From an uncultured Actinomycetes bacterium (GTDB taxonomy: Bacteria; Actinomycetota; UBA4738; JBBDTT01), in NCBI GenBank assembly GCA_963742735.1, contig CAVUMN010000003.1:898623-962622 (forward strand): a DNA stretch of 64,000 bases, written 5' to 3'. The translations under genes and the position numbers were made by a program. Below are positions 1 through 64,000 of the stretch, piece after piece. The notes beneath the pieces are model-generated. The model had not been told where the DNA came from. It saw only the letters and a list, made by a program, of their open reading frames with translations, and did no database searches. Positions within the stretch are counted from its first letter, which is position 1; each line of letters starts with the position of its first letter.

Positions 1-601
1 CGTCGACCAGGAACGCCGTGATGCCGCCCCGCGCGCGCTTCTCGGAGTCGGTGACCGCGAACACCAGCGCGAAGTCCGCGTAGTCGCCGCCGGTGATGAA
101 GTGCTTGCGTCCGTTCAGGATCCAGCTCCCGTTCTTCTTCTCGGCCCGGGTCTGGATGCGCGTGGCGTCGGAGCCGGCCATCGGCTCGGTGAGGGCGAAG
201 CAGGTCGTCTTGTCGGCGCGGACCAGCGGGGCCAGGTACTTCTCCTTCTGCTCGGGCGTGCAGTCCAGGTAGATCGGCGTTGGGCCGGTCACCACGGGCA
301 GGACCGCCTCGTTGCCGGAGATGACTGTCCCGTCGCGATGCAGTTCCCCGTGGAGCATCACCTGACCGAGCAGCGAGAGGCCGCCGCCGCCGACCTCCTC
401 GGGCATGTGCAGCGAGTAGAACCCGAGCTCCGCCGAGCGCTTCCGGAGCTTCATCCGGTCCTCTTTCATGCCCTCGTAGACCGAGGTGTCGAGGATCTCC
501 TCGCGGTGCTCGTCCTCGAGCGGCTTCACCTCGCGCGCGATGAACTGGCGCAGCGTGTCTCGAAGCTCGACGAGCTCCTCGGGAATGTTCACCAGGGCCA
601 C
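1..601 (-). CDS. acyl-CoA dehydrogenase family protein (runs off the window start)
   Basis: Manual translation from GTG at 601, with GGAGG upstream: MALVNIPEELVELRDTLRQF...EEVGGGG...TPEQKEKYL...CFALTEPMAGSDA...WILNGRKHFITGG...ITAFLVD. These are typical ACAD motifs. Confidence 0.9.
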   Translation of the reverse strand, partial: MALVNIPEELVELRDTLRQFIAREVKPLEDEHREEILDTSVYEGMKEDRMKLRKRSAELGFYSLHMPEEVGGGGLSLLGQVMLHGELHRDGTVISGNEAVLPVVTGPTPIYLDCTPEQKEKYLAPLVRADKTTCFALTEPMAGSDATRIQTRAEKKNGSWILNGRKHFITGGDYADFALVFAVTDSEKRARGGITAFLVD

Positions 602-664
602 GGCGGGACCTCCTCTAGTGTCCGAAGGCGGGGCTATAACCTACCACTGGGTAGCCTCGTCCCG

Positions 665-1762
665 TCAGCTCACGACCTGGAGATCCCGGGGGGCGTGGTT
701 GAGCCGCTGGGCGCCGGTCGCCGTCACCGTGACGATGTCCTCGATGCGCACGCCGAACGCGCCCTCCATGTAGATCCCCGGCTCGATCGAGAAGCACATC
801 CCCTCGCGCAGCGGCTCCTGGTTGCCGGTCACGATCCACGGCGGCTCGTGCTCCTCGAGGCCGATCCCGTGCCCGGTTCGATGGATGAACCGGTCCCCGT
901 AGCCGGACATGTGGATCACCTCGCGGGCGGCGAAGTCGACCTCCTCGGCGGGCACACCCGGCTTGATGGCGTTGAACGCCGCCTCCTGCGCCTCGGCGAC
1001 GATCTCGTAGACCTGGCCGAACTCCTTCGACGTCTGTCCGACGGAGACGGTCCTGGTCATGTCGGAGCAGTAGCCCCCCACCCGGCCCCCGAAGTCCATG
1101 ACCACCCCGTCCCCGCCGCGGATCCCCCGCCCCCCGGGCTCGTGATGGGGCGAGGCCCCGTTCGGCCCGGCGGCGACGATCGTGAAGTTGACCCGGTCGT
1201 GGCCGGTCTCCACGAGCAGCGAGCCGAGCCGCTCCGCCAGCTCCTCCTCGCGGTGACCTTCGAAGCGGGTCTCGATCACGCGGTGGAACACCTCGTCGGC
1301 GCCGCGAGCAGCCCGGCGGAGCGTGTCGATCTCGTCCTGGTCCTTGATGGCCCGGAGGCCGGCGATGACCGGCGAGCCCGGCTCGAACACCGTCTCCCCC
1401 ACCTGCGACTGGAGGCGCAGCAGCTGCGAGGCCCACATCCGGTCGGACACGCCGACCCGGCCACCCCCCCGGAGCACCGACGCCAGGCGCTCGAAGGGCT
1501 CCTCGCCGTCCTTCCACGGGACCAGCTCCGCGACCTGGCCGAGGCCCGCCGCCTCGGCGCGGGGCCGCTCCAGCTCGGGGACCAGCATGGCCGGGGCCCG
1601 GTCGGGCCGGAGCACCAGCGCGGTCAGCCGCTCCAGCGGCGGAGGGTCGTAGCCGGTCAGGTAGATCAGGTCGGCCGAGGGGGTCACGACGAGCGCGTCG
1701 AGGCCCGCCCGCGCGAGCTCCCGCGCGGCGCGGTCGATCCGGCTCCCCAGGTTCTGCGCCAC
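665..1762 (-). CDS. M24B Xaa-Pro dipeptidase/aminopeptidase P family protein
   Basis: C-terminal part of ORF 665..2299: DFGG..GYCSDMTRT, HRTGHGIGLEEHEPP, FSIEPGIY, GVRIED. GTG start is 7 nt after TATCCT. Confidence 0.92.
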   Translation of the reverse strand: MAQNLGSRIDRAARELARAGLDALVVTPSADLIYLTGYDPPPLERLTALVLRPDRAPAMLVPELERPRAEAAGLGQVAELVPWKDGEEPFERLASVLRGGGRVGVSDRMWASQLLRLQSQVGETVFEPGSPVIAGLRAIKDQDEIDTLRRAARGADEVFHRVIETRFEGHREEELAERLGSLLVETGHDRVNFTIVAAGPNGASPHHEPGGRGIRGGDGVVMDFGGRVGGYCSDMTRTVSVGQTSKEFGQVYEIVAEAQEAAFNAIKPGVPAEEVDFAAREVIHMSGYGDRFIHRTGHGIGLEEHEPPWIVTGNQEPLREGMCFSIEPGIYMEGAFGVRIEDIVTVTATGAQRLNHAPRDLQVVS

Positions 1763-1776
1763 GCCGCAAAGGATAG

Positions 1777-3306
1777 GTGCCAGAATCCCGCGCCGTGTTC
1801 GAGTTCTCCGCGCGCACCCGTCAGACGGCCCTGGAACGGCTCGCGGACGAGCGTCTTGACGTCCTGGTGGTCGGGGGCGGGGCCACGGGATGCGGGGTGG
1901 CGCTCGACGCGTCCACCCGCGGGCTGTCCACCGGCCTGGTCGAGCGCGAGGACTTCGCCTCGGGAACGAGCGGGCGCTCCAGCCGCCTGATCCACGGCGG
2001 GCTGCGGTACCTGCAGCACGGCGACCTCCGCGTCGTCTACGAGTCCCTGTTCGAGCGCGAGGTCCTCCGCAAGCTGGCCCCGAACCTGGTCCGGCCGCTG
2101 GCCAACTTCGTGCCCGCGGTGAAGCCTCAGCACCGGATCCCGCTGCGGACAGGCCTGCTGATCTACGAGACCATGGCGTGGGGCCGCAACATCCGCCGCC
2201 ATCGGGTGGTCGACGCGCGGGAGGGCGCACGCCTGGCCCCCGGTCTGGCACGGCCGAGCGGCGGGATCGTCTACTACGACTGCCGTACGGACGACGCACG
2301 CCTGACCCTGGAGAACGCCCGGGCGGCCGCCCGGGCGGGGGCGCTCGTCGCCAACCATGCCGCCGTCGAGGCCATCGAACGCTGGACGCCCGGGTTTCGG
2401 GTCACCCTGCGCGACACGACCTCGGGGGCGAGCGTCCGGGTCTTCGCGAAGCTCGTGGTGAACGCGGGCGGGGTGTGGGCGGGACGGGTCCAGGCCCTGG
2501 CCGACTCGACGCCGGCGCGCCTGCAGCCCAGCAAGGGCGTGCACCTGGTGTTCCGGGCGGAGGACCTCCCCATCAACGCGTGCGTGGCCGCGCGCTCGGG
2601 CGCCCACGACGGGCGGTTCGTGTTCCTGGTGCCGTGGGGTCCCCGCGTCTACGCCGGGACCACGGACACGCCCTACGCCGGCGAGCTGGACGATCCCGCC
2701 GTCGACGAGGACGACGCCGAGTACCTCCTGCGCGGCATCAACCGGGCGTTCGGGACCTCGCTGACGACCGAGGACACCACGGCCTCGTGGGCCGGGCTGC
2801 GCCCCCTGCTCGAGAACGCGAAGTCCGCGGCCACCCGGGACATCTCGCGGCGCCACGTGATCCTGGAGGATCCGCCCGGGCTCCTCACGATCACCGGGGG
2901 GAAGCTCACCACCTACCGGAAGATGGCGGAGGACGTGACCGACAGTCTGTGCCGACGCCTCGACGTCCGCGTCCGCTCGCGGACCCGGACGGTCCCGCTC
3001 GGCCTCTCCCGGCCGTTCCTGGCCGAGATGGGGCGGGCCGCCTCCGAGGCCGAGCGGTTCGGCCTGTCCCCCGACGCCGGCCGGCGCATGGTGGAGCGGT
3101 TCGGCGACGACTGGGACGAGGCCCTGGGGCGGATCCGAAACGACCCCGCGCTCGGGGAGCCGCTGGTCGAGGGGCTGCCGGTCCTGCGGGTCGAGGCGGA
3201 CCTGGCGCGCGACCGCGAGATGGCGCTCACCGACGACGACGTGCTGATCCGGCGGACCCGGCTGACGACGATGGACGCGAAGGCGGCCGCGGCCGTGAAG
3301 CTCTGA
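1777..3306 (+). CDS. glpD: FAD-dependent glycerol-3-phosphate dehydrogenase/oxidase
   Basis: GGGATGCGVALDA, DFASGTSGRSSRLIHGGLRYL, DDARL, PSKGVHL, GGKLTTYRKMAE. The true start may be GTG at 1795. Confidence 0.92.
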   Translation: MPESRAVFEFSARTRQTALERLADERLDVLVVGGGATGCGVALDASTRGLSTGLVEREDFASGTSGRSSRLIHGGLRYLQHGDLRVVYESLFEREVLRKLAPNLVRPLANFVPAVKPQHRIPLRTGLLIYETMAWGRNIRRHRVVDAREGARLAPGLARPSGGIVYYDCRTDDARLTLENARAAARAGALVANHAAVEAIERWTPGFRVTLRDTTSGASVRVFAKLVVNAGGVWAGRVQALADSTPARLQPSKGVHLVFRAEDLPINACVAARSGAHDGRFVFLVPWGPRVYAGTTDTPYAGELDDPAVDEDDAEYLLRGINRAFGTSLTTEDTTASWAGLRPLLENAKSAATRDISRRHVILEDPPGLLTITGGKLTTYRKMAEDVTDSLCRRLDVRVRSRTRTVPLGLSRPFLAEMGRAASEAERFGLSPDAGRRMVERFGDDWDEALGRIRNDPALGEPLVEGLPVLRVEADLARDREMALTDDDVLIRRTRLTTMDAKAAAAVKL

Positions 3307-3310
3307 GCCG

Positions 3311-5125
3311 CTAGGCCTGCGGGAGCCAGGCCGGCGCGCGGATCACCAGCTCGACGTTGCGGTCCTTCCGCTCGCCGTAGCCCGTGGCGAAGCCCAGGTG
3401 TGGGTCGTTCGCCGCCAGCTCACGATGAATCGAGGCGAGGCGGGCGATGCCCCGCGCGCCGCGGGGATCGGCCGGCGCGTCGTGGTCGACCATCGTGCAC
3501 CAGATGGACAGGGTCCGGTCGACGGCGTTGTGGCAGACCTCCACCACCCGGGTCTGGATCACCCAGTCGCACTGCGACGCGGTCGTGACGTCCCAGAACC
3601 CGTTGGTCCGTCCGGCCGGATCCGGCTGCGCCTCGATGAAGTTGTCGTGCGTGTGGCCGCTGAACCAGGCGACGAGGTTCGGGAACCGGTGCACGAGCGC
3701 CTCGATCTCGTCGGCCATCACGCGGGGCAGGTCGTTGTCGGCGGGGTCGAAGGGGTTGGGGGCGATGACGGGGTTGTCCAGAGTACGGAGGGCGTGGTGG
3801 CCGAACATCAGCACGATGCGGTCCCGGTGGTCGGTGTGGACCTGCTCGCCGGCCGCGTCGTAGTACGTGGAGTGCGCCGCGATCAGCTGCTGCTCGAGCC
3901 AGTCGAACTGTGCCCGGCCCACGCTGCCCGAGTTGAAGCCGCCCGGGTTCACGGTGTCCAGGCAGATCATCCGGATCGGCGGCGTGCCGGGGCGGTCGAT
4001 CACGTAGTAGCCCTGGCCCGTCTCGCGGTTCGCCTGCGTGAAGCCGTGACCGCGTGGCGCGCCCGAGGTCGTGAAGAACTCCTCGATGTACTGGCGGCGG
4101 GTCACGACCTGGCGCCCGGGGTCGGCGGTGACCGGCACGGCCGGCCCGGTGAACAACGCGGCGGGGTTGGACAGCAGGGTTTCGAACCCGTCGCACGGGG
4201 TCAGCCCCGGCGGCCCCCCGGTGGCCTTGAGGGATCCCAGGGCGATGGCCTCGAAGGCGGGGTTCTCCGCGACGTTGCCCTGCATGAGCGAGTCGTGGTT
4301 CCCCAGCACCTGGTACCAGGGGGTGCCGACACCGGTCGCTCGGAACGGCTTGATCGCCTCCTCGAGCAAACCGGGATAGTCGGGGAACCCGAACCGCTGC
4401 TTGTAGGTGTCGGCGGCGGGATCCGGGTGCCAGTAGCTGGGGTCCGGCGTTCCCGTCGGCAGCAGCCAGTTGACCGACTGGACGCCCTCCCACTCGGGCC
4501 CGCCGCTGTTCGGGGTGATCCGCTTCCCACCGTCCATGAGGTCGATGAACCACCGCAGCTCGTTGCGCTGGGCGTTGTCCGCGTTGTCCCCCGTGAACAT
4601 CGTGAACGCCACGCGACCGCCGGCGACGGGCCCCCGGCGAATCCGCTTCAGGGTCCGGTTCATCTGCTCGATCTCGTTGGCGTTCAGGGATTCCTGCGGG
4701 CGGAACGAGGCCTCGAACGGCGTGGCGTTGCACAGGTCGCCGTCCACCCGGTCGAGGAACTCCACGCGGGCGGGCGACTGGGCATCGGCGAGCTGGTTGT
4801 CGCACGCGTGGATGAAGGTGACCAGCGGCCGCCCGGCGCCGGGGCTCCGGCGCCTGCCGAGCTCCGTCCGCCGCAGGTGCTTCTCGCCGGGGCCGTACGT
4901 CAGGCGGAAGTAGGTCCCGGCCGTCCCCTCGCCGAGCCGGGCGCCACGGACGATCGTGCGGGCCATCGTGGTCGCGCGGCGGATCGACTGGAGCTGGGTC
5001 GGTCCGGAGCCGAGGGCCGGTCCGTTGGCGAAGGCCGCGTCCGCGCGGAGCCAGGGCGCCGCGGCCGCGCCGGCCACGGCCAGCCCGCCCATCCGCAGGA
5101 GATCGCGCCGCGTGAGCTCAGCCAT
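3311..5125 (-). CDS. Tat-exported metallophosphoesterase (TIGR03767-like)
   Basis: Twin-arginine signal TRRDLL; DxQ.AD.QSPARVEFL, TGDN.DN.Q.NE, GNHD, GHH and SGHTH motifs; ending DRNVEL. Confidence 0.85.
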   Translation of the reverse strand: MAELTRRDLLRMGGLAVAGAAAAPWLRADAAFANGPALGSGPTQLQSIRRATTMARTIVRGARLGEGTAGTYFRLTYGPGEKHLRRTELGRRRSPGAGRPLVTFIHACDNQLADAQSPARVEFLDRVDGDLCNATPFEASFRPQESLNANEIEQMNRTLKRIRRGPVAGGRVAFTMFTGDNADNAQRNELRWFIDLMDGGKRITPNSGGPEWEGVQSVNWLLPTGTPDPSYWHPDPAADTYKQRFGFPDYPGLLEEAIKPFRATGVGTPWYQVLGNHDSLMQGNVAENPAFEAIALGSLKATGGPPGLTPCDGFETLLSNPAALFTGPAVPVTADPGRQVVTRRQYIEEFFTTSGAPRGHGFTQANRETGQGYYVIDRPGTPPIRMICLDTVNPGGFNSGSVGRAQFDWLEQQLIAAHSTYYDAAGEQVHTDHRDRIVLMFGHHALRTLDNPVIAPNPFDPADNDLPRVMADEIEALVHRFPNLVAWFSGHTHDNFIEAQPDPAGRTNGFWDVTTASQCDWVIQTRVVEVCHNAVDRTLSIWCTMVDHDAPADPRGARGIARLASIHRELAANDPHLGFATGYGERKDRNVELVIRAPAWLPQA

Positions 5126-5197
5126 GTGAACGGGATTCGACCACGAGGCGACTCCGCCCTGCGAGGCCCCGGCCGGTTCGTCCCGGTTCGGGAGGTA

Positions 5198-6121
5198 TCA
5201 GATCTTCAGCCGGACCGTCTTGGGGAGGACCTCGAACAGCGCGGGCGTCGTGCCGAGCACCTCGCCGTCCGCCTCGATCTGCAGCGGCCGGTCGGCGTCC
5301 ACCTCGATCCGCGAGGCCAGGAACTCCCGGATGTTCGGGCTGGGAAGGTGTTCGCCCTTGTAGAGCTTGGGCAGCGTCGTGAACGAATCGGACTTCGGGC
5401 CGGTGCTGACCTGGACGTCGAGCCGGCCGTCGTCGGGCATCGACCGCGGCGAGATCTTCATTCCGCCCCCGAAGAACTGGCCGTTGGCGATCACCACGTT
5501 GTTGCCGCGCCCGTTCCAGTCGCGGCGGTCGGCGCGCAGGCGGATCTCGGTCGCCTTGAACTTCCGGAGGGCCAGCCAGAACCCCCAGAAGTAGCGGGAC
5601 CGGCCCAGCCATCGCGGGAGGCGTTCGGCGCGCGCCACCGAGTCCCCGCCCAGGCCGGCCTCGGCGATGTTGGGGAACAGCCGGGTCTGGTCCGTCCCGT
5701 CCGGGTCCCGGTACGTCACCTTGCCGACGTCGATCGGGAACAGGTCCTCCCCGGTGAGGTGCCGGATCGCCCGCGTCACGTCCTGGGGAAGCCCGAACGT
5801 CTTCACGAAGTCGCACCCCGAGCCGGCCGGGACGATGCCGAGCACGGCGTCCTCGGCGATGGGGCGGTCCCCGTCGAACATGCCGTTGACGACCTCGTGG
5901 ACCGTGCCGTCGCCGCCGACCGCGACGATGAACCGGTCGCCCCGCTCCAGCGACTCGCGGGTGAATCGGACGGCGTCACCCGGGCCCTCGGTCCGGCGGA
6001 TGCGGAATTCCAGCCGGTTGGCCAGGAGCGTGCGCTCGATCTCGGGCAGCTCCTGGGCGACCCGTCCCCGCCCGGCCCGGGGGTTCATGATCAGCGTGAG
6101 CGGCCCGAACGGGCTGGTCAC
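5198..6121 (-). CDS. diacylglycerol/lipid kinase family protein
   Basis: C-terminal part of a spurious long ORF: NPRAGRG, GGDGTVHEVVNG, PAGSGCDF, ANGQFFGGGM, EADGE. The start overlaps the upstream stop (GTGA). Confidence 0.9.
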   Translation of the reverse strand: MTSPFGPLTLIMNPRAGRGRVAQELPEIERTLLANRLEFRIRRTEGPGDAVRFTRESLERGDRFIVAVGGDGTVHEVVNGMFDGDRPIAEDAVLGIVPAGSGCDFVKTFGLPQDVTRAIRHLTGEDLFPIDVGKVTYRDPDGTDQTRLFPNIAEAGLGGDSVARAERLPRWLGRSRYFWGFWLALRKFKATEIRLRADRRDWNGRGNNVVIANGQFFGGGMKISPRSMPDDGRLDVQVSTGPKSDSFTTLPKLYKGEHLPSPNIREFLASRIEVDADRPLQIEADGEVLGTTPALFEVLPKTVRLKI

Positions 6122-7527
6122 GGCAGCAGCCTCCCCGGGTTGAGGATCCCCTCGGGGTCGAGCGCCGCCTTGATCCGCCGGAGCACCCCCACCGTCTCCG
6201 TCCCCAGCTCGGCCTCCATGTACGGCGCCTTGAGCTGCCCGACACCGTGGTGGTGCGTCATGGTCCCGCCGGCCACGTGGCAGGCCTCGACGGCGCCCTT
6301 CCAGGCGCGCAGGTAGCGGTCCTCGACCGCGATGTCGCCCGTGTCGCGGACCAGGAACGTGAAGTAGAGCGACGCGCCCGAGCGGTACGGGTGGGAGATA
6401 TGACAGCCCACGGCTTGGGACTCGGCGGCCAGAGCATCGGTCACCGCCCGGTACAACCCGGCGAGGTCGGCCCAGAAGCCGGCGACCTCCATCGTGTCGA
6501 CGACCACGCCGTCGCCGAGGATCCGCTCGGGCCCCATGACCTTGCGGAAGGTCTCCACGGCGTCGTTGCGGTGCTCCCACCAGTGCTGCCCGTACCCCGA
6601 GCCCAGATCGGTCGCCCCGGCGCCGTACGCGGCGCGCCGGGCCCACGCCCGCCGCTCCCCCACGCCGGGAGCGTCGGCGTCGAAGCCCACGATGAGCACC
6701 GGGCCTCCGGGGTGGCCCAGGTGGCCGAACGCGAGGGCCGCGTCGGACTCGTCGTACAGGCGCACGACCGTCGCCCCCGCGTCGCGCTGGACGAGCTGGC
6801 GGATCACGTCGGCCCCCATCTCGAACGACGTCGGCCGGTAGGCGTCCCACTCGGTGCCGGCCGGTAGGCGGGCGACGGACAACACGGCCTCGGTGATCAC
6901 GCCGTACGTCCCCTCCGAGCCGATGAACAGCCGCTGCAGCGCGGGGCCGGCGGCCGAGCGGGGCCGGGCCGGTACGTGGACGACCGTCCCGTCGGCGAGG
7001 ACGACCGTCAGGCCGAGCAGGAGGTCCTCGATGGCGCCGTGGCCGGCGCTCGCCTGCCCCGCCGAGGACGCCGCGACCCACCCCCCTACGGTGGAGATCG
7101 CCAGCGACTGCGGGTAGTGCCCCAGGGTGAGCCCCTGGGCGTTCAGGGACTGCTCGAGCCGGTCGCCTCGGATGCCCGCCTGGACCGAGGCGGTCATCGA
7201 CGTCGCGTCGACGGCCAGGATCCCCGCCATCCGGGTGAGGTCGAGGACGATGCCCCGCCTTATGGCCTCCGCCCCGCCCACCACGCCCGAGCCCGCGCCT
7301 CGGGGAACGACCGGCGTCGACGTCTCGCTCGCCCACCGCAGGGTCGTCGCGACGTCCTCGGTGCTCGACGGGAACACCACGCCGGCGGGCCGAACGGGCG
7401 GGTCGCCCCGGACCTCCTTCAGCAGCGACAGCGACCACAGGTCGCGGGAACGGGACATCAGCTCGCCCGGATGGGTCGAGACGGCTCCGGGCGGCAGGCG
7501 TTCGGCGAGATCGTCGATCGCGCTCAC
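6118..7527 (-). CDS. FAD-binding oxidoreductase, alkyl-dihydroxyacetonephosphate synthase-like
   Basis: PRGAGSGVVGG, TLGHYPQS..STVGGW, PRSAAGP..LFIGSEGT.GVITE, CHISH.Y..GASLYFTF, THHHGVG, K.ALDP.GILNPG. Confidence 0.85.
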   Translation of the reverse strand: MSAIDDLAERLPPGAVSTHPGELMSRSRDLWSLSLLKEVRGDPPVRPAGVVFPSSTEDVATTLRWASETSTPVVPRGAGSGVVGGAEAIRRGIVLDLTRMAGILAVDATSMTASVQAGIRGDRLEQSLNAQGLTLGHYPQSLAISTVGGWVAASSAGQASAGHGAIEDLLLGLTVVLADGTVVHVPARPRSAAGPALQRLFIGSEGTYGVITEAVLSVARLPAGTEWDAYRPTSFEMGADVIRQLVQRDAGATVVRLYDESDAALAFGHLGHPGGPVLIVGFDADAPGVGERRAWARRAAYGAGATDLGSGYGQHWWEHRNDAVETFRKVMGPERILGDGVVVDTMEVAGFWADLAGLYRAVTDALAAESQAVGCHISHPYRSGASLYFTFLVRDTGDIAVEDRYLRAWKGAVEACHVAGGTMTHHHGVGQLKAPYMEAELGTETVGVLRRIKAALDPEGILNPGRLLP

Positions 7528-7551
7528 GGCCGGGCGAGTGTATGCGGCCCG

Positions 7552-10173
7552 CTACACGCCCGTGTACGCGACGACGCCGCGGTTCACCCCGTCGTGGGCG
7601 GCCCGGGCGATCCCGGCCACTCCCGGCGGCGCCACCGACTCGACCTGGCGCAGGAGGTCGAGCAGCTGCTTGCACGTACGCACGAAGTCGCCGGGGGCCA
7701 TCTCGGTCTGTCCCAGGACGGTCTCGAGGTCCTTGCCCTCGGCCCACAGAAACGCCAGCTGGGCGAACCCCGGGTCGAGCTCGCGGACCAGCTCCACCTG
7801 GTGCTTCTCCTCGGTGCGGCGGACGCCGAGCCACAGGTCGCGCATGAGCCGGAACCGCTCGCGCACCCGTTGGGTGGGCCACTCCGGCTGCCGGGGCCCC
7901 CGCTCCCGCGACTCGTAGACGAGTCCCGACACGAGCCCCGCCAGCTCCGAGCCCGACAGCTCGTCGAACAACCCCGCGTCGAGGGCCTCCCCCACCAGCA
8001 GGTCGCCCTCGCCGTAGATCCGGCACAGGCGCTCGCCCTTGGGCTCGAGCTCGAACCCTGTGACGTAGTTCAGGTCGCGCAGGACCCCCAGGACGCGATC
8101 GAGCTGGCGGGCGAGCGTCTCGGTGCGTCCGCGGATGCGCCGCTCGAGGGTCTCGACCTGCCGGCGAAGCTTCGACCATCGCTCGGCCCACCGCTCGTGC
8201 TGCGCCCGGTCCGGACACGCGTGACAGGGGTGCTCGCGGGCCTTGCGGTCGAGGGCCTCGGCCCTGGCTAGGGCCTTCGGGTCCGGGCGCGCCGCCCGCG
8301 CCTTGGGCCGCTTGACGTCGAGCATGACGAGCTTCGCCGCCAGGTCGCGGCGGTACCTGGCGCTCCGCGCGCTCCCGGACGACGGCAGCTTGATGCGGGT
8401 GACGGGCGCGGGCGGGGCCTCGAAGTCCTTCGGCGCCGCGCGGAAGGCGCGGCGGTCCTGGGTGAGCACCGTCGGGCGTCCGTCGCGGCTCGAGAGCACG
8501 ACCGCGAGGCCCGCTCGCCGCGCCCCCGGGACGAAGAGCACGTCCCCCGGCTTCAGGGACGCCAGGGCCTCCCGAACGGCGTCCGTGCGGTTGCGCTCGG
8601 CGCCGCTGCGGGCCTCCTGGCGCAGTCGCGCGGCCTTCTCGCGCATCGTCCAGTACTCGACGAAGTCCCCTCGATCGCACTCCAGGTTCTTCGCGTAGCC
8701 CTCCAGCCCCGACCGGCTCCGCTCGAGCTGGCGCTCCGAGGACACGACGCTGCGGTCCACCAGGAACTGCGCGAACGAGGAGTTCAGCAGGTGGTGGGCC
8801 TCGTCCGGCGAGTAGTTGCGCACCAGGTTCACGGCCATGTTGTACGAGGGCCGGAACGAGGACGTGAGCTCGTAGGTCCGCTTCGTCGCCAGCGAGGCGA
8901 CCTGTTCGAAGTTCACCTGCCGCTGGTACAGCACGACGGCGTAGCCGTGCTCGTCGATGCCGCGGCGTCCCGCGCGGCCCGTGAGTTGGGTGTACAGCCC
9001 GGCGGTGAGGATCTCGTGCCGCTCGCCGGTGAACTTCCACAGGTCCTCGATGACCACCGTCCGGGCCGGCATGTTGATCCCCAGCGAGAGGGTCTCGGTG
9101 GCGAAGACGATCTTCACGAAGCCTCCGGCGAAGAGCTCCTCGACGGTCTCCTTGAAGAGCGGGAGCATGCCCGCGTGGTGCGAGGCGATGCCGGCGGCCA
9201 GCGCCTCGCGGAACTCGTAGAAGCCGAGCGCCTCAAGGTCCTCCTCGGGGATCGTCGCCGCCCGCATGTCGGCGAACTCGCGGACGCGGGCCTCCTCCGC
9301 CGCGTTGGTGAGCCGGATGCCGGACTCCATCAGCCACTGGACGCTCTTGCTGCACCCCGCGCGGCTGAACACGAAGTAGATCGCGGGGAGCATGGTCCGC
9401 TGGGACAGAATCTCGACGACGTCCTCCCGCCGCGGCGCTCGGACCTTGCTGCGCCGCGTGTATCGCCCCCGGGCCAGGTCGCGTTCGCGACGATGCTCCT
9501 CCCGCTCCATCGAGATGATGCGCGGGTTCGGCAGGAGCTCGTCATTGCGCTCGACATGGATCGGCAAGAGGTCGTTGCCGACCAGGTAGAGGTGCTCGAG
9601 CGGGACGGGCCGCCGCTCCTCGATGACCACCCGCGTGGTCCCCCGCAGCGTCCCGATCCACTCGCCGAACTCCTCGGCGTTCGACACGGTCGCCGACAGG
9701 CACACCACCGCGACCGAGAGCGGCAGGTGGATCAGGACCTCCTCCCACACCGCGCCGCGATACGGGTCCTGCAGGTAGTGCACCTCGTCCAGGACCACGT
9801 ACTGCAGGCCGTTCAGCGTGGGGCTCTGCTCGTAGAGCATGTTCCGCAGGACCTCGGTGGTCATGACGACGATCGAGGCCTCGGAGTTGATCGAGTTGTC
9901 GCCGGTCAGCAGCCCGACCTTCGAGGCGCCGTACGTCGCGACGAAGTCACCGAACTTCTGGTTCGAGAGGGCCTTCAGGGGCGTCGTGTAGAAGGCCTTC
10001 CGCCTGCCCTCGACCGCGCGCTCGACCGCGTACTCGGCGACGACGGTCTTGCCCGAGCCGGTCGGCGCGGCGACCAGCACCGACTCGCCCAGCGCCAGCC
10101 CCTCGATGGCGCGCTGCTGGAACTCGTCCAGCGGGAACGGATAGTTCGCCGCGAAGCGCTCGATGCTCTCCAC
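7552..10173 (-). CDS. helY: Ski2-like DEAD/DEAH RNA helicase HelY
   Basis: APTGSGKT, TTPLKALSNQK, DEVH, LSAT, HHAGM, ATETLSLGINMPA, GRAGRRG, C-terminal GDFVR. GTG start is 6 nt after TAGGGT. Confidence 0.93.
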   Translation of the reverse strand: MESIERFAANYPFPLDEFQQRAIEGLALGESVLVAAPTGSGKTVVAEYAVERAVEGRRKAFYTTPLKALSNQKFGDFVATYGASKVGLLTGDNSINSEASIVVMTTEVLRNMLYEQSPTLNGLQYVVLDEVHYLQDPYRGAVWEEVLIHLPLSVAVVCLSATVSNAEEFGEWIGTLRGTTRVVIEERRPVPLEHLYLVGNDLLPIHVERNDELLPNPRIISMEREEHRRERDLARGRYTRRSKVRAPRREDVVEILSQRTMLPAIYFVFSRAGCSKSVQWLMESGIRLTNAAEEARVREFADMRAATIPEEDLEALGFYEFREALAAGIASHHAGMLPLFKETVEELFAGGFVKIVFATETLSLGINMPARTVVIEDLWKFTGERHEILTAGLYTQLTGRAGRRGIDEHGYAVVLYQRQVNFEQVASLATKRTYELTSSFRPSYNMAVNLVRNYSPDEAHHLLNSSFAQFLVDRSVVSSERQLERSRSGLEGYAKNLECDRGDFVEYWTMREKAARLRQEARSGAERNRTDAVREALASLKPGDVLFVPGARRAGLAVVLSSRDGRPTVLTQDRRAFRAAPKDFEAPPAPVTRIKLPSSGSARSARYRRDLAAKLVMLDVKRPKARAARPDPKALARAEALDRKAREHPCHACPDRAQHERWAERWSKLRRQVETLERRIRGRTETLARQLDRVLGVLRDLNYVTGFELEPKGERLCRIYGEGDLLVGEALDAGLFDELSGSELAGLVSGLVYESRERGPRQPEWPTQRVRERFRLMRDLWLGVRRTEEKHQVELVRELDPGFAQLAFLWAEGKDLETVLGQTEMAPGDFVRTCKQLLDLLRQVESVAPPGVAGIARAAHDGVNRGVVAYTGV

Positions 10174-10266
10174 GGCCAAACCCTACCGGTGGCTTCCTCC
10201 TGTTGGACCGTCTCGGGCGTCTGCGGCTGCTGAGGTCGGGCCCCGCTCCGCGCTGAACAGCCGGAG

Positions 10267-10998
10267 CTACAACCCGCAGCGCTCCAGGAGATCGGAGAGG
10301 GCCGCGTTGAAGGCGTCGGGGGCTTCCATGTTGGAGAGGTGGCCGGCGCCGGGGATCTCGATGTAGTCGGCGCCGATGAGGGTGGCCATGTTGCGGACGG
10401 CGTCCGGCGTGGTGATCGGGTCCTCACCGCCGACGACGCAGATCGTGGGGACGTCGATCGTCGCGAGGACGTCGGTCGAGTCGGGGCGCTCGGCCATCCC
10501 GAGGGCGGCCGCGGCGATGGAGCCGGCGGGCTGACGGGCGATGATCGCCTTCATCTCGTCCCACAGCTCGGCCGGGGCGTTCGGGGAGAGGAGCGGCGGC
10601 GGATTGTCGGCGAGCTCCTGCGTTCCCTTCTCCAGGAGCATGGCCGCGAGTGCCCTGCGCCGCTCGGCGCCGGCCTCGTCGTCGGGCTCGGGCTTGGTGT
10701 CGGCGAGCAGGAATCCGGCCACCCGGTCCGCGTGCCGGCGCCACAGCGGGAACGAGGCGTACCCGCCCATGGACACCGCGGCCACCACCGCCTGCTCGAT
10801 CCCGGCCTTGTCCATCTCCTCGACCGCGCGGTCGGCGGCCTCGTCCATCGTCATGACCTCGCCCTCGGGCTCGCTGGAGCCGAAGCCGGGGAAGTTGGGG
10901 GCCAGCACGCGCGTGCGGTCCTTGAACGCCTCGAACTGCCGGTCGTACATCGAGGAGTCCAGGGGGAAGGCGTGCAGCAGGATCAGGCCGTCTGCCAT
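10267..10998 (-). CDS. alpha/beta fold hydrolase
   Basis: LLHAFPLD, PGFG.S, nucleophile elbow AVSMGG, GEDP..., GAGHLSN.E.P..FN. Confidence 0.9.
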   Translation of the reverse strand: MADGLILLHAFPLDSSMYDRQFEAFKDRTRVLAPNFPGFGSSEPEGEVMTMDEAADRAVEEMDKAGIEQAVVAAVSMGGYASFPLWRRHADRVAGFLLADTKPEPDDEAGAERRRALAAMLLEKGTQELADNPPPLLSPNAPAELWDEMKAIIARQPAGSIAAAALGMAERPDSTDVLATIDVPTICVVGGEDPITTPDAVRNMATLIGADYIEIPGAGHLSNMEAPDAFNAALSDLLERCGL

Positions 10999-11876
10999 GG
11001 GGTCACCACCTTGAGAGATCGAGGGATCACGGACAGGGTCGCCGGGAGCGTCCCGGCGGGGTCGCCGTCGGCGTAGACGCGAAACGCCCGGCCGGCGTCG
11101 ACCTCCACGGTCGCGCCGCGGAACATGTGCACCTTCGGGTGGGAGACGTGCGTCCCCTTGAAGACCTTCGGGAACGCGGCCACGAACGCGAGCTTGCTCA
11201 TGGCACCCACCGCGCAGACCTCCAGGGCGCCGTCGGTAAGCGAGGCGTCGGGGCAGACGTTCATGCCGCCCCCGTAGGAGCGGGCGTTGCCGACCGCCAC
11301 CATCATGGCCTCCTCCTCGAGGACCGGCTGCCCGTCCACGCGGATCGTGAATCCTACGGGACGGAACCCGACCAGCGTACGCAACGTCGCCGTCACGTAC
11401 TTGGGCTTGCCGCGCAGCCGGTGGATCCGGTTGGCGACGTCGTTCGCGTCCGCGTCGAACCCGGTCCCGGCGACGCACACGAAGTACCGCTCGCCGTCGC
11501 CGGAGGCGATCCTGCCCACGTCGATCGTCTCGAACCGAGGCTCGGCCAGCAGCCGCACCGAGGGCTCCAGCCCGCGCAGCCCGAGCATGGCCGCGAAGTC
11601 GTTCCCGCTGCCTCCGGGCAGCACTGCCATGGCGACGGGGGTCCCGACCAGCCCGTTGGCGACCATGCCCACCAGGCCGTCGCCGCCGAGGGCGGCCACG
11701 ATGTCGGCGCCGTCGTCCGCCGCGCGCCGGGCCAGCACCTCCGGCTCGCCGGGGCCCCGGCTCACGTGCAGGTCGTGGGGAAGCTTCAGCTCGGCGAGGA
11801 GTGCCGCCACCCGTTTGATGTGCTCCACGCCCTTGCCGCCGCCGGACGCGGGGTTCGCGACGACGGCGAGACGCAC
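10983..11876 (-). CDS. diacylglycerol/lipid kinase family protein
   Basis: NPASGGG, GGDG, PGGSGNDFA, GNARSYGGGM, YADGD. This is a typical position between tatC and helY. Confidence 0.9.
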   Translation of the reverse strand: MRLAVVANPASGGGKGVEHIKRVAALLAELKLPHDLHVSRGPGEPEVLARRAADDGADIVAALGGDGLVGMVANGLVGTPVAMAVLPGGSGNDFAAMLGLRGLEPSVRLLAEPRFETIDVGRIASGDGERYFVCVAGTGFDADANDVANRIHRLRGKPKYVTATLRTLVGFRPVGFTIRVDGQPVLEEEAMMVAVGNARSYGGGMNVCPDASLTDGALEVCAVGAMSKLAFVAAFPKVFKGTHVSHPKVHMFRGATVEVDAGRAFRVYADGDPAGTLPATLSVIPRSLKVVTPWQTA

Positions 11877-11890
11877 CGGTGCGGCCGGAT

Positions 11891-12592
11891 CTACGAGCCG
11901 GGGAGGGGGTTGAAGTCGGTGGCCTCGAACGTCCCGAGCTCCACCCGGATGTTCGTGATCTTCTGCTGGCCGTAGGCGAACAGTCGCGTCGCCACCTGCA
12001 CCTGCTCGGCGGCCTGCGCGAGGATGGGCTTGGCGTCCCTGGGCAACAGGTCCGTCGTATCCAGGGCCAGGTTGATCGCCACCTTGAACGCGCGCAGGCC
12101 CTCGAGCATCAGCGTCTTGGCGTCGATGACCTCGACGGTGTGCTCGGTGTTGCGGAGCTCGTCGGGGATCTCGATCGCGCCGACCTCCTTGATCGCCGCG
12201 TCCAGCAGGGCGGGGACCCCCTTGTTGTCCTTCTCGACCTGGGCGGGCTTGACGGTGCCGTTGCGAAGCCCGTCGAGCTGGGCGGCGAAGGTCGGCAGGA
12301 GCGACAGCTGGGAACCCGCGCCGGGCTGGGCCACGCCCTGCACCGCGAGCGTGACCCGCGAGTTGACCTCGTCGATGGCGGTGCCCTGGTTCGCCAGGCG
12401 CTCGTCGGCCTTCTGCTTGTTCCAGGTGACCAGCAGGATGACCCCGACGATCAGCAAGAGCAGCCCGACGGTCCCCCACCGCGTGCTCCGGCGGGCCAGG
12501 AACGGCCGCTTCGGCACGACCACCGCGGGCCGGGGCGCCCGGGTGCCCGTCCGGGTGCCGCCGCGCGGCTTCTTCTTGCCCTTGATCGCCAA
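11891..12592 (-). CDS. hypothetical single-pass membrane protein
   Basis: Basic N-terminus, one hydrophobic segment (WGTVGLLLLIVGVILLVTW), then a helical domain. TTG start with GGAGG upstream; fills the gap in the operon. Confidence 0.75.
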   Translation of the reverse strand: MAIKGKKKPRGGTRTGTRAPRPAVVVPKRPFLARRSTRWGTVGLLLLIVGVILLVTWNKQKADERLANQGTAIDEVNSRVTLAVQGVAQPGAGSQLSLLPTFAAQLDGLRNGTVKPAQVEKDNKGVPALLDAAIKEVGAIEIPDELRNTEHTVEVIDAKTLMLEGLRAFKVAINLALDTTDLLPRDAKPILAQAAEQVQVATRLFAYGQQKITNIRVELGTFEATDFNPLPGS

Positions 12593-12605
12593 GAACCGAC
12601 CTCCG

Positions 12606-13385
12606 TTACCGATTGAATAGGCGCGCTACGAGGATCGAAAGTTCGTAGAAGACTACCAGCGGGATCGCCATCCCGAGCATGGTGTACGGGTCCTGGCTGG
12701 GCGTGATCACCGCCGCCGCGACCACGATCCCCATGTACGCGTACCGGCGCCACGAACGCAGCTGCGCCGTGGTGATCACCCGCGCCGCCGCCAGGAAGAT
12801 CAGCACGATCGGGAACTCGAAGGAGAGCCCGAACGCCAGGATCACCAGGATCAGGAAGGAGACGTACTTGTCGATGGTGATCAGCGGCGTGATGTCGTTC
12901 CCCGCGAACCCGAGCAGGAACGACAGTGCCTTCGGCAGCGTGACGTACGCGAGCCAGCCTCCGCCCGCGAACAGGAGCACCGACGCGATCACGAAGGGGA
13001 ACGTCAGCCGCCGCTCACGCTTCGTGAGGCCCGGGGTGACGAACCGCCACAGCTGGTACAGCACGATCGGCAGCGCGATGGCCAGTCCGGTGAACAGGGC
13101 AACCTTGATCCGGATCAGGAACGCGGCCCCGACCTCTCCCGCGTAGAGCTTGCACCCGCCACCGGAAAGGGCGTCCGGCGGGGCGATGTTCGGCAGGTCC
13201 CGCAGGGCCTCGCAGTAGGGCTCCTTGAACAGGCCGAAGATCGGCTCGAAGAACACGAAGCCGGCGATCGAGGCGAACAGCACCGCCAGGACGGAGATGA
13301 CCAGGCGTCGCCGGAGCTCGGTCAGGTGCTCGACGATCGACATCGCGTCCGGGCTCACACGTCGCCGGCGCGGGATCAGGGGCAT
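12606..13385 (-). CDS. tatC: twin-arginine translocase subunit TatC
   Basis: MSIVEHLTELRRRL, YQLWRFVTPGLT..E, FGLSFEFP, AAVITPSQDP. Confidence 0.95.
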   Translation of the reverse strand: MPLIPRRRRVSPDAMSIVEHLTELRRRLVISVLAVLFASIAGFVFFEPIFGLFKEPYCEALRDLPNIAPPDALSGGGCKLYAGEVGAAFLIRIKVALFTGLAIALPIVLYQLWRFVTPGLTKRERRLTFPFVIASVLLFAGGGWLAYVTLPKALSFLLGFAGNDITPLITIDKYVSFLILVILAFGLSFEFPIVLIFLAAARVITTAQLRSWRRYAYMGIVVAAAVITPSQDPYTMLGMAIPLVVFYELSILVARLFNR

Positions 13386-13403
13386 GGGTCGGAGGCGGCG
13401 GGG

Positions 13404-13682
13404 CTAGGCGTGCCCGGGGCCCTCGCCCGTCGGCTTCGGCTCCGCCTCAGCCGGGGGTGTCTCCGCGGTCGCGGGAGCCGGTTTCTCGCGGACGGCGGGC
13501 TCGGCCGGAGTGTTGAGGTCGGTGGCGCGCTCCAGCTCGTCGCGGAGGTCGTTCGAGGCGCGCCGGAACTCCTTCAGCCCCCGGCCGACCGAGCGGCCGA
13601 TCTCGGGGAGGCGTTTGGGCCCGAAGACGATCAGGGCCAGCACCAGGATGATGATCAGCTCGAACGGACCGACGTTGCCCAT
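13404..13682 (-). CDS. tatA: twin-arginine translocase TatA/TatB family subunit
   Basis: GPFELIIILVLALIVFGPKRLPEIGRSVGRGLKEFRR; lies immediately upstream of tatC. Confidence 0.9.
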   Translation of the reverse strand: MGNVGPFELIIILVLALIVFGPKRLPEIGRSVGRGLKEFRRASNDLRDELERATDLNTPAEPAVREKPAPATAETPPAEAEPKPTGEGPGHA

Positions 13683-13704
13683 TGGGGAACCTCCGCCTCC
13701 GATT

Positions 13705-13944
13705 CTACTGGCGGGGCCTGCGCTGCAGGCGCTCGGCCTCCGCGGTGGCCGTCTCCAGGCGCGTGCGGGCCGCTTCGGCTCCCTCCCGGATGTCGGCCAT
13801 CACCGGCTCGACTTCCTGCCGGAAGGCTTGGAGCGAGCCGGCCAGCACGCGGACGTGGCGGGCGAGCCCCACGACCATCACGACCAGGATGAGCGAGGAG
13901 ACGCCGCTGATGATGAAGAAGACCGGAAGCGCGCTGGCGAGCAC
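13705..13944 (-). CDS. small membrane protein (N-terminal TM plus amphipathic helix)
   Basis: 79 aa with a hydrophobic N-terminus and coiled-coil-like C-terminus. GTG start is 6 nt after TACCCT. Confidence 0.7.
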   Translation of the reverse strand: MLASALPVFFIISGVSSLILVVMVVGLARHVRVLAGSLQAFRQEVEPVMADIREGAEAARTRLETATAEAERLQRRPRQ

Positions 13945-13966
13945 GCTCCAAGGGTACCCCAGGAGC

Positions 13967-14290
13967 TCAGGCGCCCTCCGCCAGCCGCTCCAGGAATCCG
14001 TCCGCGTGCAGCAGCTGCCGGAACGCGCGGATGTCCGCGGTTCCGAACGGCGGGAGGTCCTCGCATTCCGGGCGGATCGAGGGCTCGGCCGGCAGGCCGT
14101 CGCCCAGGTTCACCCCGGCCGAGAGCAGCAGCGCGACGACCTTGCGGTCCGCCCGCTTCAGCACGGTCGCCTCGCAGATCGGGCACAGGAAGCGGTACGA
14201 GGACTCCTCGTCCCGGATCGCGAGGTAGATCTCCTCGGGGCCCAGGTCGACCTCGCCGCAGGTCGGGCACGTAGCGCGGATGCGTGTCAC
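13967..14290 (-). CDS. hypothetical zinc-ribbon protein (two CxxC pairs)
   Basis: MTRIRATCPTCGEVDL...YRFLCPICEATVLKRAD...; C-terminal part of ORF 13967..14533. Confidence 0.78.
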   Translation of the reverse strand: MTRIRATCPTCGEVDLGPEEIYLAIRDEESSYRFLCPICEATVLKRADRKVVALLLSAGVNLGDGLPAEPSIRPECEDLPPFGTADIRAFRQLLHADGFLERLAEGA

Positions 14291-14331
14291 GCACTCTCTA
14301 TCGGCCGCACGCCCGCGAGGGTTGAGCGAAG

Positions 14332-15294
14332 CTAGCGATAGGCGGCGAGGGTCTCCTCGGCCAGCCGCGTCGCGAGCTCGCGGAGCTCGGGCGGCTCGAC
14401 GACCTCGGCCTCGCCCCCCAGACGCAGCAGGAGCTTGGCCACCCAGGCCAGGTCCTTGGTGGGGAGCACGACCTCGGTCGAGCCCGTGCCCGTGTCCGTC
14501 GCCGACTCGACCTCGTAGTACTCGGTCACCCACCGGGCGCCGGGCGAGAGCCGCAGCACGACCCGGACGTCCTCCTCGGACCGCGAGTACAGGGGCCGGC
14601 CCGCGCCCGCCAGGCCTCGCGGCTCGAAGGTCTCCCCCGTCGCCTCGGCGCTGCGGATCCGGTCCGCGCGGAACATCCGCTCGCCGTCGGCGCCGGCGTC
14701 CCAGGCCACGACGTACCAGTGCCCGACCGCCGCGAACACGTGCTCGGGCTCGATCGGGCGCTCGCCGACCTCGTCGCGGTTCGCGCTGTAGTACTCGATG
14801 CGCAGGCGCTCGTGGCGTTCGGCGGCGCGTCGCACCGTGGCCAGGACGCCGGGGGCGGGCCGGTCGGGGGTCTCCTCGGCCACCTCCACGCGGCCGGCGA
14901 GCCCGCCCAGGGCCTCCTCGCCCAATCCCTCCTCGATCTTGCGCAGGGCCGAGGCGAGGGCGTCGGACTCGGGCAGCCCGGGGGTGCCCGCGAGCGAGGT
15001 CCCGCGCAGGTACAGCGACAGGGCCTCATCCCGCGACAGCCTGACCGGCCGGGAGAGCGCATCCGCCATCGAGATCCACACCTTGCCGCCCTCGATGTCC
15101 ACGTCGACCAGGTCGCCCGGGCCGTACGGCGGGAGCCCGGTCACGAACAGCAGGTTGAGGTCCTGGACCAGGTCGGCCTCGGGGACCTCGAACAGCTCGG
15201 CCAGCTCCGACAGGCGCGTGCCGGGGTGGCGAACGACGTACGGGATCACCCGGAGCATGCGGCGCAGGCGGACCTCGGTCCTAGAGGGCGGCAC
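14332..15294 (-). CDS. pafC: WYL-domain transcriptional activator PafC
   Basis: RLRRMLRVIPYV, DLNLLFVTGLPPYGPGDLVDV, WYL region IEYYS..RDE...R.IEP...GHWYV.AW...RMFRADRI. Confidence 0.9.
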   Translation of the reverse strand: MPPSRTEVRLRRMLRVIPYVVRHPGTRLSELAELFEVPEADLVQDLNLLFVTGLPPYGPGDLVDVDIEGGKVWISMADALSRPVRLSRDEALSLYLRGTSLAGTPGLPESDALASALRKIEEGLGEEALGGLAGRVEVAEETPDRPAPGVLATVRRAAERHERLRIEYYSANRDEVGERPIEPEHVFAAVGHWYVVAWDAGADGERMFRADRIRSAEATGETFEPRGLAGAGRPLYSRSEEDVRVVLRLSPGARWVTEYYEVESATDTGTGSTEVVLPTKDLAWVAKLLLRLGGEAEVVEPPELRELATRLAEETLAAYR

Positions 15295-16219
15295 GGGCCG
15301 CCTCCAGGTGGGCGACGAGGGCGTCGCGCAGCCCCTCCGGCTCCACGAGCCGCGCGTCGGGGCCGAACCCGGCCACCCACCCGACGAACGCGGCGTCCGA
15401 GGCGACCGGGACCTCGGCCTCGACCCACCCGGGCTCGCCGGTGTCCAGCCGCCGCGCTCCCGGGACCGAGGACAGGGCCAGCCACGCCACACGCTCGCTG
15501 AACGCGACGCGCGCCGTCCCCCGCTCAGTTTCGCCGGGGGTCTGGACGTGCTCGGCCGCGCGGAAGCCCTCCGGCGCGGGGGCCCCCTCGCCGGCGTCGG
15601 CGGGGGCGGACGTCACCCGCGACAGGCGGAACGCGCGCACGGCATCCCGGTCGCGGTCGTGGCCGACGACGTACCAGGAGCCGGTCCGGTACACCAGGCC
15701 GTAGGGGTCGACGGTGCGCTGGTCCTCCTCCCCCGTCGCGCGGCGGTAGCCGAACCGGATGGCACGTCCCTCGAACAGCGCGCGGGCGATGGCGTCCAGG
15801 TGCGGCGCCTCGGTCTCGACCGCTCCCGGCTGCGGGCGCCCGGCCAGCCGGGTCAGCAGCGCGGCCTCCGCCCCCAGGAACAGCTTCTGGACCGCCGCCC
15901 CGGCGTCGGATTCCGCGCCGGAGGCGACCACGAACAGCGCGGCGAGTTCCTCGGCGGTGAACGTGAGCTCCGGCACGTAGTAGCGGTCCTTGGAGATCGC
16001 GTAGCCCTGCTCGACCTCCCACACGTCGGTGGCCTGGACCTCGAGGGGGACGCCGATGTCGCGGAGCAGGTCCTTGTCGCGCTCGAACATCCGCTTGGCC
16101 GAGGCGAGGTCTTCCTGCTGGTACGCCGGGATCAGCTCGCGGATCCGCTCGAAGGTGATCGCCGACGAGGACTCCAGGAGCAGGGTGAGGAGGTTCAGCA
16201 GGCGCTCGAGGGGCTGCAT
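15281..16219 (-). CDS. pafB: WYL-domain transcriptional activator PafB
   Basis: ERLLNLL..LL, KRMFERDKDLLRDIGVP, R.VDPYGL...GSWYVVGHDRDR.A.RAFRLSRV. An alternative leaderless GTG start lies at 16225. Confidence 0.92.
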   Translation of the reverse strand: MQPLERLLNLLTLLLESSSAITFERIRELIPAYQQEDLASAKRMFERDKDLLRDIGVPLEVQATDVWEVEQGYAISKDRYYVPELTFTAEELAALFVVASGAESDAGAAVQKLFLGAEAALLTRLAGRPQPGAVETEAPHLDAIARALFEGRAIRFGYRRATGEEDQRTVDPYGLVYRTGSWYVVGHDRDRDAVRAFRLSRVTSAPADAGEGAPAPEGFRAAEHVQTPGETERGTARVAFSERVAWLALSSVPGARRLDTGEPGWVEAEVPVASDAAFVGWVAGFGPDARLVEPEGLRDALVAHLEAARAAL

Positions 16220-16232
16220 CGGCACGGTGGCG

Positions 16233-16246
16233 ATGATAGCTACCAT
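16233..16246. promoter_or_regulatory. back-to-back -10 elements (bidirectional leaderless promoter for pafB and DUF3866)
   Basis: TATCAT on the minus strand (16233-16238) is 7 nt before GTG 16225. TACCAT on the plus strand (16241-16246) is 6 nt before GTG 16253. Confidence 0.6.
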
Positions 16247-16252
16247 GCCGGG

Positions 16253-17359
16253 GTGATCCGCATCCGAACCGGCGTGGTGACGGCGATCCTGGCCGAGCGG
16301 CCCGGGATCCAGGAGCTCACCGTGCGGGTGGACGGCGTGGACGCCCGGGCCGTGAACTACCCGGGCGCGACCGGCGCCGTCGCGCCGGGCGAGCGCGTCA
16401 TCCTCAACACCACCGCCGTCGAGCTCGGCCTGGGGACCGGGGGCGACCACTTCGTCATCGCCCGCGAGCCGCAGCCGGACCTCGACGCCGCCGAGCCGGG
16501 GCACGTCATGAAGCTCCGGTACACGCCGTGGCAGGTGAAGGTCCAGGCCGCCGAGGAGCAGGCCAGCCCGCACCACGACGCCCTGGCCGCCGCCCGTTCG
16601 CTGGACGGCCTCCCGGTGGTGTGGGTGCCGTTGCACTCGATGCTCGGACCGGCGGCGGCGGGCGCTCGGGCGGCCGGGGCGTCCACGATCGTCCACGTCA
16701 TGACCGACGGGGCGGCGCTGCCCGCCGCCTACTCCCGCCAGCTCCCGGTGCTGCGCCAGGCGGGGCTGGTCGACCGGGTCATCACGTGCGGCCACGCCTT
16801 CGGCGGCGACGTCGAGGCGGTCAACCTGTTCAGCGCGCTCCTGGTGGCGGCGGTGATCTCCCGTGCCGACGTGGCGATCGTGTCGGACGGCCCCGGCAAG
16901 GTGGGCTCCGACACGGCGTTCGGCGCAACCGAGGTGGCCGGCGGGATGGCCCTCAACGCGGCACACGCCCTGGGCGGTCGCGCCGTGGCCGCGCTGCGCG
17001 TGAACTTCGCGGACTCGTCCTACCGGCACTACGGCCTGTCGCCGCACTCCGTGACGGTGCTCCGGACGGTCGCGCTCGCCTCCGTCCACGTCGCCGTCCC
17101 GGCGCTCGAGGGCGAACAACGCGAGCGGGTGTGGACCGCCCTGCGCGAGGCGGGCCTGGAGGAGCGGCACCAGCTCGTGGAGGTGTCGGGGCAACCGGCG
17201 CTCGACCTGATGGCCGAACGAGACGTCGCCGGGGAGACCATGGGCCGCCCGCTCGCCGAGGACCCTTCGTTCTTCCTGGCCGCCGGCGCCGCCGGCGTCC
17301 TGGCCGGGCGAATGGCGGCGGGCGACGCGAAGTGGAAGCCGGCCGGCCCGGGTCGTTGA
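16253..17359 (+). CDS. DUF3866 family protein
   Basis: LNTTAVELGLGTGG.HFV, GHVMKLRYTP.Q, LHSML, VMTDGAALP, T.GHAFGGD.EAVN. Divergent from pafB. Confidence 0.88.
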   Translation: MIRIRTGVVTAILAERPGIQELTVRVDGVDARAVNYPGATGAVAPGERVILNTTAVELGLGTGGDHFVIAREPQPDLDAAEPGHVMKLRYTPWQVKVQAAEEQASPHHDALAAARSLDGLPVVWVPLHSMLGPAAAGARAAGASTIVHVMTDGAALPAAYSRQLPVLRQAGLVDRVITCGHAFGGDVEAVNLFSALLVAAVISRADVAIVSDGPGKVGSDTAFGATEVAGGMALNAAHALGGRAVAALRVNFADSSYRHYGLSPHSVTVLRTVALASVHVAVPALEGEQRERVWTALREAGLEERHQLVEVSGQPALDLMAERDVAGETMGRPLAEDPSFFLAAGAAGVLAGRMAAGDAKWKPAGPGR

Positions 17360-17447
17360 CCCGGGGAAGCGGAGCGAGCCTAGCCTCACCCCCCGCCCCT
17401 CCACGCGCCCCCTCCGTGGCCCCGCCCAGGGCCGAAGGGAGGTCGCC

Positions 17448-18158
17448 ATGTCGCCTCACCCCGTCCGTCCGGCGTTCCCGGGCCGTCGTCGTCGCCGTCG
17501 CTCTCGGGCTCGTGCTGCTGATCACCGTGGTCCCGGCCGGCGCCCACGTCACCGAGGACTTCAACCCCCTATGGCAGCAGCACATCCTGCCGAAGCTCCA
17601 GCCGGCCGGAACGATCAACCAGAGTGGCAACCCGGTGCACTGGACGAAGCTCAAGGGTGTGCCGGCGAGCCTGGCCGACGGGGCCGACTACCCGAGCCTG
17701 CTCGGCATGGGGCTCGAGAAGTCGGCCTTCGGCCACGGGCTCAAGCTCGACTTCGAAGAGATCTCCCGGAACACGGGCCCGGCGGTGTTCGCGGGATTCA
17801 GGGATGACACGGGCGAGCTCTGCACCGCCACCATGTGCACCGAGGGCTACATGAACGTGCCCCCCGGCACGTACGCGATCTTCACGAAGATCGAGCTCCA
17901 CGGGAGCATCTTCGAGGACCCGACTCTGGACGCGGACTGTGAGCTCGACGTCGGGAACCGGGAGATCATCGACACGGCGAGCTTCTTCGGCGACGCGAAC
18001 ACGACCATCCCACTCATGGGCTGCGCGCCTTCGAGTCGCAGGGCTACATCGGCGTCAACTGTCGAGCGGCGGGGGTGGGAACGGGAGAGAACCTCAAGAT
18101 CACCGCGATCAAGCTGGGCGACCTGGCGAACGGGGAGCTGCAGACCTTCGACACCTAG
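17448..18158 (+). CDS. hypothetical secreted protein (two apparent indels)
   Basis: GGGAGG then ATG at 17448. Signal peptide ...LITVVPAGA-H and motif GTINQSGNPVHWTKLKGVPASLADGAD are in a shifted frame. A second shift near 18020 gives ...GLRAFESQGYIGVNC...LKITAIKLGDL...FDT*. Confidence 0.6.
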
Positions 18159-18159
18159 G

Positions 18160-19518
18160 TCACATGTGGGCGATGAGCTGCTCCACGCGCTCGTCGCTCG
18201 AGCGGAAGGGGTCCTTGCACAGAACCGTGCGCTGGGCCTGATCGTTGAGCTTCAGGTGGACCCAGTCCACGGTGTAGTCGCGGCGCTTGGACTTGGCCTG
18301 GCGGATGAACTCGCCCCGCAGGCGGGCTCGCGTGGTCTGGGGTGGCTCGCGCATGGCCTTCGTGACGGCCTTGTCGGTGACAACGCGGTCCATCTTCCCG
18401 CGCCGCTCCATCAGGTAGTACAGGCCGCGGTTGCGGTTCACGTCGTGGTACGCCAGGTCGACGAGCGTGACCCGCGGGTGCGAGAGCGGCAGGGAGTGCT
18501 TCTCGCGATACGCCTCGATCAGCAGGTACTTCGCGACCCAGTCGACCTTGCGGGCCAGCCGCTCGGGCTTGGAGTCCGACAGCGCGTCCAGCGCGCCGGT
18601 CCACTCCTCCAGGATCTTGGTCTGGAACTCGTCGGCGCCGCGCCGCTCGTAGAACCGCCGCGCCCGGTCCAGGTACTCGGTCTGGATCTCGATCGCCGAG
18701 AGCTCCCGGCCCGTGGCCAGGCGGACCTTCTTGCGGCAGGACATGTCGTGGCTGATCTCGCGGATCGCGCGGATCGGGTTCTCCAGGGTGAGGTCGCGCA
18801 TGACCGTGTTCTCCTCGACCATCCGCAGGACCAGGTCGGTCACGCCGACCTTGAGCATGGTCGTGAACTCGCTCATGTTCGAGTCGCCCACGATCACGTG
18901 CAGGCGGCGGAACCGCTCGGCGTCGGCGTGGGGCTCGTCGCGCGTGTTGATGATCGGCCGCGAGCGCGTGGTGGCCGAGGAGACGCCCTCCCAGATGTGC
19001 TCCGCGCGCTGGGACAGGCAGTACTGGGCGCCGCGGGGACCGTGGAGGACCTTCCCGGCGCCGGCGTAGATCTGCCGCGTGACGAAGAACGGGATCAGCA
19101 CGTCGGCCATGCGGGCGAACTCTCCCTGCCGGGCCACCAGGTAGTTCTCGTGGCACCCGTAGGAGTTGCCGGCCGAGTCCGTGTTGTTCTTGAACAGGTA
19201 GACGTCGCCGGAGATGCCCTCCTCGTGCAGCCGGAGCTCGGCCGCGGACAGCAGGGCCTCGAGGATCCGCTCTCCCGCCTTGTCGTGGGCGACGAGCTCG
19301 GTCACCGCGTCGCACTCCGGCGTCGCGTACTCGGGATGGGAACCGACGTCCAGATACAGCCGGGCGCCGTTCTCCAGGAAGACGTTCGACGAGCGCCCCC
19401 AGTGGACGACCCGGCGGAACAGGTAGCGGGCGACCTCGTCGGGCGACAGGCGGCGCTGCCCGCGGAACGTGCACGTGACCCCGTACTCGTTCTCCAGCCC
19501 GAAGATTCGCCGTTCCAC
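18160..19518 (-). CDS. pafA: Pup--protein ligase
   Basis: [94 protein letters not shown]. Confidence 0.97.
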
Positions 19519-19553
19519 GGGACCAGTGTAGGTGTCGCGGGTGACGGGACTGC

Positions 19554-20825
19554 TCAGACCCCGCAGCCCTTCTCGTTCAGCACGAGGGTGACGGTCATCC
19601 CGGCGCGGTCCAGGTCCAGGCAGTGGGTCCCGGCGACGCGGCGGTCGCCCTCCATGCGCACGGGTCCGAAGTGATCGCCGAACCAGCCCAGCACCGCCGC
19701 GTCGAACTCGCCGGCGTCGGTCGCGGTGTCCCACCGGCTGGCCAGGGCCACATTGAGGCCGTGGTCGTCGGCCCATGCCGTGTACACCGCGCCGTCCCAT
19801 CCGTCGACCGCCTCCGCGCCGCCGCCCAGTCCGGGCAGCAGCGCGCCGGCCCCGCCCGAGAGCCACGCCCGCAGAAAGAGCTCGCCGAGCTGGCCCGAGA
19901 CCACGCGAGTCGCCCCCTCCGACAGCGCCGGCGGCGGCTCGAGATCCTCACCGATCTCCCCGGCCAGGTACTTGTCCGGGTGCAGCACCTGCTCAGTGGT
20001 CACGGGCGGGTCCGCGTAGGCGTCGTTCACCGCGTCCCAGCCGCCCTCGTCGTACAGGATCTGCACGAAGGCCAGCCCGTCGACGTAGGGGGCGATCTGG
20101 ATCTCGGTGATGACCGGCGACAACCCCGGTCCGGTGGCCGTGGCCCCGACCGCATCGGGGATGCTCTCCAGGGCCGCGCTGAACTGGTCGCCGAAGGAAA
20201 GGTGCTCGGCGCTCCACCGCTGCATCATCAGCGTGGCGTCACCCTCGACCAGTCCCAGCCGGGCGCTGAGCTCGTCCGAGGGCTCGTCCCCGGAGACGAC
20301 AGCGTCCAGGTCGAAGTGCTGATCGGTGATCCCGTGGGTGAGCTCGTGGACCAGCGTCATCTTGGCGAGCGGCGTGAGATCGGCCCCGGCCCGCGACTCG
20401 ATGACCAGCCGCCCCGTCGCGGGGTCGTAGAAGCCGATCACCGCCGCCGCGCTCGACTCCTCCAGCTCCTCGCGCAGGTCGGTGCCCTCGGCCAGGATGT
20501 CCAACGCCATCAGCAGCGTCTCGTCGGGCAGCCCGGTTGACTCCGTCTTCTGGGCCTCCTCGCGGACGGCCGCCGCCAGCTCCGCGTCCGAGAGGTACTC
20601 CGGCTCGATGGGGTCCAGGATCGGCAGCTCTCGCAGGAGCGCCGTCTGCCGGAAGATGTCGTCCAGGCCGGTGCCCTCGGGCGCCGAGCGGTCCCGGCTC
20701 TTCGAGCCCACCAGGAACAGGCCGGCGATGACCAGGACGGCCACGGTGAGGGCCAGGACGGTCCGTCCGCGATGCGAAGGCCTGCCCGTCGCCTCGGCGG
20801 CGGGCGGGGGGCTCGGCGCCTCCAC
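19554..20825 (-). CDS. membrane-anchored putative zinc metallopeptidase
   Basis: N-terminal TM ([18 protein letters not shown]); GFYDP....[44 protein letters not shown]. Confidence 0.75.
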
Positions 20826-20827
20826 GC

Positions 20828-21517
20828 TCAGGCCGACGCGGGAGCCAGCTGGGCGATCTCCTCGTCCGAGAGCCTGCGGAACTTCCGGCGGGCGCGGGTG
20901 CGGTCCAGGACGGCGGCCTCCAAATGCTCCGGCTCCACGGTGCGCTCCTCGACCGTGGACAGCGCCTCGACCCCGAGCCGGAGACCGTCCGCCAGGGACA
21001 GGTCGGCGGCGTATCGGTCCTTCAGGAACGTGGTGAGCTCCTCGGTCCGGCCGCCCATGGCCACGAAGCCGGTCTCGTCGCCCACCGAGCCGTCGAACAG
21101 GATGTGGAACAGCTCGTTCGCCTCGGAGGTCTCCCCCACCTCGGCGACCAGGATCTCCACCTCGTACGGCTTCATCTGCTGCGTGAAGATCGCCGACAGT
21201 GCCTGGGAGTAGGCGTTCGCGAGGGTCTTGGCGGTGACGTCCTCGCGGCCGTAGGAGTAGCCGCGCACGTCGGCCAGCTGGATGCCGGCGATGCGCAGGC
21301 TGTCGAACTCGCTGTACTTGCCGACGCCGGCGAAGGCCAGCCGGTCGTAGAGCTCGCTGATCTTGTGCAGCGTCGCGCTGGGGTTCTCGGCGATGAACAG
21401 GATCCCGTCGGCGTACTCCATCGCCAGGACCGACTTGCCGCGCGAGATGCCCTTGCGGGCGTACTCGGAGCGATCCTTCATGAGCTGCTCGGGCGGGACG
21501 TACGGCTGGAACGACAT
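20828..21517 (-). CDS. prcA: 20S proteasome subunit alpha
   Basis: YVPPEQLMKDRSEYARKGISRGKS, ENPS.TLHKISELYDR, KPYEVEI.VAEVG, LEAAVLDR.R.RRKFRR. Confidence 0.97.
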   Translation of the reverse strand: MSFQPYVPPEQLMKDRSEYARKGISRGKSVLAMEYADGILFIAENPSATLHKISELYDRLAFAGVGKYSEFDSLRIAGIQLADVRGYSYGREDVTAKTLANAYSQALSAIFTQQMKPYEVEILVAEVGETSEANELFHILFDGSVGDETGFVAMGGRTEELTTFLKDRYAADLSLADGLRLGVEALSTVEERTVEPEHLEAAVLDRTRARRKFRRLSDEEIAQLAPASA

Positions 21518-22329
21518 CAGTCCCGGGCTCCCTGCTCCGCGCGGTCGGCCACGATGGCGTCGAAGGCCGCCCGCATGTCCTCCTTGGCGATGTCGGTGAC
21601 ACCCTCGGCGGTCACCGTCACGATCTTCGGGAAGATGTCGCGGATCGGATCCGGCCCTCCTGTCGCGACGTCCTCCTGCGATGCGTCGTACAGCGCCTCG
21701 ACCGCGACGCGAACCGCGTCGCCGGACGTCATCGAGGGACGCCACCGCTTCTTCATGGTCGACTTCGCGTGCTGTCCGCCCGAGCCCGTGGCGTGGTAGT
21801 CGAACTCTTCCCACCGGCCACCGGTGACGTCGTAGCGAAACAGGCGGCCCGTCGCGCGCCGCACGTCGAAGCCCCCGAACAGCGGAACGACCACGAGCCC
21901 CTGCAGCGCGTAGCCGAAGTTCTGCCGGATCATCATGGCCAAACGGTTGGCCTTGCCCTCCAGGGAGAGCCGGTCGCCCTCGACCTTCTCGTAGTGCTCG
22001 AGCTCGGTCTGGAAGAGGCGCACGATCTCGACGGCCTGGCCGGCCGTCCCGGCGATCGCGATCGCGGAATGCTCGTCGGCGGGAAAAACCTTCTCGATGC
22101 GCTCGTCGGCGATCGAGTACCCCTCGGTCGCCCGGCGGTCGCCCGCCATGATGATCCCGTCGGCATACCGCAGCCCGAGGATCGTCGTGGCCTGCGCCGA
22201 CAGCGGTACGCCGGCGTCACCTCCGCCCTGGGGGGCGGGCGGCAGCTGTCCGGCGCCGCGCAGCACGTCGCTGAACGAGGGGTTCGCGCCGAGCGGGAAG
22301 CCGGTCGCGCCCGGAAGATCCAGGGTCAC
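21517..22329 (-). CDS. prcB: 20S proteasome subunit beta
   Basis: Propeptide followed by A/TTIL, MAGDRRAT.G, ELEHYEK.EG..LSLEGKANRL, GSGG, D.ATGGPD. Confidence 0.97.
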   Translation of the reverse strand: MTLDLPGATGFPLGANPSFSDVLRGAGQLPPAPQGGGDAGVPLSAQATTILGLRYADGIIMAGDRRATEGYSIADERIEKVFPADEHSAIAIAGTAGQAVEIVRLFQTELEHYEKVEGDRLSLEGKANRLAMMIRQNFGYALQGLVVVPLFGGFDVRRATGRLFRYDVTGGRWEEFDYHATGSGGQHAKSTMKKRWRPSMTSGDAVRVAVEALYDASQEDVATGGPDPIRDIFPKIVTVTAEGVTDIAKEDMRAAFDAIVADRAEQGARD

Positions 22330-22523
22330 TCCCCGCCCTTCTGGACGTAGGACTTCACGAACTCCTCGGCGTTCTCCTCGAGGACCGAGTCGATCTCGTC
22401 GAGGATGTCGTCCATCTCGCCCTTGAGCTTCTCGCCCTTGGCGGTGGTCTCGACCTCTCCGGCGTCGGCGTCGCCGCCGTCGCCCTTCTTCTGCGGGCGC
22501 TTCTGCTCCTGCTCCTGGGGCAA
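22326..22523 (-). CDS. pup: prokaryotic ubiquitin-like protein Pup (C-terminal GGE)
   Basis: GAGGAGG then TTG start; ...DDILDEIDSVLEENAEEFVKSYVQKGGE*. Confidence 0.95.
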   Translation of the reverse strand: MPQEQEQKRPQKKGDGGDADAGEVETTAKGEKLKGEMDDILDEIDSVLEENAEEFVKSYVQKGGE

Positions 22524-22588
22524 GACATGCCTCCTCGCGCTCGGGGACTCGAACAGGAGGATACCGCCGCGGGCGAGTTGGGAGGGGC

Positions 22589-24073
22589 TCAGCCCTGCAG
22601 GGCGTCGACCAGGCTCGCGGCGTCCTCGCTGGCCTCGAGGAGCGCCTCGACGTGCTCGCGGGTGCCCCTCAGGGGCTCGCGCATCGGCACGCGCTGGAGG
22701 GTGTCGCGGCCGGTGTCGAAGATGATCGAGTCCCAGCTGGCCGCGACGATCGAGTCCGGGTAGCGGCGGATGCACTCCCCGCGGAAGTACGCGCGGGTGT
22801 CCTCGGGCGGCGTGCTCACGGCGGCGTCGACCTCGGCGTCGGCCACGAGACGCTCGATCTGGCCGGTCTTCACCAGGCGGTAGTACAGGCCCTTGTCGCG
22901 GCGCACGTCGTGGTACTGCAGGTCGATCAGGCGGAGCTTGGGGTCGTCCCACTTCAGCCCGTCCCGTTCGCGGAACGACTGGATCAGCCGGTGCTTCGCC
23001 ACCCAGTCGAGCTCGCGATGCAGCGACAGCGGGTCCTCCTCGAGCGCGGACAGGATCGCCTCCCACCGGGACAGGACCTCGCCGTTCTCGGGCGTCGGGT
23101 CGGACTCCTTCACGTAGGCCTTCGCGGCGTCCAGGTACTCCCACTGCAGCTCGATCGCCGTCAGCCGCCGGCCGTCCCGAAGGACGACGGCTGCCCGGCA
23201 CGACGGATCCCACGAGATCTGGTGTAGCGCCGCGACGGGGTTCTCCAGGGCCAGATCGGGGACCGCGTCGTCCTCGATCATCTTCAGGACGATCGCCGTG
23301 GTCCCGACCTTCAGGTACGTCGAGACCTCCGAGAGGTTGGCGTCGCCGGGGATGCAGTGCAGCCGCCGGTACTTCTCGGGGTCGGCGTGCGGCTCGTCGC
23401 GGGTGTTGATGATCGGGCGCTTCAACGTGGTCTCCAGGCCGACCTCGGCCTCGAAGAAGTCCGTTCGCTGGGAGATCTGGTACGGAACCCCCTCGCCGTC
23501 GGAGCGCGATCCCTCCGTCCCCACCTTGCCGGCGCCGGTGAACACCTGGCGGGAGACGAAGAAGGGCGTGAGCCCGGACACGATGCGACCGAACGGGATC
23601 GTCCGGTCGACCAGATAGTTCTCGTGGGTGCCGTACGAGTTGCCCTTGCCGTCGGTGTTGTTCTTGTAGATGGCCAGGCGCGCGCCGGGAGGCAGGTACT
23701 CCTGGACCTGGCGCAGGGACTCCTCGAGGATCCGTTCTCCGGCCTTGTCCCAGATCACCAGCTCGCGCGGCGAGGCGCACTCGGGCGTGGAGTACTCCGG
23801 GTGAGCGTGGTCCACGTAGTACCGCGCGCCGTTGGGAAGGATGACGTTGGCGAGCCCGAGATCCTCCTCCACGGGCTGGCGCTCCTGGACCGGCTCGAAC
23901 CCGCGGGCATCGCGCAGCGGCGACTCCTGCTCGTAGTCCCACCGGATCCGCCGCAGGTAGCCGGCGTAGGTGTTGATCAGCAGGCTCGAGGACAGCACGG
24001 GGTTGAAGTCGCCGGCGCCCGGCGCGGAGATGCCGAACTCCGTCTCGATGCCCATCACCTTGGGAATCGCCAC
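22589..24073 (-). CDS. dop: depupylase/deamidase Dop
   Basis: [77 protein letters not shown]. Confidence 0.97.
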   Translation of the reverse strand: MAIPKVMGIETEFGISAPGAGDFNPVLSSSLLINTYAGYLRRIRWDYEQESPLRDARGFEPVQERQPVEEDLGLANVILPNGARYYVDHAHPEYSTPECASPRELVIWDKAGERILEESLRQVQEYLPPGARLAIYKNNTDGKGNSYGTHENYLVDRTIPFGRIVSGLTPFFVSRQVFTGAGKVGTEGSRSDGEGVPYQISQRTDFFEAEVGLETTLKRPIINTRDEPHADPEKYRRLHCIPGDANLSEVSTYLKVGTTAIVLKMIEDDAVPDLALENPVAALHQISWDPSCRAAVVLRDGRRLTAIELQWEYLDAAKAYVKESDPTPENGEVLSRWEAILSALEEDPLSLHRELDWVAKHRLIQSFRERDGLKWDDPKLRLIDLQYHDVRRDKGLYYRLVKTGQIERLVADAEVDAAVSTPPEDTRAYFRGECIRRYPDSIVAASWDSIIFDTGRDTLQRVPMREPLRGTREHVEALLEASEDAASLVDALQG

Positions 24074-24101
24074 GGGTTGAGCCTACCGCGAGGGCCAGGC
24101 G

Positions 24102-24305
24102 TCAAGAAGCCCCGTCGAGCGGGAGGGCGATGGCGCCCGCACCGCGCGAGGGGATGGGACGTCGAGGCTCACGCACTCCGGCCGACCCATCCGGGCCCGA
24201 GGAGCCGGGAGGCACCGCAAGCCAGACCCGACGCCTGCCGAAGGGGCGAAGCAGCGTCCTGAAGAGCCACTTCGGCCTCCGCCAGTGCAGGACGTAGCGA
24301 ACCAC
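24102..24305 (-). CDS. small hypothetical protein with GVREPRRP motif
   Basis: 67-aa ORF starting 3 nt after the arc stop and filling the arc-dop gap. C-terminus is AGVREPRRPIPSRGAGAIALP. Confidence 0.55.
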   Translation of the reverse strand: MVRYVLHWRRPKWLFRTLLRPFGRRRVWLAVPPGSSGPDGSAGVREPRRPIPSRGAGAIALPLDGAS

Positions 24306-24308
24306 GAG

Positions 24309-26069
24309 CTACAGGTACTGGCCGGCGCTGACCCGTTCGACCTGGCGGCCCTCGCCGCGGCGGTCGCCGAGCAGCGTGCGGACGTACACGATCCGCTCGC
24401 CCTTCTTGCCGGAGATCCGCGCCCAGTCGTCGGGGTTCGTCGTGTTGGGGAGGTCCTCGTTCTCCTTGAACTCGTCGCGGATCGCCTGGATCAGGTCGGC
24501 GAGCTTCAGGCCCTTCTCCCCGGACTTCAGGAAGCGCTTGATGGCCTCCTTCTTGGCGCGGGCCACGATGTTCTCGATCATCGCGCCGGAGTTGAAGTCC
24601 TTGAAGAACAGGATCTCCTTGTCCCCCGAGGCGTAGGTGACCTCCAGGAACTTGTTCTCCTCGGTGTCGGCGTACATCGTGCGGGTCGTGTCGCGGATCA
24701 TGCGCTCGACCGTCTTCGGGACGTCGCCGCCGGACACCGCGAGCTCGTCCGGGTGGATGGGCAGCGCGTCGGTCAGGTACTTCGACATGATGTCGCGGGC
24801 GGCGTCCTCGTCGGGGCGCTCGATCTTGATCTTCACGTCGAGCCGGCCCGGCCGCAGGATCGCCGGGTCGATCAGGTCCTCGCGGTTCGACGCGCCGATC
24901 ACGATGACGTTCTTCAGGGTCTCGACGCCGTCGATCTCCGAGAGCATCTGCGGCACGATCGTGTTCTCCACGTCACTGGAGATCCCCGAGCCGCGCATCC
25001 GGAAGATCGAGTCCATCTCGTCGAAGAACACGATGACCGGGAAGCCCTCCTCGGATTTCTCCTTCGCGCGCTGGAAGATCAGACGGATCTGGCGCTCGGT
25101 CTCACCGACGTACTTGTTCAGGAGCTCGGGCCCCTTGACGTTCAGGAAGTAGGAGTGCGCGTCCGCGCGGCCGGTCTTCTTGGCCACCTGCTCGGCCAGG
25201 GAGTGGGCGACCGCCTTCGCGATGAGGGTCTTGCCGCATCCCGGAGGCCCGTACAGCAGCACGCCCTTGGGCGGCTTCAGCTGGTGCTCCAGGAACAGCT
25301 CCGCGTACAGGAACGGGAGCTCGATGGCGTCCTTGATGTCCTCGATCTGCCCGGCCAGTCCGCCGATGTCCTCGTAGGCGATGTCCGGGACCTCCTCCAG
25401 GACGAGCTCCTCGACCTGCTCCTTGGGCAGGCGCTCGAGCATGTAGCCCGAGCGGCGGTCGAACAGGACCGCGTCGCCGGCGCGCAGGACCGGCTCGAGC
25501 TTCAGCTCGGCGGAGATCAGCCCCACCATCTCCTCGTCGCCGCGGCCGACCAGGATCGCGCGCTCTCCCTCGAGCATCTCCTTGATCGTCACGACCTCGC
25601 CCTGCACGTCCTGGTCCAGGATCTCCACGATGTTGAGGGCCTCGTTCAGGACCACCTCGGCGCCCTTGCGGAACCGCTCGAGCTCGACGGAGGGGTCGAC
25701 GTTCACGCGCATCTTGCGGCCCGAGGTGAACACGTCGACGGAGCCGTCGTCGTTGGTCCGGAGGTAGACGCCGAAGGACGCCGGCGGCCGGGTGAGCTTG
25801 TCGACCTCCTCCTTCAGCGCCTCGATCTTCTCGCGCTCGGCCGTAAGGACGCCGACGAGCTTCTCGTTCTGGGAGATCGCGCGGGAGAGCTCGCCCTTGG
25901 CCTCCAGGAGGCGCTCCTCGAGGATCTTGACCTGGCGGGGCGACTGGTGGAGGCGGCGGCGAAGGAGGGCCGTCTCGTCCTCGAGGAACTTGATCTGGGT
26001 GGAGAGCTCGTGGATCTCTTTCTCGTAGCGCTCGAGACGCTCCTGTGGATCCACGTTCTCGTAGGCCAT
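24309..26069 (-). CDS. arc: proteasome ATPase ARC/Mpa
   Basis: N-terminal coiled coil, [55 protein letters not shown]-terminal GQYL. Confidence 0.97.
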
Positions 26070-26163
26070 CCGCCGACGCCCTCCTCTCGGCGAGCCAGTA
26101 TATCCCCGGCGCCCGGAGCCTCCGGGAAGCCGACTCGCCTCTTACCGGATATACGCCGGGGAC

Positions 26164-26985
26164 TCAGTCCCCGGTTGGCTCATCGTCCACATTCGGCACG
26201 TTCATCCCCAAACCTGAGCGGGCGATCGTGATGAATCCGGTATGGCCGACCATCCGGTGATCCGGGCGGACACTGCGCGGGGCCACGTGCCAGGTCCGGT
26301 GCATCACCTCGAACGTCTCCACGTGTCCGTAGCGGTGCTGGTTGAGCGCGCCGACGAGCTCCTGGACCTGGTTGGTGGTCGGCAGGTACGCGCACAGGAT
26401 CCCGCCCGGGGGCAGCGTCTCGCCGGCCGTGGCCAGGACTCCCGCCGGCTCGGGAAGGTCGAGCAGCACGCGGTCGAACGTCTCACCCGTCGCCGCCGCC
26501 TCGCGGACGTCTCCCCGGCGCAGCTCGACCCATGGCGGGACCTTGCCGAAGAACGTCTCCAGGTTCTCCCGCGCCGTCTGGTGGAAGTCGTCGCGGAGCT
26601 CGTAGGACACCACGGCCCCGTCGGGCCCGGTGGCGCGGGCCAGGGCCATGGTCAACGCGCCCGACCCCGTCCCGGCCTCCAGGATCCGGGTGCCGGGAGC
26701 GACGTCCGCCCACATCAGCATCGCCCCGAGGTCCTTCGGGTAGATGACCTGCGCCCCGCGGGGCATCTTCAGGACGAAGTCGGCCAGGCGCGGCCGCAGG
26801 ACGACCAGGCCGGCGCCGGTCGTCGAGTGCACCAGGCTCCCCTCGTCGGAGCCGATCACCAGGTCGTGGGGCACGACGCCGGCGTGGTAGTGGAACGACC
26901 CCCCCGCCACCAGCCGGATCAGGTACCGGCGGCCGCGCGAGTCGAGCAGGATCACCCGCTCCCCGGGCTCCAGGGGACCACTCAC
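26164..26985 (-). CDS. trmI: tRNA (adenine58-N1)-methyltransferase
   Basis: MPRGAQVIYPKD, LEAGTGSGALT, SYE.R.DF, LDLPEP, SVRPDHRMVGHTGF. Usual position upstream of arc. Confidence 0.93.
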   Translation of the reverse strand: MSGPLEPGERVILLDSRGRRYLIRLVAGGSFHYHAGVVPHDLVIGSDEGSLVHSTTGAGLVVLRPRLADFVLKMPRGAQVIYPKDLGAMLMWADVAPGTRILEAGTGSGALTMALARATGPDGAVVSYELRDDFHQTARENLETFFGKVPPWVELRRGDVREAAATGETFDRVLLDLPEPAGVLATAGETLPPGGILCAYLPTTNQVQELVGALNQHRYGHVETFEVMHRTWHVAPRSVRPDHRMVGHTGFITIARSGLGMNVPNVDDEPTGD

Positions 26986-27956
26986 GTCTGATAGATCTCC
27001 GCGGGGAGGACCTCCTCCGACAGGCCGGCGGACACCTCGGCGTCGGTCGGCGCGGCCAGCCGCTCTCCAAGGATCCGGGCCCGGGAACGGCAGAACGCGC
27101 AGTAGGTGCCCGGCGTCGGCTGGCCACAGCGCTCGCACGGAGAGAGGTCCACGGGTGCGTCGGGCTGGAACTTCGCTGCGATCTGGTCGAGGAACCCCAG
27201 GAAGAACTGGCCCTTCGTTCCCGGTGACGCCGACTCCAGTTGGTTCAGCGCTTCCTTGTACCGAAGCTGGGTGTTGCCCGCCACGAGCGGGCACTCCTCC
27301 ACCACGTAGTCGAGGTCGCGCAGGAAGGCGTACGCGGCCGTCTCCAGCTCCGACAGCCGGTGCAGCGGTTTGATCTTCTTGACCATGCCCTCGCGCGCCG
27401 GCAGGGCCGGCGACTGGCGCCCGATGTACTCGGTCTGCCATCGCAGCGTGTTGCCCAGCAGCGCGGCGGCTTCGTCGTCCAGGTTGTGGCCGGTGGCTAC
27501 CACGTCGAAGCCGTGGTCCAGCGCCACACGGTTGAAGACGTACCGCTTCGAGAGCCCGCACGTGGCACAGGTCGAGCGGCCGCCACGCCGCCCGGCCGTG
27601 GGGATGTCGTAGCCGTAGGTCTCGCGCAGGTCGACGTGGATGAGCTCGGCCCCCCGGGCCTCGGCGAACGCCCGCGCGACCTCGCCGGATCGCTCCGAGT
27701 ACTCACCGATGCCCAGGCCCAGGTACATCCCGCTCGCGTGGTATCCCAGGTCGAGCAGGACGTCCCACAGCGCCAGGGAGTCCTTGCCGCCGGACACCGC
27801 GACCAGGACCCGGTCGTCGTCGCCGAGCATGTCGTAGGACTCGATCGCCCGGCGGACCTGCTGCCGAACGTGGCGGACGAAGTGGTCGCTGCAGAACGCG
27901 GAGTGATGGCGGCGGACTTCGATGACCGCCGGATCCCCGCACTGGCGGCACTTCAC
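26982..27956 (-). CDS. ttuA: tRNA 2-thiolation enzyme TtuA (TIGR00269/Ncs6-like)
   Basis: N-terminal Zn finger CRQC...CSDH, PP-loop SGGKDS, CATC, GHNLDDE, EECPL, and C-terminal CERC...CAFC. Confidence 0.88.
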   Translation of the reverse strand: MKCRQCGDPAVIEVRRHHSAFCSDHFVRHVRQQVRRAIESYDMLGDDDRVLVAVSGGKDSLALWDVLLDLGYHASGMYLGLGIGEYSERSGEVARAFAEARGAELIHVDLRETYGYDIPTAGRRGGRSTCATCGLSKRYVFNRVALDHGFDVVATGHNLDDEAAALLGNTLRWQTEYIGRQSPALPAREGMVKKIKPLHRLSELETAAYAFLRDLDYVVEECPLVAGNTQLRYKEALNQLESASPGTKGQFFLGFLDQIAAKFQPDAPVDLSPCERCGQPTPGTYCAFCRSRARILGERLAAPTDAEVSAGLSEEVLPAEIYQT

Positions 27957-28231
27957 GAGCGGGATCCCTTTGCCGCGGGGGGTTCGCCCGCTGTCGTGAA
28001 GGGACTCCGCAGCACTCGGGCGCGGGCTACCCCCCCGCACCCCCCGGAGATCACGGGCCGGATCTCGACCTCGTCGGCGTCCTCGACCCGGTCCTCCCGC
28101 GTGATCAGGGTCCTATCGCGGATCACCAGGACCGTGTCCGGGTTGACGCCCAGCTCCGCGAGCAGCTGTTTCACCCGCTTGGGGCCCGTGACCTCGACCT
28201 CACGCTCCGGATTGCGAAGACGGACCTTCAT
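27953..28231 (-). CDS. ttuB: MoaD/ThiS/TtuB-type ubiquitin-like sulfur carrier with 28-aa C-terminal extension
   Basis: MKVRLRNPEREVEV.GP..V..LL.ELG.NPDTVLVIR...L.T.D...D.D.VEIRPVISGG followed by CGGVAR...SRS*. Its stop overlaps the ttuA start. Confidence 0.82.
   Translation of the reverse strand: MKVRLRNPEREVEVTGPKRVKQLLAELGVNPDTVLVIRDRTLITREDRVEDADEVEIRPVISGGCGGVARARVLRSPFTTAGEPPAAKGSRS
27975..28038. repeat. 17-bp imperfect inverted repeat (hairpin) within the ttuB tail
   Basis: Arms GCGGGGGGTTCGCCCGC (27975-27991) and GCGGGCTACCCCCCCGC (28022-28038) are 15/17 complementary, with a 30-nt loop. Confidence 0.75.
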
Positions 28232-28964
28232 CCGGCCTCAACGTTACCCCTGCGGAGCCTCCCAGCGCCGACCGGCCGGACGCGCGGGCGGCGCCGTCCA
28301 GGAACAGGGCCACGAAGCCGAACCACAGGCCGAACACGTCGCCGTTGATCACGCGAACCGCCCCCCACACGAGCAGCCCCAGCGCCGCGAGCCTGCCCCC
28401 GGCCACGGCGATGCGCGTGGACCGCGCGTGGTTGCCGGTGAGCCCCCAGATCCCCGAGCGCAGCAGCCGTCCGCCGTCCAGGGGGAGCCCCGGCACCAGG
28501 TTGAACAGCGCGAGGACGCCGTTGACCCCCGCCAGCGAGATCCCCACGCCCTCGAGGGGGACCCAGCCGAGGCGCGACCCAAGCGCGGAGATCAGCGCGA
28601 ACAGGCCGCCGAGCAGCACCGAGACCATCGGCCCGACCAGGGCGATCGCGAACTCGTCGCGGGCCACCCGGACCTCGTGGGAGATCTCCGAGACCCCGCC
28701 GAACAGGAACAGCGTGATCCCCCGCACCGGGATCCCCAGCCGCCGCGCCAGGACGGCGTGCCCGAGCTCGTGGGCGACCAGCGAGACGCAGAACAGCAGC
28801 GTGGTGGCGATCGCCATCGTCGCGACCAGCAGGGGACCCTCGTACGGATAGGCCTCGCCGAAGTTGGCGTTCGTCGCCACCCCGACCAGCACGATGATGA
28901 CGAACCAGGACGGGTCCACCCGGACGCGGATGCCGAAGGGGCGTCCGACCCCGATGGGCCTCAT
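28200..28964 (-). CDS. site-2 protease (M50) family protein
   Basis: HELGH, ITLFLFGGVS, EFAIALVGP, FNLVPGLPLDGGR; multiple TM segments and no CBS domains. Confidence 0.9.
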   Translation of the reverse strand: MRPIGVGRPFGIRVRVDPSWFVIIVLVGVATNANFGEAYPYEGPLLVATMAIATTLLFCVSLVAHELGHAVLARRLGIPVRGITLFLFGGVSEISHEVRVARDEFAIALVGPMVSVLLGGLFALISALGSRLGWVPLEGVGISLAGVNGVLALFNLVPGLPLDGGRLLRSGIWGLTGNHARSTRIAVAGGRLAALGLLVWGAVRVINGDVFGLWFGFVALFLDGAARASGRSALGGSAGVTLRPDEGPSSQSGA

Positions 28965-28973
28965 GGCACGACC

Positions 28974-30071
28974 TTACGGGAGCGGGCGCACGCCGAGCGT
29001 GGCCGAAACCGTTCGCCGGGAGCCGTCGGAGGCGACGAGCTCCACCTCCACCTCCTCGCCCGGCTCGTGGCGGCCGATGGCCGTGCCCAGGTCTTCGGAG
29101 CTCGTCACCGGGTCCCCGCCCAGGGCGACGATGACCTCGCCCTCCTGGATCCCGGCCTCGGCCGCCCCGGTATCGGGGCCAACCCCCACCACGTACGCGC
29201 CCTCGTCCACGGCCAGGCCCAGCTGGGCCGACAGGGCCGGCGTCACGGTCTGGGTCGAGACGCCCAGGTAGGGGACCGCGCCGGAGGGGTTCTCGATGGC
29301 CTCGTCGATCAGCGGCCGCGCCTGGTCGATGGCGATCGCGAAGCCGATGTTCTCCGCGTCGGACGCGCCGGCGGTGTTGATCCCGACGACCTCGCCCTGC
29401 AGGTTCAGGAGCGGGCCGCCGGAGTTCCCCGGGTTGATGGCCGCGTCCGTCTGGATCACGCCGGTGTAGGTCCGTCCCCCGCCCGGGGCGTTCGGGTCCG
29501 CGGCCTGCACCGTCCGGTCCAGAGCGCTGACGATGCCCGACGTGACGCTCGGCCCCCCGCCCTCGAAGTCGGCGCCGAGCCCCAGAGCGTAGCCGATCGC
29601 CAGGACCCGCTCGCCCAGCCGGAGCTCCGAGGAGTCGCCCAGCGTCACGGGACGAAGATCGGTCGTCTCCACCTTCAGCACCGCCAGGTCCCGGTCGGGG
29701 TCGCCCCCGATCACGCGGGCCTCGAGCCGCCGCGGTTCGGGCGGCGCGGTCACCACCGTCAGGCGCGAGGCGGCCTCGACGACGTGGTAGTTGGTCACGA
29801 CGATCCCGGCCGCGCGCACCACGAACCCGGTGCCCACGGCTTGGTCGGTGCCGTTCAGGGACGCGGCCAGCACGCTGACCACGCTGGGCTCGACCCGCGC
29901 CACGACCTGCACGAGCCGGTCGTCGCCGGAGGCCGGCGGCAGGGGCGGCAGCGGCGAGACGCCCTCGGTCGGCGACAGGCGCACGTCGATCCGGGCGGGC
30001 CCACACGCCCCCAGCACCAGCGCGACCACGGCCGCGGCGGCCGCCCGCCGGGTCATGGATCCGTTCGTCAT
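28974..30071 (-). CDS. HtrA/DegP-like serine protease with PDZ domain, probable lipoprotein
   Basis: Lipobox LGAC, GTGF, VTNYHVV, DLAVLKV, IQTDAAINPGNSGGPL, C-terminal PDZ. Start uncertain (30056-30080). Confidence 0.9.
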   Translation of the reverse strand: MTNGSMTRRAAAAAVVALVLGACGPARIDVRLSPTEGVSPLPPLPPASGDDRLVQVVARVEPSVVSVLAASLNGTDQAVGTGFVVRAAGIVVTNYHVVEAASRLTVVTAPPEPRRLEARVIGGDPDRDLAVLKVETTDLRPVTLGDSSELRLGERVLAIGYALGLGADFEGGGPSVTSGIVSALDRTVQAADPNAPGGGRTYTGVIQTDAAINPGNSGGPLLNLQGEVVGINTAGASDAENIGFAIAIDQARPLIDEAIENPSGAVPYLGVSTQTVTPALSAQLGLAVDEGAYVVGVGPDTGAAEAGIQEGEVIVALGGDPVTSSEDLGTAIGRHEPGEEVEVELVASDGSRRTVSATLGVRPLP

Positions 30072-30106
30072 GACCCCCATACGTATCATGCGAGACTGAG
30101 AATCGA

Positions 30107-30712
30107 GTGACGATGATCGCCAAGGGAACCCTGTCGCTGAAGGAATGGGCCGTCGTCTGCGAGGCGCTCGCGGACGGCGACCAGGTGATGCTGCTGCGCA
30201 AGGGCGGCCTGGGCGAGAAGCGGGGGTTCGAGTTGGCGGGAACCGAGTTCCTGCTGTTTCCCTCCTTCGAGCACCAGCACGGCGCCAAGGTGCGCCCGGA
30301 GCACCGGCGGCACTTCGACGCGGCGGCGTGCTCGCGGCCCCCCGAGGGCCGGCTGCACGTCGGCCTGCTGGCCCGGGTGGCCGGGGCGGTGGCCCTCGCC
30401 GAGCCCGGCGAACCCGCCGACGCCGCGGGCCTGTACGCCGGCACCGAAGATCTGCACGTCTACACGCCCGAGCTCGTCGCCGAACGGGTCGCCTACCGCC
30501 CGCAGGCCCCGCTGGTCGGCGTGGTGCTCGACGTCCGGCCGCTCCGGGCGCGGCTCGACCTGGTCGACGAGCGACGGTACGCGGGATGCCGGTCTTGGGT
30601 CGATCTCCCCCGGGTGCGCTTCGAGGCCGGAGTGCCCGTCGTGCCGCCGGCGCGACTCCAGACGGCCCTCGAGCGCCTGCGGGCGATCGCCCCCGCGCCG
30701 GTGGCGTCGTGA
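30107..30712 (+). CDS. DUF1802 family protein
   Basis: LKEWAVVCEAL..G.Q.MLLRKGG..E, FLLFPSFEHQ, YAGCRSWVDL. Confidence 0.85.
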   Translation: MTMIAKGTLSLKEWAVVCEALADGDQVMLLRKGGLGEKRGFELAGTEFLLFPSFEHQHGAKVRPEHRRHFDAAACSRPPEGRLHVGLLARVAGAVALAEPGEPADAAGLYAGTEDLHVYTPELVAERVAYRPQAPLVGVVLDVRPLRARLDLVDERRYAGCRSWVDLPRVRFEAGVPVVPPARLQTALERLRAIAPAPVAS

Positions 30713-30993
30713 GCCGCCGGCTGATCGCCCTGCTCCTGGTCCTGGTCATGGGGACGGCGACGGGCCTGTACGTGCTCCGCGAGGGCGAGATCCGCGAGGA
30801 GCTCCGCGACGGCGACGCGGCGTACGACCAGCTGTGCTCGAACCTGCAGGCCTCGGCGCTCGAGACCGGGAGCCCCGGCACGATCGCGCACCTGATCGAC
30901 GCGTTTCGGATCGAGCTCCGGTCGCTGCGCGAGAGCTACCCACGCTGGTACGAGCAGTACGAGAGCGACCCCTCCGCCTACAACTGCGTCTAG
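30709..30993 (+). CDS. small hypothetical membrane-anchored protein
   Basis: GTGA overlap with the DUF1802 stop; N-terminal TM LIALLLVLVMGTATGLYVL; two Cys residues. Confidence 0.6.
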   Translation: MSRRLIALLLVLVMGTATGLYVLREGEIREELRDGDAAYDQLCSNLQASALETGSPGTIAHLIDAFRIELRSLRESYPRWYEQYESDPSAYNCV

Positions 30994-30996
30994 CGG

Positions 30997-33753
30997 CTAG
31001 AAGCTGCCGAGCTGCACGACCTGCTGGAAGGTCGGGCGGTTGATCCAGTGGATCGCCGGCACGCCCGTGACCCCCACCGCCGAGTGACGGACCTCGTCGT
31101 CAGCGACGGTGCGGATCCAGTCGGCGACGTCGGCCGAGCCGAACTCGGCCTCCAGCGCCGCGGCCGCGTCCGCGAGCGACCGCCACAGAAGGGCCCGGCA
31201 GCTCGTGCGGTTCCCGCCTCCGCAGTAGGTCCGGGACCACCGTGAGCGCACCGGTCCTCCCAGAACCTGGCGGAGATCCTTCTGCACCTGTCCGTAGAAC
31301 GAGCCGTTGAACGCCGAGCCGACGTGAAGCTGTGGCGCGTCGTGGAGCCCGATCCCCAGGTTGTCGATCGCATCGCCGCTGCGGGGATCGAAGATCGCGT
31401 GGGCGAGCAACGGCCACCACGCGTCCATGATCGCCGGGGCGACCCCATCGTCGTACGCGCCGTCGTGGTCGCGGTCCCGCCGGTGGGCGGCCGGCCCCTG
31501 CCACGCGGCCAGGCGGGTGCGCATCGTCCTCGTGCGCGGGTCCACGCCGGCCGGGGCCGAGGTGCCCATCACCCGCAGGATCGCCGGCAGGACGTCCTCG
31601 CCGCGGATGTCGACGGTCCCGGCGTCCTCCATCGCGTCGACCAGGTCGGCGCGGTCGATCTTGCCGCGCCGGATGGCCGCCCGGATCCGGTGGTCCAGGG
31701 AGAGTGAGCGGTACACGGGCCCCTTCGAATAGTCGCCGTCGTTCGCCATGAACCCTGGGGCCTGCTTGTTGTTCCAGGACGAGAGGAACCCGGCGGGCGG
31801 GTTGAGGTCCCACGGCTGGGCCCGAAGGGGAAGGAATCCGCGCCAGTCCCACCTTCCGGTCCCCCACGCCGGCAGGTACGGGTCGACGCCGCGGGCGCGG
31901 ATCGGGCACTTGCACGAGTGCTGGTAGCCGATGTCCGTGTCGTCGACGTAGAACCAGTTGAACGTGTAGTCGACGCCGGCGCCCATGGCCCTACGGAACG
32001 ACCGGAAGCCGCCGCGCATGTAGTCCGGGTTGTTGAGGTTCTGGAAGCCCCGGGCCGAGGCCAGCTCGGCGCGGTAGGTGCTACGCAGGCTGGCGACGGC
32101 GATCGGCGTTCCGTCCACCAGGGTCCCCCGGGCGAGGATCGGGCCGTAGTGCTCGGTCCGCTCGACCCGCCACGACAGCAGCACGTCCGGCCCCTCCGGG
32201 ACGCCGCCCGCCGTGGGCTTCGCGACCTGGGTGTGCTGGTGGACGTCGATGGGATGGCACCGTCCGTCGTGCACGTAGCCCTCGGACTCGGTCGTGGCCT
32301 CGCCGCCCCCGGGATCGCAGATCTTGAGCACCCACTGGTCGACGTTGTCGCCGCCGGCCGAGGTGGCCGAGAACGCGTAGTCGCGCCCACGCCCGAGCTG
32401 CACGTAGATGTCGGTGCCGGCGAACGCCACGCCGCGGGCGTCGATGCCGGGCCCGTGGACGTCCTTCTCCACGAGCAGCTGGGGAATGAAGTAGCCGGTC
32501 TGGGGACCGAACACCGCGATCGGGTGGTTCGCCTTGGTGTGCTTCGCCGCGACCAGCAGCGCGTTGCTCATGCCGGTCGAGAACGACAGCGGGATCTTGC
32601 CCCACGGCGCGTCGACCGTCCGCACGCGGGGCGCCGGCGGAATGGGGAGGGCGCCGACGGCGGCGCCGGCCACGCCCACCACGTCGGGTGCGCCGTCGCC
32701 GATCGGCTGGAGGGTCGCGCAGTCGATGTCGGGGTGGGCGGCCGGGTTCACCGGGCCGAGGTTCGTGTTGTACGGGGCCCGCCGGTGCGAGCTCGTGGGC
32801 GCCTCCAGGTCGTTGGCGAAGTGCAGGTCGTCGAACACGCGCCGGGCCGCCGTCGCGCTCCCCAGCTTCTTCGTCATGGCCTTCAGGCCGCACAGGTTGC
32901 CGACCTCGCCGCCGCCGCCCTTGCCGAAGATCCCGCCGACCAGCGACGCGGTGGCCACGACGTCCTCGGGCTTCCACTGGGCCGGCAGCTGTTGGAGGGC
33001 GGCGTACTCGCCGGGAAGCTTCAACGGGTTCGCCAGCGCCTCGCCGATGTACTCGTTGACGCCGTCCACGTAGGCGTTGACGTCGCCGATCCCGACCGGG
33101 CCCTCGGGCGTCACGTTCGCCGCGGCGCGGAGCTGTTCGGTGAGCTCGGCCTCGGTGTAGGGAGCCACGGCGAGCTGGTCGCGGTCCATGTGCATGTTCG
33201 CCGGCGATGCGCCCAGGAACTCGCTGAGCCGGGCCCGGCCCAGATGACGAAGGACGTCCATCAGGAACAGGCGGTCCTCGGCGCCGGTGTAGCCCTGGGC
33301 GAACATGGTGGCGTAGCGGGTCTGCCCGTAGATGTGCGGCACGCCGAAGGTCCGGTCGCGGACCACCGTCACGTCGTCGGTGGGCCGGTAGATCCGGCCG
33401 ACGTCCTCGGGCTTCACGCCGAACGAGGCGTCCTTGTAGAAGTCGAGCAGTTCGGACTCCTCGAGCCCCGGGGTGTTGTAGACGAGGTCCCCGTACATCG
33501 CCAGCTGGTCGCCCACGTGCGCCGGCAGGGTCGCCGCGGCCTGCCCGAGGATCGTCTCCGCACCGTTCAGGACCCCGTCCTGGCCGGGCGGCACGATGTT
33601 CAGGAATCCGCCGGGGTCGCCGAAGCCGCGGTAGCCACCGGGATTGCCCTGGGCGAGCCCGGGCTCACCCGGGACGGCGAGGGTCGCGGCGACGATCAAG
33701 AGGGCCAGGGCGAGGCCGGCGCGGCGTGCAGGCACGGTGGGCACGTGATCCAT
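30997..33753 (-). CDS. penicillin acylase (Ntn-hydrolase, peptidase S45) family protein, secreted
   Basis: Signal peptide; RD..GVPHIYG, AEDRLF.MD..R, beta-chain start SNALLV, FGPQ.GYF.PQ, WNNKQAPG, WINRPTFQQVV. Confidence 0.9.
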   Translation of the reverse strand: MDHVPTVPARRAGLALALLIVAATLAVPGEPGLAQGNPGGYRGFGDPGGFLNIVPPGQDGVLNGAETILGQAAATLPAHVGDQLAMYGDLVYNTPGLEESELLDFYKDASFGVKPEDVGRIYRPTDDVTVVRDRTFGVPHIYGQTRYATMFAQGYTGAEDRLFLMDVLRHLGRARLSEFLGASPANMHMDRDQLAVAPYTEAELTEQLRAAANVTPEGPVGIGDVNAYVDGVNEYIGEALANPLKLPGEYAALQQLPAQWKPEDVVATASLVGGIFGKGGGGEVGNLCGLKAMTKKLGSATAARRVFDDLHFANDLEAPTSSHRRAPYNTNLGPVNPAAHPDIDCATLQPIGDGAPDVVGVAGAAVGALPIPPAPRVRTVDAPWGKIPLSFSTGMSNALLVAAKHTKANHPIAVFGPQTGYFIPQLLVEKDVHGPGIDARGVAFAGTDIYVQLGRGRDYAFSATSAGGDNVDQWVLKICDPGGGEATTESEGYVHDGRCHPIDVHQHTQVAKPTAGGVPEGPDVLLSWRVERTEHYGPILARGTLVDGTPIAVASLRSTYRAELASARGFQNLNNPDYMRGGFRSFRRAMGAGVDYTFNWFYVDDTDIGYQHSCKCPIRARGVDPYLPAWGTGRWDWRGFLPLRAQPWDLNPPAGFLSSWNNKQAPGFMANDGDYSKGPVYRSLSLDHRIRAAIRRGKIDRADLVDAMEDAGTVDIRGEDVLPAILRVMGTSAPAGVDPRTRTMRTRLAAWQGPAAHRRDRDHDGAYDDGVAPAIMDAWWPLLAHAIFDPRSGDAIDNLGIGLHDAPQLHVGSAFNGSFYGQVQKDLRQVLGGPVRSRWSRTYCGGGNRTSCRALLWRSLADAAAALEAEFGSADVADWIRTVADDEVRHSAVGVTGVPAIHWINRPTFQQVVQLGSF

Positions 33754-33802
33754 CTTCGACGCGCGCTAGCATCGGCCCTTCTGACCCCTCAAGGAGGCGA
33801 GC

Positions 33803-35346
33803 GTGAGCGATCACCGGCACGAGGACCCAGAGGCGCAGCAGGCCGACGCCCTGGACCCTGAGGACGCGGTCCCCATGGAGGCCGCCAGGGTTCCCGAGGA
33901 CGTCCTGGCGACGCCCACCGAGGGCCTGGACCGCCGTGACCAGCCCGCCAAGCGGGTGGTCATCATCGGCGGCGGCATCGCCGGCCTGGTCGCGGCGTTC
34001 GAGCTCCGCCGCCAGGGCCACGAGCCGGTCGTCCTCGAGGCGCAGCATCGCGTCGGCGGCCGCGTCTCGACGATGCCGCGACTTCGCGCCGGGGCTGTAC
34101 GCGGAGGCCGGCGCGATGCGCATCCCGCGCGTCCACGACCTGACGCTCGCGTACTGCGACTGTTCGGCCTCGAGCTGCGCCCGTTCGTGATGGGCAACCC
34201 GAAGACGCTCGTCTACATCAACGGCCAGCGCATGACCGATGGCCGAGGCGGACGCAGAACCCGGACCGGCTGCCGTTCGACCTCGCCGAGCACGAGCGGG
34301 GCAGGACGTGGACGGACCTGTGGAACGAGGCCACGCGCGAGGTCCGGGAGCGCTACGAGGCCGAGCGGCGAGGACGCCCTCGATGGCGATCATCGCACGA
34401 GTACGACCAGTATCGATCCGCGAGTTCCTGGTAGGCGCGGCTTCTCCGAGGGCGCGATCGAGCTCTACGGCGTGATGAGCTTCCGCGAGTCGAACATGAA
34501 CGCGGCCGTCGTCGAGCAGCTCCGCGAGATCGTCGGCCGGGCCTTCGAGGACATGCAGGAGATCGCCGGCGGCATGGACCTGCTGCCGCGACGCCTTCTA
34601 CGAGCACGGCTCAAGCACTACGTGCGCTTCGGCGCGAAGGTCACCGCGCATCGAGCAGGACGCGCGCTCGGTGACGGTGCACTACAAGCGGCGAGCGGGC
34701 AGCGTCTCCGTGAGCGGGCGACTACGCGATCGTGCGCCATCCCGTTCTCCGTCCTGCGCGACATCGAGGTCCTCGACCCCGGCGTTCAGCCGCGAGAAGC
34801 AGAAGGCCATCCGCGAGCTCAACTACAACGCCTCGGCCAAGATCCTGTTCCAGACGCGGCACCGGTTCTGGGAGTGGGAGGACGGCATCGTCGGCGGCAC
34901 GACGGTCGACCGACCTGCCGATCCGGCGCATCTGCTACCCGTCGCACCCGTGACCCGAACGACGAGCGCGGCACGCTGCTCGCCTCGTACACCTGGGGCC
35001 AGGACGCCCTGCGCTGGGGCGCGATGGACGCCGAGGACCGCATCGAGCAGGCGCTCGAGGACGTCGCCAAGATCCACCCGGCGATCACCGAGCGAGTTCG
35101 AGGTCGGCGCGGTCCAGCGACTGGTACGACGACCCGTACGCGGGCGGCGCGTTCGCGCTGTTCGAGCCGGAGCAGCAGACCCGGCTCCAGGGCGTCATCG
35201 TCGCAGCCCGAGGGCCGGATCCACTTCGCCGGCGAGCACACCTCGCTCTACCACGCCTGGATCCAGGGCGCGCTCGAGTCGGGGATCCGCGCGGCCCGGG
35301 AGATCCACGAGGCGCCCGCCGTGCTGCGAGCCGGTCGCCGGAATGA
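33803..35346 (+). CDS. flavin monoamine/L-amino-acid oxidase family protein, copy 1 (many indels)
   Basis: Fragments across frames: GGGIAGL.AA, LEAQHRVGGRV, YAEAGAMRIP, EIAGGMDLLP, LNYNASAKI, LLASYTWGQDA, GRIHFAGEHTS..HAWIQGALESG. The end is approximate. Confidence 0.8.
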
Positions 35347-36828
35347 GCGACGACGAGGCCCCCCAGCCCACGGACGTCCGCCCGGAGGACGTCGCCCCCC
35401 TCGACACCACCCCCGTGCCGGAGGACGTCCTGGCACGGCCCAGGAGGGCCTGGAGGGCCGCCCGGGCGCCCGCAAGCGAGTCGTGGTCATCGGGGCGGGG
35501 ATGGCCGGGCTGGTGGCGGCCTTCGAGCTGGGGCGCCAGGGCCACGACGTGGTCCTCCTGGAGGCCCAGAACCGCGTGGGCGGGCGCGTGTACACCCTGC
35601 GGGACTTCGCCCCCGGGCTGTACGCGGAGGCGGGAGCGATGCGCATCCCGCGCGCCCACGACCTGACGCTGGAGTACTGCGCGCTCTTCGGCCTGGAGCT
35701 CCGCCCGTTCGTGATGGGCAACCCGAAGGGCCTCGTCTTCATCGGCGGCGAGCGGATGACGCTCGGCGGAGGCGCAGGCCTCGCCCGACCGGCTGCCGTT
35801 CTCGCTGGATCCGCACGAGCAGGGCCGGACCGCGGACGCCATGTGGGAGGAGGCCATCGCCGACATCCGCTCGCTCCATCGAGCGCGAGGGCGAGGCGGC
35901 CTGGGAGGCGATCGTCGCCGAGTACGACCAGATTCGCCTGTTCGAGTTCCTCCGCGCTCGCGGCTTCTCCGACGGCGCCATCGAGTACTACGCGGTGATG
36001 AACTTCGTCGAGGCCGACATGCACAACGCGTTCGTCGAGGTCCTGCGCGAGGACCTGGGGAAGGCGTACGTGGACATGCAGGAGATCGTCGGCGGCATCG
36101 GACCTGCTTCCCCGCGCGTTCTACGAGCGAGCTGCGGGATCGGATCCGCTTCGGCGCCGAGGTCTACGCGCTGGACCAGGACGAGCACGGCGTGACCGTC
36201 CACTTCAAGACCGAGGCCGGCCGGTTCACCGAGACGGGCGACTACGCGATCGTGCACCGTGCCCTTCCCCGTGCTGCGGACGATCGAGGTCCTCACCCCC
36301 TTCTCGCACGAGAAGCAGCGCGCCATCCGGCAGCTCAACTACCACGCGTCGACGAAGGTGCTGTTCCAGGTCTCGCGGCGGATCTGGGAGACCGACGACG
36401 GCATCCTGGGCGGCGCCTCGGTGACCGACCTGCCCGTGCGACGCCTGAACTACCCGACGCCCGACCCCGCCACCGACCGCGGCATGCTCCTGGCCTCCTA
36501 CACCTGGGGCCAGGACGCCCTGCAGTGGGGGGCCATGGACGAGGAGACCCGGCTCGAGGAGGCCCTCGACGACGTGAGCCGCATCCATCCGGGCATCCGC
36601 GACGTGTACGAGGTGGGCGCGTCCCACGCCTGGTACGGCGACCGCTACGCGCGGGGGGCGTTCGCCCTCTTCGCGCCCGAGCAGCAGTCCGAGCTGCAGG
36701 CCGACATCGTCACCCCCGAGGGGCGGATCCACTTCGCCGGCGAGCATTGCTCGCTGTACCACGCGTGGATCCAGGGGGCGCTCGAGTCCGGCATCCGCGC
36801 CGCCCGGGAGATCCACGAGGCGCCGTGA
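35343..36828 (+). CDS. flavin monoamine/L-amino-acid oxidase family protein, copy 2 (several indels)
   Basis: GAGMAGL.AA, LEAQNRVGGRV, AEAGAMRIP, LNYHASTKV, LLASYTWGQDA, GRIHFAGEHCS..HAWIQGALESG. Confidence 0.82.
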
Positions 36829-36872
36829 ACCCCGCTCCGAGGATCCACCCGAGCCGCCTCCGCGCCCTCCGC

Positions 36873-36949
36873 GAGGGGGTCACGCGCCGCATCGCTTCCC
36901 TCGCTCGCTTCGCTCGCTCAGTCCAGATGATGCGTCACATGACCCCCTC
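36873..36949. repeat. palindromic intergenic element (REP/MITE-like or bidirectional terminator)
   Basis: GAGGGGGTCA (36873-82) pairs perfectly with TGACCCCCTC (36940-49); inner CGCATC/GATGCG pair; the loop carries TCGCTCGCTTCGCTCGCTC. Lies between convergent genes. Confidence 0.6.
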
Positions 36950-37008
36950 ACCGGGCGCTCGTACCGCTCGCGGCCGCCCGCCCGTGCGGGTCGGTCGGAC
37001 GAGAAGCC

Positions 37009-37440
37009 TCAAGGGCGGGGCGGGGACGGGCGGGTGGTGAAGCCGACCGTCCAGGCGTCGTCCTCCTCGTCGTCGATCGCGAGCCGCCAGACGTAGCGCC
37101 CCCCGGCGGGGATGGGGATCGGCCCCGAGTTGATCGCCAGCGAGAGGTCGATCGGGGTCCCCGGAGGGATCCCCGGCGGGCGTCCGACCTCGAACTCCCC
37201 CGCGATCTCGACCTCCCGCTCGCCCTGCTCAGTGGTCAGGTTCACCGGCCGCCCGTCGGCGTCGAGCAGTCGCAGCCGCCAGCGGTGCCGCTCGTTCGTG
37301 CGGTCCCAGGGCACCTCGACCTTCATCGCGATCGCGAACGGCACCGGGTCCGGTCCGGTGACCGACCATCCCCCGCCCAGGATGTACAGCTTGTTGTCCA
37401 CGGCCTGAGCCGCGTCGGCCAGCATGAGGGTGACCTTCAC
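37009..37440 (-). CDS. DUF6941-like hypothetical protein
   Basis: LMLADAAQAVDNKLYILGGGWS, VPW...N..H, L.DADG, EVGRPPG, G.Y.W.L.ID. Confidence 0.75.
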   Translation of the reverse strand: MKVTLMLADAAQAVDNKLYILGGGWSVTGPDPVPFAIAMKVEVPWDRTNERHRWRLRLLDADGRPVNLTTEQGEREVEIAGEFEVGRPPGIPPGTPIDLSLAINSGPIPIPAGGRYVWRLAIDDEEDDAWTVGFTTRPSPPRP

Positions 37441-37444
37441 GAGG

Positions 37445-37663
37445 TCAGGCCGGGCTCACGCGCGCGCCCGGAGGCGCCAGCGAGTCCAGCAGCCGGCGCG
37501 AGGACTCCGCGATCTCCTCGACCGCGGCGTCGAACACCTCGGCGTTGGCCCGCGACGGCTGCCGGTACCCGCTCACCTTCCGCACGAACTGCAGTGCCGC
37601 CGCCCGGACGTCGTCATCGGTCGCCGGCTCGGGAGCCCGCAGGGTCTTGATGCTTCGACACAT
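37445..37663 (-). CDS. DUF2277 family protein
   Basis: MCRSIKTLR..EPAT.DDVRAAALQFVRKVSGYR.PS.AN.E.F..AV.EI. Confidence 0.88.
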   Translation of the reverse strand: MCRSIKTLRAPEPATDDDVRAAALQFVRKVSGYRQPSRANAEVFDAAVEEIAESSRRLLDSLAPPGARVSPA

Positions 37664-37690
37664 GACCCAACCCTATCGCCGCGAGGACGC

Positions 37691-38230
37691 TCAGGCCGAC
37701 GCGGAGAAGGTCCCGGTCGCGTCGATCGTCTCCTGGCCGTCGCCACGCTCCAGCTGCTCGCACGAGAACGAACCCTCGATCGCGGTCGGGCTCGCCGAGG
37801 TGACCTCCACGTCGCACTTCGAGTTGAACGCGTCGGGGAAGTAGTTCTCGTCGAACAGCGAGGTGCCGGGAAGGCCGACCGCGACGAACGGCGACTCGTC
37901 GGCCCCGTCCACGAGCTGCACGGTGACCCGAAGGGCGTTCCCGTCGGCGTCGACGAAGAGCAGGTCGTGTTCGTTGTCCTCGGGGTCGAACGTGCTCTCG
38001 TCGTCCACCGTGGCGGTGAAGGACTCCGTGCGATCGCCGGTCACGTCGACGGAGGCCTCACCCTGCGTGAACGTCACGGGGCCGGTGACGTCCGGCGCCG
38101 GGGTCGAGCTCGTGGTGGCGGCCGTGGTGGCCGTCGTGGGCGTGACGGTCGGCTCATCGCCGCCGCAGGCGCCGGCGGCCAGAGCGACGGCGGCGAGCGC
38201 GGCCGCCGTGCGGAGTCGGATCGATGCCAT
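37691..38230 (-). CDS. hypothetical lipoprotein
   Basis: AAGGAGG RBS; lipobox AAGAC-GG; Thr-rich linker; beta-rich domain with C...GSFSC. Confidence 0.78.
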   Translation of the reverse strand: MASIRLRTAAALAAVALAAGACGGDEPTVTPTTATTAATTSSTPAPDVTGPVTFTQGEASVDVTGDRTESFTATVDDESTFDPEDNEHDLLFVDADGNALRVTVQLVDGADESPFVAVGLPGTSLFDENYFPDAFNSKCDVEVTSASPTAIEGSFSCEQLERGDGQETIDATGTFSASA

Positions 38231-38307
38231 GGGTGGTCCTCCTTCGATCGGTCAGAACCCCTGATAGTAGCGAGTCCGACAAATGTGGCAACGGCTCGCT
38301 CCCCGTC

Positions 38308-38329
38308 TTTCGGTGGCATGGCGCAAACT
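38308..38329 (+). promoter_or_regulatory. candidate PafBC-type (RecA-NDp-like) promoter of the alkA-like gene
   Basis: TTTCGG-N10-CAAACT, 7 nt before ATG 38337. Resembles the consensus TGTCGG-N10-TANNNT with two mismatches. Confidence 0.4.
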
Positions 38330-38336
38330 GAGGGCC

Positions 38337-39251
38337 ATGCGGGGGGGAAGGCCGCTCGAGACGACCGTGCGCCCGGCGCTGCCGGTGTCGCTCTCCCTGA
38401 CGATCGGCCCGCACCGTCGCGGCCGCGGCGACCCGTCGTGGCACGTCGCGAGCGGGATCTGGTGGCACGCGCGGCGGACCCTGGACGGTCCGGCCACGGT
38501 TCGCTACGGCCCGGTGACGGCGAGTGGCATCCCCGTCGCGGCCTGGGGACCGGGCGCCGAGCGAGCCATCGCCGACGCCCCCGCGGTCCTGGGGACCCGC
38601 GACTCGCTCGAGGGCTTCGCCCCGGCCAAGGGCCTGGTCGCCGAGCTGCACCGGACGTTTCCCGGCCTGCGCGTGGGGCGCACCGGGGCCGCGTTCGCCT
38701 CGCTCCTGCCGACCATCGTCGAGCAGAAGGTGGCGAGCGCCGAGGCCCACCGGTCGTACCGGCGGATGGTCCACGCCCTCGGGGAGCCCGGCCCCGGCCC
38801 GCAGCGGCTGACCCTGCAGCCCGCCCCCGAGGTGCTGGCCCGGACACCGGGCTGGGCCTATCACCCGTTCGGCCTCGAGGTCCGCCGCGCCGGCGTCATT
38901 CGATTCGCGGCGTCGCGCGTCAACCGCATCGAGGAGGTCGCGGAGATGGCGCCCGAGGACGCCCGCCGGCGGCTGCTCGCGTTCCCGGGCGTGGGGCCGT
39001 GGTCGGCGGCCGAGGTCGCCCTGACCGCGCTCGGTGACCCCGACGCCGTCTCCGTGGGCGACTATCACCTGCCCCACCTGGTGTCGTGGGCGCTGGCCGG
39101 GGAGGCCAGGGGTACGGACGAACGGATGCTCGAGCTGCTGGCGCCCTACGGCGGGCACCGGGGGCGGGTCCTCAGGCTGCTCGAGGCCGCCGGGCTCGGG
39201 GCACCCAGGTTCGGGCCGCGGATGGCCCTGCGCGACATCGCCCGGCTCTAG
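38337..39251 (+). CDS. DNA-3-methyladenine glycosylase II / AlkA-like HhH-GPD protein
   Basis: IVEQKV...EA, helix-hairpin-helix FPGVGPWSAAEV, GDPDAVSVGDYHLP, MLELLAPY.GHRGRV. Confidence 0.88.
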   Translation: MRGGRPLETTVRPALPVSLSLTIGPHRRGRGDPSWHVASGIWWHARRTLDGPATVRYGPVTASGIPVAAWGPGAERAIADAPAVLGTRDSLEGFAPAKGLVAELHRTFPGLRVGRTGAAFASLLPTIVEQKVASAEAHRSYRRMVHALGEPGPGPQRLTLQPAPEVLARTPGWAYHPFGLEVRRAGVIRFAASRVNRIEEVAEMAPEDARRRLLAFPGVGPWSAAEVALTALGDPDAVSVGDYHLPHLVSWALAGEARGTDERMLELLAPYGGHRGRVLRLLEAAGLGAPRFGPRMALRDIARL

Positions 39252-39283
39252 CGCCGGCAGGTCCAGGACGACCTTGGAAAGAA

Positions 39284-39315
39284 CGAGGGCCCGCCGCCGA
39301 AGCGACGGGCCCTCG
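39284..39315 (-). terminator. intrinsic terminator hairpin
   Basis: CGAGGGCCCG...CGGGCCCTCG 10-bp stem followed by TTCTTTCC on the minus strand, just downstream of the 39333 stop. Confidence 0.7.
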
Positions 39316-39332
39316 ATCGGTGTCTGCAGGCG

Positions 39333-41900
39333 CTACATCGCCAGCTTCCAGACGCCGCGGCCGTGGGTCGCCGCGACGAGGTTGTTCGTGCCCTCCTGGA
39401 CGGTGATGTCCAGGACGCTCGCGGCGGGAAGCCCGGTGCCGAGCTTCTTCCACGAGTTTCCGCTCACCCACTGGAACACGCCCACGTCGGTCGCGACGAT
39501 GACCTTGCCGTTGTGCAGGACCACGTCGTTCGCGGGTGCGTCAGGCAGGTCGCCCGAGATGTCGGTGAAGCGCTCACCGGCGTCGAACGACTCGAACACG
39601 TGCCCGATGCCCGCGTCCGGGATCCACCGGCGGGCGAAGGCCGACAGCGTGATGTACACGTGCTTCGGGTTCGTTGGGTCGGCGACCACCGAGGTGATGT
39701 ATCGGTTGGGCACGCCCTTGACTCCGACCTGGTGCCACGACCCCCCGACGTTCGTCGCCAGCCCCCGCTGGAACGGGGTGCCGGGCGTGAACTGGTTCGG
39801 GTTGCACGGGCCGCACCAGGCCGCGTAGATGTCGTCGCCGTCCACCCACACGTTCGTGGCCTGATGCCCGCTGCCCACGTTGTACAGGTTCACCCAGTCC
39901 GTGGAGACGGTCTCCACGCCCTTGGTGGTCTCCCAGATGATCTGTCCGCCGGCGACCACGTGGTCCTCGTCGAGCCGGTCCATCTCGAACGGCGCGATGA
40001 ACCTGGGGAACGGGTCGGCCGGCGCGTTGACGGTCCACGTCCGGCCCCCGTCGCTGGAGACCTGCGTGGTCAGGAAGACGTACGAGCTCCACATGTCCGA
40101 GGAGTCGTGCGGTTCGATCGCCGTGTCGGCCCCGTCACCACCGGTCACCAACGGCCAGCGCCGGCTTCCGTCGAACTTGCCGGTGCCGTTGTCCTGCATG
40201 CCGCACAGGGCGGTGCCGTCTGCCGACATGTCCGCGAAGTAGCACTGCGCGGTGTTGATGGTGTCGTTCAGGTTGACCCAGTCGTCGTTGTTGAACGTCG
40301 GGCCCTGCTGCTTCCACATGCCGCCGTCGTTGCCGGCCAGCAGCCAGCCGTTCGGCATGAACGACGCGTCGTGCTGGTCGGGGTGCGTGGTCTTCGGATC
40401 ACTCGCCGTCCCCGGACCCGAGTTGCACCAGGGCGACTCTGGCCACGGTGGGTTGGCGAAGCAGAAGTTCCAGTACCGGCCGATCGCGTCCCAGTTCTGG
40501 CCGCCGTCGAGGGACTGCCAGATCTCCTCCAGCCCCATGATCAGGTGGTTCGGGTTGGCCGGATTGATGATCAGGTACTGGTTGTACCAGGCCTGCACGC
40601 CCGGGCCGAAGCCCGGCCCGATCTTGTCCGGATCCATGGCCGTGCCCGGGTCGCTCGCCAGCTCCTGCGCGTCGACGACCTTGGTCCACGGCCCGTCGAT
40701 CCCGCCGGTGGACTTGTGCACGCCGTTCAGCACGGTGCCCTGGAAGCCGGTTCCCACGTTGAAGAACTCGGCGTCCTGGATCAGCGCGTAGAGGACGTTC
40801 GGCTGGGACGGGTTCACCGCCAGGGTCGTCCGGCCCAGGCGCTCGTTGGCCGGGTAGCCGGTCGGCTTGAACCGGCGCCACGTGGCCCCGTTGTCCTCCG
40901 ACTCGTAGATGCCGTTGGTCGGGGCGCCTCCGCGCCAGCCGACCGCGGCCACCACGCGGAACCCGTTGTCCCGCCAGACGACGTCGGAGATGAAGCTCTG
41001 GAAGAGCTCCGGGTCGCCCGGGACCAGGACCGCGGTCCAGCTCGATCCGCCGTTGTTCGAGCGGAACAGGCCCTTGTTCGTGGCCACCAGGACCAGATTG
41101 CCGTTGTTCTTGGTGATGATCTTGAAGACGGTCTTCAGGTCGAACAGCGTGCCGCCGACCTTGGCCCACGAGGTGCCGCCGTTGGTGGTCTTGAACACGC
41201 CCATGCCGTAGTACGCGTCCTGGCTCGTGGCCGCCTCACCGGTGCCCGCGTAGAGCACCTGGGGGTTCGTGGGGGCGATCTCGATGTCGCCGATGGCCTG
41301 TGTGGGAAGGCCGTCGCTGGTCGGCTTCCAGGTGGTGCCACCGTTGGTGGTCTTCCAGACCCCGCCGTCCGCGGCGCCCATGTACGCGATCAGGTTGTTG
41401 GTCGGGTGCGTCACCACGGTGGTCACCCGGCCGGAGTCGATCCCCCACCCGGCCCCGAAGTTGTTCACCACGGGGTCCTGGTAGGTGGGGTCCTCGGAGT
41501 TGATCGGCTGCGGTCCCAGGCTGGCCCACGTGCCGGCGGGGATCGTGCCGCGGAGCTTCGCCTGGTTCACGGCCGCGGCGTACGCGCCGGCCGGGACCCG
41601 CTTGCTGGGGGCGGAACGCGGCCCGTAGAAGTACTCCTCGTAGCCGTTGAGGTGCTCCATGATGCTCTCGGGGTGTCCGCGCGTGAGCTCGTAGATCCGC
41701 TCGCAGGCGGCGGGGTTGTGGGTGGCCTTGCACTCCAGTGAGTCGAGGCTCGCCTTGAGGTCTCGGATGTTCAGCTCCGCCTGCCCCGGGGCCTGGGCCG
41801 GAGACAGCAGTGAGACCCCGCTGCCGGTGGTGGCCATGGCCGCCAGGAAAAGGAGTGCCACTCCGAGTGCCGGGATGAAGCCGAAACGACGGTCGCGCAT
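39333..41900 (-). CDS. secreted BNR/Asp-box repeat beta-propeller protein (VPS10/GH74-like)
   Basis: AAGGAGG RBS and signal peptide; repeated KTTNGGTTW/RSNNGGSSW/SEDNGATW/SLDGGQNW/SSDGGRTW; SGRVT, THPDQH, GMQDNGT, GGDG, AATHGRGVW. Confidence 0.85.
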   Translation of the reverse strand: MRDRRFGFIPALGVALLFLAAMATTGSGVSLLSPAQAPGQAELNIRDLKASLDSLECKATHNPAACERIYELTRGHPESIMEHLNGYEEYFYGPRSAPSKRVPAGAYAAAVNQAKLRGTIPAGTWASLGPQPINSEDPTYQDPVVNNFGAGWGIDSGRVTTVVTHPTNNLIAYMGAADGGVWKTTNGGTTWKPTSDGLPTQAIGDIEIAPTNPQVLYAGTGEAATSQDAYYGMGVFKTTNGGTSWAKVGGTLFDLKTVFKIITKNNGNLVLVATNKGLFRSNNGGSSWTAVLVPGDPELFQSFISDVVWRDNGFRVVAAVGWRGGAPTNGIYESEDNGATWRRFKPTGYPANERLGRTTLAVNPSQPNVLYALIQDAEFFNVGTGFQGTVLNGVHKSTGGIDGPWTKVVDAQELASDPGTAMDPDKIGPGFGPGVQAWYNQYLIINPANPNHLIMGLEEIWQSLDGGQNWDAIGRYWNFCFANPPWPESPWCNSGPGTASDPKTTHPDQHDASFMPNGWLLAGNDGGMWKQQGPTFNNDDWVNLNDTINTAQCYFADMSADGTALCGMQDNGTGKFDGSRRWPLVTGGDGADTAIEPHDSSDMWSSYVFLTTQVSSDGGRTWTVNAPADPFPRFIAPFEMDRLDEDHVVAGGQIIWETTKGVETVSTDWVNLYNVGSGHQATNVWVDGDDIYAAWCGPCNPNQFTPGTPFQRGLATNVGGSWHQVGVKGVPNRYITSVVADPTNPKHVYITLSAFARRWIPDAGIGHVFESFDAGERFTDISGDLPDAPANDVVLHNGKVIVATDVGVFQWVSGNSWKKLGTGLPAASVLDITVQEGTNNLVAATHGRGVWKLAM

Positions 41901-42234
41901 TCCGCAACACCCTCCTTGGTGCTCGCCCGATCGGTCCGCGCGACAGTACGGGTGAGCGCACCCCCGGTCAATAGCCATTTGCCCTCAATTCGGTCAGCGG
42001 TCCTCGCCTTGCCTGGTAGCCGGGTCGTCGGGCATAGTTGTCGCCTCCTACCGGGGAAGGGTGGAGCACTGGCGGGTACCGGGGAACGACCCGAATCGGG
42101 CGGCGCGCCCACGCGCGCGGATGACCTCACCTGTTTGGAAGGCATCGAGCTCGGCCACTTGTCCTTCCCCCCCGGACGAGATCGGACCCCCGTAGATCGA
42201 GAGCCTCCCTGACCCCCTGGAAGGGAGACCTCAG

Positions 42235-44073
42235 ATGGCCACGCTGATCGGCTTTGGGCCTGACCCGGCCCAGAGTCACGCCCCCCGGCCCGCGCCCGCG
42301 CGTGGCCGAACCCTTCGTCTCGCCGCGTGTGCCGTCGCGCTGCTCCTGCTGCTCCCGGCCGGCGGCGTTCTTCGCGATCCCCTCACCGCGAGCCCAGCCG
42401 TCGCGACCGCCGCGCTGGCCCAGATCCACGAGGGCGCCCTCAGCGGGGTGGCCATCGAACGCCGCGCTCGTCCGGCCCTGTACTCGGTAGTCGAGACGTT
42501 TCCCGAGCACCAGTCGGCGTTCGCGTTCATGCAGCAGGGCAACTGGACGTACCTGGCGACGACCTACCAGAACGTCCTGAGGGCCTCCGATGTCGACATC
42601 ACCCACGATTTCCCGAAGGCGACGCACACGACCTTCGGCGGCGCCCGGGTCGATCCTTCCTTCCCCGTCCACCAGGTGATCCTGGTCCGCCACGGCTCGG
42701 TCACGTACCGGGCCCAGGTCATCGCGGCCGAGCTCCTACGCGACGTGGCCGTCGTCCGCATCCACGGCCGCCACCCGGTGATCGCCGCCGAGTGCGTCGG
42801 GGTGGACTCGCCGCGCCTCGGCGACCGGACCTTCCTGTTCAGCGCGGGCCCGGGCCCGAGCGCCCTCGAGCCGACCCGCCGATTCGGCCGGATCACGTCG
42901 CTGGTTGCGCCCGAGCAGATCCACACCCAGACCAGGTTTCCCCGCCACGGTGAGGGCGGTCTGCTGGTGAACATCCGGGGCAACGCGATCGGCATCGGCG
43001 GCCGCCCGGTGACGGCGTTCAACCTCACCGGCGGCCACGTCGAGTTCGTGAACTCCACCGACCTCAACGTGGCCTTCGAGCTCATCGGGCAGCCGAACGA
43101 GTGCGAGGAGGAGGGCGAGTTGCCGGCGGCGCTCGACGTCGAGACCCTTCCGACGGCCGACCCGATCGCTCGGTGGAGGGTGGCCGAGCTCGCCCTCCCC
43201 GCCGTGATGAGCCTGGAGACCGTGCAGGACAACGGCCTGGTCACCGGCACCGGCTTCGGGGTGCACACGGACGGGATCTCCACCTGGCTGGCCACCAACC
43301 ACCACGTGTTGGGCGACGGCCGGTTCCTGACCGACCCGGCCCTCACGGTCCGCGACGGCGACATCTCCCATATCGCCGAGATCGTGGTGTCTTCAAAGGG
43401 CAACGACGTGGCGCTGGTACGCGTCGACGGGGTCCTGCCGACGCTTTCCATCGGGTGTGAGCGCCCCACCAGCGGGACTCCGGTCGTGGCGATCGGCTCC
43501 CCCGGCGACACGCATTCCCTGGACAGCCTGCTGCAGGTGAGAGCGGACTACTTCGAGCGGTTCGACGAGGACATCATCCCGATCTTCTTGCTGCGCATGC
43601 TCGCGGGCATCCCGGTGGGGTTCTCCCCGTGGCACAACCAGGGGGTCAGCCAGCAGACCGGCATCCCCGAGGTCCACGGCGACGGCCTGCCACGGTGGCC
43701 GCGATACCCGTACCTGGAGGACACGGCCACGTGGGGACGGGTGCTCTCGTCCAGGTTCAAGGACATCAAGCACACGGCCAGGATCTTCCACGGGAACTCC
43801 GGAGGCCCGTTGCTGAACCTGAAGGGCGAGGTCGTCGGCCTCAACAACCGGTTCGACCGCGGGGGCGGCCGGCACGCGGTGAACGTCCGGCGCTTGGTGG
43901 AGCTCTTCGACGAGGCCGGCATCCCCAACCCGTGCGAGGGCGTGCCGGAGGCACCCACTCCGGGCGGCGGCGGAGGCCCGGCCCCGGAGCCGATCCCCAC
44001 GCCGTCGGTGTCCCTGCCGCCGGCGCCGCCGACCCTGCAACCGTCGCCGACGACGGCGCCCGAGGGAACGTAG
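42235..44073 (+). CDS. secreted protein with tandem trypsin-like domains (degenerate N-terminal, intact C-terminal)
   Basis: Domain 2 has TNHHV, DVALV and GNSGGPL. Domain 1 has TTYQNV, DVAVV and GEGGLL. Pro-rich tail. Confidence 0.78.
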   Translation: MATLIGFGPDPAQSHAPRPAPARGRTLRLAACAVALLLLLPAGGVLRDPLTASPAVATAALAQIHEGALSGVAIERRARPALYSVVETFPEHQSAFAFMQQGNWTYLATTYQNVLRASDVDITHDFPKATHTTFGGARVDPSFPVHQVILVRHGSVTYRAQVIAAELLRDVAVVRIHGRHPVIAAECVGVDSPRLGDRTFLFSAGPGPSALEPTRRFGRITSLVAPEQIHTQTRFPRHGEGGLLVNIRGNAIGIGGRPVTAFNLTGGHVEFVNSTDLNVAFELIGQPNECEEEGELPAALDVETLPTADPIARWRVAELALPAVMSLETVQDNGLVTGTGFGVHTDGISTWLATNHHVLGDGRFLTDPALTVRDGDISHIAEIVVSSKGNDVALVRVDGVLPTLSIGCERPTSGTPVVAIGSPGDTHSLDSLLQVRADYFERFDEDIIPIFLLRMLAGIPVGFSPWHNQGVSQQTGIPEVHGDGLPRWPRYPYLEDTATWGRVLSSRFKDIKHTARIFHGNSGGPLLNLKGEVVGLNNRFDRGGGRHAVNVRRLVELFDEAGIPNPCEGVPEAPTPGGGGGPAPEPIPTPSVSLPPAPPTLQPSPTTAPEGT

Positions 44074-44081
44074 CCGACGGG

Positions 44082-44375
44082 GTGACCGAGCCGAGCGGCG
44101 GGCGGGAGCGGCTGGCGGAGCTTCTGCACGAGGCGGCGGAGACGCACCACGTTGTCTACCGGATCACGGACGGTGAGGATCCGGACTGGGCGTCGTGGTA
44201 CGCGGACTGGCTCGTGAACCTGAGTGAGCTGCCGGAGATCCTCGGGTCGAAGCCGGTGCGCAGCGAGCTGGTGTGGATGCTCGTCTGGCTCGACAAGGAG
44301 TTCACCTCGAAGCAGCCCGGCGGCCGGTGGGAGGACCACTACGCCGCCGCGCTGCTCGGGCACTTCTCCGGCTGA
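44082..44375 (+). CDS. small conserved-looking hypothetical protein
   Basis: LAELLHEAAETHHVVYRITDGEDPDWASWYADWL...PVRSELVWML...WEDHYA; GTG start 8 nt after the upstream stop. Confidence 0.72.
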   Translation: MTEPSGGRERLAELLHEAAETHHVVYRITDGEDPDWASWYADWLVNLSELPEILGSKPVRSELVWMLVWLDKEFTSKQPGGRWEDHYAAALLGHFSG

Positions 44376-44376
44376 G

Positions 44377-45282
44377 CTAGCTGGCGCGCTTCTCCTCGAA
44401 CCGCGAGGCGGCCAGGTCGAGCTGTCCCAGGAACGCGAGGATCTCGTCGCGGGCCTGCTCGGCCTCTTCGCTCAGCCCCTGGAGCTCCGCCAGCCCCCAG
44501 TGCTTCATGAGGACCGGGAGCAGCACCTGGTCGCGGTGGATGCGCAGGTCGTAGATCCCGGCGCTGGCGATGCTGATGGCCTTCTCGCGGAAGCCGGGCA
44601 GCTCCAGCCCCGGCATCGAGAACCCCAGCACCTGGCGCTTGATGGCCATCACCACCGCCGAGGGATCGATCTCGAGCGCGTTGGAGACCATGTTTCGATA
44701 GAAGACGTAGTGCAGGTTCTCGTCGGTGGCGATGCGGGCGGTGAGCTTCTCGATGAGGGGATCGCCGGTGATCTCGCCGGTGTTGCGATGCGCGATCCGG
44801 GTCGCGAGCTCCTGGAAGGTGACGTACACGAGGACGTCGGCGGCGCTCTCGTCGTCCCGGTAGTAGCCGCGGCTCACGTGGTCCATGCGCCCGCGCTCCA
44901 ACATGGTGGGGTCCAGACCCCGGGTCACGGTGAGGTAGTCGCGAAGCACGATCGAGTGGCGCCCCTCCTCGGCGGTCCACCGCCGGCTCCACTCCGCCCA
45001 CGGACCCTCGGGCCCGAACGTCCGGTACAGGGCCAGGTGGTAGTAGGGCAGGTTGTCCTCCGTGAGCAGGTTGAGCTCCAGGGCGGTCTGGGCGATCTGG
45101 TCGAGCGGGCTGTCCGAGGAGACCCAGGGCTCCTCGACGTAGTTCCGCCCGACCTCGTACGGGACGTACTCGTGGGGGAACCACTCGGTGGCGACGTCCA
45201 GGTGGCGGGCCATCGCGCGCTCGACGGCGGGCTCGAGCTCGGCCAGCAGGTTCCGATCGGTGACGGTCGTGGTGGCGTTCAT
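44377..45282 (-). CDS. desA: acyl-ACP desaturase (DesA-type di-iron enzyme)
   Basis: EWFPHEYVP, NLLTEDNLPYYH, WTAEEGRH, YVTFQELATRIAHRNTG, IATDENLH, F.MPG, GIYDLRIH. Confidence 0.92.
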   Translation of the reverse strand: MNATTTVTDRNLLAELEPAVERAMARHLDVATEWFPHEYVPYEVGRNYVEEPWVSSDSPLDQIAQTALELNLLTEDNLPYYHLALYRTFGPEGPWAEWSRRWTAEEGRHSIVLRDYLTVTRGLDPTMLERGRMDHVSRGYYRDDESAADVLVYVTFQELATRIAHRNTGEITGDPLIEKLTARIATDENLHYVFYRNMVSNALEIDPSAVVMAIKRQVLGFSMPGLELPGFREKAISIASAGIYDLRIHRDQVLLPVLMKHWGLAELQGLSEEAEQARDEILAFLGQLDLAASRFEEKRAS

Positions 45283-45320
45283 CGGGGGGAGTCTCCTTCC
45301 GGTCGGGTTGCGCTTTTTGG

Positions 45321-45364
45321 TTACGCGTCCGTAGCTTACGTGAACGTAGGTTACGGCGGCGTAA
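45321..45364. promoter_or_regulatory. three phased palindromic operators TTACG-N4-CGTAR
   Basis: TTACG begins at 45321, 45336 and 45351 (15-bp period), each followed after 4 nt by CGTAG, CGTAG or CGTAA. Lies between divergent desA and tetR. Confidence 0.8.
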
Positions 45365-45377
45365 GATAAACGTCAAC

Positions 45378-46013
45378 ATGCCAGATCAGGAAGCTCCCAA
45401 GCGCCTCACCGGCTCCGCCCGGCGAGCCCAGCTCATCGAGGTCGGCAGGAGCGTCTTCGCCGAGCGGGGCTACGACGCCGCGAGCATCGAGGAGATCGCC
45501 GCCCGGGCGAAGGTCTCGAAGCCGATCGTGTACGGGCACTTCGGCGGCAAGGAGGGCCTGTACGCCGTCGTGGTCGACCGGGAGACCGAGCGCCTGGTCG
45601 GGGCGATCACCGAGGCCATCTCCTCCGGCACCCCGCGCGAGCGCCTGGAGGGCGCGGCCCTGTCGTTCCTCATCTACGTGAAGGAGAACCCCGAGGGGTT
45701 CGCGGTCCTGTCCCGCGACGCTCCCCCGGACCCGGGGAGCACCGGCGGCAGCGTGATGTCCGGGCTGCTCAACGAGGTCGCCGAGCGCGTCTCGAACGTC
45801 TTCCAGGACGAGTTCAAGAAGGCCGGCTACGACCCGAAGACCGGCGCGATCCACGCCCACGCTCTGGTGGGGATGGTCACCTTCGTCGGTCAGTGGTGGA
45901 CGAAGAAGCGGAAGCCTTCGGTGGAGATCGTGGCCAGCAACATCGCCGCGCTCGCGTGGATGGGGCTCCGGCACCTGCCGAAGGAACCGACGCTGACGAT
46001 CTCGTCCGACTAG
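45378..46013 (+). CDS. TetR family regulator (Rv1019-like)
   Basis: RLTGSARRAQLIEVGRSVFAERGY..ASIEEIAARAKVSKPIVY.HFGGKEGLYAVVVDRE; AW.GLRHL. Confidence 0.92.
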   Translation: MPDQEAPKRLTGSARRAQLIEVGRSVFAERGYDAASIEEIAARAKVSKPIVYGHFGGKEGLYAVVVDRETERLVGAITEAISSGTPRERLEGAALSFLIYVKENPEGFAVLSRDAPPDPGSTGGSVMSGLLNEVAERVSNVFQDEFKKAGYDPKTGAIHAHALVGMVTFVGQWWTKKRKPSVEIVASNIAALAWMGLRHLPKEPTLTISSD

Positions 46014-46378
46014 GGGATCGCCGGCTGGCCCATCGCGGCCAGCAGGTCGTTCACCTCGGTCCGGCCCATCTTGCGGGGCACGATCGCCTTGGCGCCACCG
46101 GACTCGACGGTGATCTCCTTGGGCAGGATGAACAGGCTCATGGCCCGGGCGAAGCCGTTGGCGAACACCCAGGCCTCCAGGTGCATCTGGTCGCTGCCCT
46201 GGGTGAGCTCGACCTTGCGCTGCGCCACCATCAACCCGGTGCCCTTGTTGTAGAGGCGGTGGCCGGCCTCCTGAGCGACGACCTTGTATCCCTGGCGCGC
46301 GGCCCACCCGTCCACGGCCGGCCACGGATCCCCCATCACCGCAAAGTCCCGAACCGCCCGTGCAGCTGCTTTGGCCAT
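46010..46378 (-). CDS. hypothetical protein
   Basis: GGGGGAAG upstream of ATG; plausible globular sequence (WAARQGY...RLYNKGTG...HLEAWV...EVNDLL). Confidence 0.7.
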   Translation of the reverse strand: MAKAAARAVRDFAVMGDPWPAVDGWAARQGYKVVAQEAGHRLYNKGTGLMVAQRKVELTQGSDQMHLEAWVFANGFARAMSLFILPKEITVESGGAKAIVPRKMGRTEVNDLLAAMGQPAIP

Positions 46379-46489
46379 GGCGTCTTCCCCCCTCGGTGAA
46401 CGAGGCAAGCCTGGCGCGCTCGATCACCGCGCGTCAAGGCACCTTGCACCGCCCGGCGAGTTGGGCAAAGACGCGAAAGAATGATTTAG

Positions 46490-47001
46490 GTGGGACTGGA
46501 TCGGGCGCGCATCCGCCATATCTGGTTGGTGGCTGCCGTGGCCCCGCTTCTTGGGGCGGCAGGTCTCGTCTTCGGCCGGGCTCGGTTCCCGAATTCGTTC
46601 CTCCTGGTCGGTGCCGTGGTGTCGGTTGTGGCGCTGGCCGGGAGCTGGCTCTATCTGCGGCGGCGGTACGGGGCGCTCGCCGCGGCAACCGTCGCGGGGA
46701 GCGAGGGGGTTGGCCATGGCCCGCGTTCCCTGCGCGACCGGCTCGTGCTCGCCTTTTCAAGCACGACCCGGCCAACCTCACGCTCGATGATCGCCGCCCT
46801 GCGGCGTATTCCGCGGAGGTGGAGCGAGTCATCGCGGAACTTCCGGGTCTGAAGTCGGAGGCGCAGGTCCGCCAGCTGATCTACGGGCTCCTCGTGGCCG
46901 GGTTCAATCCCGCGGCCGACCCGTTCGACGATTCGCTCTACGCTCTCGCCGCCGAGGTCTGGCTGGTCTGGTCCGAGTGGTCCAAGACGAACGCGCCCTG
47001 A
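46490..47001 (+). CDS. hypothetical membrane protein, probably one gene with an indel near 46755 (C-terminal DUF1871-like domain)
   Basis: Two TM segments in ORF 46490..46852 up to RDRLVLA; another frame continues FKHDPANL...YSAEVERVIAELP...* at a T-run. Confidence 0.45.
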
Positions 47002-47097
47002 CTCGTGAACCGGATTCGACTGCTACCTGCGTGACGCTGGCGGGATGCGGTGTCGGCGACCGCTCTCATGCATAGGCCCGTTCACCTGCGGTTCCGA

Positions 47098-47185
47098 TGG
47101 TGTCGGAGGGGGGATTTGAACCCCCACCCGGTTGCCCGGACCAGGCCCTCAACCTGGCGCGTCTACCATGTTCCGCCACTCCGAC
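47098..47185 (-). tRNA. tRNA-Leu (anticodon GAG)
   Basis: Minus strand GTCGGAG...GGTAGACGCG CCAGG TT GAG GG CCTGG, long variable arm, GGTTCAAATCC, CTCCGAC A CCA. Confidence 0.96.
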
Positions 47186-47233
47186 GTGGCCACCCGGAGG
47201 TGGTCGATCGATTCTACGGGCACAATTAGAGGC

Positions 47234-47533
47234 GTGACTACGACGACGCCCGTCCGGCCGGTGGAGGTCGACAAGCCCGCCGACCAGGACGTGAACAAGC
47301 CCGATCGCGTCTGGATCGTCATCGTGTGGAACGACCCGATCAACCTGATGTCCTACGTCACGTTCGTCTTCCAGAAGCTGTTCGGCTACAGCCGCGACGT
47401 CGCGGAGAAGCTGATGTGGCAGGTCCATACGGAGGGCAAGGCCGTCGTCTCGAACGGCAACCGCGAGAAGGCGGAGCTGGACACGTTCCGCCTGCACCGC
47501 CACGGCCTGTGGGCGACCATGCAGAAGGACTGA
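47234..47533 (+). CDS. clpS: ATP-dependent Clp protease adaptor ClpS
   Basis: [27 protein letters not shown]...LM.QVH.EGKAVV...LH..GLWAT. Confidence 0.93.
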
Positions 47534-47534
47534 G

Positions 47535-48042
47535 GTGCCCTTCCTGCGCAAGGTCGGCCGCGGCCGCAACGGCCGCTTCCGGCTGAGCCTGGAGCCCCAC
47601 GAGCGGGAGATCCTGCCGCACCCTCACCGCGGACCTCAGCGACATGCTCGACGGCGACGAACCATCCCTTCGCCGCCTGTTCCCGCCGGCGTACCTGGAC
47701 GATCCCGAACGCGCCGAGGAGTTCGACCGTCTCATGCGCCAGGACCTCCTGGACTCCCACCGCCATCACCTGGACGTCCTGGAGTCCACGGCCGACGCCA
47801 AGGAGCTCACCGAGGAGGAGCTCGAGGCGTGGATGTCGGCCCTCAACGCGATCCGGCTGGCCCTCGGCACCCGCCTGGAGGTCACCGAGGACATGTACGA
47901 CGACGCGATCTCCGAGGCCGATCCCCGCTACCCCGCGTTCGCCCTCTACTTCTACCTCGGCTGGCTCCAAGAGCAGGTCGTGCAGGCCCTGTCCGCCGGG
48001 CTCGACCCCGCCGGGACCGCGGAGGCCCCACCGGGCCTCTAA
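47535..48042 (+). CDS. DUF2017 family protein (single-base indel near 47617)
   Basis: N-terminal LSLEPHEREIL joins LRRLFPPAY.DD...AWMSALNAIRLALGTRLEVTED...YLGWLQEQVVQAL. Typical clpS neighbour. Confidence 0.82.
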
Positions 48043-49700
48043 GCCGAGGAGGCGCTCGGACCCGGCTCGGGGGTGGCGTCCTCGGGGAGCAGCTCGATCG
48101 CCGTGACGTCGAAGAGCCCGAGCGGGTCGAGCACGAACCCTCGGACGTAGGGCTGCACCGCCAGGTGCGACCGGAACCACGCCAGGGGCACCACCGGCAG
48201 GATCTCCAGGGCCGCCCGTTCGGCCTCCGCGAACGCCTCCAGGCGGGCGGCCCGCGAGGCCGCCGCCCGGCCCCGGCCGAGGGCCCGGTCGATCCGCATC
48301 GCGTGGACCCTCGAGTGGTTGTCCGGCGAGCCGGCGGCCAGGAGGGGCTCGAGCATCCCCTGCTGCGTCGCCCCGTCGGCGTCCCACACCAGGCAGAACG
48401 CCCGCTGCGCTCCGCGCTGGAGCCGCGCGCCGTAGGCCTCCTCGTCGAGCAGGCGGGAGGTGATCTCGAACCCGACCGTCTCGAGCTGGGCTTCCAGCGT
48501 CGCCGCCAGCCGCTCCCCCGCCGCGGAGGAGATCACGTCGAGCTCGAAGGCACGGCTCGTCTGCGGGAGCCCCGAGACGAGTCGGGCGGCCTCGACCGGG
48601 TCGTGGGTGCAACGCTCGCCGCACGCGTCGGGGTCGTGCCCCTGGATGCTGGGCGGCACGATCGCCGTTGCCGGCACCGCCAGCTCTCCGTACACGCCCG
48701 ACGCCAGGACCTCCCGGTCCACGGCCAGGCTGACGGCCCGCCGCAGCCGCCCGTCCTGGAATGGCTTGAGCGTCAGGTTGAACCCGCAGTACAGCAGCCG
48801 GGCCAGGGTGATCACGCCCGCCTCCCCGTACGTCGTGCGGGCGGCGGCGAGCGCCGGTGGCGGGACGCTCGCCACGTCGAGGTCCCCCCTCAGGAAGTCC
48901 GACCATCCCTCCTCGGCGCGTTCGAAGACGTCGAAGTCCAGCTGGTCCACGCTCGGGGCGGTCCCGTAGTAGCCCTCGTAGCGATCCAGGTGGATCGGCT
49001 GGCCCAGGCCCCACGGTTCAGCGACCGCGTAGGGCCCGTTGCCGACGGGCTGGGCGTCGAAGTCCAGCCCCGACGCGTCCGGAGGGACGGGCGACAGCGC
49101 GGGGTGGGCCGTGAGCGAGGGAAACCCGGTCCACGGCCGGACCAGGGCGACGCGCAGCGTCCGGTCGTCCACCGCCTCGACCCCGGTCAGCCGGCCCCCC
49201 AGCCGCAGCGTGTGGAACTCCCGGTATCCCACCACCGGCTCGAGCAGGAACGCGTACGGGGAGTGCGTGACGGGATCGGCCAGGCGGTCCCACGCGAACG
49301 TGAAGTCCTCCGCCGTCACCCGGGAGCCGTCGTGAAACGTCACGTCCGGCCGCAGGGTGAACTCGAACGTTCGCCCGCCGTCGAGCGAACGCCACCCCGA
49401 CGCCGTCGCCGGCACCGAGGCCTGGGTGACCGGGTCCATGGCGGTGAGGCCGTCGAACGCCTGGGCGATCACCAGCAGCCCGCTGGTGGAGTCGACGTGG
49501 GCGGGGTCGATGCTGGCCGGCTCGTCGATCCCGACCCGCAGGGCGGTGGGGATGGAGATCGTGGGCGGCGGCGGCCCGCGGTCGGGCTCCGGGGCCGTCG
49601 TGCACGCGGCCAGGGCGAACGCCATGAGCCCGGTGAGGAGGATGCGGCTCGGTGCGGGTCGGCTCAGCGGGTCGGGGACGTCAGTCCCACTGCCACGCAA
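48039..49700 (-). CDS. ABC transporter substrate-binding lipoprotein, family 5 (peptide/nickel)
   Basis: Lipobox LAAC, EPASIDP, FTLRPDVTFHDGS.VTAEDF, PVGNGPY, LRRAVSLAVDR. Start uncertain. Confidence 0.85.
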   Translation of the reverse strand: MRGSGTDVPDPLSRPAPSRILLTGLMAFALAACTTAPEPDRGPPPPTISIPTALRVGIDEPASIDPAHVDSTSGLLVIAQAFDGLTAMDPVTQASVPATASGWRSLDGGRTFEFTLRPDVTFHDGSRVTAEDFTFAWDRLADPVTHSPYAFLLEPVVGYREFHTLRLGGRLTGVEAVDDRTLRVALVRPWTGFPSLTAHPALSPVPPDASGLDFDAQPVGNGPYAVAEPWGLGQPIHLDRYEGYYGTAPSVDQLDFDVFERAEEGWSDFLRGDLDVASVPPPALAAARTTYGEAGVITLARLLYCGFNLTLKPFQDGRLRRAVSLAVDREVLASGVYGELAVPATAIVPPSIQGHDPDACGERCTHDPVEAARLVSGLPQTSRAFELDVISSAAGERLAATLEAQLETVGFEITSRLLDEEAYGARLQRGAQRAFCLVWDADGATQQGMLEPLLAAGSPDNHSRVHAMRIDRALGRGRAAASRAARLEAFAEAERAALEILPVVPLAWFRSHLAVQPYVRGFVLDPLGLFDVTAIELLPEDATPEPGPSASSA

Positions 49701-49906
49701 GCCAGAAGGTGGTCAGCCCGAACACGACCGCCGTGACGACGGTGATCCGGTCCAGGTTGCGCTCGACGGCCGTGCCCCCCGAGAGGTTGCTCTGGCCCCC
49801 GAACATGTCCGAGAGCCCGCCGCCCTTCCCCGAGTGCAGCAGCACGAACAGCGATCAGGAAGAGGCTGGCGATGATGTGCACGATGAGCACCGCGACGTC
49901 GAGCAT
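49681..49906 (-). CDS. secG: preprotein translocase subunit SecG (single-base indel near 49850)
   Basis: MLDVAVLIVHIIASLFLI joins FVLLHSGKGGGLSDMFGG...AVERNLDRITVV...WQWD*. Confidence 0.88.
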
Positions 49907-49921
49907 GAGGCCTGCAGAATA

Positions 49922-51115
<1,194 letters not shown>

Positions 51116-51119
<4 letters not shown>

Positions 51120-52129
51120 GCGCGGGCTGCGACCTCCTCCGCGAAGATGCGCTCCTTCTCCTGGAGCGGGAGGTGGCATGCCGACGCGTGATGGCCGTCC
51201 GAGGCCAGCAACGCCGGGACCTCCTTGTCGCACGGCTCGAAGCGATGCGGGCAGCGGGGGTGGAACGAGCATCCCGGGGGGACATGGATCAGTGAGGGCG
51301 GCAGGCCCTGGATCGGGTGGAGCCGCTCGCTGCGGTCGCTGTCCATGCGGGGGATCGACTGCAGCAGGCCCCAGGTGTACGGATGGTGCGCCCGGTAGTA
51401 GATGTCGCGGGCGGTCCCGGTCTCCGCGATCTTCCCCGCGTACATGACGTTGATCTCGTCGCAGTGCTCGGCGACCACGCCCAGGTCGTGGGTGATGATC
51501 ACGACGGCCGCGTTGAACTCCTCCTTCAGGCGGTCGATCAGGTCCAGGATCTGGGCCTGCACGGTCACGTCGAGCGCCGTCGTGGGCTCGTCGGCGATCA
51601 GCAGGTCCGGGTTGAGGGCGAGGGCCATGGCGATCATCGCCCGCTGCCGCATGCCGCCGGAGAACTCGTGTGGGTACTGGTCCACGCGCTCGTCGGGCTT
51701 GGAGATGCCCACCCGCCGCAGCATCTCGATGGCCTGGCCGTGGGCGTCCTTCTTGGAGATGTCCTGGTGGGCCTGAAGGGCCTCAACGATCTGGAAGCCG
51801 ACCTTGAACAGCGGGTGGAGCGAGGTCATCGGGTCCTGGAAGACCATCGCCATGCCGGCGCCTCGGATCTCCCGCATCTCCTCGGCGGGGAGCTTCAGCA
51901 CGTCCCGGCCGTTGAAGATGATCTCGCCCTCGATCTTCGCCTGCTTGCGCGTGATCAGCTGCATCACGGTGAGGAAGGTGACGCTCTTGCCGGAGCCGGA
52001 CTCCCCCACGACGCCCAGCGTCTCGCCGCGCTCGACGTTGAACGAGACACCGTCGACCGACTTCACGACGCCGTCGGCCGTCTCGAAGTGGACCTTCAGG
52101 TCCCGTACCTCGAGGAGCGGATCACCCAC
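51116..52129 (-). CDS. oppD: oligopeptide ABC transporter ATP-binding protein OppD/DppD
   Basis: GESGSGKS, FQDPMTSL, FSGGMRQR, ADEPTTALD, HPYT, GCSFHPRCP. Confidence 0.92.
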
Positions 52130-52153
52130 GAGGGGCGCTCACCATTCCGCGCG

Positions 52154-53119
52154 TCACGAATACCTCACGCGCGGGTCCAGGTATGCATACGTGATGTCCA
52201 CCAGGAGATTGAACAACGTAATGAAGAACGCCGTGAACACCGTGACCGCCAGGATCACCGGCAGGTCGTTGTCTCGTACCGCGTTGATCGAATACGTGCC
52301 CAGGCCCCGGAGGTTGAACACCGATTCGGTGACGATGGCCCCTCCCAGGAGTCCCCCCATGTCCAGGCCGAACTGGGTGACCACTGGGGTCAGGCTGGAC
52401 CGCAGCCCGTGCCGGAAGATGACCCGCCGCTCGGTGAGGCCCTTGGCCCGCGCCGTACGGATGTAGTCCTCGGACATGGTCTCGATCATCGATCCCCTGA
52501 GCATCCGCGCGTAGAACGCGGCGAACAGCAACGACAGGACCGCCCACGGCATGACCATGTGGTTTGCCCAGGTTAAGGGGTTCTCGCTGAAGGGCACGTA
52601 CCCCGTTCCGGCGGCGATCCCGAGCTTGTTCCAGAAGATGAACAGGAACAGCAGGGCCAGCCAGAACACGGGCATGGATACCCCGACCAGGGCGAAGCCC
52701 ATGGCCGCTCGGTCGACCTTGGTGCCCCGTTTCAAGGCCGAGATGATCCCGATAGGGATCCCCAGGACGAGCCAGAAGACGGCTCCCCCGATCGCCAGCT
52801 GCACGGTCACCCCCAGCCGGCTGAAGATCTCGTCGCGGATCGCGGAGCGCGTGTAGAACGATTCACCGAATCCCGGCCAGCCGAACTCGTCGCCCAGGAC
52901 CAGCCGCCTCACGAACAGGAAGTACTGGTCGGGGACGGACTTGTCCAGCCCGAACTGGCGGCGGACCTCGGCGATCAGCTCGTCCGTCGGCTGGCGTCCC
53001 GCGAAGGTGATGGCGGGATCGGACGACGGAAGCAAGAAGAAGATGGCGAACGTGACGAGGGTGATGACGAGCAACACCAAGAGCATCCACAAGACCCTGC
53101 GGACGATGTACCGGCCCAT
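52154..53119 (-). CDS. oppB: oligopeptide ABC transporter permease OppB/DppB
   Basis: YIVRR..., GLDK...QY, EDYIRTARAKGL..R.V..RH.LR, E.VF...GLG, DITYAYLDPRVR. Confidence 0.92.
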   Translation of the reverse strand: MGRYIVRRVLWMLLVLLVITLVTFAIFFLLPSSDPAITFAGRQPTDELIAEVRRQFGLDKSVPDQYFLFVRRLVLGDEFGWPGFGESFYTRSAIRDEIFSRLGVTVQLAIGGAVFWLVLGIPIGIISALKRGTKVDRAAMGFALVGVSMPVFWLALLFLFIFWNKLGIAAGTGYVPFSENPLTWANHMVMPWAVLSLLFAAFYARMLRGSMIETMSEDYIRTARAKGLTERRVIFRHGLRSSLTPVVTQFGLDMGGLLGGAIVTESVFNLRGLGTYSINAVRDNDLPVILAVTVFTAFFITLFNLLVDITYAYLDPRVRYS

Positions 53120-53173
53120 GGAGCACCTCCCGCGCGCCGGCCTCGTCGTCCGGCGCCATCGATTCTAGTGGGG

Positions 53174-53205
53174 GGGAGAGCCGCCCCGCGAGGGGCGGCT
53201 CTCCC
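53174..53205 (-). terminator. stem-loop after the substrate-binding gene (partial terminator or mRNA stabiliser)
   Basis: GGGAGAGCCGCCCC-GCGA-GGGGCGGCTCTCCC, a perfect 14-bp stem between oppA and oppB. Confidence 0.72.
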
Positions 53206-53231
53206 ATCCCATCTACCCTGCTCAGCCCGTG

Positions 53232-55145
53232 TCAGTCCAGGGTCTTCTGACCCGTCTGCTTCGACACGTCGACTGCGACCTTCGAGTACGCGGCCTCACC
53301 CGCGAACTGGTCGTAGTCGTACTTGGCAACGCCCGGACCGAGGATGTCGTTGTTCGTGGCCCACAGCATCGGGGCCCACATCACGACTTCCTCCATGAGC
53401 TGGCGATCGAGATCGACCCAGCAGTCCGTCCGCTCCTGACCGTCGAGTGCGGAGCACTCATCGATCTTGGCATCGACGTTCGGCACTCCCTCGATCACGC
53501 GCCCGGCCTCGTCGGCGATCCCACACTCGGCCGCCTTCTCCGCCGTCAGCCCGACGAGGGCGTAGTTGGAGTTGGCACCCGGGGTGCAGGAGATGTTGCG
53601 ACCGTCGAAGAGGACCGCGAACGTGGAGGGGTCACCGTAGTCCTTGCCCCATCCAGCGTTGATCGCGATCGGGAACTGCCGCTTGACGTCGGCCAGCTGT
53701 GCGTACGCCGTCCCGGTGTCGAGCTCGCGGATGTTGAAGGTCAATCCGAGCTCGCTCAGGGACTCCTCAACCGCCGGGGCCTGGTCGACCTGAGGCGGAG
53801 AGTTCCGGGTCAAGAACAGGATGTCCTTGCACTCCGGGGCGTCACAGACGCCGTCGCCGTTGCTGTCGTACTTGCTCGCCTTGATGAACTCCTTGGCGGC
53901 CTCGACATCCCCAGCGAAGTCCGTGCTGGGGTACGGGTCGTACTCCGTGTTCGTCGGGGTACCACCCGTCATCTCCGGCGGCAGCACGTGCGTGCCGATC
54001 TCACCGGTCGTGGGGCCACCACGGATGCGACGCAGCTGGTCCTTGTTGATGGCCTGGTTGACCGCCTTCCGGATGTTGACATCGTCGAACGGCGGCAGGG
54101 TCAGGTTCATCGTGATGTACCAGGTGCGGTCGCCCGGAAAGACCTGGAGACGGTCCTTGAACTCCGGGTTCGTGGCGTACTTCTGGAGCACCTGCGGCGG
54201 GGCCGTCGCGACCTCGCCCTCTACCTCGCCCGCTTCGATCTTGTTGAAGATGTCCTCGTTGTTGGTGTTGATCGTGAAGAGGAGACCATCAACGTTGTTC
54301 TCGCGGACTTCCTTGCTGTCGGTCGCGGCGTCGTATTCGGGGTTCCGAACGAAGGCGAGCCGCTCCGCCGGGTCGAACCCGGAGATCGGCTTCATCGCCT
54401 TGCAGTCCTCCGGCGCGCCGGTGATGTCCAGCTGGTCGGAGCCCTGAATCATGTACGGACCGGACGAGATGACGTACCGGCCGTACTCACCCGCGTTGAC
54501 CCAGCAGTCGGAGACCTCCGCCGGGAACGGTGCCGTTGCCGGCATCGCCAGACGGAACATGATGTCGCCGACGGGCTTCGTGAGCGTGATCTTCAGCGTC
54601 TTGTCGTCGACCGCCTCCACGCCCGAGATGTCGCCCTTCGCGCCGCCTTCGGTGAACTCGGCGAGGCCGGCGATCTCGGTGTAGTAGAACCCGTACTGGG
54701 CTGCGGCGGACGGCAAGCCGATGCGCTTGAACGCCGTCACGAAGTCCTGTGCCGTGATCTCCCGGTTCACCGGAGGCCCGAACTTGATCCCGTTCTTGAG
54801 GGTGAACTCGTACGTGAGTCCATCCGCCGACGGCTCGGGAACCTCAGTGGCGAGGTCCGGGACGATCTCCGCTCCGGCCGTCCCGCTGGTGTGCTTGTAC
54901 GTCACCAGGTTCCGGAGGAGCAGGTTGCTGTACAGCGCCCAGGCCCAACCCAGGTACTCACCGGTGGGATCGAACCCGCCGTTGAACCCGAAGTCGGTGT
55001 CCACCTGAACGCGGTAGATACCACCCTGGGGACCCACGGATACGGTCGGCTCCTCGCCGGAGTCGCCTCCACAGGCGGCACCGACCAGCGCGACCACCGC
55101 GAGCACCGCGATGAGTCTCAACATTTTCTTGCTTCTCAAAACCAT
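53232..55145 (-). CDS. oppA: oligopeptide ABC transporter substrate-binding lipoprotein OppA/DppA
   Basis: Lipobox GAAC-GG, VPDLA..P..S.DG.TY.F.L..GIKF, SGPY, PPFDD..IRKAVN.A.NK. Confidence 0.9.
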   Translation of the reverse strand: MVLRSKKMLRLIAVLAVVALVGAACGGDSGEEPTVSVGPQGGIYRVQVDTDFGFNGGFDPTGEYLGWAWALYSNLLLRNLVTYKHTSGTAGAEIVPDLATEVPEPSADGLTYEFTLKNGIKFGPPVNREITAQDFVTAFKRIGLPSAAAQYGFYYTEIAGLAEFTEGGAKGDISGVEAVDDKTLKITLTKPVGDIMFRLAMPATAPFPAEVSDCWVNAGEYGRYVISSGPYMIQGSDQLDITGAPEDCKAMKPISGFDPAERLAFVRNPEYDAATDSKEVRENNVDGLLFTINTNNEDIFNKIEAGEVEGEVATAPPQVLQKYATNPEFKDRLQVFPGDRTWYITMNLTLPPFDDVNIRKAVNQAINKDQLRRIRGGPTTGEIGTHVLPPEMTGGTPTNTEYDPYPSTDFAGDVEAAKEFIKASKYDSNGDGVCDAPECKDILFLTRNSPPQVDQAPAVEESLSELGLTFNIRELDTGTAYAQLADVKRQFPIAINAGWGKDYGDPSTFAVLFDGRNISCTPGANSNYALVGLTAEKAAECGIADEAGRVIEGVPNVDAKIDECSALDGQERTDCWVDLDRQLMEEVVMWAPMLWATNNDILGPGVAKYDYDQFAGEAAYSKVAVDVSKQTGQKTLD

Positions 55146-55233
55146 TCCCCCTCTCAAAGGGCTCGGGAGTCCTAGCTACAACCTCGTAGTGGTGTCTCGT
55201 GTGCTCCGGGCCCCTCCTTTCGGCATTGTCGGT

Positions 55234-56220
55234 TCAGCCCCGGCCCGTCTTCGGGTCGAGGGCGTCTCGCAGGCCGTCCCCCAGCAGGTTGAACGCGAGC
55301 GTCGTCGCGAACAGGAACAGACCGGGGAACACCATGAGCCACCACGTGACCTGGAAGGTCCGGGCGGCGTCGGAAAGCATTCGGCCCCACGAAGGGATGT
55401 TCGAGGGGAGGCCGAGGCCCAGGAACGACAGGTAGGCCTCGAACAGGATGTTGGCCGGGATGATCAGCGTGGAGTACACCAGGATCGGGGCCATCAGGTT
55501 GGGCAGGATCTCCTTGAACATGATCCGGCGGTTGGTGGCGCCCAGCGATCGGGAGGCCTCCACGAACTCCTTCTCGCGGATGGACAGGGTGCTCCCCCGG
55601 ACGATGCGGGCGATGTACGGCCAGGAGAAGAACGCGATGACGGCGACGACCACGGGCATCCCCGGTTTGAGGAGGCCTCCGAGGCACCCCTCCTTCGTCG
55701 TGGAGCACGCGGCCACGATGCCGATCGCGAACAGCAGGATCGGCATCGAAAGGATGATGTCGATGATGCGCGAGATGATGGTGTCGGTCGCGCCCTTGAA
55801 GTACCCGGCGAGCACCCCGAGCGTCACCCCGATGGCCACCGACACCGCCGTGGCGATGAGCGCGACCGTCATCGAGGTGCGGATGCCGTAGATCACCCGC
55901 ACGAACAGGTCTCGGCCGAGCGAGCCGTCCGCGCCGAACCAGAAGTCCTTGTTCGGCCCCAGGGGCAGGCCGAACTCATTGGTCATCAGCTTGGAGAACT
56001 GCTGGTTGGGGCCGTGGCCGACGAGCTTGGAGATGAGCGGCGCCAGGATTCCGGCCAGAATCAGCAGGATGATGAATCCCAACCCCACGAACGCCATGCG
56101 GTCCTTGCGGAACCGTCGCCAGAACAGCTGCCAGGGCGAGCGGCCGACGATCCGTAGGGTGGGGTCTCCCGGGATGGCCTGTTCGACCGCGGCGGTGGGG
56201 TCGGCTTGGACGGTGCTCAT
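55234..56220 (-). CDS. oppC: oligopeptide ABC transporter permease OppC/DppC
   Basis: SPWQLFWRRF, FG.D..GRD.F.RV.YG.R.S, ARIVRG..LS.RE.EFVEA.R.LGA, LSFLGLG, FNLLGDGLRDALDP. Confidence 0.92.
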   Translation of the reverse strand: MSTVQADPTAAVEQAIPGDPTLRIVGRSPWQLFWRRFRKDRMAFVGLGFIILLILAGILAPLISKLVGHGPNQQFSKLMTNEFGLPLGPNKDFWFGADGSLGRDLFVRVIYGIRTSMTVALIATAVSVAIGVTLGVLAGYFKGATDTIISRIIDIILSMPILLFAIGIVAACSTTKEGCLGGLLKPGMPVVVAVIAFFSWPYIARIVRGSTLSIREKEFVEASRSLGATNRRIMFKEILPNLMAPILVYSTLIIPANILFEAYLSFLGLGLPSNIPSWGRMLSDAARTFQVTWWLMVFPGLFLFATTLAFNLLGDGLRDALDPKTGRG

Positions 56221-56353
56221 CCGGTCCGGTTCTCCAGGACGGCGTGCGTGTGGGCGCCCCGAAGGGACGCTCCTATCCCCTTATACGGGCGGGGTGTACG
56301 GGCGGGATTGGGGCTTCGTTGCCGCACCGAGGGGGAATCCTGCCCGTTTCTTG

Positions 56354-57622
56354 TCAACCTTGCAACAGCGAGGCGAGCCCGGGGAGGATGTCGATCCCCT
56401 GCAGGTGGCCCAGCTTGCCGTCCCTCGAGGCGTGCTCTCCGAACGTGCCGACCCCGTCCTGAGACACCCCCGGCCCGGTTACCAGAAGGGGAACCGGGTC
56501 GTCCGTGTGGGCCTTCCGCACGCAGGAGGTGGAATGGTCGGCCGTGACGGCCACGAGCGTGCGGTCGTCGAGCAGGGGCAGGACCGTCCCGAAGAACGCG
56601 TCGTCGATGGCCTCGATGATGTCGCGCTTGTCGAACGCACGGCCGTCGTGGGCCGGCACGTCCGGCCCCTTGATGTGGATGTACAGGGCGTCGAACCCCC
56701 CCAGGGCTTCCGCGGCGAGCGCGCCCCACGCCGCGTAGCGCTCCCGGTCCTCCCCCAGCAGGGGCGCCTCCACGGGCGACATCCCGAGCAGGAGCGAGAT
56801 CCCGCGCTCCACGGGCATCTCCACGAAGCACCCCCAGGCGGGCCCGAACCGCTTCTGGATCGGCTCCAGCCGGGGCACGTGGTCACCCGCGTCGCGGGTC
56901 AGGACGAGGTTCGCCGGCAGACGGCCGGCGCCGCGCCGCCCCGCGTTGATCTCCGAGCGGTCCAGGAGCTCGGCCGAACGGCGCACGAACTCGTTGGTCA
57001 GGTCGGCCGAGCGGCGGGCGGCGTCGGTCTCCTCCAGGGGCTCCGCCCACGCCACGCGGTTCGGGAAGGTCTCCAGCGCCACGCCGAGGGACCCCTGCTT
57101 CACGTAGGCCGGGTCGGTGTTGGACACCGCGGCGGACAGGGGGCCTTCCTCGCAGCGGATCACCAGGGCCCCGCGGTGCTCGACGGTGGCCCGGAGCTCG
57201 AAGGTGGCCTGGTGGGTCTCCAGCACCAGGCCGCGGTTGACCTCCTCCGCCAGCGCCTGGGCCTCCTCGGAGGTCAGGTCCCGGCCCACGCGGCGGTCGG
57301 CGATCTCGCCGCCGTCCTGGGTGGCGAAGTTGGTCCGGTGGGCCACCTCGCCGTCGTGGAACTCCATGTCGCTGCCGATGGCCTCGAGCACGCCTCGGCC
57401 GGGGTGCTCGTCGTGGGGGTCGTAGCCCAGGATCGCGAACACCGCGATGTCGGACTCGGGGGCGATCCCCTCGCCGACGGTGGTCACGTAGCCGTTCCGC
57501 CCCCGGGAGGCCAGGGAGTCGAGGAACGGGGTCCGGGCGGCCTCCAGCGGAGTGAGCCCGTCGAGGTCCGGATGCGGATCGTCTCCCAGCCCGTCCAGGC
57601 ACACGTACAGAAGCCGGTTCAC
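56354..57622 (-). CDS. apgM: 2,3-bisphosphoglycerate-independent phosphoglycerate mutase, archaeal ApgM type
   Basis: DGLGD.P...L.G.TPLEAA.TP..D, PESD.A...ILGYDP, GRG..EA.G, DRRVGR, HIKGPD.PAHDG, TADHST, HT.DPVP. Confidence 0.88.
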   Translation of the reverse strand: MNRLLYVCLDGLGDDPHPDLDGLTPLEAARTPFLDSLASRGRNGYVTTVGEGIAPESDIAVFAILGYDPHDEHPGRGVLEAIGSDMEFHDGEVAHRTNFATQDGGEIADRRVGRDLTSEEAQALAEEVNRGLVLETHQATFELRATVEHRGALVIRCEEGPLSAAVSNTDPAYVKQGSLGVALETFPNRVAWAEPLEETDAARRSADLTNEFVRRSAELLDRSEINAGRRGAGRLPANLVLTRDAGDHVPRLEPIQKRFGPAWGCFVEMPVERGISLLLGMSPVEAPLLGEDRERYAAWGALAAEALGGFDALYIHIKGPDVPAHDGRAFDKRDIIEAIDDAFFGTVLPLLDDRTLVAVTADHSTSCVRKAHTDDPVPLLVTGPGVSQDGVGTFGEHASRDGKLGHLQGIDILPGLASLLQG

Positions 57623-57641
57623 CGTCCGTTCCCTCCCGGGC

Positions 57642-58412
57642 TCAGTCGTACTGGAGGATCAGCGCGAACTCCTCAGGGTCCAGGCTGGCGCCGCCGACGA
57701 GGGCGCCGTCGATCTCGGGGTGGGCCATGAACTCCCGGACGTTCCCGGCCTTCACGCTCCCCCCGTACTGCACACGGACCGCCGCCGCCACCTCCGGCGA
57801 GAACAGGCTCGACAGCGTCTCGCGGATCCCCTCGATGACCTCGCCGGCGTCGGCCGCCGACGCGTTCTTGCCGGTGCCTATGGCCCAGATCGGCTCGTAG
57901 GCGACGACGACCTTCGCGGCCTCGTCCTCCCCCACGCCGCCCAGCCCCGCCTTGATCTGTCCGACGACCTTCTCCTGGGTCCGCCCGGCCTCGCGTTCGG
58001 CGAGGGTCTCGCCGACGCACAGGATCGGCGTCATCTCGTGAGCGAACACAGCCTTGACCTTCTTCGCGACCAGGTCGTCCGTCTCCCCGAAGATCTCGCG
58101 GCGCTCGGAGTGGCCGACGATGACGTACGAGACCTTGAGGGCCTGGAGCATGCCGGGGCTGACCTCGCCGGTGAACGCCCCCTTCTCCTCGAAGAACACG
58201 TTCTGGGCCCCGACCAGGTACTGCAGCCGATCGCCGTCGATCAGGGTCTGCACGCTTCGGATCGCCGTGAACGCCGGGCAGATCACCACCTCCACGGTCT
58301 CGGCCCGGCCCTCGTCGAGCAGGTAGGAGAGCTTCTGGACGGCCTGGATGGCCTCCAGGTGGGTGAGGTGCATCTTCCAGTTCGCGGCGATGATCGGCCG
58401 GCGGTCGGACAT
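57642..58412 (-). CDS. tpiA: triose-phosphate isomerase
   Basis: AANWKM, GAFTGEVS, VGHSERR, AYEPIWAIGTGK, QYGGSVK, LVGGASL. Confidence 0.97.
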   Translation of the reverse strand: MSDRRPIIAANWKMHLTHLEAIQAVQKLSYLLDEGRAETVEVVICPAFTAIRSVQTLIDGDRLQYLVGAQNVFFEEKGAFTGEVSPGMLQALKVSYVIVGHSERREIFGETDDLVAKKVKAVFAHEMTPILCVGETLAEREAGRTQEKVVGQIKAGLGGVGEDEAAKVVVAYEPIWAIGTGKNASAADAGEVIEGIRETLSSLFSPEVAAAVRVQYGGSVKAGNVREFMAHPEIDGALVGGASLDPEEFALILQYD

Positions 58413-58415
58413 GGT

Positions 58416-59723
58416 CTAGCGCTCCTTCTCCAGCACCTCGACGCCCGGCAGCTCCCGGCCCTCGATGAACTCGAGGGAGGCGCCCCCGCCCGTCGACAGG
58501 TGGTCGATCGAATCCTCCAACCCCGCGCGCCGCAGCGCCAACAGGCTGTCCCCGCCCCCCACGACCGAGAACGCCTTGGCGCCGGCCACCGCGCGGGCCA
58601 CGCCGAGGGTACCGGCCGCGAACGGCTCGACCTCGAACACGCCCATCGGGCCGTTCCACAGGATGGTCTTGGCGTCGGCGAGGGTGCGCGCGAACTCCTC
58701 GACGGTGCGCGGGCCGATGTCGAGACCCTTCAGCCCGTCGGGAACGGCGTCGGCGGGCACGGTCTGCGTGCGGGCGTTCGCGTCGATCTCGGCCGCGGCG
58801 ACCACGTCCTCGGGCAGCAGGACCGGCACGCCGCGCTCGTCGGCCTTGGCCAGGGCTCGCTCGACGTCGTCGAAGCGGTCGGGCTCGAGCAGCGAATCGC
58901 CGACCTGAGCCCCCTTCACGGCGAGCAGCGTGAACGCCATGGCGCCGCCCACCAGGACGGCGTCGACCTTCTCGACCAGGGCCTCGAGCACGCCGAGCTT
59001 GTCGGAGATCTTGGCCCCGCCGAGGATGGCGACGTAGGGGTGCTCGGGATCGTCCCGGAGCTTCGAAAGGACCTCGACCTCCTTCTGCATCAGCCGGCCC
59101 GCGGCGCTCGGGAGCCGCTCGGCCACGCCGACGACGCTGGCGTGTGCCCGGTGGGCCGCGCCGAACGCGTCGTTCACGTAGGCCTCCGCCAGCGAGGCCA
59201 GCGCGTCCGCGAACCCCGGGTCGTTGGCCTCCTCGCCCGGATCGAACCGCAGGTTCTCCAGGAGGATCACCGTGTGGTTGTTGAGGGGCTCCCGGTAGAC
59301 GTACTCCCTGCGAGGAGTGCGCTTCCGCTCCGCCTCGATCCGGCGGACGATCTCCTCGGGATCGAAGCCCTCGTCCTTGGTCTTCACGGTCATCCCGCCC
59401 ATCCCCGGCGCGGGATACAGCCTGGTGAGCGTTGGGGGCATCTCGGGCGGGGTCATCACCGGTCTCCCCAGGACGTCTACGAGCGCGATGGCGACGTGCT
59501 TCATCCGCAGCTCCTCGACGACCTTCCCCTTTGGCCGGCCGAGGTGCGACGCGAGGATCACGTGTGCGCCGGCGTCGAGGAGCTCGTTGATCGTGGGCAC
59601 CGACGCCCGGATGCGGAAGTCGTCGGCGACCTCGCCGTCCTCGAGGGGGACGTTGAAGTCGACGCGGACCAGGACGCGTTTGCCGGAGAGGTCTCCGAGG
59701 TCCTCGATCGTCCGGAGGGTCAA
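58416..59723 (-). CDS. pgk: phosphoglycerate kinase (with internal insertion)
   Basis: RVDFNVP, SHLGRPKG, LLENLRF, NDAFGAAHRAHAS, GGAKISDK, WNGPMGVFE, GGGDS, STGGGASLE. Confidence 0.96.
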   Translation of the reverse strand: MTLRTIEDLGDLSGKRVLVRVDFNVPLEDGEVADDFRIRASVPTINELLDAGAHVILASHLGRPKGKVVEELRMKHVAIALVDVLGRPVMTPPEMPPTLTRLYPAPGMGGMTVKTKDEGFDPEEIVRRIEAERKRTPRREYVYREPLNNHTVILLENLRFDPGEEANDPGFADALASLAEAYVNDAFGAAHRAHASVVGVAERLPSAAGRLMQKEVEVLSKLRDDPEHPYVAILGGAKISDKLGVLEALVEKVDAVLVGGAMAFTLLAVKGAQVGDSLLEPDRFDDVERALAKADERGVPVLLPEDVVAAAEIDANARTQTVPADAVPDGLKGLDIGPRTVEEFARTLADAKTILWNGPMGVFEVEPFAAGTLGVARAVAGAKAFSVVGGGDSLLALRRAGLEDSIDHLSTGGGASLEFIEGRELPGVEVLEKER

Positions 59724-59724
59724 C

Positions 59725-60804
<1,080 letters not shown>

Positions 60805-61749
60805 TTACGCGTGGTGCGAGCGGAGGCGAGCCAGCGCGGCCGCGACGAGCACCAGCACGAGGGTCGCCCCCAGGGGCCCGCCCGGGCCGCTCGGCGCGAC
60901 CCCGGACACGACCGGCGGGCTCGCCGCGGTCGCCGTCGTCGTCGGCGTCGTCGTCGGGCAGCGGGGCTCCTGGTCGGGGAAGCAGGCGGGCGTGGTCGTC
61001 GGCGGGGGCGTGGTCGTCGGCGGCTTCGTGGTGGTCGGTTTCGGTGAGTGCGTCGTGGTCGGTGGCGGCGGCGGAACCGTCGTGGTGGGAGGCACGTAGA
61101 CGGAGGCGGTGGTGTCCACGCTGGGCTTGGGCGTGGGGCCGTCGCTCTTCGGAGGCGCCGTCTCGGGGACGAACTCCTCGAGGGCGACGTCGTCGACCGG
61201 CGCCTGCGGCGCCAGGACGAGCGAGGGCTGGGCTTGCTCGGCCGGCGCGGGGGCCCGGCTGACCAGCCAGGTCATCACCACGAACATCAGCGAGCCGGCG
61301 ACGACCGCCGCGATCACCTTGTCGGTCCGGCCGCGGAAGACCGGTGCCCGGCGGGGGCCCCTCAGGCCCTCCACGCGCATGGAGGCACGGGCGGCCATGC
61401 GCTCCCGCAGGTGCGGACGCTCCACCTTCAGCTTCGCCGGCCGATACATCGCGGAGGAGATGCGGTGCGCGAGCGGGATCTTGGGCTTGGGGCTTCGGGT
61501 GGCCCACTTCGGCTGGGCGGCCTTGACCTCGCGCCGGGCCCTGAACCGCGCGATCGGCGACGGCCTCGGGCGCCGCGGAAGCGACGCTGCCAGGCGCACG
61601 GAGCGCCGGGCGCGCATACGGGCGAGCGGGTTCGGCCGCTTCATGCGCGGCCCCTTGACCCGTTCGGGCTTCCCCGTGAGCATGCGGAAACGCCGGCGAT
61701 CCAGCCACATCTTGACCGGATTGGGGCGTCTCGGTCCCTTACGCGCCAA
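60805..61749 (-). CDS. hypothetical membrane protein: basic N-terminal repeats, TM, Pro/Thr-rich linker, C-terminal TM
   Basis: Fills the rapZ-gap interval exactly (TTG start 3 nt after the rapZ stop). Hydrophobic segments VIAAVVAGSLMFVVMTWLV and LGATLVLVLVAAAL. Confidence 0.68.
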   Translation of the reverse strand: MARKGPRRPNPVKMWLDRRRFRMLTGKPERVKGPRMKRPNPLARMRARRSVRLAASLPRRPRPSPIARFRARREVKAAQPKWATRSPKPKIPLAHRISSAMYRPAKLKVERPHLRERMAARASMRVEGLRGPRRAPVFRGRTDKVIAAVVAGSLMFVVMTWLVSRAPAPAEQAQPSLVLAPQAPVDDVALEEFVPETAPPKSDGPTPKPSVDTTASVYVPPTTTVPPPPPTTTHSPKPTTTKPPTTTPPPTTTPACFPDQEPRCPTTTPTTTATAASPPVVSGVAPSGPGGPLGATLVLVLVAAALARLRSHHA

Positions 61750-61752
61750 GCT

Positions 61753-62709
61753 CTACTCCCGTTCGATGTCGCGGTGCTCGAGGCCCACCGCCAGGCCCTT
61801 GTCCTGGAGGTAGCGCGCCAGCTCCTCGGCGACGACCACCGATCGATGGCGTCCCCCGGTGCAGCCGATCGCCAGGGAGAGGTACGACTTCCCCTCGGCC
61901 ACATAGCCCGGAACGAGAAAGTCTAACAGCCCCCGCAACCGTTCCATGAACTCTGCGTAATCTGGCTGGTTCGTCACGTATGACCGGACCTTCTTGCGCG
62001 TCCCCGGGAGGGGCCTGAGCTCGTCCACCCAATGGGGATTGGGCAGGAACCGCACGTCGAGGACCATGTCGGCGTCCCGGGGGACGCCGTACTTGTAGCC
62101 GAAGGAGATGAGCGAGACGCGCAGCCCCTCCTCGGGGCCACCCCGCGCGAAGGCCTCCCGGACGCGGTCCCGCAGCTCGTGCGGGGTCAGCTCGGTGGTG
62201 TCGATGATCAGGTCGGCGTCACCGCGGAGCGACTGCATCATCAGGCGCTCCTTGCGGATGCCCTCCACCACGCGGTCGACCGGGGCCAGGGGGTGGCGGC
62301 GCCGGGTGGCCTCGAACCGGTTCAGCAGGGACTCGTCGCTGGCCTCGAGGAAGACGATCCGGTAGGGAACCTTCAGACGGCGGAGCTCGGTCAGGGCCTT
62401 CGACAGCTCGGAGAAGAACACGCCGCCCCGGACGTCGATCACGATCGCCACGCGCCCGGGACCCGCCTTGTCCGTGCGAACGAGCTCGGCCATCTTGCCG
62501 ATGAGCGCGGGAGGCAGGTTGTCCACCACGAAGTAGCCCAGGTCCTCCAGGCTCTTGGCGGCCTCGGACCGGCCGGCCCCGGACAGGCCGGTGATGATCG
62601 TGAAGTCCGGGGTGTCCGCGACGGGTTCGCGGCGGGCGCTCGGCACGCGGGCGGCGGCCTGGGGCACGACGATCTCCTCCTCTTCGACCCGAGCCCGAGC
62701 GTCGCTCAC
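61753..62709 (-). CDS. rapZ: RNase adapter RapZ / YvcJ P-loop NTPase
   Basis: ITGLSGAGRS, LEDLGYFVVDNLP, TRRRHPL, SFGYKYG.P.DAD...DVRFLPNPHW, IGCTGGRHRSV, HRDI. GTGA overlap with uvrC. Confidence 0.94.
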   Translation of the reverse strand: MSDARARVEEEEIVVPQAAARVPSARREPVADTPDFTIITGLSGAGRSEAAKSLEDLGYFVVDNLPPALIGKMAELVRTDKAGPGRVAIVIDVRGGVFFSELSKALTELRRLKVPYRIVFLEASDESLLNRFEATRRRHPLAPVDRVVEGIRKERLMMQSLRGDADLIIDTTELTPHELRDRVREAFARGGPEEGLRVSLISFGYKYGVPRDADMVLDVRFLPNPHWVDELRPLPGTRKKVRSYVTNQPDYAEFMERLRGLLDFLVPGYVAEGKSYLSLAIGCTGGRHRSVVVAEELARYLQDKGLAVGLEHRDIERE

Positions 62710-64000
62710 CGCGCGGCGGGCTCGTGGAGACGACGGTACACCGCACGGGCAAGCTCGGGTCCGAACCCCGGCGTCTTTTCGATCTCCTCCACCGGGGCCT
62801 TGCCGACTCGGGCCAGCGACCCGAACCGCTTCAGGAGGGCCTTCTTGCGGGCCGGCCCGACGCCGGGAACCTCGTCCAACGGGCTGGCCAGGCTTCGCTT
62901 CTCGCGCAGCTTTCGGTGGTAGGCGATCGCGAACCGATGGGCCTCGTCGCGGAGGTGCTGCAGGACGAACAGCGCCTCCGAGCCGCGGGTGATCCGCAGG
63001 GGCTCGGGCTCGCCCGGCAGGTAGACCTCCTCCAGCCGCTTGGCCAGGCCGACCACCGGGATGTCCAGGCCGCGGCCCTGGAGGACCTTCACGGCCACGC
63101 CGAGCTGCCCCGCCCGCCGTCGACGACCACCAGCCCGGCGGGTACGCGAACTTCCCGGGCCGCCGCGGAGCTCCATCGCCGTTCGCCGGCTCGGTCTGCA
63201 GGCGAGCGAACCGGCGGGACAGGACCTCCTCCATCGAGGCGAAGTCGTCCTGGCCGGGCACGCCCTTGACCTCGAAACGGCGGTAGTCGCCGCGCTTGGG
63301 GAGGCCGTCCTCGAACACCACCATGGACCCGACGGTGTTCGTCGCCCCCAGGTTCGAGATGTCGTAGGCCTCGATGCGCAGGGGCGCGGTGGGCAGCCCC
63401 AGCACGTCGCCGAGCTCGGCCAGGGCGCGAGAGCGAGCCCCGAAGTCCGAGGCCCGCTTGAGCTTGTGGCGCAGGAACGCGTCCTTCGCGTTGCGCGTGA
63501 CGGTCTCCAGCAGCCGGCGGCGCTCTCCCCGCTCGGGGACCTTGATCCTGACCCGACTCCCCCGCCGCTCGGACAGCCACGTCTCCAGGACCTCCCGGTC
63601 CACGGGCCACTCCGGCACGAACACCGACGGCGGAACGTCCTCGCGCTCCATGTACAGCTCGCGCAGGAAGTCCGCGATCAGCGACGCGGCCTCCAGGTGC
63701 TCGACCTTGTCGACGATCCATCCCCGCCGCCCGACGACGCGGCCGCCTCGGACCACGAACACCTGGAAGGCGGCCTCCAGGTCGTCCTCGTCCAGGGCGA
63801 CCACGTCGAAGTCGATCGGGCGCGCCAGACCATCTCCTGCTGCTCCATGGCCTTGCGTGCCGCGGCCAGCTGGTCGCGGAACCGCGCCGCCGCCTCGTAC
63901 TCCTGGCGGTCCGCCGAGCGTCGCATCTCCTGGTCCAGGAGCTTGAGGATCGGCTTGTGGTTCCCCGCCAGGAAGTCCTCCATGCCCTCCACGATCTCGC
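62706..64000 (-). CDS. uvrC: excinuclease ABC subunit C (5' end outside the window; apparent indels near 63825 and 63110-63140)
   Basis: UVR domain EYEAAARFRDQ, RIEAYDISN, YRRF, DDFASM.EV..RRF, VVDGG.GQL, GLAKRLEE, LQHLRDEAHRFAI..HR, HhH PGVGP.RK. Confidence 0.93.

Follow-up and report, generated by a model that had tools for sequence, protein, structure and literature searches.

The locus lies in a 64,000-nucleotide stretch of DNA from an uncultured member of the Actinomycetes (the window), with a G+C content of 71 %. Genes were placed by GC3 frame analysis and named with Pfam and NCBIfam models. This gave a row of 13 genes, all on the minus strand (Table 1), in the order and with the common direction that an earlier examination of the letters (the sequence-only reading) had described.

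Table 1. The 13 genes, listed in their order along the row; coordinates are window positions.
Gene	Product	Position	Strand	Match or motif
htrA	HtrA-like serine protease	28974-30089 (alternative start 30071)	-	Pfam Trypsin_2 and PDZ
M50	Site-2-type membrane metalloprotease	28200-28964	-	Pfam Peptidase_M50, 61 bits; HELGH motif
ttuB	ThiS/SAMP2-type beta-grasp sulfur carrier, 92-aa precursor	27953-28231	-	Pfam ThiS, 35.8 bits; SAMP2, 27 bits
ttuA	Predicted [4Fe-4S] PP-loop tRNA U54 2-sulfurtransferase, 324 aa	26982-27956	-	Pfam TtuA_LIM_N and ATP_bind_3
trmI	tRNA (adenine58-N1)-methyltransferase	26164-26985	-	Pfam GCD14, 102.7 bits; TrmI-like_N, 67.7 bits
arc (mpa)	Proteasomal AAA ATPase	24309-26069	-	Pfam AAA, Prot_ATP_ID_OB_N and Prot_ATP_ID_OB_C
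small ORF	67 aa, in the arc/dop interval	24102-24305	-	No match in Pfam or NCBIfam
dop	Depupylase/deamidase	22589-24073	-	Pfam Pup_ligase, 608 bits
pup	Pup, 66 aa, C-terminus ...QKGGE	22326-22526	-	Pfam Pup, 73 bits
prcB	Proteasome beta subunit	21517-22329	-	Pfam Proteasome, 139 bits
prcA	Proteasome alpha subunit	20828-21517	-	Pfam Proteasome, 66.7 bits
HExxH protein	HELTH motif, hydrophobic N-terminal segment	19554-20837	-	No Pfam match; partial match to NCBIfam Hvo_1808 family, 132.8 bits, below the cut-off of 200
pafA	Pup ligase	18160-19518	-	NCBIfam TIGR03686, 720.5 bits (cut-off 551)

Two GTGA overlaps claimed earlier are seen in the DNA: the TGA stop of ttuB overlaps the GTG start of ttuA, and the stop of ttuA likewise overlaps the GTG start of trmI. 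The 3' end of the M50 gene overlaps the start of ttuB by 32 nt. Dop was told apart from its paralogue PafA by NCBIfam scores, and the N-terminus of HtrA (...LVLGAC...) carries a lipoprotein-type signal, placing the protein outside the cytoplasm. The three proteases said to flank the row are present in the window, but they belong to a variable context: of the 73 loci scanned, 22 have M50 next to ttuB on the upstream side, and the HExxH gene lies 3' of prcA in a minority (uncounted; tblastn) of loci in the phylum. The small ORF is poorly conserved, with a tblastn match in 1 of 19 loci of the same order.

TtuB as a precursor or fusion

The sequence-only reading had described the ttuB product as a beta-grasp protein with ISGG. 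The motif is there, closing a core of residues 1-64 (28040-28231, C-terminal ...RPVISGG), but the reading frame runs on for 28 residues (27956-28039) to its stop. TtuB is a precursor rather than a ready Gly-Gly protein, which had been overlooked. It matches Thermus TtuB (E 1.5e-11) and aligns to chains 5ZTB_E and 5GHA_E, both ending at ISGG; four solved homologues have their chain end at GG.

Across 117 loci, TtuB is tailed in 68, fused in frame to TtuA in 42 and stopped at GG in 7. Tails elsewhere extend 1-83 residues past Gly-Gly and in many members comprise merely 1-3 residues. The fusion proteins, 386-422 aa long, were annotated as such by independent pipelines in 120/120 of the matches listed; we found no paper describing a TtuB-TtuA fusion in the literature searched. 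S62, G63 and G64 do not vary in 41 sequences representing all forms, and in 100 of 110 the first residue past GG is A, S or G. What follows GG shows no conservation and differs widely in length. On the TtuA tree the forms switch at least 16 times, an interchange expected only if everything past GG is discarded. Because residues follow Gly64, TtuB must be cut there before an E1 can adenylate it. It would thus be a sulfur carrier with ubiquitin-like C-terminal maturation, which has to be freed before it works.

Could TtuB instead never be cleaved, serving TtuA as a structural domain, whether built in or attached, while sulfide or persulfide feeds the Fe-S cluster directly? The 42 fusions would suit such an arrangement, and an excerpt of PMC11323500 reports that Thermus TtuA takes sulfide in vitro without TtuB, which makes a carrier-independent route possible, and that Thermococcus Ubls are partly dispensable if S0 is present. 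We nevertheless regard an uncleaved TtuB as unlikely, given that S-G-G is kept in every form, that the segment past it is neither conserved nor of constant length, that the forms swap so often and that the genome has an E1. It is very unlikely that misassembly at the seven consecutive G right after ISGGC created the tail: one G less would, from the DNA, give ...ISGGCGG and a stop, and tail codons have a GC3 of ~75 % (hand count) against 90-95 % in neighbouring genes, but even then the C-terminus would fall elsewhere than at the aligned Gly-Gly, a public contig from a ~94 % identical relative covers 27842-28088 gap-free (run X1, low depth of 2.55), a second relative has 5 nt in place of 80 nt (run X4, low-depth contig, depth 2), and a GG stop is absent from 110/117 other loci too.

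TtuA and its predicted target

Scores of TtuA against NCBIfam models were 274 bits for TtuA, which lies below that model's equivalog cut-off of 450, 119 for NcsA and 85 for TtcA. Residues 1-291 are collinear with Thermus TtuA (5GHA_A, E 1e-95; 1e-27 for NcsA). In 14 diverse orthologues there is no variation in the SGGKDS PP-loop motif, in C130, C133 and C222 or in the Zn-finger cysteines; the three numbered cysteines ligate the [4Fe-4S] cluster of Thermus TtuA (PMC7025502, in excerpt). By homology, ttuB-ttuA-trmI would form a T-loop module that makes m1A58 and, probably, s2U54. The T-loop sequence TTCRANNC occurs in 48 of the 52 tRNA genes. The coupling of TrmI to TtuA through m1A58 put forward earlier has a published basis, m1A58 being described as a positive determinant for TtuA thiolation in excerpts of PMC6418473 and PMC7912444.

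The sequence-only reading had cited s2T54, the product of TtuA/TtuB in Thermus. We found no m5U54 methylase in the genome, and neither TrmFO nor PF05958 in any of 41 genomes of the order (0/41 each), which makes s2U54 the probable product rather than m5s2U54. At 88.9 % completeness the genome may hide a methylase or a second peptidase, but the 0/41 in the order argues against a missed methylase. Thiolation of another nucleoside, U34 as by NcsA or C32 as by TtcA, would be in keeping with the sub-threshold TtuA score. We hold it to be quite improbable: the sequence is far nearer to TtuA than to either enzyme, an MnmA encoded elsewhere in the genome already covers s2U34, and the gene is fixed to that of TrmI, another T-loop enzyme.

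Candidate activation and maturation enzymes

As noted before, no E1 gene lies in the window; the sole ThiF match of the genome is on another contig, C4. The proposed search for ThiF/MoeB and JAMM genes returned one of each, adjacent, the JAMM gene overlapping the start of the E1 gene. Against the SAMP-activating UbaA model the E1 reaches 348 bits, and it has no rhodanese domain; the best model for the JAMM peptidase is desampylase, and its E25, H79, H81, S89 and D92 are invariant. The cluster continues with a GG-ended CysO-like Ubl and cysteine synthase, the JAMM-E1-CysO-CysM layout (actinobacterial operon type 4c/4d) listed for Rubrobacter in an excerpt of Iyer et al., 2006 (PMC1779556). Such an operon explains cysteine synthesis; here, as the only ones in the genome, the E1 and JAMM would, on our proposal, also act on TtuB, MoaD and ThiS. 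JAMM is found in 40/41 genomes of the order, TtuA-less relatives included, and its presence is therefore non-discriminating.

A complex model of JAMM with TtuB 1-78 scored 0.83, against 0.00 for the best of three controls; 116 of 157 solved complexes attain this score, as do 2 of 215 mismatched pairs. Contact agreement between runs was at least 88 % and partner pLDDT at least 79, with TtuB residues 59-67 sitting on the JAMM catalytic residues. Since solved JAMM-Ubl complexes exist (e.g. 5LDA), this pass may reflect likeness, and it does not show a preference for TtuB over CysO or MoaD. The genome's single JAMM is most likely the maturase of TtuB. The genome's own MoaD is a MoaD-MoaE fusion, a linear arrangement that we take to be cleaved by JAMM in Mycobacterium MoaX too. 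JAMMs release beta-grasp carriers Gly-Gly-fused to the enzyme they serve in Deinococcus (DR2607/DR0402) and, by HvJAMM1, from SAMP1-MoaE (PMC8832034, in excerpt); here, in contrast, the partner is a tRNA thiolase, and many members have the short tail instead of a full fusion.

We therefore favour, with a probability of about 0.72, a co-translated T-loop module with a precursor carrier, E1 activation and JAMM maturation. TrmI would methylate A58. The TtuB precursor or fusion would be cut after Gly64 by the JAMM/MPN+ peptidase, which would also act on the MoaD-MoaE fusion, and then be adenylated by the single MoeB/UbaA-type E1. With sulfur borne by TtuB as a thiocarboxylate at its C-terminal glycine, TtuA would thiolate U54, the product probably being s2U54 and not m5s2U54.

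Among the closest known systems is TtuA-TtuB-TtuC(-TtuD) of Thermus thermophilus, which makes m5s2U54 (5GHA, 5ZTB, 5B4E). Both have the PP-loop, Cys130/133/222 and Zn fingers in a collinear enzyme, a homologous TtuB with the same ...ISGG, ttuB beside ttuA and an E1 without rhodanese domain, and m1A58 dependence is expected here as well (excerpts of PMC6418473 and PMC7912444). In contrast to Thermus, the carrier is not GG-ended, the cassette is welded to trmI beside Pup-proteasome genes, and, with TrmFO not found, the substrate would be U54 rather than m5U54. The archaeal SAMP2-NcsA-UbaA-HvJAMM1 system, which combines sampylation with tRNA thiolation and is linked to the proteasome, shares a ThiS-type Ubl, a PP-loop thiolase, a single E1 and a JAMM, and in archaea Ubl genes adjoin PP-loop ATPase genes (PMC2948915, in excerpt). 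It differs in its NcsA-type enzyme; the present system has a TtuA-type enzyme in a bacterial host in which Pup is the known degradation tag. Sulfolobus acidocaldarius has TtuA/TtuB, no TrmA and s2U at position 54, according to an excerpt of PMC7912444. It thus resembles the present case in dispensing with an m5U54 methylase, but is an archaeon and a hyperthermophile. Neither a trmI link nor a precursor carrier is known to us from that organism.

Linkage to trmI and the proteasome genes

The genes ttuB and ttuA are adjacent in 117/117 loci, with trmI next in 107/110. Of 84 loci, 78 have arc no more than 7.5 kb away, and in 59 of the 84 it comes directly 3' of trmI. The linkage is kept across many families of Actinomycetota, and ttuB-ttuA-trmI upstream of arc-dop-pup-prcBA, as first seen in the window, is a conserved, translationally coupled unit across the phylum. 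The sequence-only reading had leaned on arc linkage and on an E1; the former is conserved phylum-wide and the latter exists.

In 5/5 TtuA-less relatives examined the cassette is cleanly missing, htrA adjoins trmI and the order htrA-trmI-arc-dop-pup-prcBA-pafA is intact; the cassette therefore tracks trmI, not the proteasome. The site beside arc-dop-pup-prcBA would have been inherited along with trmI, and TtuB need not be a proteasome tag. The steady closeness to arc is an observation for which this best explanation does not account.

Shared regulation is possible, though we hold it only tentatively: the two gene sets, T-loop module and Pup-proteasome, would be kept side by side because a single response to heat or oxidative stress expresses both, without physical hand-over. 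The order from htrA to pafA is the same over ~12 kb, the linkage persists across families, and a scan of the coding (minus) strand from 17800 to 31200, a weak consensus test, returned zero terminator-like sites. In Thermus the m5s2U54 level rises with temperature (PMC6418473, in excerpt). However, the trmI-arc gap is variable, with foreign genes inserted in some lineages. None of the RNA runs in which the locus was sought contains it.

Far less probable is the earlier proposal of two tags, by which activated TtuB would also be attached to protein lysines and the modified proteins passed to ARC-20S, Pup and TtuB feeding one proteasome. Sampylation-like parts exist (the UbaA-type E1, the desampylase-type JAMM and the SAMP2 match of TtuB), and arc is near. 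K137 of TtuA, presumably a conjugation site in Thermus, is invariant. Thermus TtuB modifies TtuA and TtuC, as an excerpt of PMC11323500 states. Against this, the cassette follows trmI more closely than arc, and htrA or other genes part trmI from arc in several loci; at one locus (L128) trmI is followed by pup-pafA, and no arc was found within 8 kb. The trmI-arc-proteasome row is whole in the TtuA-less relatives, trmI and arc are adjacent without TtuA in a genome outside the order (G049), and none of the Arc and TtuB features examined points to recognition.

Hosts of the cassette include Actinomycetota lineages with soil, marine and sludge labels; in contrast to the Thermus system, thermophiles are not its sole hosts.

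The module and its neighbourhood across the Actinomycetota

The ttuB-ttuA-trmI module of the window represents the known TtuA/TtuB system in a form that is both new and widespread: it occurs across the phylum Actinomycetota, stands firmly joined to trmI next to the Pup-proteasome genes, and has its ubiquitin-like sulfur carrier made as a pro-protein or an enzyme fusion. Searches of the open full-text literature, which leaves subscription journals outside, gave no paper that deals with TtuA/TtuB of actinobacteria, describes a fusion of TtuB to TtuA or reports a ttuBA-trmI-arc linkage.

Genes of the window (71 % G+C) were placed by third-position G+C (GC3) and named with Pfam and NCBIfam. All genes listed in the sequence-only reading were recovered, co-directional on the minus strand and with GTGA overlaps at the ttuB/ttuA and ttuA/trmI junctions. 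The Pup-proteasome set is complete, with Pfam and NCBIfam matches for all six of its genes (pup, dop, pafA, arc, prcB and prcA).

Genes of the proteasome-associated region, with positions in the window
Gene	Position	Strand	Features
DUF1802 gene	30107-30712	plus	divergent from htrA
htrA	28974-30089 (alternative start 30071)	minus	Trypsin_2 and PDZ; lipoprotein-type signal
M50	28200-28964	minus	HELGH motif
ttuB	27953-28231	minus	ThiS/SAMP2 beta-grasp
ttuA	26982-27956	minus	TtuA_LIM_N and PP-loop
trmI	26164-26985	minus	GCD14 and TrmI-like_N
arc	24309-26069	minus	AAA and OB domains
small ORF between arc and dop	24102-24305	minus	67 codons; no family (no Pfam match)
dop	22589-24073	minus	Pup_ligase
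pup	22326-22526	minus	product ends GGE
prcB	21517-22329	minus	Proteasome
prcA	20828-21517	minus	Proteasome
HExxH protein	19554-20837	minus	no Pfam match; partial Hvo_1808 family
pafA	18160-19518	minus	TIGR03686, 720 bits

TtuA was searched for in 40 relatives of the same order and in an even set of 400 genomes of the phylum, to which the window's own genome was added (401). Within the order, 18 of the 40 relatives have a full orthologue (E below 1e-140) and one more shows a partial copy where its contig ends. Matches at E 1e-30 or better occur in 134 of the 401 Actinomycetota, about 118 of them at orthologue level, while the other 16 hold only a distant group of 31-37 % identity. Several large families of the phylum sample lack TtuA altogether (0/31, 0/28 and 0/13). 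Named holders are unclassified Actinomycetota MAGs, Acidimicrobiia (41 of 80 loci kept) and Nitriliruptoria (3), and they include lineages labelled Ilumatobacteraceae and Microthrixaceae as well as soil MAGs. The distant TtuA-like group (17 rows; families f31 and f23, for example locus L137 and genome G369) was kept out of the counts. It is possibly NcsA-like or another PP-loop thiolase; at L137, the one locus fetched, neither ttuB nor trmI lies beside the paralogue.

For the gene order, 119 places were fetched and searched with the window's proteins by tblastn; with L037 (a contig end) and L137 left out, 117 loci were counted. This step passed over seven unpublished genomes; another, G006 (locus L022), does contribute to the 117-locus counts. 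The tallies of TtuA in the order, of the 401 genomes, of the JAMM peptidase and of U54 methylases also include unpublished genomes, and no conclusion depends on those.

The survey of neighbourhoods that the sequence-only reading had called for bears out the linkage. ttuB lies directly upstream of ttuA at 117/117 loci, and trmI directly downstream at 107 of the 110 loci where the contig runs on for 900 nt or more (L019, L085 and L136 have no adjacent trmI). Where the contig continues for 7 kb or more (84 loci), arc is found on the same strand within 7.5 kb at 78, and immediately after trmI at 59; L085, L094, L104, L107, L113 and L128 have no arc within 7 kb. Within the order, each of five relatives that lack TtuA keeps htrA-trmI-arc-dop-pup-prcB-prcA(-pafA), from which the cassette is cleanly missing (L147 is cut within arc). 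Judging from gene order, we read ttuB-ttuA-trmI as the invariant unit, whose position beside the proteasome genes would go with trmI. This sharpens the puzzle of the trmI-arc linkage, in that a whole T-loop module, not a single gene, sits beside the Pup-proteasome genes. Five TtuA-less genomes of other families were also searched: four gave no arc match at E 1e-80 (G051, G052, G053 and G042, of families f19, f20, f21 and f10), and the fifth has trmI-arc-dop. TtuA may be confined to arc-bearing lineages.

Some loci depart from the common order. At L128 (genome G075), pup and pafA follow trmI directly, and no arc, dop or proteasome gene was found within 8 kb downstream of trmI. At ten loci (L052, L057, L061, L067, L069, L071, L074, L075, L082 and L106) an htrA-like gene stands between trmI and arc, not upstream of ttuB, leaving the module intact and its link to arc loosened. 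The small ORF between arc and dop shares the frame of dop and has high GC3, and one of 19 loci from the order gave a match to it; it may represent a short gene of low conservation, or no gene at all. A DUF1802-family gene on the opposite strand upstream of ttuB or M50 recurs in several loci of the phylum (e.g. L070, L077, L085, L088, L091, L093 and L097). A scan of the window locus detected nothing resembling a promoter; it gave six terminator-like sites, none of them on the coding strand, such a scan being uninformative for actinobacterial genomes. No RNA runs with the window stretch are listed among public sequencing data; the matching DNA runs are soil-metagenome contigs of relatives at 90-95 %, in small shares, from which we claim no habitat and no expression.

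TtuB as a precursor or fusion, and its candidate maturase

TtuB belongs to the beta-grasp ThiS family (Pfam ThiS, 35.8 bits against a cut-off of 22.5), and its closest match is Thermus TtuB (E 1.5e-11). The chains of four solved homologues (5ZTB_E, 5LDA_B, 1RWS_A and 1RYJ_A) stop at the aligned Gly-Gly. The ISGG motif of the window protein, previously taken for its terminus, proved to be internal: both translation and DNA place 28 further residues after EIRPVISGG, before a TGA that overlaps the ttuA start. This tail is probably not a homopolymer error at the seven-G run near 28030, since a close relative on a low-depth public contig is ungapped across it; another relative, likewise at low depth, has 5 nt in place of 80 nt.

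Extra residues are the commonest form of the protein. Of the 117 loci, 68 encode a tailed TtuB, 42 an in-frame fusion with TtuA and 7 a TtuB that ends in Gly-Gly. Tails range from 1 to 83 residues with a median of 2, which puts the window's among the longest, and in 47 of the 68 tailed genes the stop codon overlaps an ATG or GTG. Linkers in the fusions measure 2-14 residues. An alignment of 41 TtuB sequences has S62, G63 and G64 in every one, and the residues beyond are not conserved; the residue directly after the Gly-Gly is A in 65, S in 29 and G in 6 (100 of 110). On a FastTree phylogeny of 118 TtuA sequences, at least 16 changes among the three forms are needed, compared with 34-42 in the ten shuffles of the forms that were listed. 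Several pipelines treat a fusion protein, of 386-422 residues, as the product of one gene; the best 120 clusters listed are all fusions, under generic labels such as 'ATP-binding protein', 'TIGR00269 family' and 'tRNA-5-methyluridine54 2-sulfurtransferase'.

Adenylation of a sulfur carrier needs an exposed terminal glycine, so the tailed and fused forms require cleavage after the Gly-Gly. By its sequence, the window TtuB could attain a Gly-Gly terminus only after such a cut.

The sequence-only reading had found no E1 in the window, had let its proposal depend on one elsewhere in the genome and had called for a search for ThiF/MoeB and JAMM genes. The assembly (3.08 Mb in 5 contigs, 88.9 % complete) holds one of each. 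The single ThiF-family E1, on contig C4 (282.8 bits), scores 411 bits with the NCBIfam MoeB model and 348 bits with that of the SAMP-activating UbaA, and has no rhodanese domain. The single Prok-JAB peptidase (about 88.6-88.8 bits; no PF01398 JAB was found in the genome) has the JAMM motif E25, H79, H81, S89 and D92 (E...HxH...S..D), invariant in 23 sequences, and its best model is desampylase, at 90 bits below the cut-off of 130. The two genes lie head to tail, the JAMM stop touching the E1 start. Around them, at about 1524589-1528152 of C4 (L002), the order is a selD-like ORF, JAMM, E1, a CysO-like ubiquitin-like protein (Ubl) ending AVAGG, and cysteine synthase.

JAMM peptidases are described as cutting MoaD-MoaE fusions in Deinococcus, which frees MoaD, and as releasing SAMP fusions in Haloferax (PMC8832034), and Iyer et al. 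suggested that JAB domains act as such releasing enzymes in all cases of a fused ThiS or MoaD (PMC1779556). The genome has four ThiS-family genes: ThiS and CysO end in GG-stop, MoaD is fused to MoaE, and TtuB is tailed. MoaD-MoaE is a second carrier that needs a cut after Gly-Gly, and a JAMM-type enzyme is needed regardless of TtuB. This in-frame fusion, on contig C5 (L004:1489-2154, plus strand), has 222 aa, with ThiS at 5-81 and, after ...PPVAGG, MoaE at 90-201. All genomes of the order but one (40 of 41) gave a JAMM gene, and the one without it is 69 % complete. This distribution is consistent with a maturase role and does not discriminate, since TtuA-less genomes have the gene also.

A complex model of JAMM with TtuB 1-78 scored 0.83, and the best of three controls 0.00; the mark used for this score is reached by 116/157 solved complexes and 2/215 mismatched pairs. 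Contact agreement between runs was at least 88 % and partner pLDDT at least 79. In the model, TtuB 59-67, including the Gly-Gly, is placed on JAMM residues 25, 27, 29, 79, 81 and 89-92. Because like JAMM-Ubl complexes have already been solved, the model may reflect likeness rather than specificity. Taken with the gene content, it suggests that JAMM, the sole one of the genome and beside the sole E1, would cut the TtuB precursor after the Gly-Gly. TtuB, which in nearly every case is a pro-protein or is joined to its enzyme, would then be a bacterial case of ubiquitin's precursor habit, freed by a JAMM-type peptidase. JAMM, E1 and TtuB-TtuA would make up a simple in-vitro system.

Identity of TtuA and its expected product

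The window TtuA is collinear with Thermus thermophilus TtuA in a PDB comparison (residues 1-291 on 1-291, E 1e-95), whereas the U34 thiolase NcsA reaches only E 1e-27. Among NCBIfam models, TtuA scores highest (274 bits), above NcsA (119) and TtcA (85). The value of 274.4 bits lies below the equivalog cut-off of 450 bits for NF049949, which we read as distance from that model, named for Pyrococcus, and not as exclusion from the TtuA family. In an alignment of 14 orthologues (44-75 % identity), the PP-loop S55-G56-G57-K58-D59-S60 (SGGKDS), within a Pfam ATP_bind_3 match, is invariant. So are C130, C133 and C222; in Thermus TtuA, these three central cysteines are described as the ligands of a [4Fe-4S] cluster (PMC7025502). 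Both zinc fingers are kept as well (C3, C6 and C22; C274, C277, C286 and C289, all invariant), and Pfam TtuA_LIM_N matches at 38 bits.

Searches of 41 genomes from the order, the window's own included, found no TrmFO (TIGR00137) and no enzyme of TrmA/RumA type (PF05958). U54 methylation and thiolation are reported to be independent in Thermus (PMC6418473), and Sulfolobus is described as having s2U54 with TtuA/TtuB and without TrmA (PMC7912444). From these absences and precedents, the expected product of the module is probably s2U54. The genome also encodes MnmA, at another place, so that wobble thiolation is already covered. The T-loop sequence TTCRANNC is present in 48 of 52 tRNA genes. An IVYWREL fraction of 0.406 would point to about 45 °C. 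The ORF set behind it was crude and untrimmed, and the genome has 71 % G+C, so that the figure is too coarse to tell a thermophile from a mesophile. Reviews treat 2-thiolation of U54 as a thermophile trait (PMC7912444, PMC6418473); since about 118 of the 401 Actinomycetota in the sample have the machinery, s2U54 is predicted in many non-thermophiles.

Neighbouring proteases and the link to the proteasome

The description of the module as flanked by three proteases holds for the window and does not extend to the conserved unit, outside which these genes fall: they are context, and the neighbours vary. The HExxH protein after prcA is found in a minority of the phylum loci only. Upstream, 109 loci had enough DNA for a scan of the neighbour of ttuB, and 73 of them have a same-strand ORF that met our criteria (36 have none). 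It is HtrA in 27, M50 in 22, a GH65 glycosidase in 10, a member of other families in 9 and of no family in 5. HtrA and M50 were both rejected as general TtuB maturases: HtrA has a lipoprotein-type signal and stays in place in TtuA-less relatives, and the upstream neighbour of ttuB varies.

Co-regulation of the T-loop module with the Pup-proteasome genes is compatible with the reading of a conserved T-loop unit, and we hold it as a tentative possibility. The sequence-only reading had proposed, as a possibility, two Gly-Gly tags, with TtuB and Pup both feeding one 20S proteasome; the parts of a sampylation-like system are present (E1, JAMM and Ubl) and Thermus TtuB is reported to modify TtuA and TtuC (PMC11323500), but synteny ties the cassette to trmI, and we consider a dual tag very improbable. 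Equally far-fetched on present evidence is a fuller version, in which TtuB released by JAMM would, besides carrying sulfur, be a second protein modifier of the Actinomycetota, put on lysines as in Thermus, release from the tail or fusion would be the switch, and the place beside arc would reflect either hand-over of conjugates to ARC-20S or control of TtuA and TrmI levels by the Pup-proteasome. If true, one bacterial proteasome would serve two unrelated tags, one of ubiquitin fold and one disordered.

Two observations concern these neighbours. Pup of the window ends GGE, not GGQ, and would need no deamidation; dop nevertheless adjoins. The GH65 glycoside hydrolase/phosphorylase (about 800 aa) lies upstream of a TtuB-TtuA fusion at L079, L095, L105, L111, L112, L117, L118, L121, L127 and L133, loci that belong to one group of families, in which the neighbour is not a protease.
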